Source of the DNA: an uncultured delta proteobacterium
GTDB lineage: Bacteria; Desulfobacterota; RBG-13-43-22
Direction of reading: 5' to 3'
DNA length: 64,000 nucleotides
Assembly (NCBI GenBank): GCA_963743305.1
Contig: CAVUPH010000014.1
Location: forward strand, 224,001-288,000
In this document: piece by piece, positions 1 through 64,000 of the stretch
Position numbering within the stretch: the stretch's first letter is position 1
How the letters are laid out: each line of letters opens with the position of its first letter
The notes under the pieces: generated by a model
The model's input: only the letters and a program-made list of their open reading frames with translations
Told to the model about the DNA's origin: nothing
Database searches by the model: none
Program-made: the position numbers and the translations under genes

Positions 1-18
1 CAAAAAAGGAGGAAAGTC

Positions 19-1338
19 ATGGGAATCGGATCAGCATTTTATACGGGACTCAGCGGGTTGGACACCAGCGGGATGGCCATGGGGGTCATGGGGGATAACC
101 TGGCCAATAGCGGCACCACCGGCTATAAGGGCAGCTCCATTTATTTCAGCGACGTTCTGGGCTTGAGTCTTACCGGGGTATCCGGGGGGAACCGGGTGGG
201 GGCCGGGTCCAAGACTCAGGCGGTGGACGTCAATTTTACCCAGGGCACCTTTGAAACCACCGGGTCCGGGACCGATGTGGCCATCAACGGGAACGGCTTC
301 TTTGTGGTCCGGAATCCCGGTGACGGAGCGGAGTATTTTACCCGGGACGGCCATCTGAGCATCGATAATGAAGGCTATTATATCAACAGCCAGGGATATC
401 GGGTCCAGGGATACAAATACGGCCTCGATTCCGTTACGGGTGAGTATGCCCTGGAAGAAACCTTAACGGATTTACAGGTGACTCCCGGAAGCATCAACCC
501 CCCGATAGCCACCACCGCCGCGACCATGAAATTAAATTTGGATGCCTCCGCGGACATCAAGACGACGGCTTGGTCTATCGTCAACCCTTCAGCCCCACCG
601 GCGACTATTCCCCCCACCCCGGATATGTATAATTTTTCGGCCCCGGTGACTATCTATGACTCGCTGGGCTCCAGTCATGTGATTCAAGTCTATTTCACCA
701 AGACCGCCGCCTCCACCTGGGATTGGCACGCCTTGATCGACGGCGGCGATGTGACCGGAGGCACCGCTGGAGCCCCGCAATTGTTCGGTTCCGGAGTCGG
801 CATGGCCTATGACCCCGCCACCGGAAAAATGACCGCCCCTGTGGCCGCGGTACCCTTTCACGCGGGAGGGTTAACCTTTATGAATGGGAGTCCCTCCATC
901 GCCAGTACGGTTGATTTCGCCGATAGCGTATCCTTTGCCTCCCCCTCCCTGCTCCAGGACCTGAGTCAGAACGGTTTTCCGGCCGGCAGCGCCACCTCGG
1001 TTTCAATCGATGAGTTTGGGAACTTGACGGCCGCCTACTCCAACGGCACCAATAAACCCCTGTTCCGCATGGCCCTGGCCACATTCAAAAGTCTGAGCGG
1101 CCTCGAGCGAAAAGGGCTGACCCTTTACCAGAACACCATTGCTTCCGGTGACCCCCTCTACGGGAAGGCCGGGGAAGGGAGTTTGGGAAAGATCAACCCC
1201 ACCATGCTGGAAGCGGCCAATGTGGATCTGGCCTCGGAGATGATTAAAATGATCATCGTGCAGCGGGCCTACCAGGCCAACGCCAAGGTCATCACCATGG
1301 TCGATGAGATGATGCAGGCCGTTCAAAATATCCGCTAA
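19..1338 (+). CDS. flgE: Flagellar hook protein FlgE
   Basis: N-term GLSGL...GDNLANSGTTGYK, AINGNGFF, FTRDG, YDSLG and C-term LEAANVDLASE...QRAYQANAKVI; AGGAGG RBS. Confidence 0.96.
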   Translation: MGIGSAFYTGLSGLDTSGMAMGVMGDNLANSGTTGYKGSSIYFSDVLGLSLTGVSGGNRVGAGSKTQAVDVNFTQGTFETTGSGTDVAINGNGFFVVRNPGDGAEYFTRDGHLSIDNEGYYINSQGYRVQGYKYGLDSVTGEYALEETLTDLQVTPGSINPPIATTAATMKLNLDASADIKTTAWSIVNPSAPPATIPPTPDMYNFSAPVTIYDSLGSSHVIQVYFTKTAASTWDWHALIDGGDVTGGTAGAPQLFGSGVGMAYDPATGKMTAPVAAVPFHAGGLTFMNGSPSIASTVDFADSVSFASPSLLQDLSQNGFPAGSATSVSIDEFGNLTAAYSNGTNKPLFRMALATFKSLSGLERKGLTLYQNTIASGDPLYGKAGEGSLGKINPTMLEAANVDLASEMIKMIIVQRAYQANAKVITMVDEMMQAVQNIR

Positions 1339-1360
1339 CTACTTGGAGAGCCTTTAAGGG

Positions 1361-1411
1361 TACGGGAGGGGACTTCGGCGAGCTCAGCCAAGCCGTTCAG
1401 CCCCTCCCGTA
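1361..1411. repeat. Inverted repeat after flgE (terminator or REP-like hairpin)
   Basis: TACGGGAGGGG (1361-1371) pairs perfectly with CCCCTCCCGTA (1401-1411); followed by an AT-rich tract. Confidence 0.6.
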
Positions 1412-1649
1412 TTCATTAATTATTAATTAAAAGCCGCCTTCGACCCGGCCGGAAGATGGTGATTCCGGCCCGGGATAACTCCAAGACCCCACTCATCCAA
1501 TACGCTCCCGCTCGGTCTTAGCGCACGAAAACGGAATCCCGCGCTCTTCGGCCTGGACAGGCAGAGAAGGAGGTCATCTCCGCCCGCCCCTTGGTCAACC
1601 CGGGTTTGTTCCGGGCGGAAAGATATAAAACCCTGCCGGGCGCTCGACT

Positions 1650-1663
1650 GTCAACCGATTGAC
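1650..1663. promoter_or_regulatory. Candidate enhancer-binding-protein site (FleQ/FlrA-like palindrome)
   Basis: GTCAA-CCGA-TTGAC dyad about 100 bp upstream of the sigma54 -24 box, with an AT-rich tract (about 1713-1745) in between. Confidence 0.5.
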
Positions 1664-1765
1664 GCCTGCCCTTCGAATTGACGAACTCTCCCCGACGGCC
1701 CATCCCCTTCTGAAAAATAAACTATAAATAACGACTAGTTAATGAATATCGCTTCGATTCCCGTC

Positions 1766-1781
1766 TGGCATAGGCTTTGCT
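1766..1781 (+). promoter_or_regulatory. Sigma54 promoter of the fliL operon
   Basis: TGGCAT-AGGCT-TTGCT, with exact GG-N10-GC spacing. Confidence 0.8.
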
Positions 1782-1872
1782 TAATAGGAAGTCGAAGTCG
1801 CCACCCGGGGTAATCCCCTCCGCCAAGGAGGACCTAATCTGGCGACTCTATCTCAGAAACCGATGGACAGCG

Positions 1873-2412
1873 ATGGCTAAGCAAATAGCAGAAATTCCCC
1901 CCGAACCTCAGGCTGAAGACAACCCGGTTCCGCAGAAATCGGCTTTGAAAAAATGGCTGATCCTGGGGGGCCTGGGGTTCATCCTGCTGGCGGCCGGGGG
2001 CGGGGCGGCCATCTTTTTTCTTCCGGAGTATATGCCCGAACCGCTCAATTTTTTTGACCACAAACCGACCAAAGGCTCCCCGGCCCATAAAAAACCTCCT
2101 GAAGAGGAACGAGGCCACATTTACATCATGGACCCCATGATCGTCAATCTAGCCGATACCGACCAGAACCGTTACTTAAAAATTCGGATCAACTTGGAAA
2201 GCAAGAAGTCGGAAGCGAACGAGGAATTTACCAAAAAATTACCGCTGATCAAGGATACCATCCTGACCATTTTGTCCCAAAAAAAGAGTGAAGAACTGTT
2301 TCCCTCTTCCGGCAAGGAACAATTGAAAGCGGAAATGTTACGCTCGGTTAATCCCCATCTGCTCGAATTGAAAATAAAAGCTGTTTATTTTACCGAATTC
2401 GTCATCCAATGA
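1873..2412 (+). CDS. fliL: Flagellar basal body-associated protein FliL
   Basis: Single N-term TM helix, IVNLAD..RYLK, IKDTIL, VYFTEFVIQ C-terminus; ATG 1873 chosen because it lies downstream of the sigma54 promoter. Confidence 0.92.
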   Translation: MAKQIAEIPPEPQAEDNPVPQKSALKKWLILGGLGFILLAAGGGAAIFFLPEYMPEPLNFFDHKPTKGSPAHKKPPEEERGHIYIMDPMIVNLADTDQNRYLKIRINLESKKSEANEEFTKKLPLIKDTILTILSQKKSEELFPSSGKEQLKAEMLRSVNPHLLELKIKAVYFTEFVIQ

Positions 2413-3392
2413 GCAAAATATTATCTCAGGAAGAAATTGATGCCCTCCTCTTCGGAGTGGAGGAGGGAGCGGTCCCCACGCAGCCGGATCAGCCGGTTGA
2501 TTCGGTGGTGGTTCCCTATGACCTGACCAATCAAGACCGCGTTATCCGGGAAAGAATGCCTTCCCTGGAAATCATCAATGACCAGTTTTCCCGTTTTATC
2601 CGGAACACCCTCTCTTCTGCGCTGCGAAAAATTCTGGAAGTCAGCATCCAGGGCATCCAGATGATTAAATTCGGTGAATTTATCCGCACCCTTCCCGTCC
2701 CCAGTAGCCTGCATATCTTTAAGATGGAGCCTCTGCGCGGGCACGCCATTTTAGTGCTGGATCCCAAGATGGTTTTCACCTTGATCGATGTGTTCCTGGG
2801 GGGATCCGGGAAAGGGACTTACCGTATCGAGGGACGGGAATTCACGGCCATTGAATCTCGGTTGATCTACCGGGTGGTGGTGATGATCCTGACCGAACTG
2901 GAAAAGGCCTGGCATCCCGTGCATCCGGTCAGCATTCAATATGTACGCAGCGAAATCAATCCCCAGTTTGTCAGTATCGTCGGACCGAACGACCTGATGA
3001 TCATGACGACCTTCGGGCTGGAGCTGGAACACTTTACGGGAATGATCAACATTTGCATCCCCTATGCCCTGCTGGAACCGATCAAAAACAAACTCTATTC
3101 CGGGTACCAGCGTGATCGACTGGCGGTCGATAAAGACTGGATCCGGCGCTTTGAAGCCGGCATCCAGCAGGCGCAAATCGACCTGGTCGTGGAACTGGGG
3201 CGGACCCAGCTTAAAGTGAAGGATTTGCTGAAACTGAAAATAGGCGACACCCTGGTACTCAATACCGAAGCCAACGATTGTCTGATCGCTAAAGTGCAGG
3301 GAGTTCCCAAGTACCTGGGACACTCCGGACTGTATGGTGCGAATAAGGCCTTCCAAGTCAAAGAAAAGATATCCCTGCCCCGCAATGGTTAA
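2409..3392 (+). CDS. fliM: Flagellar motor switch protein FliM
   Basis: ILSQEEIDALL CheY-binding motif, GREFTAIE, C-term SpoA domain. Confidence 0.96.
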   Translation: MSKILSQEEIDALLFGVEEGAVPTQPDQPVDSVVVPYDLTNQDRVIRERMPSLEIINDQFSRFIRNTLSSALRKILEVSIQGIQMIKFGEFIRTLPVPSSLHIFKMEPLRGHAILVLDPKMVFTLIDVFLGGSGKGTYRIEGREFTAIESRLIYRVVVMILTELEKAWHPVHPVSIQYVRSEINPQFVSIVGPNDLMIMTTFGLELEHFTGMINICIPYALLEPIKNKLYSGYQRDRLAVDKDWIRRFEAGIQQAQIDLVVELGRTQLKVKDLLKLKIGDTLVLNTEANDCLIAKVQGVPKYLGHSGLYGANKAFQVKEKISLPRNG

Positions 3393-3404
3393 AAGAGGTT
3401 AACG

Positions 3405-3770
3405 ATGGAAGAACAAGCGACCCCGATGAACGAAGAGGAACTGCAGGAAGTCATGGAGATGGAATTGGATCCCCTGGAAAACCGGTCCCCTGAGCCCAAC
3501 GGACCGACCGTTACCAACCTGGATTTCATCCTGGATATCCCCATGGAGGTTTCCGTGGAACTGGGGCGGTCTAAAATGTTGATCAGCGATCTGCTGCAAC
3601 TGGGTCAAGGTTCGGTCATCGAATTGACCAAACTGGCCGGGGAACCATTGGAAGTGCTGGTCAATCAAAAATTGATCGCCCGGGGAGAAGTGGTGGTGGT
3701 GAATGAAAAATTCGGCATCCGGCTGACGGATATCATCAGCCCCACCGAACGGGTCAAGCGGTTGGGATGA
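3405..3770 (+). CDS. fliN: Flagellar motor switch protein FliN
   Basis: [13 protein letters not shown]...[13 protein letters not shown]. Confidence 0.96.
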
Positions 3771-3776
3771 GCGGGA

Positions 3777-4175
3777 TTGGACATGGGCTGGGTGGTATTT
3801 AAAATGTTGTTTGCGCTGAGCCTGGTTCTGGGCCTGCTTTTTCTGCTGGTTCGGGTCTTGAAGCGTACCCCACTGATTCGAAAAGATCTCCCCACGGATT
3901 TTGACATTCGAGTCCTGACCACCAAACCGATCGCTCCTCGGAAGTTCATTTCCTTAGTGGAAATCGGCGGGGAAGTGCTGGCTTTGGGGATTTCGGAGGC
4001 CCAGGTCAGTTACCTGACAAAAATTGAAAACCCGGAATGGCTAAAAAAATGGAAGCAGGGGACTTCCCCCGGTCCTGTCGTTACGCTGCCTGCCTGGATG
4101 GGAAAGTTCCCGTTGAAGAAAAGAAAAAGCATCTCCTCCTCCGAGGAAAGAAGGGTATACGAGAATGGGGAATAA
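3777..4175 (+). CDS. fliO: Flagellar biosynthesis protein FliO
   Basis: N-term TM helix, beta-rich [12 protein letters not shown] segment, position between fliN and fliP; start may be ATG 3783. Confidence 0.85.
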
Positions 4176-4938
4176 AAGCGTTCTCTCCATCATCCCGGTA
4201 ATCGTGTTCGGCTGGGCGATCGGATTGACGCCCGCCATCTGCTGGGGACAAGGATCCGCCTTACCTCTTCCCGCCTTGAATATCGGCTTGGGGGCGGCGA
4301 AAAATCCGGGGGAGGTTTCGGTCCTCATTCAAATTCTTTTCCTCCTGACGGTCCTTTCTCTGGCCCCGGCGATCCTGATTATGATGACCTCTTTTACCCG
4401 CCTGGCCATCGTTTTTTCCTTTTTACGGCATGCCATCGGCACCCAGCAGATGCCCCCCAATCAGATCCTGATCGGCTTGTCCCTGTTTTTGACCTTTTTT
4501 ATCATGACCCCGGTCTGGCAGTCGGTCAAGACCACCGCCTGGGATCCCTATATGAAGAAGACCATCAACCAGGAGCAGGCCCTGGAAGCGGCGGCCAAGC
4601 CGGTGCGGGCCTTTATGTTCAAACAGACCCGGGAAAAAGACCTGGCCCTGTTCATTAACTTGGCCAAGATCGTCAGGCCTAAGAATACCGAAGACATCCC
4701 GACCACGGTGCTGGTCCCGGCCTTTATGATCAGCGAGTTGAAAACCGCCTTTCAAATCGGATTTGTCCTCTTTCTCCCTTTTTTGGTGATCGACCTGGTG
4801 GTGTCCAGCATCCTCCTCTCCATGGGCATGATGATGCTGCCGCCGGTGATGATCTCCCTGCCGTTCAAGATCTTGTTGTTTGTCCTGGTGGACGGCTGGC
4901 ATTTAATTGTAGGTTCTCTGGTAAAAAGTTTCCAGTAA
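4165..4938 (+). CDS. fliP: Flagellar export gate protein FliP
   Basis: [39 protein letters not shown]. Confidence 0.97.
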
Positions 4939-4954
4939 GGAGCGAGGTGCCTTC

Positions 4955-5224
4955 ATGACCCCGGAAATGGTAATCAGCCTGGCCAAAGAGACCGTGGAAT
5001 TGACCTTGGTGATCTCCCTGCCCATGCTGGCCGTAGGCTTGATTATCGGCGTGGGAATCGGCTTGCTGCAGTCCCTGACCCAGATCCAGGAGATGACCCT
5101 GGTCTTGGTGCCCAAGATTATCGCCACCTTGCTGGTTCTGCTTTTCATGCTGCCCTGGATGATGAATAAGATGACGGCCTATACCGAACAACTGATCCTC
5201 AACATTCCTACGTACGCCAAATGA
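4955..5224 (+). CDS. fliQ: Flagellar export gate protein FliQ
   Basis: QSLTQIQEMTLVLVPKI, 89 aa. Confidence 0.96.
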   Translation: MTPEMVISLAKETVELTLVISLPMLAVGLIIGVGIGLLQSLTQIQEMTLVLVPKIIATLLVLLFMLPWMMNKMTAYTEQLILNIPTYAK

Positions 5225-5231
5225 GGGAACT

Positions 5232-6023
5232 GTGCCCATTTCCTGGTTGAACTGGTCTCTGACGCAATTTCAGGCTTTCGTCATCGTCCTGACCCGGGTG
5301 GCCGCAGTCTTGTTTATGATGCCGCTCCTGGGTACGCGCTATGTGCCCACCCTGGTAAAAATCGGGCTGGCTTTGGTGATCAGCTTGATCCTCCTGCCCT
5401 TGGTCAAGGTGGAAGTCTCGGCCGCCCTGTTTGAACCGGTGGGCTTCGCCTGGTATCTGATCGCCGAGCTGATGCTCGGCCTCATCCTGGGGCTGACCAT
5501 GAAGCTGATCTTCGCCGGGATCCAGTTGGCCGGGGAGTTCATGGGTTATCAGATGGGCCTGGCCATGGCCAGCCTTTTTGACCCCCAGTCCGGGACGAAC
5601 AACACGGTGACGGCCGAGTTCCTTTATCTGGTGGCCCTCTTGTTTTTCCTGGCCCTGAACGGGCACCACTGGTTTTTTAGGGCCCTGGTGGAAAGTTTCC
5701 GGGAAGTTGAACCGGGGGTCTTGCTGATTCGGACTGGCTTGTATGAATACCTGCTGCAGCTTTCCGGAAAGATGTTCGTGATCGCCATCAAGCTGGTGGC
5801 CCCGGTCATGGCCATTGTCTTGTTTGTCCATATGGCCTTGGGTCTGACGGCCAAGATGGTCCCCCAAATCAATCTCCTGATGGCCAGTTTTCCCTTGACC
5901 ATCGGCCTGGGTCTGGTCTTTCTGGCCTTATCGATCGAACTATTCGCCCCGTATTTTCAATCCCTGTTTGAAGAAACGGGAATGGGAATGATAAAAACCG
6001 TTCTCCCTTTAATGGGCAGGTAA
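5232..6023 (+). CDS. fliR: Flagellar export gate protein FliR
   Basis: Multi-TM; AGEFMGYQMGL..FDP, GHH, PQIN motifs. Confidence 0.95.
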   Translation: MPISWLNWSLTQFQAFVIVLTRVAAVLFMMPLLGTRYVPTLVKIGLALVISLILLPLVKVEVSAALFEPVGFAWYLIAELMLGLILGLTMKLIFAGIQLAGEFMGYQMGLAMASLFDPQSGTNNTVTAEFLYLVALLFFLALNGHHWFFRALVESFREVEPGVLLIRTGLYEYLLQLSGKMFVIAIKLVAPVMAIVLFVHMALGLTAKMVPQINLLMASFPLTIGLGLVFLALSIELFAPYFQSLFEETGMGMIKTVLPLMGR

Positions 6024-6025
6024 CC

Positions 6026-7093
6026 ATGGCTGAAGAATTTTCCGGGGAAAAAAGCGAACAGGCAACGCCGCGGCGGCGGGAGGAGGCCCGTAAAAAGGGA
6101 CAGATCGCCAAAAGCCGAGAAATCCCTTCGGTCCTGGTGTTGATGACCGGGCTGCTGGTCCTTTTATTAATCGGCCGGCATTTGACACAACGTTTGGCGG
6201 ACTTCACGGCCCAGATGCTGGGACGGGCCGGCACGCTGTCGATCACACCCTCCTCGGTCCAGGCCCTGGGTCAGGAGCTGGTTACTTTTCTCCTGGTAGC
6301 CCTGGCTCCCCTCATGCTGGCAGTCCTGGCCATGGCGGTTCTGTCCAACTATATCCAGGTCGGTTCCCTGTTTGCCTTGGAACTCATCAAACCCGATTTT
6401 TCCAAGATCGATATTTTTAAGGGTTTGAAGCGTCTCTTTTCGATCCAATCCTTAGTGGAGATGCTTAAATCCTTGCTGAAATTGGTGATTATCGGCTATG
6501 TGGCCTATTCCACCATCGCCGGAGAACTGAAAGAAATCCTACCCCTCACCGATCAGGAATTACCCGCCATCTTTAGCTATATCAGTCGGGTATCTTTCAA
6601 CATCTTCATCAAGTCGACCCTGGTGATGGCCCTGCTGGCCGGTCTGGACTATGTTTTCCAGCGGTTTCAGCACGAAAAGAAACTGCGCATGTCCCATCAG
6701 GAATTAAAAGAAGAGTTTAAACAGACCGAAGGAGACCCGTTAATCAAATCGCGGGTGCGCAGCCTCCAAAGGGAAATGGCCCGCCGGAGGATGATGGCCG
6801 AAGTCCCCAAGGCCGATGTGATCATCACCAACCCAACCCATTTGGCCATAGCCGTAACTTATCGTAACGGGGAAATGGTCGCCCCCCAAGTGTCGGCCAA
6901 GGGGGCGAATTTTCTGGCTGAGAAGATCAAAGAAATCGCCCGACACCATGGAATTCCCATCCTGGAAAATAAACCCCTGGCCCAAGCCCTCTTTAAAACC
7001 GTGGATTTGGGGCAGATGATCCCTCCCAGCCTCTACCAAGTGGTAGCGGAAATTTTAGCCTATGTGTACCGGCTTAAAAACAAAAGGATCTGA
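6026..7093 (+). CDS. flhB: Flagellar export switch protein FlhB
   Basis: EGDPLIK and NPTH autocleavage motif. Confidence 0.97.
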   Translation: MAEEFSGEKSEQATPRRREEARKKGQIAKSREIPSVLVLMTGLLVLLLIGRHLTQRLADFTAQMLGRAGTLSITPSSVQALGQELVTFLLVALAPLMLAVLAMAVLSNYIQVGSLFALELIKPDFSKIDIFKGLKRLFSIQSLVEMLKSLLKLVIIGYVAYSTIAGELKEILPLTDQELPAIFSYISRVSFNIFIKSTLVMALLAGLDYVFQRFQHEKKLRMSHQELKEEFKQTEGDPLIKSRVRSLQREMARRRMMAEVPKADVIITNPTHLAIAVTYRNGEMVAPQVSAKGANFLAEKIKEIARHHGIPILENKPLAQALFKTVDLGQMIPPSLYQVVAEILAYVYRLKNKRI

Positions 7094-7146
7094 GGAGAAG
7101 ATGAAACCCATTTTTCTTTGTCCCAGAGACATTCCCAGAGGGCACC

Positions 7147-9246
7147 ATGGCGGTTGATTCTTTAGCTCCGGCTGCTCCGCTTCTTAAGAACAAAATCCGT
7201 TTAGACCAGGTCGACCTGATGATGGGGATCGGGGTGGTGGCCGTGCTCCTGGTCATGATCATCCCTTTGCCGGCTTTCATTTTGGATATACTTCTGTCCC
7301 TGAGCATCACCTGCTCTCTGGTCATTTTATTGACCTCCACCTATATTACCAAGCCCCTGGAATTTTCCACTTTTCCCTCCGTCCTGCTGGTCACCACCCT
7401 GTTCCGGCTGTCCCTGAACGTGGCCTCTACCCGCCTGATCCTCCTGCACGGCAACGAGGGCGCCGCCGCCGCCGGGCAGGTGATTCGATCTTTTGGCAAT
7501 TTCGTGGTGGGCGGCAATTTTCTGGTGGGGTTTATCATCTTCAGCATCTTAGTCATTATTAATTTTGTGGTTATTACCAAGGGAAGCGGTCGAATCGCCG
7601 AAGTGGCGGCCCGCTTTACCCTGGATGCCATGCCGGGCAAGCAGATGGCCATCGATGCCGACTTGAACGCCGGGTTGATCGATGATCGGGAGGCCCGAAG
7701 CCGACGCGGCCAGATCGCCCGGGAGGCCGAATTTTATGGATCCATGGATGGGGCCAGCAAATTCGTTCGCGGGGAAGCCATTGCCGGGATCATTATCATT
7801 CTAATCAATATCGGCGGCGGATTCATCATCGGAGTGTTGCAGCAATCCTTGTCGCTGGCCGTGGCCGCTCAGAACTACACCATCCTGACTATCGGCGACG
7901 CCTTGGTGACCCAGATCCCGGCCCTGATGATTTCCACGGCCGCCGGTATTATCGTCACCCGGGCCGCCTCGGAAAACAGCATGGGAAAAGAACTCGGGCG
8001 GCAGTTCAAACTCCAGCCTCAGGCGATCAGTCTATCCGCCGGCATCCTTTTTTTCTTTGGCCTAATACCCGGACTGCCCCACATTCCCTTTATCGGTCTG
8101 GCGTTGATTATCGGCTTTCTAGCGTTTCTGGCCTTCCGGGAACAAAAACGGCTGGCGGAAGGGCTGGCGGCGGCGGAACCCAAAAAAGGTGCCGCTCAAC
8201 CCGCCGAGCAGATCGAATCCCTGCTGCATCTGGACCTGCTGGAATTGGAGGTGGGCTACGGTTTGATCCCCTTGGTGGATGAAGAACAACAGGGAAATCT
8301 CCTGGAACGGATCCGTTCCATCCGGCGCCAGTTTGCCTTGGAAATGGGTTTTATCGTTTCCCCGCTGCGGGTCCGGGACAACTTGCAGTTGAAACCGGGG
8401 GAATATCGCTTTCTGATTAAGAACAACGAAGTTGCCAAAGGAGAAATGATGTTGGGCTATTGCCTGGCGTTGAACCCCGGCGACGTGAAAAACGTCATCG
8501 AGGGAATCCCCACCCAGGAACCCGCTTTTCAACTCCCGGCCCTGTGGATCTCCGAAAAAAGAAAAGACGAGGCCCAGTTTGCCGGTTATACGGTGGTGGA
8601 TATTTCGACCATTATCGCCACTCATTTAACGGAAGTCATCCGGAGCCATGCCCAGGAATTGCTGAGCCGTCAGGACGTGCAAAAATTATTGGATCACCTG
8701 TCCCAGAGTTACCCCAAATCGGTGGATGAATTAATCCCCAACCTGCTTTCCCTCGGGGTAATTCAGAGGGTTTTACAGAATTTATTGAAAGAAAGGGTTT
8801 CCATCCGGGATCTCCTGACCATCGTTGAAACTTTGGCTGACTACGGCCCGGTCACCAAAGATCCGGATATCCTTACCGAGTACGTTCGTCAAAAAATCGC
8901 CCGTTCCATCCTGAAACAATATGAAACCGTCGAAGGTGTTTTGCCGCTGGTCACCCTGGATCAGCATCTGGAAGACATTCTTCGGGACGGCATTCAGAAA
9001 GTGGACCAGGGCGCCTATCTTTCCTTAGAGCCCAGTCTGGCCCAGCGGATCCTGGTCAGCATCAACCAGACCCTGGAAAAAACCGTGCATTTAAATTATC
9101 AACCGATCATTCTCTGTTCGCCACCGATTCGGCGCCATCTAAAAAAACTGCTGGACCGGTTTATGCCCCAAGTGGTGGTCATCTCTCATAATGAGCTGAC
9201 CGCCAAATCCAAAATTCAATCCTTAGGTACGGTGACTATCAGCTAA
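7147..9246 (+). CDS. flhA: Flagellar export protein FlhA
   Basis: AEVAARFTLDAMPGKQMAIDADL, FYGSMDGASKFV. Confidence 0.98.
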   Translation: MAVDSLAPAAPLLKNKIRLDQVDLMMGIGVVAVLLVMIIPLPAFILDILLSLSITCSLVILLTSTYITKPLEFSTFPSVLLVTTLFRLSLNVASTRLILLHGNEGAAAAGQVIRSFGNFVVGGNFLVGFIIFSILVIINFVVITKGSGRIAEVAARFTLDAMPGKQMAIDADLNAGLIDDREARSRRGQIAREAEFYGSMDGASKFVRGEAIAGIIIILINIGGGFIIGVLQQSLSLAVAAQNYTILTIGDALVTQIPALMISTAAGIIVTRAASENSMGKELGRQFKLQPQAISLSAGILFFFGLIPGLPHIPFIGLALIIGFLAFLAFREQKRLAEGLAAAEPKKGAAQPAEQIESLLHLDLLELEVGYGLIPLVDEEQQGNLLERIRSIRRQFALEMGFIVSPLRVRDNLQLKPGEYRFLIKNNEVAKGEMMLGYCLALNPGDVKNVIEGIPTQEPAFQLPALWISEKRKDEAQFAGYTVVDISTIIATHLTEVIRSHAQELLSRQDVQKLLDHLSQSYPKSVDELIPNLLSLGVIQRVLQNLLKERVSIRDLLTIVETLADYGPVTKDPDILTEYVRQKIARSILKQYETVEGVLPLVTLDQHLEDILRDGIQKVDQGAYLSLEPSLAQRILVSINQTLEKTVHLNYQPIILCSPPIRRHLKKLLDRFMPQVVVISHNELTAKSKIQSLGTVTIS

Positions 9247-10271
9247 TGCGCATCCGAAGGTTCGAAGCCGAAAATATGCAAGAAGCCATGAAACAGGTCA
9301 AGGCCGTTTTGGGCCCGGAGGCCTTAATCCTTTCCTCCCGATCGATCAAAAATCCAAATCAGCCGCTACAGTCGATTTTTGAAATCGTGGCCGCCACGGA
9401 CCCTGACCCGACACCGGACTTTCCCAAACAACCGCCCCGAGTGCCTTCCCGAAGCCGGCCTTATTCTTCGGAAGTCCGCTCGGGGTCGCCTTCCCCCGAG
9501 AGGATCGTGGAAAAACTTCTGGCCTGCGGGCTCTCCCCGGATTGGGTGAGTCCCTTGATCCGGGAGCTCAAGGCCCTCTCCGGGAAGGAAAAAGATCTCG
9601 CGGGAGAACAATTCCAGGATTATCTCGTCCGAAGACTGGCGGACGGGGTGGAAGTAGCCGGCCCGCAACAATCCGCCGGCCGGGTCTATGCCCTGGTCGG
9701 TCCCACCGGGGTGGGGAAAACAACGACTATCGCCAAGTTGGCCGCCTATTTCAGTTTAAAAATGGCCCAAAAAGTCCTGCTGCTGACCATTGACACCTAT
9801 CGGATTGGGGCGGTGGAACAACTGGCCACCTACGCCCGTATTCTGGGCCTTCCCCTGAAGGTGGCGGCCAGCCCGAAAGAACTAAAATCCTGTCTGGAAG
9901 AGCGGGGTGAACAGGATCTGGTGCTGATTGATACCGCGGGCCGAAGTCCCAATAACACCGGGATGCTGGATGAGTTACGGGACTTTCTGACCGTTTCTCC
10001 GGTTATTGGGAGCCACCTGGTGGTCAGCGCCACCACCAAAGAGGGGGACATAAAAAAGATTATCTCCGGCTTCAGCGGCCTCCCCCTGGAAGGGTATATC
10101 TGCACCAAGCTCGACGAAACGGACCATTATCTCCCGCTGCTCAATCAATTGGTGCCGACCCGACGTCCCTTGGCCTATTTTACCCACGGCCAGCGGGTAC
10201 CCGAGGATTTGGAGCAGGTTACCAAGTCCCGGATAGTCCGATTATTATCCAATCAAATTCATTGGAATTGA
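9246..10271 (+). CDS. flhF: SRP-family GTPase FlhF
   Basis: GPTGVGKTTTIAKLA, DTYRIGA, DTAGRS, TKLDE. Confidence 0.95.
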   Translation: MRIRRFEAENMQEAMKQVKAVLGPEALILSSRSIKNPNQPLQSIFEIVAATDPDPTPDFPKQPPRVPSRSRPYSSEVRSGSPSPERIVEKLLACGLSPDWVSPLIRELKALSGKEKDLAGEQFQDYLVRRLADGVEVAGPQQSAGRVYALVGPTGVGKTTTIAKLAAYFSLKMAQKVLLLTIDTYRIGAVEQLATYARILGLPLKVAASPKELKSCLEERGEQDLVLIDTAGRSPNNTGMLDELRDFLTVSPVIGSHLVVSATTKEGDIKKIISGFSGLPLEGYICTKLDETDHYLPLLNQLVPTRRPLAYFTHGQRVPEDLEQVTKSRIVRLLSNQIHWN

Positions 10272-10285
10272 TGAGGGGGCCCCGG

Positions 10286-11203
10286 ATGGATCAAGCGGAA
10301 GGTTTAAGGAAGATGGTCAACGGCGCCCAGGTTGATTTCAAGGCCCTGCAGTCCGCCCCCAGCGCCTCGCTGTCGCCGAATGACAGCCCACAGGTGATCT
10401 CCATTTCCAGCGGCAAAGGTGGAGTGGGGAAAACCAATATTGTGGTCAACCTGGCTTTGGCCCTGACCCGGTTAGGGAAGAGGGTTCTGATCCTGGATGC
10501 CGACCTGGGATTGGCGAATATTGATATTTTACTCGGATTGAATCCGCGCTACACCATCGAGCACTTGCTGACCGGTCAGAAGCGACTAGAGGATATTTTA
10601 GTCCAGGGTCCGGAAGGAATGGTGATCCTGCCGGCCGGGTCCGGGATCCCGGAACTGGCCGACTTAAGTGAGGGTCAAAAACTTTTTCTCTTGAGCGAGA
10701 TGGATCAATTGTCGCAGCGCATCGATCTCCTCTTAATTGACACCGGCGCGGGAATCTCGGCTAATGTGCTCTATTTCAACCTGGCCGCCCAGGAATCGAT
10801 CATCATTATCACTCCGGAGCCCACTTCCCTGACCGATGCCTATGCTTTGATCAAGGTGCTGGCCACCCGACATCAAAAAAAGCATTTTATGGTCCTCGCC
10901 AATTCCGTGACCACTGAACCGGAGGCCAAGGAAGTCTTTAGAAAAATCAGTCTGGTCGCCGATCGTTTTTTAGGCAGTGTCTCTTTGGATTATCTGGGGT
11001 TTATTCCTTTGGATGATCATGTCCTCAAGGCGGTCAGGAAACAAAAGGCCGTCCTGGAGCTCTTTCCGCAATCTCCGGCCGGGAAAAGTTTTATGGCCCT
11101 CTCGCAGCGCCTGCTGGACCGGCCCTTTCGTAACCGAAACGAAGGCAATATTCAGTTTTTCTGGAAGCAGGTCTGGGAGCATTCCCATTTTAACGTCTCA
11201 TGA
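10286..11203 (+). CDS. flhG: MinD-like ATPase FlhG/FleN
   Basis: MDQAEGLR N-terminus, SGKGGVGKT, DADLGLAN, PEPTSLTDAY. Confidence 0.95.
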   Translation: MDQAEGLRKMVNGAQVDFKALQSAPSASLSPNDSPQVISISSGKGGVGKTNIVVNLALALTRLGKRVLILDADLGLANIDILLGLNPRYTIEHLLTGQKRLEDILVQGPEGMVILPAGSGIPELADLSEGQKLFLLSEMDQLSQRIDLLLIDTGAGISANVLYFNLAAQESIIIITPEPTSLTDAYALIKVLATRHQKKHFMVLANSVTTEPEAKEVFRKISLVADRFLGSVSLDYLGFIPLDDHVLKAVRKQKAVLELFPQSPAGKSFMALSQRLLDRPFRNRNEGNIQFFWKQVWEHSHFNVS

Positions 11204-12021
11204 AAAGGATGACTGCTTTGAAAGCAAGTTTACAAAATTTTAACCAGGTGAACGGATCGGCCCCCTTGAGGGCTTACGGCTCCGACCCGGAACCGTCGGC
11301 CGAGCGGGAGACCTTGATTCTCAAATACGCCCCGTTAATCAAATACATCGCCCATCGTTTGGCCATGCGGCTTCCGGCTCACGTCTCCGTGGAAGATTTG
11401 ATCAGTGCCGGGGCCATCGGATTGATGGATGCCCTGAATAAATTTGACCCGGGCAAGAAGGTCCAGTTCTCTACCTATGCGGAGTACCGGATTAAAGGGG
11501 CCATGCTGGACGAATTGAGGGCCCTGGACTGGGTACCTCGTTCGGTGCGGCAGAAGATGTCTCGTCTGGACAAGGCCTACTGGGAACTGGAAAAAGAAAA
11601 AGGCCGCCCGGTGGAAGATGAGGAGATGGCCGAGGCCTTGGGGGTGACGCTCACCGATTTTTATGGACTGCTCAATGACACCAATCGGGTATCGCTCCTG
11701 GATATCGAAAATCTACCGCGTCAATTAGCCGGTTTAAAAGATGATGAATTGGTGCAGTTGCTCCGGGATGATGAACATCGGGATCCCGCCTTTCAATTAA
11801 GCCTCATGGAAGTGAAAAAAATCTTGGCCCAGGCCATCGAGCGATTGTCCCAGAAAGAAAAAACCATCATCTCGCTTTATTATTATGAAGAAATGACCTT
11901 AAAGGAAATCGGCCAGATTATGGGATTTACCGAATCCCGAATTTGCCAAATTCATTCCAAGGTTATCTTGAAGTTACGGGTCCAACTGAAAAAAGTATTC
12001 GATGCGGAAAGGTTATCATAA
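11200..12021 (+). CDS. fliA: RNA polymerase sigma-28 factor
   Basis: DLISAGAIGL, RIKGAMLDELR.LDWVPRSVR, region 4 TESRICQIH. Confidence 0.96.
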   Translation: MKRMTALKASLQNFNQVNGSAPLRAYGSDPEPSAERETLILKYAPLIKYIAHRLAMRLPAHVSVEDLISAGAIGLMDALNKFDPGKKVQFSTYAEYRIKGAMLDELRALDWVPRSVRQKMSRLDKAYWELEKEKGRPVEDEEMAEALGVTLTDFYGLLNDTNRVSLLDIENLPRQLAGLKDDELVQLLRDDEHRDPAFQLSLMEVKKILAQAIERLSQKEKTIISLYYYEEMTLKEIGQIMGFTESRICQIHSKVILKLRVQLKKVFDAERLS

Positions 12022-12048
12022 CTTCTGGTCAAAAAGGGGGAGCTGGAT

Positions 12049-12429
12049 ATGGATGTTAAGATGAGGGTTTTGGTGGTGGATGATTTTTCCACTATGCGGC
12101 GGATTGTCAAAAATATTCTTCGGCAGTTGGGATTTGAAAACATTTTGGAAGCCGACGACGGGATGAGCGCCCTGGACGTGTTGCGCAGCCAGAAGGTCGA
12201 TTTCATCATTTCCGACTGGAATATGCCTCGCTTTTCCGGGATCGAACTGCTAAAAGCCGTCCGGACCAATGAAGAGTGGAAAGACCTCCCCTTCCTGATG
12301 GTTACGGCCGAAGGTCAAAAGGAAAACGTGATTGAGGCCGTCAAAGCCAAGGTCAGCAATTATATTGTCAAGCCTTTTACGCCGGAAACGTTGGCCGAAA
12401 AGATCAAGAAAATTTTTGAAAAAGGGTAA
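12049..12429 (+). CDS. cheY: Chemotaxis response regulator CheY
   Basis: VVDDFSTMRRI, DWNMP, VTAE, YIVKPF. Confidence 0.96.
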   Translation: MDVKMRVLVVDDFSTMRRIVKNILRQLGFENILEADDGMSALDVLRSQKVDFIISDWNMPRFSGIELLKAVRTNEEWKDLPFLMVTAEGQKENVIEAVKAKVSNYIVKPFTPETLAEKIKKIFEKG

Positions 12430-12432
12430 ATC

Positions 12433-12921
12433 ATGACTCGCCGGGGACGGTTTTTTTTCTCAAAGAAAGGATGGGGCCTGATCCTCCTGGCGCTGATCCT
12501 CTGCGGAGGATGGTGGCTCTCCAGCCAGGGACGGCCGGGGGATGACCGGCTAACCGCCTTTTTATTCACTAAAGCCGCTACCCCTTTACCCGTCCGGGAA
12601 ATACCCGGAACCGGGCGCAGAGAAATGAAGGGCTGGAAGCTGACCCCTTTTTGGCTGTCGCTGGTTCACCAGGGACAGCCTACCCTGGCGGAGATTCGGG
12701 TGGCCTTGCAGCTTGCCGCCCCCTTCAGTCCTGATGAAGGATCGATCCGCTTAAGGGAATTGCGGGAGACCGTTTGGAGTGTTTTACGGGCGCCCGAAGA
12801 TACCCTGTTGCAACCGGGGGGAAGAAATCGGATGGAAGAGACTTTGACGGTTCGCTTGAATGAGAACATTTTTCAAGGAACACTAAAGGGGGTAACGCTG
12901 GAGATCTTTCCCTGGTCGTAG
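12433..12921 (+). CDS. Divergent FliL-like single-TM protein
   Basis: N-term TM helix; C-term LRETVWSVL...GRNRMEETL..RLN resembles the FliL helix pattern. Confidence 0.55.
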   Translation: MTRRGRFFFSKKGWGLILLALILCGGWWLSSQGRPGDDRLTAFLFTKAATPLPVREIPGTGRREMKGWKLTPFWLSLVHQGQPTLAEIRVALQLAAPFSPDEGSIRLRELRETVWSVLRAPEDTLLQPGGRNRMEETLTVRLNENIFQGTLKGVTLEIFPWS

Positions 12922-12958
12922 AGTTCCCAGGGACCGGCCTTCCTCTCCGAAGATCGTT

Positions 12959-13177
12959 ATGGCTGACAGTTTCCTATCCACACCGCTCAATCAAACGGTA
13001 CCGGTGAACCAGCTCCGGGATTCCAAACAGGAGGTGCTGGACCGCTACGGGAAAAGGCCGCGGCCGAAGAAACCCGAAGGACTGCCCCCGAAGCCGGAAG
13101 AAGAAGAGAAATCCGCAACCCCGGAGATCGAAGAGGAAACCAAAAAATCCGGGAAGATTTTGGACATCGTCATCTGA
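12959..13177 (+). CDS. Small hypothetical flagellar-cluster protein
   Basis: 72 aa, charged and Pro-rich, C-term SGKILDIVI; fills the operon gap. Confidence 0.6.
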   Translation: MADSFLSTPLNQTVPVNQLRDSKQEVLDRYGKRPRPKKPEGLPPKPEEEEKSATPEIEEETKKSGKILDIVI

Positions 13178-13184
13178 AAAAATT

Positions 13185-13646
13185 ATGAATATGGAAAATC
13201 CCATCTTTTGGATGACCGTCCTAGAAGCGGCGGCCATTGTGATCTTATCCGTCTCGATCCTCTGGATGCTCTGGGCCAAAAGAACCGGAAAGTGGGCTGC
13301 CGGCGAGCAAGCTCCCGCGCTGCCGATCGAAGAACTCAGGCAACTAATGGAAGAATCCCAGGTCATTACCCGGGACCTGGCCGTAAATTTAAAGGAAAAA
13401 AAATTGATTTCCCATCAATTGCTAGAGCAATTGGATGAAAAAATCAATAAATTAACTTGGCTGCTGGGTCGGGCCGAGGAAGCATCCCTTCAGCCTCGGC
13501 CGACGGAGAACACCACCAACATCTACGTTAAAGCTATTGAATTGGCGGATCAAGGCCTTTCTCTACCGGAAATCGAGCAACAACTCCACCTGGCCAAAGG
13601 GGAGGTCCAATTACTGTTGGACCTGAAGGCCTACTGCCTGAAATAA
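13185..13646 (+). CDS. Membrane-anchored coiled-coil protein (DUF2802/DUF6115-like)
   Basis: N-term TM helix, coiled coil, C-term HTH-like LADQGLSLPEI...KGEVQLLLDL. Confidence 0.7.
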   Translation: MNMENPIFWMTVLEAAAIVILSVSILWMLWAKRTGKWAAGEQAPALPIEELRQLMEESQVITRDLAVNLKEKKLISHQLLEQLDEKINKLTWLLGRAEEASLQPRPTENTTNIYVKAIELADQGLSLPEIEQQLHLAKGEVQLLLDLKAYCLK

Positions 13647-13662
13647 ATCACCGAGGACCTTC

Positions 13663-14751
13663 GTGCCGATCCCCTCTTTGGACGCCATCCTAAACGCCGT
13701 CGGAATAACCCTTCTGCCTGCCAAACCGATCGATCGGGACTGGTTCACTCTGGGAGAAATCATCCCGGTGAAATGGGTACGTTCTCTGGACCCGCAACGG
13801 ATCCTCATCCAGGTTAAAGGGAGGGAACTGGTTGCCGAAACGGCTTTCCCCCTTCCCGAGGGGACTGAATTCCAGGCGCGGGTGGAGCAATTGGAACCCC
13901 GCATAATCTTTAAGTTCCTGATGCCGGCCAGCGGCGATTCGGTTTCTTTCAGCCTGCTTAAAAAATATTGGGTCGGCGATCCGCCGCTGGAGAGGCTGGT
14001 CGAAAGTTGGAAAGCGCTCGAAAACTCCCAAGGACCTTCTCGGTCCAAGGAAGTTCAGGAGACCTGGACCCGAATCCGGGAGACGATCAAGATTTTTTCC
14101 GGGATGCTGGAAGCCGGCGCGGATCCCCAGGCCTTGGCCCGGATCATTGATCAATCGGGTCTGAACTTGGAAAATAAAATACGGCGAATAATCAATGCGG
14201 ACGGAAAGCCTTTCCCAGCAGACCTGCTGCTTGGGGACCTGAAAGGCCTGCTCTTAAAAATGAAGGCCCAGTTGGAACGGGTTGCACCGGAAACGGCTCA
14301 TGAACTTCAACCACTTATCCAAAAGATGGAGCTCTACCAATTGCTCAATGCCGGGGAGGGAGACCCTTCTAAACTCCTCCTCCTAATTCCCTTTCTTTTC
14401 CCGGAAGGGCTTCGCTGGACGGAAATCCTATTTTCCGGGGATCGGGGAGGCCGAGAATCCGCCGAAGAACGGGGAAACGGCCTTCTTTTTCTCCTGGACC
14501 TGCCGGCTCTGGGAAAATTGCAGGTTGAGATCCAAATCCGTGAAAACCGTCTGCACGGCCGTTTCAAAACGGCGGATCCAAGGATCGGGGAATATTTGCA
14601 GGAAAACCTGTCCCGACTGGCAGACCGCCTGGGGCTGGCCGGATATTTGGCGGATATCGAAATCCGGGTGGTGGACCCGCAGCAACTCCAGGAGATCCTA
14701 CCGGCCCGGATGGAAAGTTTCCCGGATTCCTTGGTGAGCCTGGTGGTTTGA
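13663..14751 (+). CDS. FliK-like hook-length-control C-terminal domain protein
   Basis: C-term LDLPALGKLQVEI...L..AGY T3S4-like pattern; directly upstream of a FlhB-like gene. Confidence 0.65.
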   Translation: MPIPSLDAILNAVGITLLPAKPIDRDWFTLGEIIPVKWVRSLDPQRILIQVKGRELVAETAFPLPEGTEFQARVEQLEPRIIFKFLMPASGDSVSFSLLKKYWVGDPPLERLVESWKALENSQGPSRSKEVQETWTRIRETIKIFSGMLEAGADPQALARIIDQSGLNLENKIRRIINADGKPFPADLLLGDLKGLLLKMKAQLERVAPETAHELQPLIQKMELYQLLNAGEGDPSKLLLLIPFLFPEGLRWTEILFSGDRGGRESAEERGNGLLFLLDLPALGKLQVEIQIRENRLHGRFKTADPRIGEYLQENLSRLADRLGLAGYLADIEIRVVDPQQLQEILPARMESFPDSLVSLVV

Positions 14752-15038
14752 TGGCGCGGAAAAAGGAATTTCACCAGGCGGCTGCCTTGAAATATCACCC
14801 GGGCCAGGATTCGGCCCCCCGGGTCACGGCCCGAGGGTCCGGCCTGGTGGCGGAAAAGATTATTGATCTGGCTCGCCGAAACGGCATTCCCATTAAGGAG
14901 GATCCGGCCCTGATTCAGGTCCTGTCAAAACTGGATCTCAATCAGGAAATTCCACCGGCTGTTTATGTAGTGGTGGCCGAGATCCTGGCTTTCGTCTATT
15001 CCCTTAACAAAGGATACGCGGGAGCCAAGAAATCTTAA
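14748..15038 (+). CDS. FlhB cytoplasmic-domain-like protein (FlhX/YlqH type)
   Basis: AAALKY..APRVTARG..AEKII...EIPP..Y.VVAEILAFVY; no TM segment and no NPTH. Confidence 0.9.
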   Translation: MMARKKEFHQAAALKYHPGQDSAPRVTARGSGLVAEKIIDLARRNGIPIKEDPALIQVLSKLDLNQEIPPAVYVVVAEILAFVYSLNKGYAGAKKS

Positions 15039-15252
15039 GTTTCAGCGACAAAACTTCACTCTAGGTAAAAATTTCCTATCCGGGCAAAACGGCACACCCT
15101 GGAGGGACTCCGGGGAAGCAATTCAAGCCTTCTCCGGGCTGATACTTATCGGGTGGGCTGGAGAGATAAAAAATATATAATGAATTTAATTAGTTAAATT
15201 TAGTGGGGCCATTCCCGGCCTGGCCAAGGATTCGGCCCTAGGACAGACCCAA

Positions 15253-15268
15253 TGGCACAGGCATTGCA
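15253..15268 (+). promoter_or_regulatory. Sigma54 promoter of the flgF operon
   Basis: TGGCAC-AGGCA-TTGCA consensus match; AT-rich tract upstream (about 15166-15200). Confidence 0.85.
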
Positions 15269-15300
15269 GACATGAATACTAAACGAGGGGAGAGACGATC

Positions 15301-16026
15301 TTGAATCAAAACCTGGCCCCGCTGGGCGCCTTACATCAGGAAAGAAGAATCAGCATCCTGGCCAATAACCTGAGTAATTCCATGACGGTGGGATTCAAAA
15401 AAGATATCCCTGTTTTTAATTCCATTTTTTTTAATGAACAGGAACAACTCAGAAATCAAAAGATGGAGACCACCCAGACCGATTTCAGCCAGGGGGAACT
15501 CCAGCGGACCGGCAACGACCTGGACCTGGCCCTGACGGGGGAAGGATTTTTTAAGATCAGCACTCCGTTGGGAATCCGCTACTCCCGAGCCGGTAATTTC
15601 CGTCTGGATGCCCAGGGACGATTGGTCAACGCCGGCGGCTATCCGGTATTGGGAGAAGGTGGGGAAATCACCCTGGACGGCAAGAAAAAAATCACCGTAG
15701 GTACGGATGGGAGCATCCGGGCCCAAGGGGTGGAAGCCGGCAGCACAGCGGAAACCGTGGGCAAGCCGGTCTTAGTGCGATTTAAGGATTCGAGTCTGCT
15801 CAAGAAAGAGGGACACGCCCTTTTTCGTCTCGATGAGCCCCAGCCGGAACTGGGGGTGGAAGGTTTGGAGGTCCAACAGGGTTACCTGGAAACGGCCAAT
15901 GTGAACGCCGTAGAAGAAATGACCAAAATGATGGAGGCCTTCCGGACCTATGAGAACTGCCTGAAAATTATGCAGGCTAATGATGAAATGACCGGCAAAG
16001 CCGTCAACGAGGTGGGTCGAACGTAA
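15301..16026 (+). CDS. flgF: Flagellar basal-body rod protein FlgF
   Basis: ANNLSN..TVGFK, TGNDLDLAL.GEGFF, YSRAGNF, LETANVNAVEEM; TTG start. Confidence 0.9.
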   Translation: MNQNLAPLGALHQERRISILANNLSNSMTVGFKKDIPVFNSIFFNEQEQLRNQKMETTQTDFSQGELQRTGNDLDLALTGEGFFKISTPLGIRYSRAGNFRLDAQGRLVNAGGYPVLGEGGEITLDGKKKITVGTDGSIRAQGVEAGSTAETVGKPVLVRFKDSSLLKKEGHALFRLDEPQPELGVEGLEVQQGYLETANVNAVEEMTKMMEAFRTYENCLKIMQANDEMTGKAVNEVGRT

Positions 16027-16084
16027 CCCAATGAATCCTAAATAAAATTAGATCGAAATGAATAAATAAGGAGAAAGACACAAG

Positions 16085-16867
16085 ATGATACGCGGACTCT
16101 GGACGGCTGCCACCGGCATGTCGGCCCAACAATCGAATGTGGCTGTTATCGCCAACAACCTGGCCAATGTTAATACCGCCGGCTTCAAACGCAGCCGGAC
16201 CAACTTCCAGGATTTGATGTACCAAAATATCCGCAACGCCGGTGCTTCGACTTCGGAAGGGAGCCAGTTGCCGGTGGGCATCCAAGTGGGCATGGGCACC
16301 AAGGTCATTTCGGTCAGCAAAAATTTTCAACAGGGGGATTACACCCATACCAACAACCCCCTGGATCTGGCCATTGACGGCCGCGGTTTTTTCAAGCTGA
16401 TCAGTAACGACCGGGAGGTGTACACCCGGGCCGGGTCCTTCAAAACCGACAAGGATGGGTACATCATGGACAGCAATGGGAGCCGGCTCCAGCCTGAATT
16501 TGCCGTGCCTTCCCAAACCACGACCATCACCGTGGGTTCGGGGGGAAAATTGGTCTGCACCGATGCCGCCGGCAAGGAATTGGGGAGCGTCCAGATGCAG
16601 GTCTATGATTTCATCAACCCCGCCGGGCTTCAGGCCATCGGACAGAATTACTTTGTCACTACCGACGGATCCGGGGACCCGGTGGAAGGCAACCCCGGGA
16701 CGGAACAGTTTGGGTCCATCAGCCAAGGGTTCCTGGAAATGTCTAACGTGGATATCGTCGAGGAAATGGTGACCATGATCATCGCCCAGCGGGCCTATGA
16801 AATCAGCGCCAAGGCGATTCAAACCGGAGATGAAATGCTCCAACAGGTGAATAACCTCAAGCGTTAA
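16085..16867 (+). CDS. flgG: Flagellar distal rod protein FlgG
   Basis: 260 aa; ANNLANVNTAGFK..FQDLMYQ, LEMSNVDIVEEMV. Confidence 0.97.
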   Translation: MIRGLWTAATGMSAQQSNVAVIANNLANVNTAGFKRSRTNFQDLMYQNIRNAGASTSEGSQLPVGIQVGMGTKVISVSKNFQQGDYTHTNNPLDLAIDGRGFFKLISNDREVYTRAGSFKTDKDGYIMDSNGSRLQPEFAVPSQTTTITVGSGGKLVCTDAAGKELGSVQMQVYDFINPAGLQAIGQNYFVTTDGSGDPVEGNPGTEQFGSISQGFLEMSNVDIVEEMVTMIIAQRAYEISAKAIQTGDEMLQQVNNLKR

Positions 16868-16876
16868 GGGAGTCTT

Positions 16877-17887
16877 ATGGAACTTATTAGGCAGACCTTG
16901 AAGAATTCAATTCGTATTTTGGGAATCGCCATCGGCTTCGGGCTGCTGAGCCTGAGTTACATCGGCGGCACCTGGGGAGCGGAGTCCGGCCCGCGAATGG
17001 TTTTCAAAAGCCGGGCGACTGTTTCCGGTGAGTGGATCCGGGTCGGCGATGTAGCGGACCTTAAAGGGTTGCGGAGCGCCTTGACGGCGGAGATCAATCA
17101 ATTGCCGATCAAACGGGCACCCGAACCCGGGGAGGCCGCGGTGGTGACCAGCGAGGAGGTCGCCTCGGCCCTGGAAACCGTCCCGGAGTGGATTCGCCGG
17201 CCTTGGGAGCTTGCGCCTCAAAAAATCACCGTTATTCGAGAAGGGCGTGTCCTGGGAGCGGAAGAGATCGGTCGAATCATAGCAGGTCATATCAGCAAAA
17301 ATCTGCCCGGGGGAAATATCCAAGTGGAGGTGCGGGAGGTGCGAGACTTCGAGGATGTCACCCTGCCGGCGGAAGCCCGGTCCTGTAAGGTTTGGATTTC
17401 GGAACCCCTGCGTAAAGGCGGATGGGTTCGAGCCAACCTGGTATTCTACGGGAAGGGAAAAGAATTAGAACGAATGACCGTGAGCGCCCAGGTGGACCTT
17501 TATCAAAAAGTGGTGGTGGCCGACCGCTACCTGAAGCGGCATCAGGAAATTCAGGCCGAAGACGTCCGGGTCATGCCCGTTAATCTTCAGCAACTGCCCC
17601 CGGATGCGGTCACCGACCCGCAGGAGGTCCTGGGGAAACGAATGATCGTCAACCTCAACGGACGGGAACCCATCCGGGCCTCCCTGCTCGAGGTCCCGCC
17701 TCTGGTTAAAAAGGGGGATGTGGTCAATGTCATCCTGGAAAGAAACAGCCTACGGATTTCCTGCCTCGGCGAGATTAAGGAGACCGGGCGAAAAGGCGAC
17801 CGGGTGAAACTGGTCAATCTCGGAAGCAAGAAAGAATTGTTCGCCCGGGTAGTGGACGCCGGCACTGTCCAACTGGATGTCAATTAA
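16877..17887 (+). CDS. flgA: P-ring chaperone FlgA
   Basis: Signal peptide, SAF domain, LVKKGDVV...G..GDRVKLVN.SKKEL.ARV. Confidence 0.92.
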   Translation: MELIRQTLKNSIRILGIAIGFGLLSLSYIGGTWGAESGPRMVFKSRATVSGEWIRVGDVADLKGLRSALTAEINQLPIKRAPEPGEAAVVTSEEVASALETVPEWIRRPWELAPQKITVIREGRVLGAEEIGRIIAGHISKNLPGGNIQVEVREVRDFEDVTLPAEARSCKVWISEPLRKGGWVRANLVFYGKGKELERMTVSAQVDLYQKVVVADRYLKRHQEIQAEDVRVMPVNLQQLPPDAVTDPQEVLGKRMIVNLNGREPIRASLLEVPPLVKKGDVVNVILERNSLRISCLGEIKETGRKGDRVKLVNLGSKKELFARVVDAGTVQLDVN

Positions 17888-17899
17888 GGGAACTGAACT

Positions 17900-18589
17900 A
17901 TGACCCAATCCAAGAAAATAATCTGGGGAATCTTCATCCTGCTATCGATGGCTACCGGGGCCTGCATGCCCTTAACCTCCCACCGCTTGAATGCCTCCCC
18001 GGTTGATCCGGCCCCGGCGGAGATCGCCGCCGTCTCGGAGGAGGGCTCCCTCTGGTCGGCCTCGACGGCCGCCAACCTCTTTACGGATTTAAAGGCCTCC
18101 CACGTCAATGATATCCTCACCATCAGCATCGTGGAAACGGCTTCCGCCTCGAATAACGCCTCGACCAGCCTCGACCGGCAATCCGGATTGAAGGCCGGTT
18201 GGAGCGGGATATTGGAGGCTTTCCAGCAATTAGGCATGATCAAGGAATTGGGGAATTCTCATTCAGTCGATTTCGGAAACAAATTCGACGGCCAGGGAAC
18301 CACCACCAACTCTTCTAAACTGACGGCTTTCATTACCGCCCGAGTGATCAAGGTCCGGCCCAACGGCAATTTGGTCATCCGGGGAGCCAGGGACGTGCGG
18401 GTCAATAACGAGAACCAGTATATCTATCTTCAGGGTGAGGTCCGCCCGGTGGATATCTCCTCCAGCAATGTCGTCCTGTCCACCTACATCGCCGACGCGG
18501 TCATCGAGCTGAGCGGCTACGGGGTAATCAGCGACAAGCAGCATCCGGGTTTAGTGGCCCGACTCCTGGATTGGATCTGGCCGTTTTAG
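17900..18589 (+). CDS. flgH: Flagellar L-ring lipoprotein FlgH
   Basis: Lipobox (TGAC), GSLW, LFTD.KA, PNGNL.I.G, VRPVDI, C-term WPF. Confidence 0.95.
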   Translation: MTQSKKIIWGIFILLSMATGACMPLTSHRLNASPVDPAPAEIAAVSEEGSLWSASTAANLFTDLKASHVNDILTISIVETASASNNASTSLDRQSGLKAGWSGILEAFQQLGMIKELGNSHSVDFGNKFDGQGTTTNSSKLTAFITARVIKVRPNGNLVIRGARDVRVNNENQYIYLQGEVRPVDISSSNVVLSTYIADAVIELSGYGVISDKQHPGLVARLLDWIWPF

Positions 18590-18667
18590 TACGAAAATTG
18601 ATTCTGGATAAAGATCAACAGCGATACTGGATAATAAACAATATTTCTGGAATGAAAGAAACGCTAA

Positions 18668-19909
18668 ATGGAAAACCATGTGAATAGGCCGCAGCCCGTC
18701 AACCGAACCCCGATTATTCGATCAGGCTTCACCCTGCTCCTGGTCCTGGCCCTGGCCGCCCCGGGCTGGTCGGCCCGCCTGAAAGATATCGCCTCTATCA
18801 AGGGGATCCGCAGTAACCAATTAGTTGGTTACGGTCTGGTGGTGGGGCTGAATGGGACCGGGGACAGTTCGAACAACGTCGACTTCGCCATACGCTCCAC
18901 TTTGAACATGCTGGAGCGTATGGGCGTTCATGTGGAACGGGAGCGTTTCTCCAACATCAAGCTTAAGAACGTAGCCGCGGTCATGGTCACGGCCAATCTC
19001 CCGCCCTTTGCCCGTCTGGGAAGTAAGATCGATGTGGTCATCTCTTCCATTGGAGACGCTAAAAGCCTCCAAGGGGGGACCTTGCTCTTGACCCCCTTGA
19101 AAGGGGTGGACCATCAGGTCTACGCCCTGACCCAGGGTCCGATTGCGGTGGGCGGGTATGTGGTTTCGGGGGCGGCCGGCGGAGGGGTGACTAAAAACCA
19201 TCCCACGGTGGCGACCATTTCCAAGGGTGCCATTATTGAGCGGGAGGTGCCGGTGCGTCTGGCGGACAAGAAGGAGTTGTTCCTGGCCCTCTATACCTCC
19301 GATTTCACCACCGCTGAAAAAGTCAAGGAGATCATCAACCGGTTTGCCGGTGCCGATATGGCCCGATCGCTCGATTCCGGGACCATCCGGATCTCCATTC
19401 CGGAGGGCCACCAATCCAACCCGGCAGATTGGATTGCGGCTATCGAAAGGTTGGAGGTGACCCCCGATGCCCCGGCCAAAGTTGTCGTCAATGAGCGGAC
19501 CGGCACGATCGTCATGGGCGAAAATGTCCGAATTTCCACGGTGGCCGTGGCCCACGGCAATCTGAGCATCCAGATCAAAGAAAATCTTAATGTTTCCCAG
19601 CCCCTGCCCTTCGCGCCGGGTGCCCAGCCGGGAGCGTCCGGCCGGGGGGTGACGCCCAGCGGCGCCCCACCTTCCGGTGGGGCCCCAGGACCGATTGTCG
19701 CCCCCGGGGGAGCCACGGTGGTCACCCCCGACTCGGATGTCTCGGTCAAAGAGGAAGGGAAAAAGTTGATGGTCGTTCCCCAGGGGGCTAATTTGGGCGA
19801 ACTGGTCCAGTCGTTGAATGCCATCGGGGTGACACCCCGGGACCTGATCTCCATCCTGCAGACGATCAAGTCGGCCGGCGCCTTACAGGCGGACCTGGAA
19901 ATAATCTAA
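18668..19909 (+). CDS. flgI: Flagellar P-ring protein FlgI
   Basis: RLKDI, NQLVGYGLVVGLNGTGD, SLQGGTLL, NERTGTIV, LI.ILQ.IK.AGAL. Confidence 0.97.
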   Translation: MENHVNRPQPVNRTPIIRSGFTLLLVLALAAPGWSARLKDIASIKGIRSNQLVGYGLVVGLNGTGDSSNNVDFAIRSTLNMLERMGVHVERERFSNIKLKNVAAVMVTANLPPFARLGSKIDVVISSIGDAKSLQGGTLLLTPLKGVDHQVYALTQGPIAVGGYVVSGAAGGGVTKNHPTVATISKGAIIEREVPVRLADKKELFLALYTSDFTTAEKVKEIINRFAGADMARSLDSGTIRISIPEGHQSNPADWIAAIERLEVTPDAPAKVVVNERTGTIVMGENVRISTVAVAHGNLSIQIKENLNVSQPLPFAPGAQPGASGRGVTPSGAPPSGGAPGPIVAPGGATVVTPDSDVSVKEEGKKLMVVPQGANLGELVQSLNAIGVTPRDLISILQTIKSAGALQADLEII

Positions 19910-19931
19910 TTTTTTAAGAAAAAGGGAAATA

Positions 19932-20309
19932 ATGCCGATTAACACCTTAGCCGTGAATCCGCCGCCCCTCCCGCTCCCGACGAAACCGGGTGGGAAAAAG
20001 ATCGATGAAAAGAAGCTAAAGAAGGCCTCCGAAGATTTTGAGGCCCTGTTTATCAATCAGCTCCTGCAATCCATGCGTCGGACGGTCCTGAAATCCAAAT
20101 TACTGGAAGACGCCCCCGGCAAGGAGGTTTATCAATCCCTGTTTGACCGGGAGATCAGCAAGAAAATGGCTCAAAAAGGGGCATTGGGCGTGGGTAAGCT
20201 CATCTACCGGAACGTTTTGGAACACGAAAAGGCTCGGATGGCCCGTCCGGCGAACGGTTTGCAAATGCCTGAAAGCGGAACCTTAACTGGATCGGGAGGA
20301 ACGCCATGA
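19932..20309 (+). CDS. flgJ: FlgJ rod-binding domain protein (no muramidase domain)
   Basis: LKKASEDFEALFINQLLQSMR...YQSLFD. Confidence 0.88.
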   Translation: MPINTLAVNPPPLPLPTKPGGKKIDEKKLKKASEDFEALFINQLLQSMRRTVLKSKLLEDAPGKEVYQSLFDREISKKMAQKGALGVGKLIYRNVLEHEKARMARPANGLQMPESGTLTGSGGTP

Positions 20310-20821
20310 GTCGGGAAACCTTAAGGGGCCAACAAGTACTGGATTGGCTGAAGACCGAAAAACAGGGGTATGAAGCTCTGTTGGCTCTTCTGGACCAGGA
20401 GTGGGAGTGTCTTAAAAAGCGGGATATCACCAGGCTCATTCCTCTGACCCGGGCTAAAGAGAGCCGGATCCTGGAGCTTCACGATCTGGCTCAAAAAATC
20501 GGGCCTTATCTGCCGTTGGAAAAAGCGGCTGGCAAAAATACGGAAATCGGGGGGCCAGGCGGCGGGTCACAGGCTCAAACCTCAGACCCCCGGGAAGCCG
20601 CTCTGGCTAAGGTTCAAAAATCCATCCGGAAAATAAAAATGGATATCCAGTCCCGGAATGAAAGAAACCGGCGCTATATCGAGGAGAGCTTGAGGGTCAT
20701 CGAAGAGTTTTTTTTCCTCCTGGCCCCACCGCCGGATAAACCACCCGCCTATGGCCCCTTTGAAAAGCGGCGGGCCATGAACTCCGGGGGCTCTTCCTCT
20801 TTTATCAGTCGGAGTTTATAG
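20306..20821 (+). CDS. flgN: Flagellar export chaperone FlgN
   Basis: Helical protein between flgJ and flgK; N..N.RYI motif. Confidence 0.75.
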   Translation: MSRETLRGQQVLDWLKTEKQGYEALLALLDQEWECLKKRDITRLIPLTRAKESRILELHDLAQKIGPYLPLEKAAGKNTEIGGPGGGSQAQTSDPREAALAKVQKSIRKIKMDIQSRNERNRRYIEESLRVIEEFFFLLAPPPDKPPAYGPFEKRRAMNSGGSSSFISRSL

Positions 20822-20829
20822 GAGTCGTT

Positions 20830-22315
20830 ATGTCGGGTATCTCCTTTGTGCTCAACCTGGCCCGGGGCGCCCTGTCCGCGCAGCAGCAGGGAATCGCCGT
20901 GACCGGCCATAACATCGCCAATGTCAATACTCCCGGGTACAGCCGCCAAGTGGCTAATTTTGAAAATCTGGCCTCGGATACCACTTCTCCGATCAAGTTG
21001 GGCTACGGGGTGGTGGTGGATTCGGTCTCCCAATACTATGATCGGTTCATTACCCAAAGCCTGCAACAGCAGGAGAGCATCTTACAGGAAACCGCTACCA
21101 AGCAATCCACCCTTTCTTACGTCCAGAGTCTGTTCAACGACCAGGCCGGGAATGGCCTCAGCCAGGCGCTGAACGAATTCTGGAACGGCTGGCAAGATCT
21201 GGCCAATAACCCGAGCGGTATTCCCGAGCGCACGGCCCTGCTCCAGAAGGCGGAAGCCCTGACCGAACGGTTTCACACCATCGGCAGTGATCTCACCCGC
21301 GTCCAAAGCGAAGTCGGCAACAGCCTCAAGGCTTCTATCAACGACTTGAATAGTTTAACGGGCCAGATGGCCGATTTAAACCAGAGGATTGTTTCCAGTG
21401 AATCCAATGGGACGACGGCCAACGATTTGCGGGATCAGCGAAATGTGCTGCTGGAAAAAATATCCGGCCTGATCGAGGGCCGGACTTTTGAAAATAAAGA
21501 CGGTTCCGTGACTTTCGTGACTACCAACGGCCAGCTCCTGGTCGACCACGCCCAATCCTGGAAATTGTCTCAAAACGGTTCGTCCATTTATTGGAACGGC
21601 GTCCCCACGGACATTAGTGGCAGCCTACAAGGAGGCAAGATCGGAGGACTTTTGGACCTCCGCGATGAGACGCTTCCCCAATACCTGGCCAACTTGGATG
21701 AACTGGCTGGGACCCTGATCAAAAATGTTAACGATATCCATGCAGCCGGTTTTAATCTACAAGGGGTCGGCGGGATCAACTTTTTCAATGATTTCCAGAC
21801 TCCTCCGAACGTTCCCAACACCGGGAACTACAACGGCGCCGCGGCTTTCATCGACTTGAGCACCGGCGCCAATGGCGTGAAAGACAACCCTGAAAACATC
21901 GCCGCGGCCGAAGCCAATTCGCCCGGCCCTCCTGCGGGTCCTCTTCCGGGGGACAACCGCAACGCCCTGAAAATCCTCTCCATCCAAACCGATACCACCT
22001 TGAGTCTCAAGAAGTGGACCTACACGGACCGGGGAGCGACGACTACCTCGGTGACCACGACCTCCTCCCTGGATGATTATTATCGCACCCTGGTGGGGGA
22101 CATCGGGGTCCTGACCGCAGGGTGCCACGCAGCAATATGACTTTACTAAGACCATGGTCGACAGCCTGAATGATGTCCGGGCCTCCGTCTCCGGGGTCAA
22201 TCTGGATGAAGAGATGACCAAGTTGATGGAGATGCAGAGCGCTTACAAAGCCGCCGCCAAATTGGTGACGGTTGCCGACGAACTTTTTACTACGATACTA
22301 CAAATGAAACAATAA
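20830..22315 (+). CDS. flgK: Hook-associated protein FlgK (one +1 frameshift near 22117)
   Basis: GHNIANVNTPGYSRQ, NDLRDQR; the C-term SVSGVNLDEEM...AYKAAAK continues in another frame to TAA 22313-22315; removing one base gives 495 codons. Confidence 0.92.
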
Positions 22316-22327
22316 AGGATACCGGCC

Positions 22328-23218
22328 ATGCGTATAGCCACTTCGACCCTTTACGATAGCCTGGAACGGCGGATTCAGCAATTGACCGAAGGCCTGAATA
22401 CAGTCAATGAAAAATTGTCTTCCCAAAAGAAGATCAACCGTCCCTCCGATGACCCCTTGGGCGCGGCCTCGGCCATCGGGTACCGGAACCTGTTGTCCCA
22501 GGTGGATCAGTACGGGCGAAATCTAAATACCGGGAAATCCTGGATGGACTCCAGCGAATCCGCCCTGAGCCAATCGCAGGATGTAGTGACCCGGGCCAAA
22601 GAGATTGCGGTCCAGATGGCCAATGGCGCTCAATCAGCGGCGACCCGCAGCAATATGGCCATAGAGGTGAGTCACCTATTGGACCAGGCCATCTCCCTGG
22701 GGAACACCCAGGTCGGCGGAAAGTATATCTTCGCCGGCTACCAAACGGGAACGGCGCCTTTCACCAAAATGAATAATGGGACTATCGATACGGCTCAATA
22801 CAACGGAGAAGGGAATGACTTTCAGGTAGCCATCGGACAAGGCGAGACCTTGGCCATCGGACGAAACGGCCAGACGGTATTTATGAATTCCACCCTTTTT
22901 GACACGTTGGGCGGTCTGAAGCAGGCCCTGGAGGACAATAATGTTACCGGGATCCAGCAGGCCATGACGGGGTTGGATTCCGCCCTGGATCATTTCAACA
23001 ATCAACTGGCCGACGTGGGGGCCCGGGCCAATCGCCTGGAGACCCGGCAGGGCATTTTGCAGAACATGACTTTGAATTTTACGGAACAGCTTTCCCAAGT
23101 CGAGGATGCGGATATAGCCAAGATGTCCATTGATTTGTCACAGGTGCAGATGGCCTACCAGGCGACTCTGATGACCACCGCCCAGGTAGGGAAGCTGAGC
23201 CTGATTAATTATATGTAA
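22328..23218 (+). CDS. flgL: Hook-associated protein FlgL
   Basis: KKINRPSDDP, GKYIFAG, C-term LSLINYM. Confidence 0.95.
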   Translation: MRIATSTLYDSLERRIQQLTEGLNTVNEKLSSQKKINRPSDDPLGAASAIGYRNLLSQVDQYGRNLNTGKSWMDSSESALSQSQDVVTRAKEIAVQMANGAQSAATRSNMAIEVSHLLDQAISLGNTQVGGKYIFAGYQTGTAPFTKMNNGTIDTAQYNGEGNDFQVAIGQGETLAIGRNGQTVFMNSTLFDTLGGLKQALEDNNVTGIQQAMTGLDSALDHFNNQLADVGARANRLETRQGILQNMTLNFTEQLSQVEDADIAKMSIDLSQVQMAYQATLMTTAQVGKLSLINYM

Positions 23219-23282
23219 CCCAACATCCGGCGCTCAGCGCCCAGCGTATTTCATTTAATCGTTTTCGCCAGGGAGGGTGAAA

Positions 23283-23507
23283 ATGCTTATTTTAACGAGA
23301 AAAATAGGGGAAACCATCACCATCGGGGATCGGATCAAAATCGTGGTGGTCGATATTAAGGGCAAACAGGTCCGGTTAGGGGTTGAGGCCCCACAGGAGA
23401 CCACGATTTTTCGGGAAGAAATTTATCAAAAGATCCAGGCGGAGAACCGACTGGCGGCCCAATGGGATTTTTCCCAGTTGGATCAACTGACCGATCAATT
23501 AAAATAA
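23283..23507 (+). CDS. csrA: Carbon storage regulator CsrA
   Basis: [13 protein letters not shown]...VRLGVEAP....REEIY with the C-term extension typical of FliW-bound CsrA. Confidence 0.95.
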
Positions 23508-23530
23508 CCTTGTAGACAGGACATAGTTCA

Positions 23531-23965
23531 TTGCAGATTGAAACCAGCCGTTTTGGTACGATAGTTGTCAAAGAGGAGCAGATCTTCCACCTTCCGGAAG
23601 GGATCATCGGTTTTCCGGAGTGGACCCGTTATATCCTGATCAACCATAGAGAAGGGTCTCCCTTCCAGTGGTTTCAGTCCATAGAAAACCAGGACTTGGC
23701 CTTCGTTTTGATGGACCCCCTGGACCTGGTTGCGGACTACGATATCGACCTGTCTCCCGAAGATTCTCTCCTGCTGCAAATCGATCAACCGGTCGCGGAG
23801 ATCACGGCCCTGGTGGTAGTGAATATCTCTAGACAACCGCCATCGGAAATCACGGCCAACCTCCTGGCCCCGGTGGTGATCAATTCCGGAAAAAAAATCG
23901 CCAAACAGGTCGTCCTCTATCAGAGCGACTATTCCGTCCGCCACCCGGTCCCCACAAGAAACTAA
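23531..23965 (+). CDS. fliW: Flagellar assembly factor FliW
   Basis: TSRFG, GIIGF, WFQS, TANLLAPVVIN. Confidence 0.95.
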   Translation: MQIETSRFGTIVVKEEQIFHLPEGIIGFPEWTRYILINHREGSPFQWFQSIENQDLAFVLMDPLDLVADYDIDLSPEDSLLLQIDQPVAEITALVVVNISRQPPSEITANLLAPVVINSGKKIAKQVVLYQSDYSVRHPVPTRN

Positions 23966-23984
23966 CCAAGATCGGTTGCCTCTC

Positions 23985-24015
23985 AAAAGAAAAAGCCGGC
24001 CAAAGCCGACTTTTT
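23985..24015 (-). terminator. Rho-independent terminator after flgM (possibly bidirectional)
   Basis: Minus strand AAAAAGTCGGC-TTTG-GCCGGCTTTTTCTTTT between convergent fliW and flgM. Confidence 0.65.
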
Positions 24016-24040
24016 GGGGGAAGGGAAGGAAAAGCAGGTG

Positions 24041-24355
24041 CTAGCTGTTCAGTTCAACAAGAGACGCCTTCAGCATTTTCCCGGCGAGTTCTTCACTGTT
24101 CACCTGGTAGGTCCCGGATTCCACTTTTTTCTTAAGGTCCGCCACTCTATCGGCTCGGGTATCCGGGGCCGAGAGAGCGAGCGCTTCGATCTTCTTAATC
24201 ATCCTGAAGGAGGGAGATAAATCCACCCGGTCCCCAATTTGGCTTTGTACCCTATTTTCCGGATTGATCGTGCTCTGATCATTGGTGTTTACCTTGTTCT
24301 GCTGATTGACATACTGGAGGATCTGAGCCTTTTGGCCGATATCTTGAATTTTCAT
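24041..24355 (-). CDS. flgM: Anti-sigma-28 factor FlgM
   Basis: DRVDLS, R.DRVADLKKKVESGTYQV....LA.KM. Confidence 0.93.
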   Translation of the reverse strand: MKIQDIGQKAQILQYVNQQNKVNTNDQSTINPENRVQSQIGDRVDLSPSFRMIKKIEALALSAPDTRADRVADLKKKVESGTYQVNSEELAGKMLKASLVELNS

Positions 24356-24368
24356 GAACCCTGCTCCT

Positions 24369-24788
24369 TTATAACAGATTATTGCTGACTATAGTCTTGG
24401 TAATGTCTATTAAACGGTTTTTCAGTTGCTCGCTGTCCATCGGGGACAGGGTATCGACGACCTCTTTACCCGCATGGTCCATCACCTTAAATACCAGGTT
24501 TTCGTTTTCTTTTCGGTCGACCTCTAAAGGTTTCCCATATTCCTGACTCAGCCGGTTTAGGATCTCCTGCGCTGTGCCGTTCCGTTCGGAGGTCTGGGTC
24601 AGATGATTGAGCATTTCCTGGCTGATCGTATCCACCATGTGTCGTTTACGGGCTTCACCGGAGATTTTCACAAAATCATTCTGCTCCCCCTTGTCTGACT
24701 TCCGGCTTCTCGCCAGCCGACTGCCTTCCGATATTTGCTGGCTATAGGTTCGCAGAACGTTTTGTATGTGATAGCTGGTGATGACCAT
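24369..24788 (-). CDS. FlgM-associated protein (DVU0524-like)
   Basis: MVITSYHIQNVLRTYSQQ..., DFVKIS.EARK; immediately upstream of flgM. Confidence 0.8.
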   Translation of the reverse strand: MVITSYHIQNVLRTYSQQISEGSRLARSRKSDKGEQNDFVKISGEARKRHMVDTISQEMLNHLTQTSERNGTAQEILNRLSQEYGKPLEVDRKENENLVFKVMDHAGKEVVDTLSPMDSEQLKNRLIDITKTIVSNNLL

Positions 24789-24809
24789 GATACTTGCCTT
24801 TCACCGTCT

Positions 24810-24837
24810 ATATCGTCCAGGAAGGGAAAAAACTTTA
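24810..24837 (-). promoter_or_regulatory. Sigma28 promoter of the DVU0524-like/flgM operon
   Basis: Minus strand TAAA(GTTT)-N16-GACGATAT, 21 nt upstream of the ATG. Confidence 0.7.
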
Positions 24838-24845
24838 ATCTTATT

Positions 24846-25205
24846 TTAAGCGGTCAGATTCACCCAGGCGCCTTTGGGAGGCAGATCCAAGCGGGGATCG
24901 GCTTGGCGGCGATAGGCTTCAATAAAGGTCTGCCTCAAAAAAGGGGGGATCTGAAGGGGTACCTCAGGGGAAGGGCCCGGATAAGCGGTGTTGATCCGCT
25001 GGAAGGGCTTAGATGCTTCATAAGAAAGTCCGTCGTGCGAATTAGTTTCTAATATAACCGCATCGGCTTCCAGGACGATCGGGTTTTTGACCTTGGGGAT
25101 CGGCGGGTTCGCCCGAAGCTTTCCGGGCAGAAAGTTATAATTGTATTCCTTCCGATGGGTGGCTATCGGATAAAAAGCGACGGGAAGTGTTTTATTGACG
25201 GCCAT
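24846..25205 (-). CDS. Hypothetical protein, probably in the flagellar regulon
   Basis: 119-aa ORF ending AY......PKGAWVNLTA; preceded by a sigma54-like box; start uncertain. Confidence 0.5.
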   Translation of the reverse strand: MAVNKTLPVAFYPIATHRKEYNYNFLPGKLRANPPIPKVKNPIVLEADAVILETNSHDGLSYEASKPFQRINTAYPGPSPEVPLQIPPFLRQTFIEAYRRQADPRLDLPPKGAWVNLTA

Positions 25206-25220
25206 ATTTAGAGATGCCTA

Positions 25221-25236
25221 AGCAAAAATCTTCCCA
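25221..25236 (-). promoter_or_regulatory. Candidate sigma54 promoter
   Basis: Minus strand TGGGAA-GATTT-TTGCT (GG-N10-GC); AT-rich tract upstream. Confidence 0.5.
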
Positions 25237-25370
25237 AATGCGCCAACCGTTTGAGTAAAAAAGCCCAATTCTCTTACTACAGCAATTAGAGTAAGATCAA
25301 AAAATAAAAAAGTCAAACTATTTTTTTAACAGATACAACCTGTTAAGCCACCCCCTGCTTTTCCATTTCT

Positions 25371-26000
25371 TTATCCTTGCTTAAAGGCCATCCCGATCAG
25401 GGGATAGACCACCATTCCAGCTAAAACCGCCGCATCTTCGGCAATTAAATACCGGGCGATGCTGGCATCGAACAGAACGTTGCCGTCCGGTGGGAACTCG
25501 TCATCTCCGGCCCAGAGGATCAGGCAGACCGGGATCTTGGGGAAAGCCTGAAAACAGATACAGACATCCCCTTCCTCTCTTTCGACCCCGCCCTGTTGAA
25601 CCCCCAATTCGGCCAAGAGCCGAGGCCGGTGACCGAAAGTCTTGACCAGGGGCTCTTTGGCCCGCTGGACAAAAGCCGAGTAATAGAACTCGCCGGAAGG
25701 GATCTCTCGGAAGGTGATCCATTGTCCGGCCAACGGGATTCCCGGGGCCTTCAGCAGGTAATGGAGGATCAAAACCTGTTCCTGCAGGGAAAGCTCTTTG
25801 GCCGGGTCCGGTCCCTGAACCTGGCCTTCCGGCCAGGCTATGGTAATCGTCTTATCCATAAACTGAAGCTGCAGGCGAGTCCCGTCCGGTCCCTGTTGGC
25901 AGGCTGCCCCGCTGAGGACAGCCGCCTGTTGGGGGTCCTGCTTGGCCCACTCCTCCCGGGCCAGTGCCAGGGCATTCTTATAATCGTCTATTCGGGACAT
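25371..26000 (-). CDS. DUF3786-family protein
   Basis: LILHYLL, WITFREIPSG.FY, P......W.GDDEFP....LFD.....L..ED. Confidence 0.85.
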   Translation of the reverse strand: MSRIDDYKNALALAREEWAKQDPQQAAVLSGAACQQGPDGTRLQLQFMDKTITIAWPEGQVQGPDPAKELSLQEQVLILHYLLKAPGIPLAGQWITFREIPSGEFYYSAFVQRAKEPLVKTFGHRPRLLAELGVQQGGVEREEGDVCICFQAFPKIPVCLILWAGDDEFPPDGNVLFDASIARYLIAEDAAVLAGMVVYPLIGMAFKQG

Positions 26001-28327
26001 GAAGCGTCCTTTATCCGGCACAAGGTGCAGAGGGTCTTATCTTTCAAGTCAATAATCCGGTATCCCCTGGCGCAAATCTGGTCACGAATCCGGTCGGCCT
26101 CGGTGAACTCTTTGCGCTGCCGGGCCTGCTCCCGTTGCTCCAGCATATCCCGCACTTCTAAAGGGAGCTCCCGGTCCGGAAAATCAAAAATTTCCAATAC
26201 GGTGTTGGTCTGCTTTAAGACCGAATCGATCTCCAGGAACTCTTCAGGGGTAATCCGCTTTTCAATGAACACCGGATTCAGAGCGCGGATGAGTTTGAAG
26301 AGGGCCGACAGGGCCGCCGCAATATTCAGATCGTCGTCCATGGCCCGCTTAAACCGGGTTTTGAAAAGATAAAGGGCCTCGCCGACCTCCGGATGCTCTT
26401 CTTGCCCCGCTTGCTGGGAATAAAGTTTCTGGACGAATTCATCCAGGCGTTTTAATGTCTTCCGGGACGTCTCCAGGGTTTTAAGAGAAAAATGAAGGGG
26501 TTTGCGATAGTGAGTGGACAGCAGCCAGTACCGGACTTCCCGACCGGTGTAGCCCTGGTTCAAAAGGTCCCGCAAGGTGATCACATTCCCGCCGGCCGGG
26601 GAAATCTTTTTCCCTTCCACGTAAACCAGATCGCTGTGCAGCCAGTAGTTCACGAATTTCTTGCCGGTGGCCGCTTCGCTGATGGCGATTTCGTTTTCAT
26701 GATGGGGGAATACCAGATCCATCCCGCTGGTATGGATGTCAAAGGTTTCTCCCAAATATTTTAAGGCCATGGCCGAACATTCCACATGCCAGCCCGGACG
26801 CACATTCCCCCACTCGGTAACGAAATAGATCCCTTTCTTGAGTTCCGAAAGGTTGGTGCGCTTCAGCAAAGTGAAATCCCGGGGGTTGTCTTTTTCATAT
26901 TCATCCAGGTCTACGGTTTTCCCGAGCTGGATTTTTTTTAAGTCAACCCGGGACAAGTGGCCATAAGGCTTAAAACGGGAGATATCAAAGTAAACCGAGC
27001 GGAACTTTTCATAGGCATACCCTTTTTTCAAGAGTTCCCGGGACAGGGCGATCATGTCCTCCACGTGCTCACTGGCCTTAGGATAATGGGACGCCCGTTT
27101 AATCCGCAAGGTGTCGATATCGCTTAAAAACGCCTGGGTGAAATACCCGGTGAAGGCCTCCAGGGTCTGGTTGGCTTCTTCGGCTCCGCGTATCGTCCGG
27201 TCATGAAGGTCGGTAATATTCATGACATGTTGGACTTCCAACCCCTTGAATTCCAGGTAGCGGCGCAGCAAATCGGCCATGACAAAGCGGCGGCAATTCC
27301 CCAGATGAATCAAAGCGCTGACAGTGGGACCGCAGGAATAAATGGAAACCCGGTTTTCCTTGAGGGGGACAAAATTTTCCTTTTCCCGGCTCAGGGTGTT
27401 ATAAAAAACCAGCCCGTTTTTTTCCTTTTCATCGAAGAGCGTGGTGCTCAGATAGCGTTCCCCGCCGTCCGGGCAGATGACCACAATCAGGCCTTTCTTG
27501 AGTTGCTGGGCCTTTTGGAGGGCTACGAATACGGCTCCTCCTGAACTCATCCCCAGCAGAAGGCCTTCTTCCCTGGCCAGCTTCCGGACCGTTTCAAAGG
27601 CCTCTTCATCCTCCACGTTGACCACTTCGTCCAAAATACTCTTGTCATAGATACCGGGCTTATACGATTCCTTCATATTTTTCAGGCCCTGGATCTTATG
27701 ACCCAAATAAGGCTCCACGCCGACTATTTTTATGTTCGGGTTAAATTCCTTGAGCCGCTTGGTCAGGCCCATCAGAGTTCCGGTGGTCCCCATGGTGGCC
27801 ACCACCATGGTCACCTTGCCCCCGGTCTGCTCCCAGATTTCCCGGCCGGTGCCGTGGTAGTGGGCCATGATGTTGTCCTGGTTATTAAACTGGTCCGGCA
27901 AGAAATAGCGTTCCGGGTTCTCCCGAGCCATTTGATAGACCTTTTCGATGGCCCCATCGGTGCCCAGGTGAGCCGGCGTCAGGAGGATCTTGGCCCCGTA
28001 GGCCCGGAGGATCTTTTGGCGTTCAATGCTGGCCGATTCGGGCATAGCCAGAAGCAGCGGATACCCCCTGACGGCAGCTACCAGGGCCAGGCCGATTCCG
28101 GTGTTTCCCGAGGTGGCTTCAATAATGGTTTTATCCTTAGTCAAGGTGCCGCTTTTTTCCGCACCCTCCACCATGGACAAGGCGACGCGGTCCTTGATCG
28201 ATCCGCCAGGATTAAAGGACTCGATCTTAGCCCAGACCGCCGCCTTCTTATTGAGATTAAGTCGATTCAATTTGATCAATGGGGTATGGCCGATGAGGCT
28301 GGTTATGTCGGGAAAGGCTTGTTTCAT
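25988..28327 (-). CDS. cysS: Cysteine synthase (CysK/CysM) - cysteinyl-tRNA synthetase fusion
   Basis: N-term NPGGSIKDR (PLP Lys), EATSGNTG, GTTGT, DGGERYLST; C-term CGPTV..HLGN, PGWHVECSAM, FPHHENE, DDDLN. Confidence 0.92.
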   Translation of the reverse strand: MKQAFPDITSLIGHTPLIKLNRLNLNKKAAVWAKIESFNPGGSIKDRVALSMVEGAEKSGTLTKDKTIIEATSGNTGIGLALVAAVRGYPLLLAMPESASIERQKILRAYGAKILLTPAHLGTDGAIEKVYQMARENPERYFLPDQFNNQDNIMAHYHGTGREIWEQTGGKVTMVVATMGTTGTLMGLTKRLKEFNPNIKIVGVEPYLGHKIQGLKNMKESYKPGIYDKSILDEVVNVEDEEAFETVRKLAREEGLLLGMSSGGAVFVALQKAQQLKKGLIVVICPDGGERYLSTTLFDEKEKNGLVFYNTLSREKENFVPLKENRVSIYSCGPTVSALIHLGNCRRFVMADLLRRYLEFKGLEVQHVMNITDLHDRTIRGAEEANQTLEAFTGYFTQAFLSDIDTLRIKRASHYPKASEHVEDMIALSRELLKKGYAYEKFRSVYFDISRFKPYGHLSRVDLKKIQLGKTVDLDEYEKDNPRDFTLLKRTNLSELKKGIYFVTEWGNVRPGWHVECSAMALKYLGETFDIHTSGMDLVFPHHENEIAISEAATGKKFVNYWLHSDLVYVEGKKISPAGGNVITLRDLLNQGYTGREVRYWLLSTHYRKPLHFSLKTLETSRKTLKRLDEFVQKLYSQQAGQEEHPEVGEALYLFKTRFKRAMDDDLNIAAALSALFKLIRALNPVFIEKRITPEEFLEIDSVLKQTNTVLEIFDFPDRELPLEVRDMLEQREQARQRKEFTEADRIRDQICARGYRIIDLKDKTLCTLCRIKDASCPE

Positions 28328-28330
28328 GGG

Positions 28331-28666
28331 TTATCGCCGCCCAAATCCGGACGGCTTTCTCCTTTTAGGACGATTGATTTTTTCGAACAAGGCAACTTGC
28401 TCAACCAGGGAAAGTTTACCCCGAACCGGTTTCCGGCCGGCCCGGCAGAGGCGGCAACGGTCCTGGGAACAACCTTGACAGTAATGGCAATCCGGGCATT
28501 TTTTTCGTTTCTTTCCGGTCGGATGACCGGCTGAGGGTCGGATCTCTTCAAAGGGTATTAATCGCTGGCTTTGGTCCGGTCCGGTTATTCCGCTTATTTT
28601 TTCCCTTAGCGCGCTGCGCGTCTTCTTTTTAACGCCCGGGCTTTTTGTTTTTACCCCGCTGCTCAT
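28331..28666 (-). CDS. Small basic Cys-rich protein
   Basis: CPDCHYCQGCSQDRCRLC cluster; GAGGG RBS upstream; abuts the start of the cysK-cysS gene. Confidence 0.6.
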   Translation of the reverse strand: MSSGVKTKSPGVKKKTRSALREKISGITGPDQSQRLIPFEEIRPSAGHPTGKKRKKCPDCHYCQGCSQDRCRLCRAGRKPVRGKLSLVEQVALFEKINRPKRRKPSGFGRR

Positions 28667-28705
28667 ACCCTCTGCGCTGGACTTACGGTACTCCGCCCCA
28701 GATGG

Positions 28706-30535
28706 CTATTCCACGGTTACGCTCTTAGCCAGGTTTCTGGGCTGATCCACATCCGTGCCCCGCAGCACGGCGACGTGGTAGGCCAGAAGCTGCAGCGGGA
28801 TGGTGAAGAGGATCGGGGAAAGCGTCCAATGGATCTTAGGAACCCGCAGCAGGTCATCCGCTCCGATCCTGAACCCGGCTCCTTCCTCCTGATCGGTCAG
28901 GGCGATGATCTTCCCGCCCCGGGCCTTGACCTCCTGCAGATTGCTTTGCACCTTTTCCAGGATCTCGTTTTCCGGCAACAGAAGCACCGTGGGCAGGTCC
29001 TCGTCAATTAGCGCAATCGGACCATGTTTCATCTCCCCGGCCGGATAGCCTTCGGCATGGATATAAGAAATTTCTTTGAGTTTTAAGGCCCCCTCCAGGG
29101 CGATGGGGTAATGAATCCCCCGTCCTAGAAAAAGAAAGTCCTGGGCCTGAAAGTACCTTTGGGCCACCGCCTGAATCAGCCCTTCTTTTTCCAGGATCTC
29201 CTCGACGCCGCGGGGCAGAAGCAACAGGTCCCGGGCGACCCGGAGGCGCTCTTCCGCTGAAACGCAGCCGAGCTCCTGGCCGATATGCAGGCTCAGGAGC
29301 GTTAGGGCGACCAATTGGGTGGTAAAGGCCTTGGTGGAGGCCACCCCGATCTCCGGTCCGGCGTGAGTATAAATTACCCCATCCGCTTCCCGGGCCAGGG
29401 TGCTGCCCACCACGTTGCAGATGGCCAGGATCCGGGCGCCCTTGGCCCGCCCTTCCCGCATAGCGGCTAGGGTATCGGCTGTCTCGCCGGATTGGGAGAT
29501 CAGAATAATCAGGGTCTGGGGATTGATGATCGGGTTCCGATAACGGTATTCGGAACCGTAATCCACCTCCACTGGGAGGCGGCAGTATTCCTCAATAAGA
29601 AACTTGGCCACCAGTCCGGCATGCCAGGAGGTCCCGCAGGCCACAATAACCACCCTGCTGATCTTCCGGAGTTCCCCGGCCTCCAGCCCGAACTCCGGCA
29701 GCGTCACCTGCCCGGTTTCCGGTGAAATCCTACCTCGGAAAGTATCAATGATGCATTGGGGTTGCTCAAAAATCTCCTTCTGCATGAAGTGCTTGAAGCC
29801 GGCCTTCTCGGCCATAACCGGGTTCCAGGAAATCTTCTGAACCGGTTTTTCAATTTTTTCTTTTTTCCAGTTGAATATCGCGGGATGAGGCAAGGTCAGG
29901 ACGGCCAGGTCCCCATCTTCCAGGTAAATGACCCGGTCGGTATGATGCAAAAAAGCCAGAATATCGGAAGCTACGAAAAGCTCGCCTTCCCCAAGCCCGA
30001 GGATCAGCGGGCATTCTTTCCGCACGGCAATCATGGTCCGGGGGTCTTTTTGATGGAGGATCACCAGGGCATAGGACCCCTTAATATCCTCCAGTGCTCT
30101 CCGGACCGCCTGAACCAGGTCCAGATCCCGGGCGTATTTATCGATGAGATGCGCCACGATCTCCGAATCGGTTTCCGAAGAAAAGCGATGCCCTTCCCCC
30201 ATGAGTTGATTTTTCAACTCCAGATAGTTCTCAATGATCCCGTTGTGGACCACGGCGATTTGTCCGGACACATGCGGGTGGGCATTGGTTTCCGAGGGCC
30301 GTCCATGGGTGGCCCAGCGGGTATGACCGATACCGATTCGACCGACCAGGGGATCACGGGCCAGGATCGCCCCCAACTTGTTTAATTTGCCCTCGCTGCG
30401 GCGAATGGCAAACCCTTCATCCTGAATCACCGCAATCCCGGCCGAGTCATACCCCCGATATTCCAGGCGCTGCAACCCCTCATAGATGATCCCCACCGGA
30501 TCCTTTGGCCCTAAATATCCTATAATCCCACACAT
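28706..30535 (-). CDS. glmS: Glutamine-fructose-6-phosphate transaminase
   Basis: MCGI, RLEYRGYDSAG, GHTRWATHG, SQSGETADT, PRNLAKSVTVE. Confidence 0.99.
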   Translation of the reverse strand: MCGIIGYLGPKDPVGIIYEGLQRLEYRGYDSAGIAVIQDEGFAIRRSEGKLNKLGAILARDPLVGRIGIGHTRWATHGRPSETNAHPHVSGQIAVVHNGIIENYLELKNQLMGEGHRFSSETDSEIVAHLIDKYARDLDLVQAVRRALEDIKGSYALVILHQKDPRTMIAVRKECPLILGLGEGELFVASDILAFLHHTDRVIYLEDGDLAVLTLPHPAIFNWKKEKIEKPVQKISWNPVMAEKAGFKHFMQKEIFEQPQCIIDTFRGRISPETGQVTLPEFGLEAGELRKISRVVIVACGTSWHAGLVAKFLIEEYCRLPVEVDYGSEYRYRNPIINPQTLIILISQSGETADTLAAMREGRAKGARILAICNVVGSTLAREADGVIYTHAGPEIGVASTKAFTTQLVALTLLSLHIGQELGCVSAEERLRVARDLLLLPRGVEEILEKEGLIQAVAQRYFQAQDFLFLGRGIHYPIALEGALKLKEISYIHAEGYPAGEMKHGPIALIDEDLPTVLLLPENEILEKVQSNLQEVKARGGKIIALTDQEEGAGFRIGADDLLRVPKIHWTLSPILFTIPLQLLAYHVAVLRGTDVDQPRNLAKSVTVE

Positions 30536-30550
30536 AGTGACTCCTGATCC

Positions 30551-31555
30551 TTATGTCTTAATAACAGGAACGTCCGTTTTCCGAGCGGTTACCCTTCGAT
30601 CCTTGATATGGGAAAAAGGAGGCACGCTGACGCTCTCATCCAGAACTGCATTTTCAAGGATTACCTGGGAAGACACCAGACAGCGTCTGCCAATGCGTGT
30701 TCGGCCTGCGATAACCGTGAAGGATCCAATGGTGGTGTCCGGTCCGATTTTAACGGTCTTTTCGATATAGGTATTTTCCGGATCCAATAAAGTGACCCCT
30801 TGTTTCATCCATTCCGCGTTGATTTGCCTTCTCAGGATCTGGCCGGTTCGGGCCAATTCCGTTCGATCATTGATCCCCAGTACTTCCTCGGATTGAGGAT
30901 GGAGCAGCACCGAAACCGACTGCCCGGATTCCCGGGCTAGTTGGATGACATCGGTCAAATAATATTCCCCCTGCCGGTTTTTTCGGGAGAGCTTAGGCAG
31001 GGCGGCAAAAAGAAATCCGGAGTCAAAGCAATAGATCCCGGCATTCACTTCCTGAATCAGACGTTCTTCCGGGGTGGCATCTTTTTCCTCAACGATTCGC
31101 TTTAGCTCGCCCTGGGGATCCCGGAGGATGCGACCGTAGCCCAGCGGCTGAAGTAATCGGGTGCTCAACAGCGTAACCGGGGATTTCTTCTTCCGGTGGG
31201 TTCGAATGATTTCTCCCAGGGTCTCCTTCTTGAGCAAAGGAACGTCTCCGGACAAGACCAGGATTATTCCGGGAAAAGAAGACAGAACCCTGGAGGTCTG
31301 CCGCACCGCGTGGCCGGTCCCCAACTGGGGGGTCTGGATGACGAAGGTCAAACCCGGACGGTCAAAAGCCTGGCGCACCTGTTCCGCCTGGTGGCCGATG
31401 ACCACCACCGTTTTTTCGGGCCTCAGAGCGTTGGCCGCGTCCAAAACGTAGCCTAATAACGGCCGTCCCAACAAAGGATGGAGGACTTTGGCCCGGTCCG
31501 ATTTCATCCGGGTCCCTTTTCCGGCCGCTAAAATGATAATCGCTAAGGAAGACAT
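30551..31555 (-). CDS. glmU: GlmU-family uridylyltransferase with shortened hexapeptide domain
   Basis: LAAGKGTRMKS, QLGTGHAV, GYGRI, EEKDA, EYYLTD; only a few hexapeptide turns follow; 334 aa. Confidence 0.85.
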   Translation of the reverse strand: MSSLAIIILAAGKGTRMKSDRAKVLHPLLGRPLLGYVLDAANALRPEKTVVVIGHQAEQVRQAFDRPGLTFVIQTPQLGTGHAVRQTSRVLSSFPGIILVLSGDVPLLKKETLGEIIRTHRKKKSPVTLLSTRLLQPLGYGRILRDPQGELKRIVEEKDATPEERLIQEVNAGIYCFDSGFLFAALPKLSRKNRQGEYYLTDVIQLARESGQSVSVLLHPQSEEVLGINDRTELARTGQILRRQINAEWMKQGVTLLDPENTYIEKTVKIGPDTTIGSFTVIAGRTRIGRRCLVSSQVILENAVLDESVSVPPFSHIKDRRVTARKTDVPVIKT

Positions 31556-31607
31556 AGTTTTTTTTAATGCCGCTGGCTAAAAAAGGCAAGGCAAAAGAAA
31601 GAATCCA

Positions 31608-33368
31608 TCAACTTACGGGCCGCAGGATGATAAACCCGGAAATAAATCTGGGGTCTGCTTTTCCGCCGGACGGGATCCCTCCCAGTTCGGCCTTCAGTTT
31701 ATTAATCAAGAACTCTAACCACCAGCGTAGAACTTCCTCTTCAGTGGGCGATAACTCCGGCCCCTTATCCGTGAATAAGCGATATCCGAGCTGAAATACT
31801 TTTGACTCGGCTGTCAGAGGAAGTCCGGCTTCCGGGTTTTGCTCAAAAAACAGACCCTTCACCCGCTTCCAATCTTCAAGGGTCAGCGGTTGCAACACGG
31901 TCTGCCCGCGCAGCATCCGGTTAGCCAAGACGGTCAAACAAACAGCGCTGAGTGGGGGGTCGGGTTGATAAAGAGAAACCGTGGAAAGGCTGTTGATCTC
32001 CCCAGGGGCGACCCCCAGGCGCTGGGAGATCAATCGGCCCAGGGCGGCCAGGTTATCCAGCAACGCCCCGGTCTCGGCGAGTGCCCTCAAGTCCTGGAAA
32101 GGATGGTAATTCCCACCTCCAGATTGATCATAATAAAGCGGCCTTTTAAAAAAAAGGCCCCGGATCGTTTCCTTGAAAGGCGAATCCAGCACCTCCTCCC
32201 GCAGAAGGATATCCCGGTACCATTCCCCTCTGCGAATAATGGCTTCCGCCCGGAATTTCAGTTCCAAACCCAGGCTGTGCCCGGTTTGAAAAATCCGGAG
32301 GAGGGGGATACGCCTCAGGATCTCCCCGGCCGATCCCAAATCATCCCGACTTAAATGACGCAGCCCCAGATCCAGGAATTGAAAGGCCTTTTGGACCGAT
32401 TGGTAGATCGGCGCCGGCTCATTCACCTCCGCGCCGTCGGCCACCAAGAGGTGATTGGCCAGGTGCGCCAGTTCCCATTTGATTCGAGTGATCTCCCCTT
32501 CCTCCAACCCCCGGTTCAAGGCGGCATAAAGGAAAGTCCCCTCCCCGGCGGCTTCGAGGTGACTGGGAGGATAAAAAGAGGCCTCCGGTAGCGACCGGTC
32601 AGGAAATCTCTCCTTCCGGACCTGATCGCTGGGAACATACTGGTAGATTTCCAGGGCCTCATAAAACTCGGGAAAACCCCGGTCGGCCAATCGTCCCCGG
32701 CGCCACTGAAGGGCGGTCTCTTCTTCTTCCAGCGGCAGGCGCAGGTGGACCCATTCCAAAAGATTCTGATAATAGAGGGGGTCATCGACACTCAGGAATT
32801 TCAGAAATCGGGTTATTAGAGGCGCATCCTTTCCACTCAGAAATTGCACATAATAATAGCCGTCCAGAGTAAAACCGTTATTATCCAGGGATTCGCCTAT
32901 TTCATCGTCCAGACTTTCCATTTTGACGACTCGGATCAGCTTCTGAAAAAGGGCCACGAGTAACTCGGAATCCACGGTGTCAAAAAGCTGTCTAAGTTTT
33001 TCCTCCCCGCAGGCCTCCAGCGTCTCCAGCCAAACGATGCTATTCTCCTGATTCAATTGATCTTTTTTCCAGAGGTCCAGGTCCAATAAATGGACGATTT
33101 GCTCCGGGGTGGCCAGGGAAATCAAATCAACGCTCTCCTTAATTCCCAACCCTTTGACGGTGAGGAACAGATCGGTTTCCGGGATCTGAGCCACCAGCTC
33201 CCTCGGATCGGGGGATTTCAAGATAGATTCTAGCCGCTCCTCAACGGGCAAAAAAAGAATGGCCCGGGTTTCTTCCGTTGAAGGAAAATAGCTCTGATCC
33301 ACGAAAGGAAGTTCGGCGTCAAACCCGGCGGGTTCATCGTTAACTTGATTTTTTTCTTTTTCCGGCAT
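31608..33368 (-). CDS. DUF6178-like conserved protein
   Basis: LLDLDLWKKD, TLDGYYY, WRRGRLADRGF, LAHLAN, FQTG motifs, recalled from deltaproteobacterial DUF6178. Confidence 0.7.
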   Translation of the reverse strand: MPEKEKNQVNDEPAGFDAELPFVDQSYFPSTEETRAILFLPVEERLESILKSPDPRELVAQIPETDLFLTVKGLGIKESVDLISLATPEQIVHLLDLDLWKKDQLNQENSIVWLETLEACGEEKLRQLFDTVDSELLVALFQKLIRVVKMESLDDEIGESLDNNGFTLDGYYYVQFLSGKDAPLITRFLKFLSVDDPLYYQNLLEWVHLRLPLEEEETALQWRRGRLADRGFPEFYEALEIYQYVPSDQVRKERFPDRSLPEASFYPPSHLEAAGEGTFLYAALNRGLEEGEITRIKWELAHLANHLLVADGAEVNEPAPIYQSVQKAFQFLDLGLRHLSRDDLGSAGEILRRIPLLRIFQTGHSLGLELKFRAEAIIRRGEWYRDILLREEVLDSPFKETIRGLFFKRPLYYDQSGGGNYHPFQDLRALAETGALLDNLAALGRLISQRLGVAPGEINSLSTVSLYQPDPPLSAVCLTVLANRMLRGQTVLQPLTLEDWKRVKGLFFEQNPEAGLPLTAESKVFQLGYRLFTDKGPELSPTEEEVLRWWLEFLINKLKAELGGIPSGGKADPRFISGFIILRPVS

Positions 33369-33512
33369 AGAGAATTCTACTATAATTGAGGCCCGCCCGG
33401 TACAAAGAGAAGAAGTCCCTCAGGCCATAGACTCTTCACCGCGGTGTGAAAAACCATTTCTCCGAAATCCAGGCGGCCCCAAAGGCTTGGGTTTGGACTG
33501 CTTTACTATATT

Positions 33513-35132
33513 ATGCGTCATCTCTTCAAAGGCTGCAATAACCATCTGCTCATCTTATTGAGTTATTCCCTTTTGACTTTTCTCTTTACCTATCCTTTAC
33601 CTGTTCAAATGGGAACATCCCTTTATGGGCATGAATTGGTCGGCTTCAATGTCGACCCCTATGCCGAGATGGAACGTTTCCAAAGGGTCAAACAAACCTT
33701 TCTGGCCACCGGAAAGCTTTGGTTTTCTCCTTTTATCCACCCCCTGGTGGCAGTTCCCGGAGCACTCTTAACCGAGGCTTTTGATGAGGTTGTTGCTTTT
33801 AATCTATTACTCCTAATCAGTTTTCCTCTGGCCGGGTTTTTTACTTACCTCCTCGCGTATCAGCTTACTCAAAAACCCTTCCCTTCCTTTTTTGCCGGCC
33901 TGGTTTATTCCTTTTCCCCTTACCACTGGGTCCATGCCTATTATCATTTGAGCCTTTCTCAGATCCAGTGGTTCCCCCTCTATTTGTTGAGCCTTATTCT
34001 GTTTTCCCAAAAAAAGTCTTTTCCCCGAGGCCTCCTGGTTATGGGTTCTCTGCTCGTCCTGGTCTTGACCAACTACTATTATGCCCTCTTCGGCCTGCTC
34101 CTGACCATTCTGTTTATCCTCTATCACGGGGGGTTCCTTTATGTGAACCGGGGTCAGAAGGTTTTCCCGCACGCTTCTTTCTGGGTCCTGCTGGGAGTCT
34201 TGACTTTGGCCGGCCTGCTATTCTCATTATATTTCTATAATCATCTGGTGCTGATTTACCATAACCTGCCCTCTTTCAGCGCCCGTTACCCGGATCTCTT
34301 TCGGTACGGCTCCCGACCCTGGGGATTTATTGTCCCACCCCAAGACAACCCCTTCTTAGGCTGGATTGGAAAGAACTACATCCATTCCCGACTGGAAGGG
34401 GGGACTTTGGTCGAGCATACCTTGTACCTGGGGTTGGTCCCCCTGCTCTTGTCCATTCTGGCAGTATATAGCGGGCTCCGGGGAAAACCAAAGCCCTTCG
34501 CTCAAAGTCCTTCCTATTATCTCGGCTTTTTCGGAATCCTATTCATCTTGGCCCTTATTTTTTCCCGGCCTCCGCTGACCACCGTTGGGGGGTTGAAGAT
34601 TCCCCTGCCGGCCTACTACCTTTACCCGGTCTTCCCCATGTTCCGTTCCTATGCCCGCTTCGGCCTTTTGGCCTATCTGGCCCTGGCCCTTCTGGCGGCG
34701 GGCGGCCTCACCCTGCTCCAGACCCGTTGGCCCAAAAACTATTGGATTCCGGCTTTAGCCTTTCTTTTGCTGGTCATCGAATATGCCAATCTTCCCCCCT
34801 GGCGGTACCGGCCCATCCTCCCCACCCAAGCCCATCGGTATCTTGCTGAAAAGGTTAGGGATGTGAAAGTGGTCGATTATTTTCCACAAAAATTTTATGA
34901 CCTCCCGCCCATCCGCAAGCGGATGAACAACCATTTGCTGACGGGCCGGGAAATGGCGGCCTTTGCCCTGGTCAATCTTTCTCGGCCTGACCTCTTCCCA
35001 AGACTACGCCTCCAAGGAGTATCTTATGCCATCTTCCCTCCCGATCGCCTCGGACTTTTAGGTGAGAAAGGGCCCCCTCCGGTGATGCGTTTCCCGGATT
35101 CGGTTCTCTTCCGAATCGATCCCTTCCCTTAA
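33513..35132 (+). CDS. Multi-pass membrane protein, GT-C glycosyltransferase-like (YfhO-related)
   Basis: About a dozen hydrophobic segments; YLL..LT......AG..YSFSPYH, YLG, FR.YARF patterns; soluble C-terminal domain. Confidence 0.65.
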   Translation: MRHLFKGCNNHLLILLSYSLLTFLFTYPLPVQMGTSLYGHELVGFNVDPYAEMERFQRVKQTFLATGKLWFSPFIHPLVAVPGALLTEAFDEVVAFNLLLLISFPLAGFFTYLLAYQLTQKPFPSFFAGLVYSFSPYHWVHAYYHLSLSQIQWFPLYLLSLILFSQKKSFPRGLLVMGSLLVLVLTNYYYALFGLLLTILFILYHGGFLYVNRGQKVFPHASFWVLLGVLTLAGLLFSLYFYNHLVLIYHNLPSFSARYPDLFRYGSRPWGFIVPPQDNPFLGWIGKNYIHSRLEGGTLVEHTLYLGLVPLLLSILAVYSGLRGKPKPFAQSPSYYLGFFGILFILALIFSRPPLTTVGGLKIPLPAYYLYPVFPMFRSYARFGLLAYLALALLAAGGLTLLQTRWPKNYWIPALAFLLLVIEYANLPPWRYRPILPTQAHRYLAEKVRDVKVVDYFPQKFYDLPPIRKRMNNHLLTGREMAAFALVNLSRPDLFPRLRLQGVSYAIFPPDRLGLLGEKGPPPVMRFPDSVLFRIDPFP

Positions 35133-35154
35133 CCAATATGATCGGATAAATCAC

Positions 35155-35184
35155 TTGACAGCCTTAAGCGGATCTTCCTACTAT
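35155..35184 (+). promoter_or_regulatory. Sigma70-type promoter
   Basis: TTGACA (35155-35160)-N18-TACTAT (35179-35184); predicted start site about 35191. Confidence 0.7.
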
Positions 35185-35190
35185 CATTTG

Positions 35191-35335
35191 AACCTTGTTC
35201 GCTTGGCAGTTTAGGCTCGGGACTCGAGGTCTAGGTGCCTTTGGATAGCCCTCTCGCCGAGACCCGTCGGCCAGACCAAATAGGCGGGGGAACCCACCCA
35301 AAAAGGCGAAGCGTCATTTTATAATGCAGAGGTAA
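35191..35335 (+). ncRNA. Candidate structured RNA (6S-like sRNA or regulatory leader)
   Basis: Starts at the predicted TSS; nested pairings ACCT/AGGT, TTCGCTT/AGGCGAA, CGGG/CCCG, CTCG/CGAG; no ORF. Confidence 0.4.
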
Positions 35336-35357
35336 CCCCATTTCTCAGAGACCCTTC

Positions 35358-36503
35358 ATGCCCGACTATCGACCCAGGATGGATCTGGAATCCGTACTCT
35401 TGGACGACGAATTAATGATCTTTGATCCGGTCCGCGACGAAACCCATATCTTAAACGAAACCGCTGCCGAGATCTGGCGGTTGCTGACCGAGAAAAAATC
35501 GTTGCCCGAAATATTGAATCATTTTTTCGAACACCATGGGACTGAGGACAAGGAAGACCTCCGGAAAATTCTTCAAAGTACCTTGATCCGATTTAATCAA
35601 AAAGGTCTCCTGATCCCAACAGGCCCCTCCAAGTCAAAACAAGAGAAAGACGCTGAACTTGAGGACGCCTTGTCCCGGCAGGAGCGACTGCTGTCCGAAA
35701 CCCCCGACGATCCCCTGGTACTCGGCAACCTGGGGGTTCTCTATATTCAATCGGGTCGCTGGCCGGAGGCCGAAGCGTTACTGGTTCGGGCCCGGGGGCT
35801 GGAACCGACTAATGCAGCCTTGGCCTTTAACCTGGCATCCCTTTGGCATCGCCTGGATCGGTCCGCGGAGGCCTGGGAAATACTGGAAAGAGTCGACTCC
35901 CAGCATCCCGGCAATGTTCACCTCCTGAGCCTTTCCGGAAAGATATTGACGGCCTTGCGCCGTTTGGACAGCGCCGAAGATAAATTCCTTCAAGCCTTGG
36001 CCATTAATCCGGAATTACTCAATCTGTACAATGAACTGGCTTTGGTCTACCTCCTGCTGGACCAACCGGAGGCGGCGGAAGCCCAACTCACGGCAGCCCT
36101 CAAACGATCCCAAGTTTATTCGGATACTTTCCGGAACCTGGGAAACCTCCGTTTGAAAGAAAACAATCCGAAGGCCGCGGAAGGGTATTTCCGGCAGGCA
36201 CTGGAATTAGATCCCGGAGACGTTTTGGCCCGGTATGCATTGGCCTGGATTTATTTCCAGCGGAGGGAGTTCGGCCAAGCGGTTCAGGAAGCGGAGTCCT
36301 GTCTTCAGCAAAGTCCGACCTGGCTGCTTCCCTATGAATTCTTGGTTCAGGTTTATCAAACCCGGGGAGATCGGTTCCAGGCCCTGTTGGTCTATAGCCG
36401 CGTCCGTAGGGCCGTCCCGGATTTCAGTCGGCAAGAGTTCCCTTTCCTGGCGACCCTGGAGCGGGCAGTCCTTAAAAATACCCCTGAGAATAAAAGGCGT
36501 TAA
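35358..36503 (+). CDS. PqqD-family RiPP recognition element fused to TPR repeats
   Basis: N-term about 85 aa LDDELMIFDP..DETHILNETAAEIWRLL.......I...GLL (PqqD/RRE), then TPR repeats (NLGVLY, ALAINP, NLGNL, ALELDP). Confidence 0.85.
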   Translation: MPDYRPRMDLESVLLDDELMIFDPVRDETHILNETAAEIWRLLTEKKSLPEILNHFFEHHGTEDKEDLRKILQSTLIRFNQKGLLIPTGPSKSKQEKDAELEDALSRQERLLSETPDDPLVLGNLGVLYIQSGRWPEAEALLVRARGLEPTNAALAFNLASLWHRLDRSAEAWEILERVDSQHPGNVHLLSLSGKILTALRRLDSAEDKFLQALAINPELLNLYNELALVYLLLDQPEAAEAQLTAALKRSQVYSDTFRNLGNLRLKENNPKAAEGYFRQALELDPGDVLARYALAWIYFQRREFGQAVQEAESCLQQSPTWLLPYEFLVQVYQTRGDRFQALLVYSRVRRAVPDFSRQEFPFLATLERAVLKNTPENKRR

Positions 36504-37773
36504 TGAAACCGGCTGTTGGTTTTATCCGCCACTTGTTTCAGTATATTGCCCAAGCGGATCGGATTGAGTCCTTTCAAGAATTTCTCGGGCGTCCAGAAAA
36601 TGGGCTCTCCTGGGGGGAGCTTTTCCATCTCCTTCAAATGCAGGGCCTCGCACCTTTCACCTATTACTCCCTGCGTGCCCCCGAGTGGCAGTCCCTACTC
36701 CCGGAAACTTTCCTGGCCCGATTAAAAAATACTTTTCGGGAAACCAGCCTCCAAAATTTCTTCCTTCAGCGGGAATTGAAGCGCCTCAACGAACATTTTG
36801 ATCTAGCCCGCTTGATCGTGGTCCCCCTTAAGGGGGCCAGTCTCATCAACCGGCTCTATCCGCTGCCCGGTCTTCGCCCCATGCAGGATATCGACCTGCT
36901 GATTCATGACCGGGACTGGGAAAAGGTCAAGCGGGTTCTGCTTACCGCCGGATATCAACCCCTCTCCGATCTGCCCGAAAAATGGGTTAAGGGTTTTCAT
37001 TTTCATGCCGCCTTTATCCTGCCGGAGCGTAACTTGGTGGTGGAAGTCCACTGGAACTTGACGGATGAACATCTCCTGCCGTTTGAATCAATGGAAGACC
37101 CTCTGGGACCGGGTCTATTTTTCTGAATCCACCAGATCCTGGTTTCTGGCTGACCGGGATCAGTTTCTTTACCAATGCCTGCACCTCTATAAGCACGGGA
37201 CCTTTAATGCCGTGCTGGCTCGGCACCCGATCGCTATGATCTCCTTTTCGAACCGCTAAGCGGAAACCGCCTGATCTGGTTTCTGGATCTCTGGCTGCTG
37301 ATGAAGGGTGAACCCCATCCGGACCTGGAAGGATTGATCCGGGAGGCGCAACACTGGCAAGTGGGACCGGCCCTCCATTCCGGCCTGGTCCTGACTCAAA
37401 ACTTATTCCAGCCCCTTCCTCAGTGGACTTGGCCTTTCGAGCAACCGCTGCCCGCTATCCCACGGGCAAAGTATTTCCTGCTGGCCCGTTTAGCGGACGG
37501 GAGCGGCCAGAGAAAAACGCTGGACCCTGGACCCTGCTTAAACGGCTGCAATCCCTCGATCAGCGCCTCCATGTCCGCCCTGTCCGGGCCCTGGATATGA
37601 TTGACCGCCTCCTTCCTTCATCGGACCAGCGACGGGAGTGGTCGGTGCGGCATTCCAGACGTTGGGTCCCTTTTTTATACCTGTTCGCTTTTCTCCAAGG
37701 ATTGGGTTTTGCTTTTTCCCGGGCCTCAATCCTGATTAAAATGAAAAGATACCGGGGCCTGAAAAAAACATGA
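36503..37773 (+). CDS. NTP_transf_5-family nucleotidyltransferase (three frameshifts)
   Basis: PLKGASL, RPMQDIDLLI, VEVHW, CLHLYKH, RLIWFLDL across fragments; shifts near 37083 (+1), 37228 (-1) and 37526 (-1) repair to 424 codons ending in an ATGA overlap with the next gene. Confidence 0.8.
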
Positions 37774-38951
37774 CCCTCTCCGATCAGCTTGCCAGGGAAA
37801 AATGGGGGGCACGGGCGGGCTATCGCCGGATTTATCTTTTTTTTGGCCACCCCATCGAGTTTTTAACCGACTCCGAGCCCGATTTCAGCGACTTTGATAC
37901 CATCTACCGCCGGTTCCAAAGGGGTCCGGAACACCATTCCTTTAAAGAGGAGATAAATCCTCTTTTTCTTTTGCGTGAGCGGAAGCATTCCGGCTATCTG
38001 CTCTATTTGAATAATCGGCTCTTCCAGGTCCCTGCTCCAACTAATCGGTTAGAGCTGTTTATGTATTTGCTCAATTACCTTTTGGATCGGACAGAGAATT
38101 TCTTTATGGTACACGGGGCGGCCCTGGCGGATCTGGACCATGGACTGATTATCGCCGCCCCTTCCGGTAGGGGAAAGTCCACCTTGACCTTGGAACTCCT
38201 AACCCGGGGAAAAAAATTTCTCTCCGACGAACTGGCCTTGATTTCCGTCCAGGACGGAGGGATCCAGGCCTTTCCCCGCGCCCTGGCCGTCAGCCGGGAA
38301 AATCTGAACAACGTTTTGTCCCGGAGAGGCGAAAGATTCCGTAAATTTTTGCCGGCCCTGGGGCGGGAAGGCCGGATGATGTTCGATGTGGAGGATCTTT
38401 TCCCCGGCCAGGTGGCCACGCACTGCCAACTCCGGAATATAGTTTTTGTCGAGCCCGCGACCCTGACCAAATCGGTAGCAAGCGGCATCCCCCTGGAGAT
38501 CGGGTTCACCGCCCTTCCCGAGGGCCTGTGCCGGACAATGATGGATATTCCGGCAATAAAAAAAGTGGATCAAATCCAGGCATTGCCCTACCCCATCCTT
38601 CGCCTGACCTGTCAAGCAGAAACAGCCCTGATGGCCCAGATCCAGGAGGTAGCGGCGACGCAGGGGGTGGGGATCTGCAGTTATTACCCCGAGGGGAAGG
38701 AAGGGATCGATTACCTGGCCACCCCGGACTTGATTAAATTGAAACCCTCGTCCGGGATCACCACCCTGCTCCGCTATGTCTTAAACATCCCGGCGCTCAC
38801 CCGTTCCTTCAGCGATTCGTCCGGCGGACGTCAGCGCCTCCTGTTTCGATTGGCCCAGACCACCCGAGGCGTTCAGTTTTATCGGCTCACACCGGGAATT
38901 CTTTCCCAAATGACGGACTTGATCGATGGAATTGCCCGGAGGGCATCTTAA
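37770..38951 (+). CDS. HprK-related P-loop kinase
   Basis: VHGAAL..., APSGRGKSTL Walker A, FLSDE, AFPR. Confidence 0.85.
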   Translation: MTLSDQLAREKWGARAGYRRIYLFFGHPIEFLTDSEPDFSDFDTIYRRFQRGPEHHSFKEEINPLFLLRERKHSGYLLYLNNRLFQVPAPTNRLELFMYLLNYLLDRTENFFMVHGAALADLDHGLIIAAPSGRGKSTLTLELLTRGKKFLSDELALISVQDGGIQAFPRALAVSRENLNNVLSRRGERFRKFLPALGREGRMMFDVEDLFPGQVATHCQLRNIVFVEPATLTKSVASGIPLEIGFTALPEGLCRTMMDIPAIKKVDQIQALPYPILRLTCQAETALMAQIQEVAATQGVGICSYYPEGKEGIDYLATPDLIKLKPSSGITTLLRYVLNIPALTRSFSDSSGGRQRLLFRLAQTTRGVQFYRLTPGILSQMTDLIDGIARRAS

Positions 38952-38985
38952 TGGACGGTAATGGAGGATTGTTCGCGAGGTTATC

Positions 38986-39576
38986 ATGATTGACTTCGCC
39001 GGAATCAGGGAGGAATCGGTTTCCGCCCTCCTGGCCGATTATCAGGTCCAGGGCCGGGAACAATGGTTTCCGATCCGGGGTCGAAGCATGAGACCCTTAT
39101 TACGGGAGGGGGATGAAATCCAGGTCCGTTTCTGCTTCCCGGAAAACATTCGGAAAGGGGACCTGGCCGTCTTTTGGGAAGGAAGGGTTTTGAAAGCCCA
39201 CCGGATCCTGGATATCTTCAAAACATCCCAAGACATCCTCTTTCTGGAAAAAGGAGACAGCAACCCTACCGCCAGCTATATTCCTTCTTCCCGGATCAAG
39301 GGCCTGGTTCAGGCCGTTCGGAAACCATGGGGGGTGGTTGGGTTGGATCGCGCCTGTTGGCGCTGGTGGAATCGGATGGTGTCCAGATCCGGGTATGGTT
39401 TTATCCGTGCCTTTGCTTTCTTCCCTTCCCCAGAAAAAGGAAAAACCGGTTCTCCCAGCGCTTACGGGCCATTCTGGGGATACCGGTCCTGGATCTATTT
39501 GCTCTTGTTCTTTCCTCTTTTCGAAGAAAGAATTCGAGCCTTTTTCATTTCTCGTTTTAACAGGGCGGGGAGATGA
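38986..39576 (+). CDS. S24/S26-family peptidase
   Basis: IRGRSMRPLLREGD (catalytic Ser), GDLAVF, AHRI, EKGDSN; no N-terminal TM anchor. Confidence 0.85.
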   Translation: MIDFAGIREESVSALLADYQVQGREQWFPIRGRSMRPLLREGDEIQVRFCFPENIRKGDLAVFWEGRVLKAHRILDIFKTSQDILFLEKGDSNPTASYIPSSRIKGLVQAVRKPWGVVGLDRACWRWWNRMVSRSGYGFIRAFAFFPSPEKGKTGSPSAYGPFWGYRSWIYLLLFFPLFEERIRAFFISRFNRAGR

Positions 39577-40018
39577 CACAGGAGCGGTGATTGCTGGAAT
39601 TCCCATCCTGATCCTGGATGAAAAAGTCAATAGTCACCGGTATCAGCTCCGGGGCCTCCAGTATTTCAACGCATTCCCCGGATTTCCCGCTCACACATGT
39701 CTGGTCGGTCAGCGGAGCGCAAGTCGTTGAAACACCGACCCGGCCGGTTTTGGCCGGGTAAATATAGGCATAGCATTTTTTTCCCCCCACCATGTCCCCG
39801 GCAATTTTCTGCCAGTCAAACTTCACCTGTATACGGGGCAGCGTTTCCGGGCATTCATTGTTGAAAGGGACTTCGGGGTTGCAGGTGAAGGTCGTCAGTT
39901 GAGGCGGGCTGTTGGTCGGAGGTCCATACTGGGTAATAATCGGGCCGACCAAATGGTCCAAGGTTGCCTGGTTATAGCTTTGAATCTCCGGTTTCAAAAA
40001 TACTTTCTTGGATTTCAT
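39557..40018 (-). CDS. Cys-rich protein with RiPP-like leader (putative RRE substrate)
   Basis: KKVFLKPEI leader, 8 Cys, GAGG RBS and own promoter-like sequence upstream. Confidence 0.7.
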   Translation of the reverse strand: MKSKKVFLKPEIQSYNQATLDHLVGPIITQYGPPTNSPPQLTTFTCNPEVPFNNECPETLPRIQVKFDWQKIAGDMVGGKKCYAYIYPAKTGRVGVSTTCAPLTDQTCVSGKSGECVEILEAPELIPVTIDFFIQDQDGNSSNHRSCVISPPC

Positions 40019-40083
40019 TCTTTCTTCCTCAACGATAAAATCACCAAAGGATCTGGTTTAGGGCATTGTGACTCAACTTATTA

Positions 40084-40114
40084 AATATATGCTCTAAAAT
40101 CAACCGGTTGTCAA
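40084..40114 (-). promoter_or_regulatory. Candidate promoter with overlapping IHF-consensus site
   Basis: Minus strand TTGACA-N17-CATATATT; AATCAACCGGTTG (40098-40110) matches WATCAANNNNTTR. Confidence 0.45.
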
Positions 40115-40177
40115 TAGAAAAAACCAGCGCCCTCCCCCCATTTCAAAAAATCTCGACGATTGCAGCGGACTCCAGAT

Positions 40178-40462
40178 CTAATGGAATTTCTGTTCTCCCT
40201 GGTCGACCACCTTTATCGGGCCATATTGCCGTTCATATTTTTCCAGGTTATCCTTCAGGGCATTGATAATCCTTCTTAAATTGCTGGGGCTGACCATAAT
40301 GCGAGAGACTAAAAACGTCCCGCTGGGGGAGTTCAAGAGCCAGTCTAGGATAAACTCCTCCGGGCTGTGGGAAGCGATCAAGGAATTGCTGTAACGGCCG
40401 CGCATCATTTCGTCGCCGGTATTGATTTGGATCTGCTGAGGGGGGTTGTTCGGGTTGGTCAT
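40178..40462 (-). CDS. DUF3467-family protein
   Basis: GRYSN....HSPEEFILD...VSRIMVSP......L..NL.KYE..YG.I; AAGGAGG RBS. Confidence 0.88.
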   Translation of the reverse strand: MTNPNNPPQQIQINTGDEMMRGRYSNSLIASHSPEEFILDWLLNSPSGTFLVSRIMVSPSNLRRIINALKDNLEKYERQYGPIKVVDQGEQKFH

Positions 40463-40608
40463 GGTGGCCTCCTTAATATAACCACTAAATTTTGTTAGCA
40501 TATGCTTTTATTACCTGATAAAAAAGAAAAAACGTTTATCCACCCTTCTTACCTGCGGTGAGGTCCTCGGTCTTTTCCGCGGCTATCGCCGATGAGCTTA
40601 TCTTAACC

Positions 40609-41499
40609 ATGCGACTCCGGCACCTTGTCGATTACCTGAAGTTGTTACGAATTCATCATTATGTCAAGAATGCTTTTATCTTTCTGCCGCTTTTTTTTGC
40701 CGGTGAATTTTTGTTGGTAGACTCCCTTATTTTAAATTTGCGCGCTTTTTTTGTCTTTTCTCTCGTTGCCAGCTCTATTTACATTTTTAACGACCTAAAG
40801 GATCTTCAGGAAGATCGCGAACATCCGACAAAACGACTGAGACCTCTGGCCAGCGGAGTTATTTCTCAATCGGCGGCCTGCCTTACCATGGCACTTTTGA
40901 TCAGCTTAGGGTTGGGTCTTTCCGCCTACTGGTTTCATTTTGATTTTCTGGCTTTAATTGTCTTTTATTTGATCATCAATATGGGTTACTCCCTAAAGTT
41001 GAAACATGTGCCCCTAGTGGATATAACGATCATCGCCTTCGGTTTCGTTATCAGACTTTTCGTCGGTTCAGTAACGGCCAAAGTGCCCTTGACCTTCTGG
41101 ATCATCACCCTGACCTTTCTACTCGCCTTGTTTCTCGGTTTCGCCAAAAGAAGGGATGATATCCTGATTTATAACCGCAGCCACAAGAAAACAAGAAAGA
41201 GCTTAGACGGGTATAATCTGGAATTTGTAAACGCAGGAATGGTGGTGGTTGCCGGAACAATGATCGTTTCCTATTTTATGTATACCCTATCGCCGCAGAC
41301 GATCTCAAAATTGGGCACAGATAAGCTCTATCTGACAACCCTATTCGTTATCCTAGGTACGCTAAGGTATCTCCAAAAAAGCTTCGTTGAAGAAGAGAGT
41401 GGATCCCCGACAAAGATATTACTGAAGGACTTTTTTTTGCAGACCACGATTTTCCTGTGGTTATTCTCCTTTACGGTAATCCTTTATCTGAGGCGGTAG
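40609..41499 (+). CDS. UbiA-family polyprenyl-phosphate phosphoribosyltransferase (DPPR synthase-like)
   Basis: R.HHYVKN, YIFNDLKD..EDREHPTKR.RPLASG, YSL.LKH, AKRR, GSPT. Confidence 0.85.
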   Translation: MRLRHLVDYLKLLRIHHYVKNAFIFLPLFFAGEFLLVDSLILNLRAFFVFSLVASSIYIFNDLKDLQEDREHPTKRLRPLASGVISQSAACLTMALLISLGLGLSAYWFHFDFLALIVFYLIINMGYSLKLKHVPLVDITIIAFGFVIRLFVGSVTAKVPLTFWIITLTFLLALFLGFAKRRDDILIYNRSHKKTRKSLDGYNLEFVNAGMVVVAGTMIVSYFMYTLSPQTISKLGTDKLYLTTLFVILGTLRYLQKSFVEEESGSPTKILLKDFFLQTTIFLWLFSFTVILYLRR

Positions 41500-41501
41500 G
41501 A

Positions 41502-42593
41502 ATGGCAAAATCGGTGGTAGCGGTCATCAAGAGTACGCCAGGTCAGGTCCTTTCAGATATCGGAGAACTGATGGATCAGGCCGCCTTCCGCAGTTTACTG
41601 TTGAAGGAGGTCGTCACCATTTTGAAGGACAATATTTCATGGCATTTCCCTTTTCTGAGCGCCAATACCACGCCTTGGCAGCTTGAGGGGGTCATCAGGG
41701 CGCTAAAAAAAGCAGGCTACGAGGAGGTCGTTGCTGTCCACAATAATACGGTTGTTACCAATCCCTATAAAGGCGGGACGTTGAACAGGCTTGGCCCGGT
41801 GTATCGCCGCTATGGAATCAAGGAACTCTACAATTTTCTACCCGCGGATACAAAATGGGTAACCTACCGGCCCAAGACAAAAATGAAGATTCTGGACAAG
41901 CTCTATCCCGAGGGCATCCGTATACCCGACTATTTCATCGGCAAAAACATCATCCACCTTCCTACCGTCAAGACCCACATTTATACCACAACCACGGGCG
42001 CCATGAAAAATGCTTTCGGGGGTCTTTTAAATACAAAAAGGCACTACACCCATAGCTGGATCCACGAGACTCTCGTCGATCTGCTGGCCATTCAGAAGGA
42101 GATCCACACCGGCATATTCGCCGTCATGGATGGAACAATCTGCGGCAACGGTCCGGGTCCTCGGACGATGATCCCCGTCCAGAAGGATTATCTTCTGGCC
42201 AGCGGCGACAGCGTGGCCATTGATGCTGTGGCCGCAAAAATGATGGGTTTTGACCCCATGGGCATTCCCTATATTCGCCTGGCTCACGAAGCGGGTTTGG
42301 GTTGCGGAAAGCCCGAGGAGATTGAAGTGGTCGGAGAGGATGTTTCCCGAGTAAATTTCGGCTTTTCCGTCGGAGACAATATGGCCAGCAAGGTAGGAAA
42401 TTTGTTTTGGTTCGGGGCACTAAAGTCTGTTCAGAAATCCTTTTTCCGGACACCCCTGGTGTATGCCTTCATTTTCGGCTCCTTCCTCTACCATGACTAC
42501 CTGTGGTGGCCGTTCAAGGGCAAACAGATCCAGAAAGGGACGGCCAAAGGGACGAGCTGGGGCAAACTTTTTGGTTCTTACGCCGGCGAATAG
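41502..42593 (+). CDS. DUF362-domain protein
   Basis: LKDNISWH, NTTPWQLEG, HLPTVKTH..TTTTGAMKNAFG, G.GP, DSVAIDA. Confidence 0.85.
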   Translation: MAKSVVAVIKSTPGQVLSDIGELMDQAAFRSLLLKEVVTILKDNISWHFPFLSANTTPWQLEGVIRALKKAGYEEVVAVHNNTVVTNPYKGGTLNRLGPVYRRYGIKELYNFLPADTKWVTYRPKTKMKILDKLYPEGIRIPDYFIGKNIIHLPTVKTHIYTTTTGAMKNAFGGLLNTKRHYTHSWIHETLVDLLAIQKEIHTGIFAVMDGTICGNGPGPRTMIPVQKDYLLASGDSVAIDAVAAKMMGFDPMGIPYIRLAHEAGLGCGKPEEIEVVGEDVSRVNFGFSVGDNMASKVGNLFWFGALKSVQKSFFRTPLVYAFIFGSFLYHDYLWWPFKGKQIQKGTAKGTSWGKLFGSYAGE

Positions 42594-42855
42594 AGACGGG
42601 CAATGACTTGGTGGCCTTCTTATAATTGTCAATAATCTTTTCAGAATATCCTTTTATTGTCCGATAAAAAGAGAAAAGGTATTTCGAGCCCCATTCTGCC
42701 CTGCCGTCTGGGTTGAAGGCCTGGGCTCATCGGACCATCAGCTTGTGTAATTTGTTTATTAAAATTCAGCATCTTACCTGCCGACCTGAAGTCAGTAAGA
42801 CCTGTCTCGAATTCAGAAATACCAGCCAAAAATAAACTTTGAGAGTGTACCTACG

Positions 42856-45800
42856 ATGAACCTAAAAAATTCACAACCTGAAAATAAAGGGGTGGTCAAG
42901 CGCTGGATTCCCCGAAAACCGGACGGCCAAAGACAACGGCTACGGCAACCCCGGGTTATACTAGCAGTAGTCGCGTTTCTTCTCTTAAGCCTTCCTTACC
43001 TGGCGGGGGCCACCACGACCATCAACGAACAGTTCAGTCCGGACGTGATCAATCAGGGCGATGCGTCTCTCTATACCATTTCGATCACTAACGATGATAC
43101 GATTAATCTCACCAGTGCCATGGTGACGGTCTTCCTCGACAATACCACAGCCGCCCCCAACACCTCGGGCGGTCACATAACCATCGCCAGCGGGACGGTC
43201 GTCGACAATACCTGCGGTTTTTCTGTGGACAGTGCGGGTGCCGGAACGAGCAAGATCGTGCTGACCGGCGGAACGATTCCTGCGGGCTCGCCGGCCACTC
43301 CCTCGGTCTGCACCTTCTCCCTGGAGGTCACCTCCGTCACATTAAGCACATACCATGCGGTCATCCCGGCTAACACGACCCCGGATGCCACTACTTCCGG
43401 GTATGCGGCCACGGGGAATTCCATTATCGTCCATAACACGACATCCGCCGACATCACCCTGCAAGTGAACGCCCTCTCAGCGCCCACCGGCAACAAGGCC
43501 TTCTCGCCCTCTCCGGCGGTCGCCGGCGATCCGATCACGCTGACCATTACGGTCAGCAATCCCAATGCCACCAGCACGATGCCGCTGACGACCTTCACCG
43601 ACAGCCTGCCTGCAGGCATGGTCGTGGCCGGCACGCCCGGTGCTTCCGTCAACTGCACCGGAGCGGGGGCCGTCAATGGGGCCTTTGCACCCCTGGCCAA
43701 CGATACCTCGCTCACGCTTACTGGCGGAACGATAGGGCAGGGAGGTGCCTGCACCCTCTCCGTCCAGGTGGTTGTTCCGACCATCTCCGGCACTACCCAG
43801 AGCTTCGACAATAGTCTGGGAAGCGGCGCCATCGGAAATAGCCGCGGTCTTACCAGCCCGGCCTTTAATAGGACCCTGACCGTCAATTCTCCCATCAATG
43901 TGACCAAGAGTTTCGCCACGTCTCCGATACCGGCGGGCCAGCCTTCCCGGATGACGATCACTATTACCAACAACAGTACGGTCAATGCCCTGGACATTAC
44001 GCAATTCAACGACCATCTGACCGGCACCACGCTGAAGGTCCTCAATCCCTCCAGTTCCCCGGTTGCCGGCATTACGCCCAGCGTCACTTGCGACGGCACT
44101 GGATCTGTCAACGGCTCACTCACCTACACCGTGGACACACTGGATTCCACCTTGACCCTCACCAACGCCAAAGCCGGTCCCAAATCCGGCGGCACCGGCA
44201 AGTGCATAATCATCGCTGACCTGACCTCCACGGTGGATGGAGCGCATACCAATACCCTCCCTGCCGACGCAGTAGTCAGCACCGGCGGTTACCACAGCCC
44301 CAGTGCCTCCGATACCCTGACGGTCAACGCCCAATTGACGGTGGATAAGACCGTATCGGTGAACCAGGTGGCTCCCGGACAGTGGACGAGGTTCACGGTC
44401 ACCATTTACAATTGGTCCGGCGCCCCCGTCACGAATCTGAGCTTCCGCGACGACCTGCCCTCAAGCGGCGGGAGCCAGATGGTGCTCGACGGCGGCAATC
44501 CGATCTCTTCTTTAGGTTGTACCGGTGGGACCTGGACAGGGGCTCCCGGCGAGGCGACGCTTCAGTGGAGCAACGGGACGGTAGCGGGCGGCTCCGGCAC
44601 CTCGCCGGGGATCTGCACGATCGTCTTTCAGACCAGGCTGCCTATTTCCACCCCAACGGGACTTACCTTCGGCAACCAGATTCCAGCTTGGGATGGCACC
44701 CATGGTGCAGGGGGGGACGGTCCCGGCGGACCCGTAGTCAACCCGGCATCCAGCCCTGCTGCCAACGTATTGAGTGTCGATGCGGTGGCGATCACCAAGA
44801 CCTTTGCCCCGGCCTCCATCGCCCAGGGCGGAATTTCGACCCTGACCCTAACCATCCGCAACCGGGTGGTAACCGGCGGCCTGAGCAATGTGAACCTAAC
44901 CGACAATTTCCCGGCAGGCATCACGCTGGCCGCCAATCCCGCCGCGACCAATAGCTGTAATGGCACACTCCAAGCATTTCCCGGAGACAGCAAACTGATC
45001 TTGACCGACGGCAGCTTAGCCGCGCGGCCCAACGACGGGCAGGAAACGACCTGCACGATTACCGCGAGGGTTACCGGTACGACTGTTGGGACCTACAATA
45101 ACACTATCTCGGGGGCGACGTATGGCCTGGTGCCGACGACGATACCCGACAGCAATACGGCCACGCTGACCATCGCGACCGGTCTATCCGGCGCCAAGTC
45201 CTTCAACCCGACCAGCGTCACTTCAGGCGGCACCTCGCGGGTCACGATTACCGTGACTAACGGCTCCAACGGCGATCTCACCAATGTGTCGGTGGATGAC
45301 AATACCTTCGGCGCAGGCCTGACCGTGGCTAATCCGGCCAATGCCGCCACGAGCTGTCCGGGCTCTCCGACGATGGTCGCCAACCCGGGGGCAACCCGTG
45401 CGCAGTTGCTGGGCGCTACCCTGGCGGCCGGCGCGAGTTGCGATTTTTCATTCGATGCCGAGACCAGCGGCGCCGGTCCCTGGAGCAACACTATCCCCAG
45501 CGGCAAGATCACGAGCGCCGAGGGCCCGGCCAACACCGCGGCCATCTCAGCAGCACTCAGCGCTGTTTCTACCCAGATCAACATCAACAAGTCTTTCAAC
45601 CCGGTCGTTGTGACCGGCGGCGTCCCCTCCACCCTAACCCTGACTCTGACTAACCCTTCCAATACAACCCTGCACGGCATCGGCTTCACCGATGTATTTC
45701 CGACCGGGATCCAGGTATATTCCGTTCCCGCCGTGACTTCAACCTGCCCCGGCGGAAGGGTCACCGCCATCCCCGGTGACGGCCAAGTCAGCCTCGCCGG

Positions 45801-48800
45801 CGCAACCCTGGCCTCCGGCAGTACCTGTGTCGTTACCCTTCAAACGACTTCGGTCAAATTCCTTAACCTGACCAACAATATACCGGCCGGCGCCATCGAG
45901 AGCTTCGAGGGCTATACGAACCCGCTGTTGGTCTCGGCCACGCTTTCGACCCTGCAGGGACTGGGCGTCATGAAGGCCTTCTCGCCGGCCTATGTGACCC
46001 CTGCTACGGTCACAAAACTCAAGATGTGGCTGGTCAGCACCTTTGACCCCAACGCCCCGACCCCCCTGACCCTTACCGGCGTCTCCTATACCGATACCCT
46101 TCCCGCGAATGTTTTTGTATCGGCTGCGCCGGATGCCACCACCACCTGTCCAGGACCCGGTGGCGTCGGAAGCGCCACCATAACCGCGAATCCAGGAGCT
46201 GCCCTTATCACGGTCTCAGATGCCCACATCGTCCCCGGCGCGGTCTGCGAGATTTCGGTTAATGTCGTAGCTCCCGGCTCCATCGGCACCTACACCAATA
46301 TTATCCCGGCCGATGCCATCACCACCCTCCAGGGACCGACGAACAGCGAACCCGCCACCGCCAGGCTCTATGTAGTCAATCAGCCCACGATCAACAAGGC
46401 CTTTAGTCCCAAGGTGGTATCCGTGGGCGGCACAAGCACATTAACTGTCACCATAAACAACGGCGCGGGCATTCCGCTGACCGGTCTCTCCCTTACCGAT
46501 ACTTTACCGGCGGGACTGGCCATTGCAGGCAATCCGGCCGTGGCCACTACATGCTCCAACGGAAGCGTTACCGCTGATCCCGGCAGTGACGCTCTCTCGC
46601 TCAGCGGCGCCGTCGTCCCGGCAAACGGCTCATGCACCTTTTCTGCCAGGGTTGTGGCCAATTCCCCTGGGGTCTTTATCAATAATATCAACGCCGGGGA
46701 GTTGGTCAACAACGAGGGCCTCACCAATAGCGGTCCGGCCAACGACACCCTGACGGCGCGCCTGACGCCCACGGTGAATAAAACCGTTCAACCCGGTCTC
46801 GATCGCCTCCGGCAGCTCCTCGACCCTGACTATAACGGTCGGCAACAGCAATGGCGGGCCGATTACACTTACCGCGCCTCTGGTCGACGCCCTGCCGGGC
46901 AACGTGGTGGTAGCCGATACGCCCAATGCCAGTACTACCTGCGGTCCGGGTACGCTCTCCGCCAGTCCGGGGGACATTTCCCTCAGCTACGCCGGGGATA
47001 TCCCTGATGGCGGCTGCACAATATCCGTCGACGTGACTTCCAGCGTCTGCGGTGTGCATACCAACAGTATAGCGGCGGGACAACTTCAGACCTCTGTCGG
47101 AAACAACCAGGATCCTGCCTTTGCCGACTTGGGGGCTTGTAGCGCGCTCGTCCCCACAATAAGCAAGTCCTTCAGCCCCGGCACGATCCCGGTGAACGGA
47201 ACCTCTACGCTGACCATAACCCTGGCCAACCCGAATGCCTCGGCCTTGACGCTTTCTTCGGATTTTTCCGACAACCTGCCGGGTACCGTGCGGGTGGCGT
47301 CAACGCCCGCGGCCGGGACCACCTGTCCGAACGGCACCGTTACCGCCGTTGCCGATGCGACCGGCATCACCCTCCAACGCGGCAGCGGCCCCTTCACCCA
47401 GATCCCGGCTTCCGGTAGTTGCACCGTCACCGTTAACGTCACCTCGGCGGCGGAAGGCAGTTATACGAATACCATCCTGGTCGGTGACCTGCAGACCGAC
47501 GGCGGCAGCAACAGCCAGCCGGCAATAGCGTCCCTGGTGGTGCAGGCACCCATCCCGCCGACAGTGGATAAATCCTTTACTCCCAATACGATCAACCCCG
47601 GCGGCCTCTCGACGCTGACCATCTCCTTGGGCAACAGCAATGGCGGATCAATAAATCTGACCGCCAATTTCATTGATACGCTTCCTGCCGGAGTGACCGT
47701 GGCCGCTACGCCGAACATCCGCGGCACCTGTACGATCGGCAGTATCACGGCCGGAGCCGGCACCGGTATTATTTCCTACGCGACAGGCGCGTCCATTCCC
47801 TCCGGCGGTTGTACAATCCTGGTGGATGTGACGGCGACCAGCAATGCGGGTTCACCCTATACCAATACCATCCCGGTCGATGCCTTGCAGACCAGTGCGG
47901 GCAACAATGGCGCCTCGGCAACGGATAGCCTCTTCGTGAACCCGCCCCAGCCGCCGTCGGTCAGCAAGTTCTTCTCGGCGCCAAAATTTCTCTCTGCCGA
48001 CACGGTGACGCTCACCCTCGCCCTGGGCAACGGCAATAGTACTGCTGCCACCTTGACAGCCGATCTCGTCGACACGCTGCCCTCGGGTCTTATTATCGCT
48101 ACGCCCAACGGTTTAGTGACCAACTGCGCCGGTACGGTGCTGGCACCGGCCGGAGGCAGTACCCTGACTTACCAGAGCGGCGGCACTATCCCGGGCAACG
48201 GGGGCTGCGCTATCTCGGTGACCCTCAAAGCGGCGGATGGCTTACCCCATCACCTGTTTACCAACACCATTCCCGCCGGGGCCTTACAGACGAACTTCGG
48301 CGACCAATGCCGTCGCCTTCCACCGCCACCGTCCAGGTCCTGGTCCGGCCGACGGTCGCCAAGACCTTTAACCCTTCGACCATCAAGTACAACCAAAATT
48401 CAACCCTGACTCTCACGCTTGGGCAATATCAACGATGTCCCGATCACGCTGACTCAGGACCTGGTCGATACCCTGCCGGCGAACGTCTTCCTGGCCACGC
48501 CGGCGACCATCGGCGGCACCTGTATTAGCACCAATCCCGGCAAAGTAATCGCCGCCAACGGCGGCGGCACAGTCACCTACCAGAGCGGGGCCACCATACC
48601 CGCGGGCGGTTGCACCATCACGGTCCCCGTGACCTCCACCACCATGGGCGATTACACCAATACCCTCAACGTCGACGATCTCAAGACCGATGCCGGGACC
48701 AACCCCGCGCCGGGCTCGGCGCAACTGATCGTGCTGGCCCCGCCGACGTTGAGCAAGGCCTTCTCCCCGACGTACATCATCGCCGGCGCGCCCTCGACCC

Positions 48801-51800
48801 TGACGCTGACGCTCGGCAATCCGAATACGCACGTTTTGACGCTGCAATCGGCCCTTTCCGACAATCTGCCCGGCATCATTAAAGTAGCGAATCCGCCGTC
48901 CGTCGGCGGCACCTGCCCAGGCGCCGTCACCGCGGTTGCGGGCGCGGGGACCATTACCTACGCCAGTGGGGCGACTATCCCGAGCGGAGGATGCACCATC
49001 ACCGTGAATGTGGCCGGCTCAACAGCCGGCTTCTACACCAACACGATTTCGTCCGGAGGGCTCGTCACCGAGGCAGGAATCAATGCCGCGGCTGCCACAG
49101 ACACGCTTACTGTTGCCTCACCCTCTATGACCAAAGTCGATCACCAGCGTGAGTCCCGGTCCGAATTCGCCTAATGCCACGGTCGGAGATACGGTAACCT
49201 ATTCCATCCAGGTGACCCTCCCGGAGGTGAGCGCCCCGGGGCTGGTCTTGACCGACACGCTTCCGGCGGGATATCAGTATGTCAACGGATCGGTGAGCGT
49301 CGTGTTGGGCTCGTTCAACGGTACGGTGACGCCGACGCCGACGGTGACACCTTCCGGCTTCGCCCACTCGGGGCAGACCGTAACCATCGATTTCGGTGAC
49401 GTTACGGTAAACACCGATGGCAACTCTTCGAATAACACCTTCGGCGTCACCCTCCAGGCATTGGTAATCGATGATTCCGCCAACGCCGCCCTCGCTTCGG
49501 CCCAGACCAAGCCCAATAGCGTCAGCCTGAACTACACCGGGAAGCCGGCGGGTGCGATCTCCGCGTCGGTGAACCAACCAATTCAGGAGCCACGGCTGAC
49601 CATCACCAAGGGCATGGCCCCGGCCAGCCCTGACGCCGGAACTACCGTAACCGTGACCCTGACCGTCAACAACACCGGCACCGCACCGGCCTATGGCGTT
49701 GTCGTCACCGACGACCTCTCCGCCATGACCCCGGAATCGCCCTTCGATCTGGCTACCGTAGCGGAACTTTCCACCCCTGCGGGTTTTACCTACAGTTTTG
49801 CCGCCAATACCGTTTCCTATACCGCCAACGCCTCCCAGACGATTGCCGCGGGGGGCTCCAAGGTGTTTACCTTTACGGCGATCGTAAAAAACACGGTCGT
49901 GACCGGTATTACCTACACCAACAATGTCTCGGTCACCGGCGACGGACAGGACGGGGCGGTAAACCCCCAGCGCGTCACTTCCCAGAACAACAGCGCCACG
50001 CTTTCTTCGGCGGCCTCTTCGGTGAGCAAGGTACTGACCACCACCTCGGAGACTGATACCGGCAACCCCAATGTGGCGGTCGGCGAGGTCGTCACTTGGA
50101 CCGCGACCTTTACCATCCCCGAGGGTGTGACCAAAAATGTGATCTTGGCCGATGTCCTGCCTGCAGGATTGACCTATCTGACCGGCTCGGCCACGCTGCA
50201 GAAGACCACGGCCAGCCTGTTCTGTTCGGATGGCGGGCCAATTGCAGCTGCCATCAATGGCGCCGTCGCCAATACCCCCGTTGCCGTGACCATGAGCGGA
50301 TCGACCGGGGAGATCCAGGTGGCCCTCGGCGACGTGACGAACTCGGCCAATGATCCGGCCAATGAGCAATACATCCTCGTCCTGCAGTCGGTCGTCGAGA
50401 ACAGCGCCGGGAACAACGCCGGCACCGTCCTCACTAACCTGGGAAGGCTTCGCTACGATAACTATACCGGCAACCAGCAGACCGTCACATCGACCAACCA
50501 GAACGTCACCGTCGTGGAACCCGCGATCACCATCAACAAGACTGTGAACCCCGCCGCCGCGGGTGGTGGCGACACCGTTACCTACACCCTCGTAGTAACG
50601 AACACCGGCGGGGCAAACCGCGCGCCGGCCTACGACCTGGTCATTACCGATCTGCTGCCGGCCGATCTGAACACACCGGCCATCGCCTGCCCCGGGGCGG
50701 GTTGCAACGCCGGCGCGACCGGCGCGACCCTGACCGCATCCTTTGGCGGCGAACACCCTGAATGCCACCATCGACCAACTCGATCCTGGTGAAGTGGCAA
50801 CCTTCACCTATACGGCGAAGCTCAATGATTCTGTTGCCGTACGGCAAATCCATTACCAATACCGCTACCTATACGGCTACAAGCCTGCCCGGCACCAACG
50901 GCACAGGCGGGGTGACCCCCGGCACGGCCGGCAGCGGGACGGGAGAAAGGACCGGGACGGGCGGCCTAAACGACCTTGACCGGCTCCGACCCGGCGACGG
51001 TTACCGTCAATACGCCGACAATCTCTAAATCCGTTGTCGGCCTCAAGAGCTACTACGCCATCGGCGAGGCCGCCACCTACCGCGTTACCCTGCCAGTCCC
51101 GGTGGGAACATCCACCAATTTTACCCTAAGCGATACCATCCCGGCGAACCTCGCCTACCAAAGCGGCTCCCTGAATGTTACGCTCCCTACCGGGGCCACA
51201 GCGAGCAACAGTCCGCTGGCCGACACCAACCCCGCCTTCTTTACCCTCGCCGGAAATGTCCTGACGCTGCACTTCGGCACACTCACTGCGCCCACGGCGG
51301 GCAATGTGACGGTCGATTTCAATGCCGTTGTCCAGAATGTGATTGCCTCCCAGGACGGCACGACCTTTACCAATTCCGCCACCCTTGCCTTTGACAACCC
51401 CGCCGGCGGCACGATCACGGTCGGCCCGGTAACGAACAACCAGGTGCGGGTAGGCGAGCCGAACCTTACCCTGGCCAAGGCCATAAGCGCTGGATCGGCC
51501 GGTTCAGACGCCGGCAACACCGTCTCGTGGCGTATCGACCTCCAAAACACCGGCCACACCACGGCCTATCAGGTCAACTGGAGCGATGTGCTGCCGGATG
51601 GTCTGTATCAGATCACCAATGTGGGGCTTTCGATCAGCGGTCAGGTCTACCTGAACGGGACTACGACCGCGCCGGTGGTGGGCGATGCTACGGTGAGCAC
51701 CACCACGCACACCCATGACACCTTAACGCTCAACCCGGTGCAGATCGATACGGGCGCGTCGCTGACCCTCACCTTTGATACCGTCGTAATGGATACGGTC

Positions 51801-54800
51801 AGCCCCGGTCAGGTCACCAACAACACTACTGCCGCCACTTACACCAGCCTGGTGAACGGCGGCAGAGACGGCTCCGGCGGCGGAGACGATGATGTCAATG
51901 ACCGCCTGAATAACTACCGAGAATCGGCGAGCCAAGCCCTGACCATTTCCTCAGCCATTGCGGTCAACAAGACCGTCTCTCCCGACAAATACACTATCGG
52001 ACAGGACCTGACCTATACCATTCGAGTCAGCATGATCGAAGGCACGATCCCGAACCTGGTGGTTACGGATACGCTCCCTGCCGGACTGACCTACCAGAGC
52101 CATTCCCTATCGGTCGGCCATATGGGAATTACTATTGGAAACGGTTCGTATAACACCCGCCTCGGGTCCGGGCAGACGGTCCAGTTCGACTTCGGGACGG
52201 TGACCAACCCGGCCAACGGCTCCGCTTCCGATGACTATATCGATCTGCAGATCACGGCCCGGGTCGACAACCTCTTGGCCAATCAAAACAACACGGTCCT
52301 TCGGAATGGTGAGCAGGCCGCGGGTTCATTGCTTACGGTCCAGTACGGCAGCGGCCCGATAACGGTGACCTACGACCACGACGCCGGCACCCCGGGGGTC
52401 CAGGGCCTGCCCATAACGGTTATTGAACCGGCCCTGAGCCTTTCGAAGGTTTCAACGCCGCTGACACAGAGCCTCGGCGACGTGGTGACTTATACCGTGA
52501 CGGTCCAGCACACCGGCGCCAGCACGGCCGATGCCTTTGAGATCGTGATCGACGATCTCCTTCCGGTTGGGTTGACCTACGTCCCCGGCTCGGCCTCCCT
52601 ACCGGGCTCGGATGTAACCGTGGCGGGCCAGAGTCTGCAGTTCCGGTATGCCTCCCTAACCTTGGTTGAAGGCAGCAAGTCTTTCACCTATCAGGCCAGA
52701 ATCAATATCAGCGCTCCGGTGGGCCAGACCCTGACCAATAACGCGACCATGACCTGGAAGAGCCTGACCGGTTCCGACGGTACCGCGCACAGCGGCCGGA
52801 CCGGCAGCGACGGCGCGAGCGGGCTCAATGACTATCAAATGACGGCTGCCGCCAATGTGACGGTCAATGAAGCCGCGATCATCAGCGCCGTTAAGACCGT
52901 AACCGACCTCAACGGCGGGATTTTGCTCTCCGGGGAGACCCTGGAGTACACCATAGTCTTAACCGACAACAACGGACCGCTGACGAATGTGGTCTTTACC
53001 GATTCGCTGCCGGGTAATACCGCTTATCTCGGCAATCTTACGACCACCAAAGGAACGGCCAACTTCGGCGGCAACGCGGTGACCGTCACTGTCGGGTCTA
53101 TGGCCCCCGCCGAAACCGTGACGATCCGGTTCCGCGTTACGGTGAACGACGACCTGCCCGACGGGACGGTGATCTCCAACCAGGGCCGCGTGGACTCCGA
53201 CCAGACCGTGCCGACACCGACCGATGCGGACGGGATTCCGGAAAATGGCTATCAGCCCACGACGATTGTGGTCAGCGGACCGCCGGCGCTGCAAAACGCA
53301 CTTTATGTAGAGAAGATTGTTTCCTGGGTCAATGATGCCGACTCCAGCGGAAGTATCACGCCCGGGGACCGGATGCGCTATACCCTGATCTTCCACAACC
53401 TTGGACAACAGACGCTGACCAACGTCGGTCTGAGCGACACGATACCGGCCAACCTCGCCTACGTGGGGGGCAGCGCAGCCGCCGGCAGCGGGAGCCTAAC
53501 CGTTGTCGGTGCAGCGGTATCGGTCAGCGGCCTTACGCTTCCGGTGTCGGGCATATCCACCGCCCAGTTTGATGTTACGGTAGGAGCTGCCGGGACCTAC
53601 ACCAACCAGGGCACGGCTACCTCGGATCAGACCGGCAGCCTGAAGACCGACAGCAACGGGGACCCCACCGACGGCAACCAGCCGACCACCTTCATCGCCG
53701 TGGCCTCAGGCGGAGGGACGCCCCTGGTCGACGTGCAAAAACGCTGGCAGCTCGCGGTCGATCTTAACGGTGACGGCCTGATGAATCCTGGCGATACCAT
53801 CGGCTACACGATCACTGTTCGAAATACGGGCTCGGCCGCCGCCACGAATGTCCGGCTGGCCGATTCCATACCGGCCTTCACGACAGTCGTAGCCGGATCG
53901 GCCCTGACCAGCCAGGGCGTTATCCTTAGCGAAATCCCGTTAGGCGTCAATATCGGCACCGTGAACCCCGGAGGACTCGTAACGGTCTCTTTTGCGGCAA
54001 CGGTGGACAGCGGCTCACCTGCCTGCACAATCATCGCCAACCAGGCGACGGTAACGGGCGGGAACTTCTCGTCCCTGGCGAGCGACGACAACGGTGACCC
54101 CGGTGACGGATTAAACCCAACCCTCACCCCCGTGGCTTGCTCGTCCGTAGGCCTGGCAAAAGTCCTCTCGACCACGAGTGAGTCTGGAAGCTCAGGCAGC
54201 AACCTCATGATCGGGGAGGTGGCCACCTACCAGATCACCTTAGACCTCCCCGCCGGAATAACGCGGGAGGTGACCCTGAACGACACGCTCCCGGCCGGCA
54301 TGAGCTATCTGCCCGCCAGCGCCCGCCTCAAGCGGATTTTGGATACCGGACTAGAGGCTTCGGCTAATCCCGGGAATATCAACGCCGCCGCCGCCGGCGC
54401 GTTCATGGCCCTCACGGACGGTACGGAGATAGCGGTGAGCGGCCAGACGATCAGCCTTTACCTGGGCGATGTCATCAATTCCGATAACGACGCCAATGCC
54501 GAAGGCTATACCCTGGAGCTGAAGGCCCTGGTGCTCAATACGGGCGGCAACCAGGCGGGCACAGCGCTGATCAACCAGGGCGGAGCAAGCTATCGCAACG
54601 GTCTGTTGCAGCTCCAGAACCTTACGCCCGCAAGCCAGACGAGCACGGTCATCGAACCCCATGTCCAGATTACCAAGACAGCCACGCCTCCGGTCATCGC
54701 CACCGGCGGCGGGACTGTCGCCTTTGCGGTCATTGTAAGCAATCCGGCCGGTGCGAATGTGGCCGCCGGCTACGATTTGCGCATCACCGATGCACTTCCG

Positions 54801-57800
54801 TCACAGTACGGCAGTTTGACTGTCGATTCGATCACGCCCTCCGCCGGCGTAACGGGCGTCGTGAATAATACCTCGGGCAGCACCCTTGACCTCACGGTCG
54901 ACGCCCTGCCTCCCGGAGAGCAGGTGGTGATCCAATACCACGCCGCTGCCGGGCCGCTGGCCGCGGGGACAACTATCACCAACACCGCCAACGTCACCTG
55001 GACGAGTCTGCCCGGGGCAAACGGAACCGGCGGCGCAACGCCGGGGAGCGCGGGATCGGGTACTGGCGAGCGCACCGGCGCGGGAAGCGGTGTGAATGAC
55101 TACACGGCTTCCTCTTCTGCCCTGGTGCTCGTTGCCAATGTGGCCCTGACGAAGGAACTCCTCGCCCCTCAACAACGCTATGCCATCGGCGATACGGTGC
55201 AGTACCGGGTGCAGATCACACTGCCGGAGAACAGCACCTACACTTCTACTTCGGTACAGGACATCCTGGTTGAGGGACTCTCCTACCGGATGGGGACATT
55301 AAGCGTTACCTATCCGGCAAACGTCACGTCCTCAATAAGCCCTGCCGACTTTACGCGGACCGACAATGCGCCATCGGCCGGGCAGGAGATCTTAAGCCTG
55401 AATTTCGGGACCCTGGCCAATGCCAATGCTACGCCACGGACGATCATTCTGTCCTATCAGGCCCTAGTGGACAATATCATTTCCAATCAAGACAACCAGA
55501 GTCTGACCAATAGTGTAACCCTCACCTTTACCGATCCCGGCACCGGCCTGCCTGACACCCGCACGGCAGGCACGACCCTAACAGTCGGCGAACCGCACCT
55601 GACCCTGGCCAAAGCGATCACGTCGCCGCTGGCCGGGCTCGATGCCGGAGACCCGGTTTCCTTCCAGGTGACGCTCGGCAACAACGGCACGATGACCGCT
55701 TATGAGACTGTCCTGACGGACATCCTGCCTGCTGGCCTGGTAAACCTAACGAATGTCCAGGTGGGCTCAGCGGGGGGCGCGCCCACGCCAAGTCTGACCA
55801 ATACCGGCTCGCAGTGGCAGAGCGCAGCCATAACGGTCCCCGTGGGCGGCACCGTGACGGTTACCTATGACGCCCATTTGGCCCCAACCGTAATACCGGG
55901 TCAGCAAATCCAGAATACCGTTACGGCCACCTTTACGAGCAGGAGCGGTTCCGATCCGAACGAACGGGACGGGAGTACCCCCGGTAGCCATGAAGATGAC
56001 AGCAATCTCAATAACTACAACGTTTCTGCCAATGCGCCGGTGATTACGGTCAAGGATCCCATAGCAATCACCAAGCAGTTCCATCCCGACGTGGCGAAGA
56101 CGACCTACACCATCGGCGAAAACGTGCGCTACCGGATTACGCTCTCGTTGGTCGAAGGGGTGGTGAACCAGGTGTCGGTTAGCGACACCCTGCCCGCGGG
56201 TCTCTCCTATGTCAGTTCCCTGGTGGGCGTCGGCACGACCCACATCACCTACAGCGGCAACGCCGCAGCGGCGGTCGCCGGTCAGACGCTCACCTTTGAC
56301 CTGGGCCAGGTGACAAACATCGCCGACGGCAACAGCGCCAACGACTTCATCACCATCGACCTAACGGCGAAGGTGATGAACGTCGCGGATAACCAGGACG
56401 GCACGGTCCTGGGCAACAACGCCCGACTGAGCTTTGCCGGCCCACTTGGCGGCAGCAGGTAGCCCGCGACTTTGACGCCGACATCAACACCTCGGGCATC
56501 CAACCGTTAAACCTGACGGTGATCGAACCAAACCTTCAACTTTTAAAGAGGGCCAACCCGACCTCCGTCTCCCTGGGAGACGAGACAACCTTCACCATCG
56601 TTGTCGACCACACCGCGACCAGCCGGGCCAATGCCTATGATATTGTGGTCACGGACACTCTTCCCTTGGGCTTGACCTATGTAGACGGCTCGGGGACGCT
56701 GACTCCGGTGGCAAGCGGTCAGACGCTCACCTTTACGATCGAGGCCTTGACCCTGGCGGCCGATCAGACCGCAATCAGCTTCCGAGCCAAAGTGGATCCG
56801 GCGTCCGTCGCCGGGATTGCCCTGACCAACCGGGCTGAAGCCACCTATACCTCTCTGGCGGGGAGCCGCCCGGACGAGCGAAACGGCACGGGAGGTCTCA
56901 ACGACTACACCGCTTCATCCTCTGCCACCCTAACCCCTTCGACGGCTTCAGCGATCGAGGCCGCCAAAACAGTGACCGACCTGAACGGCGGGCTGGTGAT
57001 GCCCGGGGATACCCTCGAATATACCGTGACCCTCACGAATACCGGGGGCAGCGCTCTGACCCAGATTCGGTTTACCGACCCGCTGCCGGCCTACACTACC
57101 TATGCCGGAAGCTTGACTACGACCAAAGGTAACGGATCTATGACCGGGGGCCTGATCACCGTTACTATCGACAACCTGGCCCCCGCAGAAACGGCCATTA
57201 TCCTCTTCCGGGTTACGGTCAACGGCAATAGCCTGTCAGGCACGGTCATCTCCAATCAGGGAACGGTGGACAGCGCCCAGACCGTCCCCCGACCGACTGA
57301 CAGCGACGGGGACCCGAACAACGGCTATCAACCCACGGAGGTGGTGGTGGGCGGTGTGTCTCCGCAAGAAACCCGACTTTACACCGAAAAATCGGTGGCG
57401 CTCTTAACCGATGCCGATGGCAACGGAAGTCTCAGCGTCGGAGATACCGTGCGGTATACGGTTACGCTGAGAAACACAGGAAATGTGTCGCTGACCCACG
57501 TGACCTTTAGCGACCCCATTCCGGCCGACCTTTCTTATGTCAGCGGGAGTGCTGAGATTACCCCGGAGGGGGTGGTCGAAGTGTTGGGTGCGAACCTGGC
57601 GGCCGGCGTGGCGTCCTTGGCGGCAGGCGAAGTGGCCGAAATCCGTTTCGATGTCACTATCGAAAAACCAGGTACCTTTACCAATCAAGGCATGGCGGCT
57701 TCGGATCAGACGGAATCCGCTTTGACCGACTCGGACGGCGCCCCGGAAAATGGGAGTCAGCCGACTCGGTTTAACGCGGTGGCCGCGAACGACGTGGGCG

Positions 57801-58543
57801 CTCCTTCTTTGGTCATGGAAAAGCTGGCGGTACTGACCGAGGATTTTAACGGCGACGGGCTGGTGAACCCGGGGGAAGCAATCACCTATATCATTACCCT
57901 GCAGAATATCGGTTCCAGCGCTGCCGAGGATGTCCGTTTAAGCGATCCTTCACCGACCTTGACCAACATGATCTCTGGTTCGGTGACCTCGACTCACGGG
58001 GTAGTCTTATCGGAAAATCCGGTGACGGTCAATATCGGTCAGCTCAACCCCGGGGAGATAGTCATCGTTCGATTCCGGGCACGCATCCGTGCCGACGTAC
58101 CCAACGGCTCCTCCGTGCTGAATACGGCTACGGTTTCTCAGGCCGGGGGCGAACCGCTTCAAGCTCAGCAAACCACCTTGGTTTTAAGCGCTCCGGTAGT
58201 GGTCGGCTCCTTATGCGGTTCCGTTTATAAGGATTGTGACCAGGACGCCACGCGAGATCCACTGGAACGGGGCCTCAGCGGGGTAACCGTTCATTTGTTC
58301 CGGGCCAATGGGACCTGGATCGCCACCGCCACCACCAATTTCCTGGGCGTCTATCGCTTTAACGGTGTGCCCGAGGGAACCTATACGGTTCAGGAGGTGG
58401 TCCCCCAGGGGTATCTCCCTTCTACCCCGAAGGAATTGTCTGTGTCGGTCATCGAAGGGGGAACGTCTACGTCCAGCTTCGGGGTCCAAACCCAGAATAG
58501 TCCCTGCCAAAGAAGAATCTATCTGCCGATCATTGTGAATTAA
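42856..58543 (+). CDS. Giant repetitive surface protein/adhesin (DUF11 and isopeptide-forming Ig-like repeats, C-term SdrD-B), split by about nine frameshifts
   Basis: Signal-like hydrophobic segment; repeats K.F.P....G.STLT.T..N...D.LP.G with Cys pairs, then K......GD.VTYT...D.LP.GL.Y...N; ends G.VY.D.D.D..RD..E.GLSGVTV.L; eight +1 and one -1 corrections give 5,227 codons. Confidence 0.85.
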
Positions 58544-58564
58544 GGAATGGCAGGCCCCGGGGGC

Positions 58565-58951
58565 TCACCCCCGGGGCCTGTAGGCCACGCAGTCGATCTC
58601 CACGGCCCCGCCCAGGGCAAGCTCCGCCTTTCCCACCGTAATCCGCGCCGGGGGATCCGTTCCCATGACCGCCAGGTAGGCCTGGTTCATCTCGCCAAAG
58701 GTCCCCATGTCGGCCAGGAAGACGTTGACCTTGACTACGTCTTCCAGCTCGGCCCCACAGGCCTTGAGGATCGTTTCGATATGCCGCAGGGTCTGGGTGG
58801 TCTGGGCCCCGGTTCCCCCCTCCACCAGCTCCAGGGTGTTGGGTTTGGTTCCCAGGATCCCGGAGACATAGATGAAATCTCCGGCCACCACCGCGTGGCA
58901 GAAAGCCGGCAGCCTGGCCAGCCCCTCCACGATAACTTTTTTTCCAGCCAT
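58565..58951 (-). CDS. RidA/YjgF family protein
   Basis: YVSG, VVKVNVFLADM..F.EMN..Y, PAR, VEID. Confidence 0.92.
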   Translation of the reverse strand: MAGKKVIVEGLARLPAFCHAVVAGDFIYVSGILGTKPNTLELVEGGTGAQTTQTLRHIETILKACGAELEDVVKVNVFLADMGTFGEMNQAYLAVMGTDPPARITVGKAELALGGAVEIDCVAYRPRG

Positions 58952-59026
58952 ACTATCTTCCTCCTTTGCTCTCGAGAAATTTTCGGAAATCAATCCTTTG
59001 CCGGACGAAACTCCGCCACTTCGGTT

Positions 59027-60511
59027 TCAGAATTCGGTGGTTGAGATTTCGTCGTCTTGATCATCCCTTTTTTTTTCACGGAAAAGCTTAAACGTCCGGA
59101 TCAATAAGGCCCAAGCGATCCAGGCGCAAAAAACGATTAAGGGGAGGGTGGCCCAGCGGGGCCAGAAGATCAAAAGCAGGGTGACGGTCAGTAGCAACAC
59201 CCCGGCCAGGCCGGTGATTCTGGCTTCCGCGGGGCCTAAGAGGCGGTGGTTGGTGATGGCCGCCCCCACGGTGCCGCTGAGCCGGATGGCCCGAATTCCC
59301 GCCCGTCCCACACTGCCTGAACTGAAGGGTCGGTCGGGGAAGCCTCGTCGCGGGGAAGCCGACGAAAGACGCACCTTTCCCCGCAAACTGATGACCACCT
59401 CCGTGGACGACCTCAAATCTTCCTCATACATATTTTCCATGGCCCGGGCGAAGGTTTGATCCTCCACGGCCACATCTAGTTCGTAATTACCCATCCAACT
59501 GGCGATATTCAGATTGGTGGAACCCACCCGGGCCCAACGGCCGTCGGCCACGGCTGTCTTGGCGTGAATCATGGGACCGTTCCATTCAAAAACCCGGACA
59601 CCGGCTTCCAATAAAGGCTGGTAGGCCGCCCTGGAAATTCCCCGCAGCAAGGGAATATCCGTGGCCCCGGGAAGCAGGAGGCGCACATCCACACCGTCCT
59701 GGGCGGCTGCCCGTAGGGCCTGGACGTACGAACTGGTCCCCATAAAATAGGCGTCGGTCAACCACAAGGTCTGCCGGGCCAGAGCGGCGATCAGCAGGTC
59801 CAAGCGGTAGAGGCCGGCCGTGGAGGGAACGGTGCCGATCACCCGCAGGGCGACGCTTCCGGCCGGCGGGATCCGGTCCGGAGGGGGGACCTCTTCGGGC
59901 GGCAAGGGTTCGCCCACGGTAGCCCAGACCTCGTCAAAGGATCGTTCCAGATCGACCAGGGCCGGACCGCGCACCTCCACGCCCGTATCCCGCCAGGGTT
60001 CAATCCCCTTTTCGGGTTCACCGGCCCACATCCGCCCTACGCATAAACCGGTGACAAAGGCAACACGACCGTCAACGGCGATCATCTTGCGGTGGTCCCG
60101 GGTGATCCAGCTCAGCGGGCTGTCCCAGTGAGGCGGATTGAAACAACGCACCTCCACACCCCTATCCCGCAGGTGCTTCCAGAATCGTCCGGAGGTCTTG
60201 CCGAAGCCGCCAACCCAGTCATAGAGGAGTCGGACTTTGACCCCTTCCCGGGCCTTGGCGGTCAATATTTCGGCGAATCGACGGCCGACTTCATCTTCGT
60301 GGATAAGGTAGCTCTCGAAATGGATGAACTTCCGCGCCGAAAGCAGGGCCTCTACCCAGGCCGGGTAATTTTCCCGAGCGTCCTTTAAAAGACGGAGGGC
60401 GTTTCCGCTAACCAGGGGAGCGCCGGCCGTCCGGGAGAGGACTTGCTCGGCCAATTGCCGGACAGGCAGCGTTGGTTCCCGGGATGACGGGGTGGGGTCC
60501 TTCGGATCCAT
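59027..60511 (-). CDS. Cardiolipin synthase (phospholipase D family)
   Basis: Two HKD motifs ([16 protein letters not shown]), WRDT, GSTN; two C-term TM helices. Confidence 0.92.
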
Positions 60512-60566
60512 ATAAATTCTATCTATCATAGGGCGGGTTAGGGGACCATCGTTTTCGCCAGTGATA

Positions 60567-61727
60567 TCAAGCCGTCTCCACCGTGCCCCGCAGGATCCGA
60601 ATCCGCAATCCTCCGTGAGATAACGATATCCCTTGATCAAAGCGCAGCCCGGTATTCCGAGTCAAGGGAAGACTCGAGCTAAGGAGAGCGACCTGCCAGC
60701 CCGGACACTTGGCTCGCAGGACCTTGCCGAATTGAGCATAGAGGTTCCTCAGGTCTTTTTGCCGGCTGACCCGAACTCCAAAAGGCGGATTGGTAACCAC
60801 CCAGCCGGGTCCCGCCGGCACCTCAATCGATGAAACGGCCCGGCAGGAAAATTCGATGAGGCGGCCCACCCCGGCCCTTTCGGCATTTTCCCGGGCGGTC
60901 TTAATGACCCCCTGATCCCGGTCCGATCCGCTGAGGCTGGGGGTAAAACCCTTCAACCCGGGGGCGGGGGTATTCAAAAGAGACTGCCATTTCCGGGCCT
61001 CAAAAGAGGGCCAGTTCATAAAGGCAAAGGGCCGGTTCAATCCCGGCGGAATGTTATAAGCCTGCAAGGCGGCTTCAATGGGGATGGTGCCGGAACCGCA
61101 AAAAGGGTCTATCAGGGGAGATGCCCCGTCCCATCCGGAGGCCAGGAGCAGTCCCGAAGCCAGGGTTTCTCTCAGCGGGGCCTTCCCTCCCGCCAGCCGG
61201 TATCCTCTTCGATGGAGCAACGATCCGGAAGAATCGAGACTGACGGTCACCTGGTCATTTACCACCCGGGCCATGATGATTTGCGGCCCTGGGAATGTTT
61301 CGTTTTCATCGCCCGACTGAACGGGGGGAAGTCGACCCAACCGGTCGGCAATGGCCCCGACCAGACGCTCGGCCACGGCCTTCTGATGATACAGACGGGA
61401 TTGGTGACAGGTGACCCGGAAAACCACCGGGCTCCCGGGTGGGAGTACCTCTTCCCAGGGAAGTTGACCGGCCTTGCGGCGCAGCTCGCTGAACGCGGCC
61501 GCGTGAAAAGTCCCGAAGCGGACCAATATCCGCTCGGCGGTCCGCAAATTAAGATTCGCCCGGTAGAGATCCGTCAGCTCCCCCGAAAAGGAAATCCCGC
61601 CGATCTCCTCATCGGCCGGGTGCTCCGGCGCTGAGGAACCCGGGTCGGGAGGAAAGAGACCCAGGGCCTCCAGCTCGTGTGCCGTAAAAGACTCTAATCC
61701 TGGAGTACAGACGGCGAAAAATTCCAT
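60567..61727 (-). CDS. THUMP-domain SAM-dependent RNA methyltransferase (RlmL-like)
   Basis: [34 protein letters not shown]. Confidence 0.92.
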
Positions 61728-62985
61728 TTATCCCGCCGATTTTCTAAGCCGGTTGATCCTTTCCACTAGAGGGGGATGGGAATAATGAAACCGGACATAG
61801 AAGGGATGGGGGTTCAGGTTGGTCAGGTTGTCGGCCGCCATCCGTTTAAAGGCTTCGATCAACGGTTCGGGCCGTTCCCATCTTGGCCAGGGCATAATCG
61901 TCGGCCTGGCGTTCATAGCGTCGGGAGAGGGCCAGGGGAAAAGGGGCCAGGAAGAAAGCCGCTTTTTGTCCGATGAGGCCCAGTAAAAAAAGACCGACAT
62001 AGGCTTTGGGTTCGCCGAAGCCGAAGGAAGAATAGAGTCCGGACCAACCCAGGAATCGAGCGGCCAGATAAAGCCCGGCCAGAGTAGAGGCGGCAAACAG
62101 CAGAAACTGTTTAAGGATGTGCTTTTTTTTGTAGTGCCCCAATTCGTGGGCCAGGATGCCTATGATTTCTTCCTGGGGATGGGCCTGGATCAGGGTATCG
62201 AACAGAACCACCCGTTTGGTTTTCCCCAATCCGGTAAAATAGGCATTGGTATGGCCGCTGCGTTTTCCGGCGTCCATCTGAAAAATCCCTTTCAGACCGA
62301 CCCCGGCCGTTTTCATCAGTTCGGTGATCTTTTCCTTCAAATCTTCCGCTTGAATGGCCTCAAACTTATTGAAGAGGGGAGCGATGAGTACCGGGTAGAG
62401 TACGGCCAGCACCAATTGAAATGACGAGAGGAACAGAAAGCCCCAGACCCACCAAAATTGAGGGGCGGCCTGGATGAGCCAGAGGACCAGGGAAAAGACC
62501 AGAGTAAAGAGAAGCAACGAAAGCAGGCCCGCCTTCAGGTGATCTAAAATCCAAATTTTGAGGGTGGCCCGGTTGAAACCGTATTTTTCTTCCAGCACAA
62601 AGGCTTGATAATAATCAAAAGGCAAATCCAGTAAGGCATTCAAAAGCCCGGGGATCATAAAAAACAACAGGCCCGTGAGAACCGAATTCCAAGACAGGCG
62701 GGTCAGCAGGTTATCCAAGAAGGGGAAGAAGCCCCAGAGAATCAGACCCAGGAAATAGAGTTCGGAAAAGACCAGGTGAATCGACTCGAATCGGCTCCGC
62801 TCCCCCGAATAGGCAATGGTCTGTTTCACTTTTTGTCCATCCATGAACCCTTCAAATCCCTCCGGTACCCGGCCGCCATGTTTTTGCTGATGATCCCGGT
62901 TCATTCGCTCCATCCCCAGAGCGAAGATCAACTGAAGCAGATAGAGCCCCACAAAACCACCAAACAAAAAATTCCATTGAGGCAA
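61728..62985 (-). CDS. M48 (Ste24-type) metallopeptidase, one +1 frameshift near 61870
   Basis: NAYFTG, AHELGH, ERQAD; C-term YSHPPLVERI in the adjacent frame; repair gives 419 codons. Confidence 0.9.
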
Positions 62986-63007
62986 AAAGAACTCCTTAGT
63001 TTATTGC

Positions 63008-63097
63008 CGTCTTGCCGGACTTGATCCGGCATCAAGGTCCTTTGAGGCTTAGCTGAGGCCTGGATTCCGGATCGCGCTTCGCTTGTCCGGAATGACG
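63008..63097. repeat. REP-like palindromic element
   Basis: CGTCTTGCCGGACTTGATCCGGCATC...GATTCCGGATC...TCCGGAATGACG; nested dyads closed by CGTC/GACG. Confidence 0.65.
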
Positions 63098-63293
63098 AAC
63101 TGACTCGACCCGTTTAAAGCCTATTTACCTGCTTCGGGGTGCCCACCCCGGGACTGCGGTTTTAGTATGGAAAAGTTTAACTTTGAATTCAAGCGGAAAA
63201 CGATGCGCCGCGCTTTCTGACTTGGATTATTTCCAAGCATCGTCCTTTCCTGTTTTAAATTAAGAAAGCTTTCGGTTAAACTGGGAGAAGGCC

Positions 63294-64000
63294 ATGCATT
63301 TTTTAAAATCCTTCAGCGCCTTCCTCAAGGCAGGTTTTATCTGCACGATTATAACCCTCACTGTTTCAGGGGTCTCCTCGGGGGCCGCGCCGACTTTAGC
63401 GGTGGTGGTGGAAGGACTGGAAGGAGAGTCCCAAAAAAACGTGGAACGGGCTCTCTCCCTACCGGAAGGAATCTTGGATAAAGATCGGGTCGATGAACTG
63501 TGGCTGGCCCTTTTCCAAAAGGATGTACCCCTGAAGGTCCGGGAAGCCTTGAAGCCTTTCGGCTACTATCATCCCCGTGTGGAAACCGTCAGCGAGAGGT
63601 CCTCCGATAAGCTTGTCCTGCGGGTCCACGTTGAACCCGGACCTCCGGTTCGGGTTCAAGCCCTAAGAATAGAGCTTCAAGGACCCGGGTCCGAGATGGA
63701 CAAACTCCGGGAGCCTATCTCCCTATTTCCGTTGAAAGAGGGGGATGTGCTCCGGCAGGACCTGTATGAGGAGGGAAAAACCGCCCTTCAGGACGCGGCC
63801 CGTGAATCCGGCTACCTGGACGCCTACTTTTCCACCCACAGCATTCATCTATCTTTAAAGGAAAATTCGGCCCAAATAAACCTGAACCTGGACACCGGCC
63901 CCCGATATTACTTCGGAGAGGTTGTCTTTGTCCCGCCCTTGACCTTTCCGGAATCCTTTCTGCGGCGGTACCTGGCTTTCCGCCCCGGCCGGCCTTATTC
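63294..64000 (+). CDS. tamA: TamA-like outer-membrane assembly protein (partial, POTRA domains; runs off the window end)
   Basis: Translated by hand: signal peptide, VVVEGLEGE..KNV, ALKPFGYY, PGPPVRV, YEEGK..L.....ESGYLDA, LDTGPRYYFG. Confidence 0.8.
   Translation, partial: MHFLKSFSAFLKAGFICTIITLTVSGVSSGAAPTLAVVVEGLEGESQKNVERALSLPEGILDKDRVDELWLALFQKDVPLKVREALKPFGYYHPRVETVSERSSDKLVLRVHVEPGPPVRVQALRIELQGPGSEMDKLREPISLFPLKEGDVLRQDLYEEGKTALQDAARESGYLDAYFSTHSIHLSLKENSAQINLNLDTGPRYYFGEVVFVPPLTFPESFLRRYLAFRPGRPY

Follow-up and report, generated by a model that had tools for sequence, protein, structure and literature searches.

The closest described counterparts of the locus considered here are the clusters for linear polyphosphorylated peptides (LPPs), a RiPP family of the Bacillota with the gene set lppA-K-B-S-D-N that was introduced by Popov et al. 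(Nat Commun, May 2026; PMC13381572). [quoted passage not shown] The kinase polyphosphorylates Ser3 of the core, the peptidase LppS (S29/H68/D93) requires the RRE for cleavage, and LppN is presented, in the passages that deal with it, with no activity shown (PMC13381572). LPPs are reported as restricted to Bacillota, and Supplementary Data 1 of the same paper places some precursors elsewhere in the genome. It also contains, as SSN clusters 3, 18 and 23, non-Bacillota SpI-like peptidases with 'other' RREs, from hosts given as a delta proteobacterium, Acidobacteriota, Schekmanbacteria, Desulfobacca and Thiolapillus; these peptidases are catalogued only, with their precursors entered as 'ND'. A second relevant group is formed by the pseudomycoidin/paeninodin-type systems, in which an HprK-like kinase phosphorylates the precursor and an NTP_transf_5 enzyme is described as adding hexoses to the phosphate, and in which the lasso clusters of paeninodin type use a PqqD-type RRE to read a Y/WxxPxL leader (PMC8498205).

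We analysed a window of 64,000 nucleotides from an uncultured delta proteobacterium, for which a first-pass annotation had proposed a cyclase-free pathway built from an RRE, a kinase, an NTP_transf_5 enzyme and an S26 peptidase, acting on the product of a convergent gene. That such systems exist has been shown experimentally for the LPPs (PMC13381572), whereas the role of the 153-aa protein (p153) as their substrate in this window is something that we infer. On balance we think it probable that the locus encodes a variant LPP-type pathway outside the Bacillota, with p153 as its precursor. The genes lie as had been described (Table 1), the ORF coordinates agreeing with the proposed order, with the overlaps between the first three cassette genes (TAATG at 36501-36505 and ATGA at 37770-37773, read from the sequence), with the 34-bp spacing between kinase and peptidase (38951 to 38986) and with the convergent 153-aa gene, which runs tail-to-tail with the peptidase gene, their 3' ends overlapping by 20 bp. 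The 539-aa membrane protein encoded next to the cassette gave no Pfam or NCBIfam match and is 83% identical to its ortholog in a related locus, L001; BLASTP found no similarity between it and the large membrane proteins beside the more distant L002 cassette. When 59 ORFs of the window were scanned (13 at E<=0.01 and 46 at E<=1e-5, six further ORFs of <100 aa in the greedy gene call not being among them), there were no matches to Asn_synthase, Transglut_core3, Radical_SAM, ABC_tran or ABC_membrane, so within these ORFs the claimed absence of a cyclase, B2 protease, radical SAM enzyme and ABC exporter holds. A lasso cluster, L018, served as positive control and gave both Asn_synthase and Transglut_core3 matches in the identical scan.

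Table 1. Features of the cassette and its surroundings, in positions of the 64,000-nucleotide window.
Feature	Position	Strand	Basis or context
Polytopic membrane protein, 539 aa	33513..35132	+	directly upstream of cassette; syntenic in L001
RRE-TPR protein, 381 aa	35358-36503	+	ORF
NTP_transf_5 gene, disrupted	36503..37773	+	PF14907 and alignment to L001 ortholog
HprK-like kinase, 393 aa	37770-38951	+	ORF
S26-type peptidase, 196 aa	38986-39576	+	ORF
p153, 153 aa, N-terminus MKSKKVFLKPEI	39557-40018	-	ORF
Promoter-like element before p153 (TTGACA, 19 nt, TATATT)	40084..40114	-	read directly from sequence

The first protein of the cassette was rightly called PqqD-TPR, since the Pfam PqqD model scores 32.0 bits at residues 18-85 (cutoff 23.4), with many TPR models matching further along the protein; TIGR04353 reaches 34.2 against a cutoff of 35. 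The RRE occupies residues ~1-87 and a TPR superhelix of ~12 repeats residues 94-373. As modelled with AF2, the RRE has strands at 4-6, 11-15, 18-23 and 28-32, helices at 34-44, 49-60 and 65-81 and a further strand at 85-87, a predicted order of elements that equals that of the LppB/PbaB1 RRE as described in PMC13381572. Foldseek matches for the model are OGT-like TPR superhelices, and a phmmer search of the RRE against the PDB found no RRE chain. By analogy, this protein may be an LppB-like leader-binding adaptor in which the RRE is present but fused to a TPR domain.

Kinase and peptidase both score below every curated family cutoff. For the kinase the family E-values are significant (Hpr_kinase_C, 24.3 bits, E=2.6e-5; TIGR04352 HprK_rel_A, 58.4 bits, E=5.7e-16) but the scores fall under the respective Pfam and NCBIfam cutoffs of 33.3 and 200. 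The P-loop reads APSGRGKST, and 15 homologs all share H115, G133, G135, K136, S137, D153 and E154; judged from these motifs, the enzyme is probably active. It is a long form, with an extra C-terminal region of ~200 aa, and long-form relatives are present in L001, L002, L012 and L024. The peptidase gave no Pfam match at E<=0.01 and reached 40.1 bits with TIGR02228 sigpep_I_arch (E=3.2e-10; cutoff 51.85), but aligns to SEC11A/C over GRSMRP, AHRI and KGDSN, with Ser34, His72 and Asp91 on the catalytic motifs. These three residues are invariant in all four cassette peptidases compared (window, L001, L002 and L024), and an N-terminal membrane anchor is absent. We regard it as a candidate leader peptidase, related to the archaeal/ER-type signal peptidase I (S26B, LppS-like).

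The candidate precursor, p153, has no Pfam or NCBIfam match and no Sec or Tat signal. A leader-like stretch at residues 1-31 (nt 39926-40018) leads through a Pro-rich linker into an 8-Cys beta-sandwich (residues 40-153), and the AF2 pLDDT rises from 50-70 over residues 1-38 to about 90 over residues 40-153; the folded protein envisaged in the first-pass annotation agrees with this model. The family is small, with six clusters and three further relatives in database searches, and in its alignment a conserved N-terminal block, with [FW]xxPE[IV] kept in 10/10 members, precedes a linker that varies in sequence and length. Against the ortholog in L001 the dN/dS is 0.09, and p153 is under strong purifying selection. 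The N-terminus of p153, FxxPxIxxYNQxxLD, is leader-like and falls in register with the LPP motif: F7 corresponds to Y(-16), P10 to P(-13) and I12 to V(-11), with Y15-N16-Q17 against H-Q-Q and L20-D21 against F(-3)-E(-2). Thr(-1) and Ser(+3) of LppA are replaced by His22 and Gly25, these positions being H/Q/E/N and an invariant Gly across the p153 family, and the cleavage site and the acceptor residue are therefore not predictable.

Which protein the cassette acts on needs careful weighing, given that we infer its link to p153 from adjacency in close relatives and from the resemblance of the leader. A p153 homolog adjoins the cassette in L001 too, and homologs of p153, the RRE-TPR protein and the kinase occur on database contigs of the same size (55631 for P0003/P0011/P0046; 36829 for P0006/P0015). 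The only relatives that show this adjacency have ~74% kinase identity, and in them synteny extends over the entire neighbourhood; the surroundings of the p153 relatives at 51-53% and 33% (P0005, P0038, P0039 and P0041) lie outside this comparison. The co-occurrence of an FxxPxI-leader protein with a cyclase-free cassette, suggested earlier as a check, was found in L001 and not in L002, L012 and L024, three distant long-form-kinase cassettes in whose surroundings (+-10 kb) no ORF resembles p153 or its leader. It may be that the cassette is LPP-like, or of HprK/PqqD type, and that its substrate is a product encoded elsewhere, as some LPP precursors are (PMC13381572), or a component of the envelope machinery around it, with p153 a mere syntenic neighbour whose N-terminal motif has some other use. 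We consider this somewhat unlikely, though the three cassettes just mentioned agree with it, as does the lack in p153 of the LppA acceptor Ser(+3). The p153 gene, moreover, is convergent and has a promoter-like site of its own, and hence no operon link to the cassette. That TTGACA/TATATT site, which may be the p153 promoter, was not reported by a consensus promoter scan because its spacer exceeds the 16-18 nt limit of the scan; a GAGGA Shine-Dalgarno sequence lies about 9-13 nt ahead of the ATG. Of the loci in the wider kinase family that could be assessed, 39 in all, 13 have a different kind of adjacent candidate, with a twin-arginine-like signal (17 regex matches, of which four were judged spurious by eye). 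What speaks for p153 is that it is the sole match among 2255 window ORFs, and with its L001 ortholog one of only two among 24349 ORFs in 42 loci, to the leader pattern in LPP register, a pattern that was chosen post hoc. In addition, its first 31 residues, unstructured in the model and free of a Sec or Tat signal, match the core in conservation, a combination that is otherwise unexplained, and the identity tiers of p153 and kinase homologs match in a suggestive manner (~90/74%, ~52/47% and ~33/25%).

The same parts could also be read as the tailoring module of a lasso or a radical-SAM (SynChlorMet-like) pathway whose core enzymes are encoded outside the 64-kb window. HprK-like kinases and NTP_transf_5 enzymes do tailor paeninodin-type lasso clusters (PMC8498205), of which L018, with B2, cyclase, ABC, two kinases and NTP_transf_5, is an example, and a SPASM radical SAM protein and a B12-radical-SAM-kinase fusion accompany the L024 cassette. 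We nevertheless think this reading very improbable. No cyclase, radical SAM enzyme or B2 peptidase is present among the 59 scanned ORFs or in the ORF list of the syntenic L001. LPP systems use a dedicated leader peptidase of SpI-like type in place of B2, and the p153 core, at ~120 aa and folded, is not of lasso size.

The NTP_transf_5 gene, which the first-pass annotation had listed as one gene, is broken. PF14907 scores 121 bits on a first piece of 207 aa and 18 bits on a second; the frame that opens at 36503 ends at 37126, with a premature stop at 37124-37126, and homology resumes in three other ORF pieces (37065-37259, 37301-37600 and 37423-37773). Compared with the intact 429-aa ortholog in L001, to which the DNA is 84% and the frame-adjusted protein 81% identical, there are four single-base indels (+1 at 37081, -1 at 37225, +1 at 37502 and +1 at 37528). 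We regard this LppN/PsmN-like gene as probably either a pseudogene or a local assembly error. As the four frameshifts lie inside 450 bp, all of them outside long homopolymers, and the four neighbouring genes (3.4 kb) are intact, the locus may be decaying, a remnant in which the original product is no longer made. That the whole pathway has decayed in this way appears improbable to us, however. The frame-adjusted gene shows no relaxed selection (dN/dS of 0.27 against L001, compared with 0.34-0.39 for the RRE-TPR protein, kinase and peptidase), which leaves very recent breaks or errors of assembly as explanations; the latter are possible, given that the window's giant adhesin gene, too, shifts frame (at ~46790 and ~49150) where L001 has one unbroken ORF. 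Key residues are kept in the kinase, peptidase, RRE and p153. Furthermore, deletion of lppN in the LPP model system is described as leaving the detectable products unchanged (PMC13381572), so that the pathway could continue without this gene.

If the locus is indeed an LPP-type pathway for p153, the protein would be made with an N-terminal leader of ~31 residues and with no Sec or Tat signal. The PqqD-type RRE would bind the leader through F7-x-x-P10-x-I12 as an added beta-strand, by analogy with the LppB-LppA crystal structure, and the fused TPR superhelix might, more speculatively, scaffold the enzymes or hold the folded core. The HprK-like kinase would then phosphorylate, once or possibly several times, a Ser or Thr close to where leader and core meet, and the NTP_transf_5 enzyme would decorate the phosphate, a step that is probably lost in this genome, where the gene is broken. 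The soluble, SpI-like Ser/His/Asp peptidase would take off the leader, presumably in an RRE-dependent manner. The 'nucleotidylation' of the first-pass annotation is not supported, as the characterised relatives are described as adding hexoses (PMC8498205) or, for LppN, as showing no activity, and the gene itself is frameshifted. The p153 core is modelled as folded, but the contrast drawn there between a folded protein and a short peptide is less novel than assumed, given the published LPP precursor sizes (PMC13381572).

A deltaproteobacterial version would widen the LPP family by a further phylum and by substrates of protein size, distinguished by an RRE fused to a TPR scaffold, the absence of an exporter and a conserved, folded, Cys-rich core that would give a tractable handle on the purpose of phosphorylation. 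A broader and more tentative proposal is that leader-guided RiPP machinery matures a folded 8-Cys Ig-like protein, the RRE-TPR serving as a clamp that evolved to hold a substrate the size of a protein, and that cyclase-free cassettes of PqqD, HprK-like kinase and NTP_transf_5 across many phyla represent one widespread pathway which phosphorylates adjacent small proteins and then decorates them via the phosphate. We regard this as possible, though clearly less likely than the LPP-type reading of the locus itself. Examples may include p153 and the twin-arginine-signal proteins of HprK_rel_A exopolysaccharide loci, in which case the Bacillota LPPs would represent no more than one end of a spectrum, that of short peptides.

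HprK_rel_A cassettes in exopolysaccharide loci were seen to adjoin proteins with twin-arginine-like signals, and these neighbours suggest testable substrates for a long-annotated system. That system (TIGR04352 with TIGR04353, in the PEP-CTERM/XrtA exopolysaccharide loci L007, L010 and L014) has in common with the window PqqD, an HprK-like kinase and NTP_transf_5 and the lack of a cyclase. The window kinase is, however, about 90 aa longer and far under the TIGR04352 cutoff that a true member passes (343 in L007), the window PqqD protein falls just short of its own model's cutoff, an S26 peptidase is absent from HprK_rel_A systems (0 matches outside L001, L002 and L024), and the adjacent candidate substrate bears a twin-arginine-like signal that p153 lacks. 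A SynChlorMet cassette, which would bring the radical SAM/SPASM enzymes ScmE/ScmF along with ScmC/ScmD, was considered and rejected, there being no Radical_SAM match among the 59 scanned window ORFs and no ScmC or ScmD model among the kinase or PqqD matches. The maturation protease of Ni-superoxide dismutase, SodX, is likewise soluble and of the S26 family, and its substrate is a folded cytoplasmic protein that loses a short propeptide at the N-terminus. Its resemblance to the window peptidase is functional only, as that system is not known to involve an RRE, kinase or leader motif; the L002 peptidase gave a weak NCBIfam match to TIGR02754 (SodX). Paeninodin/pseudomycoidin-type lasso systems share the HprK-like kinase, the NTP_transf_5 fold and the PqqD-type RRE, as far as described in PMC8498205, whereas the 59 scanned window ORFs include no macrolactam cyclase, transglutaminase-like B2 peptidase or ABC exporter, a candidate S26-type serine peptidase would take off the leader instead, and the p153 core is far too long for a lasso peptide.

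It is the LPP clusters that the locus resembles most, a likeness to LppS, LppB and LppK that was judged from published descriptions and motifs rather than by direct sequence comparison. The differences are several: the host is deltaproteobacterial, the RRE is not a discrete protein but shares one chain with a TPR domain of ~280 aa, the 59 scanned ORFs hold no MsbA-like exporter (LppD), and the NTP transferase is not intact, although its L001 ortholog is. The p153 gene is convergent with the cassette, its leader has Phe for Tyr and is without the Thr(-1)/Ser(+3) of LppA, and its core is a conserved 8-Cys beta-sandwich where that of the LPPs is a highly variable tail. On the other side, four of the five core enzyme types are encoded in one tight plus-strand block with no cyclase, the p153 leader places [Y/F]xxPx[V/I] in the same register on a protein-sized precursor within the published range, and both the LPP clusters and the window are embedded among cell-envelope and polysaccharide genes. 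The window peptidase, too, has the Ser/His/Asp residues, is free of an anchor and is of archaeal type (with TIGR02228 below its cutoff). In this it resembles the peptidases of SSN clusters 3, 18 and 23, which, as catalogued in PMC13381572, are soluble S26B-type enzymes with GxSMxP, HR and GD motifs beside PqqD-like RREs, an architecture that, by eye, is that of the window peptidase.

The four tightly linked genes described in the first-pass annotation were spaced as claimed: the TAATG overlap, the ATGA overlap and the 34-bp gap are all present in the ORF listing and the sequence. The domain assignments fared less evenly. PqqD is above the Pfam cutoff (residues 18-85 of the 381-aa protein, 32.0 bits), with TPR repeats lying C-terminal of it, but the kinase falls under every curated cutoff and the peptidase gave no match in a Pfam scan. 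The 393-aa protein is HprK-like, scoring 24.3 with Hpr_kinase_C (cutoff 33.3) and 58 with TIGR04352 (cutoff 200). For the 196-aa peptidase, the archaeal-type signal peptidase I model (TIGR02228) gives a match under cutoff, at E=3.2e-10. The protein aligns with human SEC11A/C over the Ser, His and Asp motifs, and Ser34, His72 and Asp91 are invariant in all four of the cassette peptidases collected. An AF2 model of the 381-aa protein places strands at residues 4-6, 11-15, 18-23 and 28-32, helices at 34-44, 49-60 and 65-81 and a further strand at 85-87, and this RRE is followed by a predicted TPR superhelix (94-373) which, by Foldseek, is similar to the TPR with which O-GlcNAc transferase binds its substrates. 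Foldseek matches to the model were mostly TPR proteins, and phmmer of the window RRE against the PDB found no RRE chain.

Features of the window and of the related Rokubacteria locus L024
Feature	Position	Strand	Remarks
PALP-cysteinyl-tRNA synthetase fusion	25988-28327	-	one 779-aa ORF
GlmU-like gene	30551-31555	-	334 aa
RRE-TPR gene	35358-36503	+	381 aa; intact, ORF listing
NTP_transf_5 gene	36503-37126	+	first ORF piece only; frame opened at 36503 stops at 37126
HprK-like kinase gene	37770-38951	+	393 aa; intact, ORF listing
S26-type peptidase gene	38986-39576	+	196 aa; intact, ORF listing
p153 gene	39557-40018	-	153 aa; convergent; 3' end shares 20 bp with peptidase gene
DUF3467 gene	40178-40501	-	159 bp upstream of p153
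DUF362 gene	41457-42593	+	within ~3 kb of cassette
Giant DUF11/DUF7933 surface-protein (adhesin) gene	42856-50792	+	split: ORFs 42856-47007, 46904-48409, 48419-49174, 49149-50792
L024, B12-binding radical SAM apparently fused to HprK-like kinase	8288-10877	+	frame change near 10300-10640
L024, S26-type peptidase apparently fused to NTP_transf_5	10874-12628	+	
L024, DUF362 gene	12651-13538	+	directly behind cassette

NTP_transf_5 had been listed as one of the four cassette genes, but it is not intact: the break in its frame was overlooked, and homology carries on in three further ORF pieces after the stop. The closest public relative, locus L001 from a deltaproteobacterial MAG (kinase identity 74%, neighbourhood fully syntenic), carries the ortholog as a single intact gene of 429 aa. 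The DNA alignment between the two (84% identity) reveals four single-base indels in the window gene, at 37081 (+1), 37225 (-1), 37502 (+1) and 37528 (+1). When the frame is adjusted, dN/dS relative to L001 is 0.27, lower than in the genes for RRE-TPR, kinase and peptidase (0.34-0.39), giving no indication of relaxed selection. The indels reflect either a very recent pseudogene or a local assembly error. A real lesion specific to this gene is favoured by the state of its four neighbours, which span 3.4 kb and are unbroken; on the other side, the giant adhesin gene downstream likewise shifts frame twice compared with L001.

In Pfam scans of 59 window ORFs nothing matched an asparagine-synthetase-like cyclase, a transglutaminase-like peptidase, a radical SAM enzyme or an ABC transporter, in agreement with the earlier observation that no lasso cyclase, B2-type protease, radical SAM or ABC exporter was recognised. 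By the same scans, flagellar genes lie at positions 1-24 kb, after which come a cysK-cysS fusion, glmS, a glmU-like gene, DUF6178, a 539-aa membrane protein and the cassette; past it lie p153, DUF3467, a decaprenyl-phosphate phosphoribosyltransferase-like UbiA enzyme, DUF362 and giant DUF11/DUF7933 surface proteins. Pfam assigned the membrane protein to no family, and BLASTP found no similarity between it and two membrane proteins of L002, another cassette locus. The fusion, which joins a PLP-dependent cysteine synthase-like domain to a complete cysteinyl-tRNA synthetase, is unusual. The GlmU-like protein has only a short hexapeptide-repeat region, and its gene ends 15 bp before glmS, so the short form does not result from truncation by a frameshift. 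The giant adhesin gene shifts frame at ~46790 and ~49150 compared with one uninterrupted 2705-aa ORF in L001, through either frameshift mutations or indel/repeat errors in assembly.

The convergent gene encodes p153, the candidate precursor, which has no family match in Pfam or NCBIfam and few relatives: six clusters at 51-90% identity, plus the database homologs P0038 (51%), P0039 (53%) and P0041 (33%). A common architecture of N-terminal block, Pro-rich linker of varying length and eight-Cys domain is found in 10 of 10 aligned members, the eight Cys of the C-terminal domain being conserved and the block reading [FW]-x-x-P-E-[IV]-[QK]-[ST]-[YI] ... L-x-x-[LE]-[IV]-G-P-x-x-[TA]-Q-Y. In the AF2 model pLDDT is 50-70 over residues 1-38, which include a short helix (17-24), and ~90 over residues 40-153, predicted as a beta-sandwich; Foldseek against the PDB retrieved generic Ig-like beta-sandwiches only (TM <0.5), and the ESM Atlas gave no usable match. 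Neither a hydrophobic nor a twin-arginine signal is seen in p153. Its dN/dS of 0.09 points to strong purifying selection, and the sequence reads as having its own promoter-like site (TTGACA-19-TATATT) and a good Shine-Dalgarno. The DUF3467 gene on the same strand is syntenic in L001 and is constrained like p153 (dN/dS 0.09).

Whether such a candidate precursor co-occurs with the cassette depends on the relatives considered. Homologs of p153, RRE-TPR and kinase are found on database contigs of the same size (55631 for P0003/P0011/P0046; 36829 for P0006/P0015), and the three genes adjoin in L001, all of these cases being close relatives in which the entire neighbourhood is syntenic. A genome search with the kinase alignment yielded 42 loci, seven of which (L002, L024, L012, L007, L010, L014 and L018) were scanned with Pfam and the other 35 with phmmer, using the window proteins, and regular expressions. 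By phmmer, the S26-type peptidase occurs in three of the 42 (L001, L002 and L024) and NTP_transf_5 in 19. L002 has the order kinase-peptidase-transferase-PqqD, flanked by genes for large membrane proteins and glycosyltransferases; L012 has kinase and PqqD inside an XrtA exopolysaccharide locus; and L018 is, by Pfam, an ordinary paeninodin-type lasso cluster. The suggested co-occurrence stands for L001 and close relatives but not for L002, L012 and L024, where no p153-like or leader-like ORF lies within +-10 kb. A leader HMM and a whole-family HMM, run over every stop-to-stop segment in the window and in the 42 loci, gave matches in the window and L001 only. Regular-expression candidates for leader-bearing ORFs in L002, L012, L024, L007 and L014 were only internal starts or shadow ORFs.

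L024, from a Rokubacteria MAG, is a radical-SAM-containing relative of the window cassette, in which PqqD is accompanied by apparent fusions of the kinase to a B12-binding radical SAM domain and of the peptidase to the transferase; a SPASM radical SAM enzyme adjoins, as does DUF362. Upstream of the fusions lie this SPASM enzyme and a Mur-ligase-like gene. The presence of DUF362 near the cassette both in the window and in the distant L024 may be coincidence, or the protein may be a recurring partner.

True HprK_rel_A-type cassettes consist of PqqD, kinase and NTP_transf_5 in exopolysaccharide loci, and the gene adjoining them encodes a protein of 98-253 aa in which an N-terminal extension precedes a twin-arginine (Tat)-like signal. 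When same-strand ORFs up to 2.5 kb ahead of the kinase match were searched, the Tat-like expression matched 17 of 39 assessable loci, of which 13 were convincing by eye (L003, L004, L007, L008, L013, L014, L016, L019, L022, L025, L029, L036 and L042) and four were judged spurious (L010, L011, L031 and L035). These Tat-like-signal proteins are candidate substrates of the HprK_rel_A-type system.

Literature searches on HprK-related kinase, SynChlorMet, PF14907, or RRE, kinase and signal peptidase together found nothing relevant. The closest published description is that of the linear polyphosphorylated peptide (LPP) RiPP family, defined in Bacillota (Popov et al., Nat Commun 2026; PMC13381572). 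As described there, LPP clusters have a core of SpI-like peptidase, discrete RRE, HprK-like kinase, NTP transferase and MsbA-like exporter; they often lie within capsule loci and have no cyclase, and precursors of 35-200 aa combine a conserved N-terminal YxxPxVLxHQxIxFETxxS with variable C-termini. The kinase LppK puts several phosphates on core Ser3, the peptidase LppS (S29/H68/D93) cuts after Thr(-1) only with the leader presented by the RRE protein LppB, and deletion of the transferase gene lppN caused no detectable change (PMC13381572).

Aligning the p153 N-terminus with an LPP leader from the supplement of that paper pairs F7 with Y(-16), P10 with P(-13), I12 with V(-11), Y15-N16-Q17 with H-Q-Q and L20-D21 with F(-3)-E(-2). 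The variable H22 falls at T(-1) and the invariant G25 at S(+3), so the LppA cleavage site and phosphate acceptor are not transferable to p153. Of 2255 start-defined window ORFs, p153 alone fits a pattern in this register, and of 24349 ORFs in the 42 related loci the L001 ortholog alone does; since the pattern was picked after p153 was seen, this shows specificity and is no independent test.

The window departs from the LPPs described in several respects. Its host is not among the Bacillota, to which PMC13381572 calls LPPs restricted; its RRE is fused to TPR, its transferase gene is broken and it has no exporter. The precursor-candidate gene is convergent, and p153 has a leader-like N-terminus that carries Phe and lacks Thr(-1)/Ser(+3), and a conserved eight-Cys core that is folded in the model. 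Supplementary Data 1 of the same paper lists soluble SpI-like peptidases beside 'other' RREs in SSN clusters 3, 18 and 23, their hosts being a delta proteobacterium, Acidobacteriota, Schekmanbacteria, Desulfobacca and Thiolapillus and with precursors left undetermined there, so that the pairing of peptidase and RRE outside Bacillota is already catalogued, if not characterised. Judged by the published descriptions of the enzymes, the window holds four of the five LPP enzyme types in one block, and the order of elements in its RRE model is that described for LppB and PbaB1 (PMC13381572). By analogy, the window system is predicted to work like an LPP cluster.

Follow-up and report, generated by a model that had tools for sequence, protein, structure and literature searches.

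A small cysteine-rich protein of an uncultured delta proteobacterium is probably the substrate of a peptide-modifying pathway. Judging from its sequence and its neighbours, it would be a precursor that is read by an RRE, phosphorylated, and then cut near the motif GPIITQY. Its gene (the target) is the last of six genes in an island. The island lies in a 64,000-nucleotide stretch of DNA (contig CAVUPH010000014.1, positions 224,001 to 288,000), and this whole stretch is called the window here. In place of a Sec signal the protein carries a leader, and it is encoded in an island of peptide-modifying enzymes, which is why a peptide-maturation pathway seems to have adopted a whole protein domain.

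The observations behind this reading are the gene content of the island, its co-inheritance, the conservation and homology of the leader, the fold, and the missing Sec signal. The first-pass annotation of the window had already proposed that a folded, Cys-rich domain carries a leader read by an RRE. This core idea finds strong genomic support, both in the PqqD-type RRE of the island and in short precursors found in other genomes.

The target gene

The target ORF runs from 39557 to 40018 on the minus strand and encodes 153 amino acids. It exists with exactly the sequence quoted in the first-pass annotation, which did not state the strand. In this reading frame a stop lies 13 codons upstream of the ATG, and there is no alternative start. 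The gene was also said to have its own RBS and promoter candidate. The RBS is indeed there (Table 1). The two promoter boxes are present too, but their spacer is longer than the 16-18 nt allowed in a sigma-70 scan of 39300-40700, which returned 0 sites.

The target has no family match in Pfam or NCBIfam. Its own family includes 12 full-length homologues, with identity down to 31%. Against the orthologue in genome G402 the whole gene has a dN/dS of 0.093, which means that it is under purifying selection. Contigs from three RNA libraries match parts of 39556-39815 with 90-99% likeness, a weak hint of expression; regions lacking such cover are not informative. None of the sequencing runs contains half of the sampled words of the stretch; the best share is 0.27.

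Table 1 Features of the island and the target gene, in window coordinates.
Feature	Position	Strand	Basis
Island, 6.7 kb, six genes	33441..40164 (C14:257441-264164)	.	Present in G000 and G402, absent from G312 and G169 (blastn)
Polytopic membrane protein, 539 aa, possibly GT-C-like	33513..35132	+	Many hydrophobic segments
PqqD (RRE, residues 18-85) fused to TPR repeats	35358..36503	+	PF05402 1.5e-7, TPR families
NTP_transf_5 nucleotidyltransferase, broken in this assembly	36503..37773	+	PF14907 8e-35, first 207 aa
HprK-related kinase, 393 aa	37770..38951	+	TIGR04352 5.7e-16, PF07475 2.6e-5
Soluble SEC11/SipW-type (S26-like) serine peptidase, candidate leader peptidase	38986..39576	+	TIGR02228 3e-10
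Cys-rich beta-sandwich cargo, residues 46-153, and stop codon	39557..39883	minus	AlphaFold2, Foldseek, alignment
Variable Pro-rich linker, residues 32-45	39884..39925	minus	Clade-to-clade identity 7-50%, length changes
Leader, residues 1-31	39926..40018	minus	[FW]xxPE[IV]x[ST][YI] and [IV]GPx[IT][TA]QY, family alignments
Shine-Dalgarno GAGGA of target	40026-40030	minus	7 nt before ATG, read from sequence
Promoter candidate of target	40084..40114	minus	TTGACA (40114-40109), 19 nt, TATATT (40089-40084), read from sequence

Leader and cargo domain

The leader is conserved among homologues, the lack of which the first-pass annotation had named as fatal to its own proposal. All 12 full-length family members have the motif [FW]xxPE[IV]. 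Between clades, identity is 40-60% in the leader and 26-54% in the folded part. The dN/dS of leader codons 1-32 is 0.095, compared with 0.089 for the rest of the target (G402 orthologue). The leader is thus constrained as strongly as the fold, even though residues 1-31 are predicted to be disordered (AlphaFold2 pLDDT below 65).

As had been claimed, a hydrophobic signal peptide is missing. In windows of 19 residues, the Kyte-Doolittle mean of the target peaks at 1.37. For Sec or Tat signals, the N-terminus (residues 1-44) offers no hydrophobic h-region, with 10-residue windows of at most 1.14, and no RR. The junction between leader and cargo has no Ala-x-Ala-like site, which counts against the precursor reading.

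A motif of the form [FWY]xxPx[ILV] near the N-terminus is by itself not rare, and this too counts against the precursor reading: among 10,383 mechanical ORFs with a length of 100 aa or more, 163 have it in their first 20 residues. A leader-only profile was also run against a collection of 5.8 billion proteins. The longer search gave 12 matches among 7,727 candidates, all from the target family, and the near search gave one among 223, a 51-aa fragment of that same family. The suggested search of protein databases with the leader alone therefore turned up no unrelated cargo. The leader does occur on other cargo, namely on the short precursors described below, which are seen only by six-frame reading of kinase loci.

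The AlphaFold2 model of the target is a seven-strand beta-sandwich spanning residues 40-150, with a pLDDT of about 70-94. Foldseek returns only generic Ig-like sandwiches for this model (RhoGDI, a LacZ domain and NPC2, with TM 0.4-0.5), so the predicted fold agrees with the earlier description as Ig-like. The 8 Cys described earlier are all present, at residues 46, 56, 82, 100, 108, 116, 147 and 153, and 7 Cys are invariant across the family alignment. The motifs N36-S-P-P and D136-Q-D-G-N are there as well, but NxPP is not conserved and is absent in two clades.

A scan of genomes and metagenomes for relatives of the target found real ones only in L002 (the contig of G402) and L004 (a 1.3-kb contig). 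Matches in L003, L005 and L006 were judged too short, being 32 residues long, with E-values of 2e-4 to 2e-5 that hold among candidate stretches only. A protein of G312 is a distant homologue of the cargo domain (hhalign 93.9%, P 1.6e-7) and begins with a hydrophobic N-terminus, and in G145 there are cargo-domain repeats within a 1,517-aa frame.

The island and its enzymes

The two genomes without the island, G312 and G169, are sister genomes. In a blastn comparison to G312, homology runs up to 33440 and resumes from 40165, with 39 nt in between. In G169 only two pieces of the island remain, 45 nt at 33506-33550 and 82 nt at 39636-39717, which read as deletion scars of the two end genes. The DUF6178 and DUF3467 genes that flank the island lie side by side in G312 and G169. 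By this pattern, the six island genes behave as one indel unit. Strong orthologues of the target, the kinase and the peptidase are each found in only 2 of 21 genomes of the order, in every case this genome (G000) and G402; widening the search to the class added no genome to these 21. The synteny comparison covers two closely related genomes only, and none of the divergent family members P0005, P0007-P0009 and P0011-P0013; this narrow base counts against the precursor reading.

The membrane protein has no Pfam or NCBIfam match, and its alignment profile found 0 matches in the PDB. Its paralogues, at roughly 30% identity, have sub-threshold matches to PMT_2 and PTPS_related. The best solved relatives of the island RRE profile are TbiB1 (1.6e-5) and TfuB1, which are lasso B1 proteins. 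With the lasso B1 of its own genome the RRE gives no BLASTP alignment. Among named models, the kinase and the RRE score best with those of the HPr-rel-A system, which comprises the TIGR04352 kinase and the TIGR04353 PqqD chaperone. Both scores are below the cut-off, with 58.4 against 200 bits for the kinase and 34.2 against 35 for PqqD. The kinase P-loop, SGRGKST, aligns to HprK structures.

Compared to the intact 429-aa orthologue in G402, the NTP_transf_5 gene has four single-base indels (37081, 37226, 37502 and 37528). That this gene is broken in G000 counts against the precursor reading.

The peptidase scores 40.1 bits against TIGR02228, below the cut-off of 51.85. It has the Ser, His and Asp boxes of signal peptidase I (S26B), and its GRS34MRP, AH72R and KGD91 align to the catalytic boxes of human SEC11A/C. 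All 7 peptidase homologues keep GxSMxPL, AHR and EKGD unchanged. By hydropathy, the protein has no TM segment or membrane anchor.

There is no recognisable transporter for what appears to be an extracytoplasmic 8-Cys domain, and the target gene runs towards the enzyme genes, in convergent orientation. Both count against the precursor reading.

The same leader on short peptides

Eight other genomes of the phylum have short ORFs of 34-54 aa whose leader is collinear with that of the target. In a search of 9,496 segments with an HMM built from family leaders only, seven of these ORFs score best outside the family (E 3.8e-5 to 1.0). The eighth was found with a combined HMM (2.2e-8). The alignment of the target leader to the short-precursor leaders is ungapped from the aromatic residue to GPxxT, and hhalign gives 84.8% probability (P 6.5e-6) for family leader versus short-precursor leaders. 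The consensus of the latter is YEKPxVITYSEEEILELIGPAQT.

All eight short ORFs are directly upstream of, or at most 1-2 genes from, distant homologues of the island kinase (21-28% identity where the match is full length). A peptidase homologue lies within 6 kb on the same contig at five of the eight loci (G172, G141, G261, G035 and G232), and, of the eight, the five loci that were scanned for PqqD or rSAM-PqqD genes all have them. Overall, kinase and peptidase homologues occur no more than 6 kb apart in 8 other genomes. Small PqqD proteins encoded at three distant kinase loci share 29-32% identity with the island RRE; one of these loci, L043, has a short precursor.

The combined HMM, run on the genome itself, finds the target at 1.2e-13 and its next match at 0.36; by this measure, there is no other leader-like ORF in the island or the genome. 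A reciprocal HMM, made from seven short precursors and run on 113,767 six-frame segments of G000, produced 47 matches at E of at most 100, and the target is absent from these. Scored directly, target-family members reach only 5.9 to -0.6 bits, which counts against the precursor reading. A regular expression for the family leader motif, applied to 11 kinase loci, matched only the G402 orthologue, and L038, L039 and L046 yielded no short precursor.

RRE-dependent RiPPs combine an RRE with a conserved leader on differing cores. Here, a PqqD-type RRE is encoded with the target in the same indel island. The leader is common to short precursors with other cores, with the reciprocal HMM being negative.

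A possible pathway

Binding by the RRE, the sites of phosphorylation and cleavage, and the export and disulfides of the target are what we infer from the above, and the steps might be as follows. Residues 1-31 would be a RiPP-type leader. The PqqD-type RRE in the PqqD-TPR protein probably binds its strand motif, [FW]xxPE[IV], and would present the target protein to the HprK-like kinase. This kinase may then add a phosphate to a Ser or Thr that lies in the cargo, at the leader-cargo junction or directly behind that junction. NTP_transf_5 would decorate that phosphate in genomes where its gene is intact. The soluble SEC11/SipW-like Ser/His/Asp peptidase could then cut off the leader somewhere in the junction GPx[IT][TA]QY, which is conserved. 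A membrane step, either export or glycosylation, would fall to the polytopic membrane protein.

A wider proposal is more tentative. A RiPP pathway, consisting of an RRE, an HprK-like kinase and a soluble SEC11-like peptidase, may have captured a whole Ig-like domain of extracytoplasmic type as its core, so that an 8-Cys protein is guided by a leader, phosphorylated (in some genomes phospho-glycosylated), trimmed, and exported without Sec. The same leader family would then define an undescribed RiPP class of the phylum, in which short cores go together with rSAM/SPASM enzymes and PorU-like peptidases.

Alternative explanations

The leader had been called lasso-type. Lasso leaders carry YxxPxL at -17 to -12 and a Thr (or Ile or Val) at -2, and the lasso core is short, about 15-25 aa, with a ring-forming Asp or Glu at position 7-9. 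At the level of the motif the label stands ([FW]xxPE[IV] versus YxxPxL), but beyond that it does not. Thr29 would occupy -2 only with cleavage after Q30, and would then be 22 residues past the aromatic residue, versus 15. The spacing is longer than in lasso leaders, as had been noted, by 7 residues. No NCBIfam lasso-leader model matches the target, and hhalign aligns its leader to the genome's own true lasso-type leaders over 6 columns, with 2% probability. What comes after the leader is not a short lasso-type core but a part of about 120 aa, predicted to be a beta-sandwich. Matches to PF00733, the Asn-synthase-like domain of lasso cyclases, are found in the genome only at C7:169959 and C14:341326, with none in the island or the 64-kb window. 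The only match to PF13471, the B2 domain, is at C14:477884-478114, 214 kb away. All of these are far from the island. It is highly improbable that the target is a true lasso-peptide precursor, or that the island is a decayed lasso cluster, despite the YxxPxL-like motif, the Thr that could be at -2, the B1-like RRE, and the kinase and N-type transferase genes that are typical of phosphorylated lasso clusters. With the cyclase and the B2 protease missing, the true-lasso reading is in fact already contradicted.

Another role for the leader would be chiefly that of a non-Sec export tag. The PqqD-TPR protein would then be a cytoplasmic chaperone, the SEC11/SipW-like enzyme a dedicated signal peptidase, the membrane protein a conduit, and the kinase regulatory or accessory. 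A target with 8 Cys but no Sec signal fits this, as do the signal-peptidase boxes, the presence of a polytopic membrane protein in the island, the hydrophobic N-terminus of the distant cargo relative in G312, and the cargo-domain repeats of G145. Such a role is unlikely, given that the peptidase lacks a membrane anchor and that the membrane-protein paralogues weakly suggest GT-C glycosyltransferases and not a channel. Moreover, the same leader on the 34-54-aa peptides of rSAM/kinase/PqqD operons is a RiPP-modification signature. The link between target and island could also be coincidental, with an ordinary small protein whose conserved linear motif at the N-terminus binds an unrelated partner, while the enzymes act on an unseen substrate. 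The forward HMM ranking, the hhalign result, the loss of the target together with the island enzymes, and the lack of any second leader-like ORF make this distinctly unlikely, even with a reciprocal test that failed, a short motif that is common by itself, and a convergent gene that has its own RBS and promoter candidate. Finally, the absence of any Pfam or NCBIfam family could mean that the target is a chance ORF and not a gene. This is barely conceivable, and is already contradicted by the dN/dS of 0.09, the 12 full-length homologues and the confidently predicted fold; the partial RNA-contig cover adds a weak hint only.

Relation to known systems

In Bacillus, SipW is a dedicated ER-type signal peptidase, encoded next to the beta-sandwich protein that it processes (TasA/TapA). 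SipW is membrane-anchored and its substrates carry hydrophobic Sec signals, whereas the island peptidase has no anchor and the target no such signal.

The unnamed operons of the short precursors are closest in content. They share with the island the collinear leader and homologous kinase, S26-like peptidase and PqqD genes, and locus L041 also has NTP_transf_5. They differ in their cores of 6-15 aa, their radical SAM/SPASM enzyme and their C25/PorU-like peptidase. Conversely, the island has the membrane protein and the TPR fusion, and neither rSAM/SPASM nor a C25/PorU-like peptidase.

Phosphorylated or glycosylated lasso systems, like paeninodin, pseudomycoidin and Bsf of Bradymonas, resemble the island in pairing a discrete PqqD/B1-type RRE with an HprK-like kinase for the leader-bearing precursor and with an NTP_transf_5 'N' gene. 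They also share the aromatic-xx-P-x-aliphatic leader motif. One paper describes a lasso kinase, BsfK, that depends on the B1 RRE and places its phosphate on Ser3 of the core (PMC10368454). Another describes HprK-like kinases and N-type nucleotidyltransferases acting on lasso precursors (PMC8498205). Unlike these systems, the island has no lasso cyclase and an S26-like peptidase instead of a transglutaminase-like B2 protease, and its RRE is fused to TPR repeats. The target itself differs in its 120-aa beta-sandwich cargo, compared to a core of 15-25 aa, and in its longer motif-to-Thr distance.

CrpA/CrpC (PMC13692751) is similar in that, going by the available part of the paper, a protein-sized Cys-rich substrate is encoded beside an RRE-bearing maturase. 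As far as that part goes, the system is archaeal, has a radical SAM enzyme that installs thioethers in another substrate family, and has no kinase and no S26 peptidase.

A literature search found no paper on the HprK-related kinase or HPr-rel-A system, and none on the combination of RRE, HPr kinase and signal peptidase. Within titles and the starts of abstracts, no soluble S26-like leader peptidase was found.

Implications

RiPP leaders are usually regarded as handles for short peptides. In the precursor reading, one and the same handle sits on cores of 6-15 residues in some genomes and, in others, on a folded domain of 120 residues, and the genes close by encode homologous RREs, kinases and peptidases. 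This raises the question how an apparently extracytoplasmic 8-Cys domain exits the cell without a Sec signal.

If the reading is true, soluble SEC11/SipW-like enzymes are leader peptidases, and the orphan 'PqqD + HprK-related kinase' cassettes that are modelled in NCBIfam gain a candidate substrate class. It would also mean that a leader swap can redirect RRE-guided chemistry to whole proteins, and the island would therefore be a natural template for leader-directed protein modification.

The target gene and its product

The target, a minus-strand reading frame, has exactly the 153 residues quoted in the first-pass annotation, whose observation on it is confirmed. Its eight cysteines are residues 46, 56, 82, 100, 108, 116, 147 and 153. 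The reported absence of a hydrophobic signal holds as well: hydropathy over 19-residue windows peaks at 1.37, and N-terminal 10-residue windows reach at most 1.14. Upstream of the ATG, the same frame stays open for only 13 more codons and offers no better start. The gene does have its own ribosome binding site, as claimed (GAGGA, 7 nt before the ATG). The promoter fares less well: a TTGACA-19 nt-TATATT pair can be read by eye some 65 nt upstream, but a formal scan allowing 16-18 nt spacers finds none for the target.

Compared with the orthologue in G402, a close relative that also has the island described below, dN is 0.048 and dS 0.514. This ratio of 0.093 is similar in leader codons (0.095) and the remainder (0.089), and indicates that the gene is evolving under purifying selection. 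Transcription is hinted at only weakly, by contigs of three RNA libraries that match parts of 39556-39815 with 90-99% likeness.

The target matches no family in Pfam or NCBIfam. The AlphaFold2 model, from an input alignment of 9 sequences, has a mean pLDDT of 79. It places a seven-strand beta-sandwich at residues 40-150, behind a low-confidence stretch (1-32) with a single short helix (17-24). Foldseek matches, at TM 0.4-0.5, are generic Ig-like sandwiches only (RhoGDI, a LacZ domain, NPC2). Model and matches together support the Ig-like fold proposed earlier.

The family is tiny. A collection of 5.8 billion proteins yields 6 homologues at E<=0.01, from 14 candidates, and 1.84 billion representatives yield 5 at E<=0.001, including P0010, a weak 35-residue match. 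Counting those added by a leader search, there are 12 full-length members. All 12 have the motif [FW]7-x-x-P10-E11-[IV]12-x-[ST]14, followed by G25-P26 and Q30-Y31, and seven cysteines are invariant. Across the four clades, leaders (residues 7-31) are 40-60% identical and domains 26-54%; linkers (32-45) differ by indels and are 7-50% identical. Because the leader is so well conserved although predicted to be disordered, it is a functional linear motif. Distant relatives of the cargo domain bear different N-termini. One is a 145-aa ORF with a hydrophobic N-terminus in the sister genome G312 (hhalign 93.9%, P 1.6e-7), and further ones are repeats within a 1,517-aa frame in G145.

The island

Five plus-strand genes run convergent to the target and form an island with it. 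The peptidase among them has no membrane segment. None of the indels in the NTP_transf_5 gene, judged against the intact gene of G402, falls within a homopolymer run, and the other five genes are intact in the source genome (G000). The gene may thus have truly decayed into a pseudogene, and the indels need not be assembly errors.

Features of the window and of related loci (plain coordinates are window positions)
Feature	Coordinates	Strand	Length	Remarks
Polytopic membrane protein		+	539 aa	island; no family; paralogues have sub-threshold PMT_2 and PTPS_related matches
PqqD-TPR fusion		+		island; PqqD and TPR
NTP_transf_5	36503-37773	+		island; four single-base indels in G000
HprK-related kinase		+		island
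S26-like peptidase		+	196 aa	island; Ser, His and Asp boxes alignable to human SEC11A/C
Target	39557-40018	-	153 aa	island
PALP-CysRS fusion	25988-28327	-	779 aa	PLP-dependent (PALP) domain fused to class-I cysteinyl-tRNA synthetase
UbiA-family protein	40558-41499	+		passes decaprenyl-phosphate phosphoribosyltransferase cut-off (249 vs 234 bits); beside DUF362, outside conserved island; flank different in G402
DUF11/DUF7933 repeat protein	42856-49174			very large, adhesin-like; overlapping frames 42856-47007, 46904-48409, 48419-49174 (frameshifts or assembly errors in repeats)
DUF11/DUF7933 repeat protein	50976-58543			very large, adhesin-like
Short precursors	L042:623-730; L044:10737-10838; L028:1203-1310; L043:9434-9538; L040:10835-10945; L047:752-877; L045:3189-3350; L041:5543-5758			L047 precursor: 42 aa, ends in GVEFD
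L047 protein	L047:867-2117		416 aa	overlaps L047 precursor; 14 Cys; hydrophobic N-terminus; also ends in GVEFD
Small ORFs near S26-like peptidase homologues	L065:1306-1455; L072:1206-1427; L075:1713-1919; L076:1722-1964			YEKP[KR]II leaders, Cys-rich cores
Deletion scar (G169:C15)	L055:1301-1426			82 nt of target gene joined directly to 45 nt of membrane-protein gene start
Lasso-type locus (L063 = G000:C14:470000-487000)	L063:6232-8482			B1, B2, two precursors, another HprK-like kinase

Two sister genomes lack the island. In G312, homology to the window ends at 33440 and restarts at 40165, with 39 nt between. In G169 the same flanks enclose only the two remnants in the table. The flanking genes, DUF6178 and DUF3467, adjoin each other in both genomes. 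Given the scar in G169, the island is ancestral in the genus and was lost by deletion.

The order-level search covered 21 genomes, which is all genomes sampled of the class, and a class-level search gave the same set. The target is present in two. The kinase matches in five at E<=0.001, but is orthologue-grade in G000 and G402 only; the other three matches are partial, with E>=9.5e-8. The peptidase is found in three, strongly in G000 and G402, and weakly, with a stop codon, in the third. Gene order in the G402 island is identical. Since G000 and G402 are close kin, this amounts to one synteny observation and a shared loss, not independent replication.

Leaders on other precursors

A search with the leader alone, the check proposed in the first-pass annotation, found no unrelated cargo: all 12 matches, among 7,727 longer candidates, belong to the same family, and the only match among 223 short candidates is a 51-aa fragment of that family.

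Among 401 sampled genomes of the phylum, the kinase matches in 30 (E<=1e-6) and the peptidase in 27 (E<=1e-4), with both at most 6 kb apart in eight (G289, G035, G141, G172, G232, G165, G045, G261). Eleven kinase-match regions hold 114 ORFs that reach 90 aa; a Pfam scan took in 57 of them, leaving out L040, L044, L046 and L048 and covering L042, L043 and L045 in part. PqqD stands beside the kinase homologue in six of the seven scanned loci (L038, L039, L041, L042, L043, L045), as a small separate protein or as the N-terminus of an rSAM/SPASM enzyme. Four (L038, L039, L042, L043) have a C25/PorU-like peptidase, and L047 gave a transposase fragment only.

An HMM built from six family leaders alone was run on the 9,496 six-frame segments of all loci collected. 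Its best non-family segments are seven short ORFs, at E 3.8e-5, 1.4e-4, 7.9e-4, 0.054, 0.065, 0.28 and 1.0; the first unrelated segment follows at 1.1. All seven adjoin a kinase homologue, directly upstream or with one gene between. An eighth, in L041, has E 2.2e-8 with a combined HMM. These precursors of 34-54 aa carry the leader YEKPxVITYSEEEILELIGPAQT, then variable cores of 6-15 residues. Both leader sets align without gaps from the aromatic residue through GPxxT, and hhalign gives their profiles 84.8% probability (P 6.5e-6, 28 columns). The reciprocal HMM, from the seven short peptides only, failed to retrieve the target among 113,767 six-frame segments of G000, with direct scores of at most 5.9 bits. 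That HMM is narrow, its members being very alike, but the negative outcome stands regardless.

The precursor operons have an HprK-like kinase, and mostly also PqqD, rSAM/SPASM, and C25/PorU-like and S26-like peptidases. The island's PqqD-type domain (RRE) is 29-32% identical to small PqqD proteins at three such kinase loci. No NCBIfam model fits the eight precursors, which look like an unnamed RiPP class.

Relation to lasso peptides

The first-pass annotation called the leader lasso-type. In favour of this, lasso leaders have YxxPxL at -17 to -12 (PMC10368454), and the best solved relatives of the island PqqD profile are the lasso B1 proteins TbiB1 (1.6e-5) and TfuB1. HprK-like kinases, with an N-type transferase, are described as decorating lasso precursors (PMC8498205), and the kinase BsfK depends on BsfB1 and phosphorylates core Ser3 (PMC10368454).

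Membership of a lasso system is another question. Neither a lasso cyclase nor a B2 protease is present in the 64-kb window. PF13471 occurs once in G000, 214 kb from the island, and PF00733 only at C7:169959 and C14:341326. The genome's own true lasso-type locus, L063, has precursors of 50 and 61 aa that barely pass lasso_leader_L3 (19.9 and 19.4 against a cut-off of 19 bits), and no Asn-synthase-like cyclase was found nearby. BLASTP gives no alignment between the island RRE and the B1 of G000, and the family leader shares only [FY]xKPE[IL] with the L063 precursors (hhalign 6 columns, 2%). 'Lasso-type' thus holds for the motif and the ancestry of parts, not for membership. About half of discrete lasso-model RRE matches reportedly lack cyclase and peptidase (PMC7470986).

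Proposed mechanism

The target combines a conserved, predicted-disordered leader with a predicted Cys-rich sandwich, and no Sec signal. RRE, kinase, peptidase and membrane protein are inherited and lost along with it, and its leader recurs on short precursors encoded close to homologues of these enzymes. The RRE would bind the [FW]xxPE[IV] strand, and the kinase would phosphorylate a hydroxyl residue, with S/T14, T29, Y31, S113, S142 and S146 as candidates kept in the family. The soluble peptidase may cut inside GPx[IT][TA]QY, where conservation stops in both leader sets. The predicted cleavage at Q30/Y31 is possible, with no preference over neighbouring sites. The membrane protein might perform export or glycosylation.

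No published account of this system was found in the literature, although supplements of the cited papers could hold relevant cluster surveys. There is a 2026 precedent for a Cys-rich protein as the substrate of a RiPP-like enzyme (PMC13692751). The earlier interpretation appears right in substance, as an RRE-type leader on protein cargo, and wrong in its lasso label. More broadly, soluble S26-like peptidases may commonly serve as RiPP leader peptidases in this phylum.
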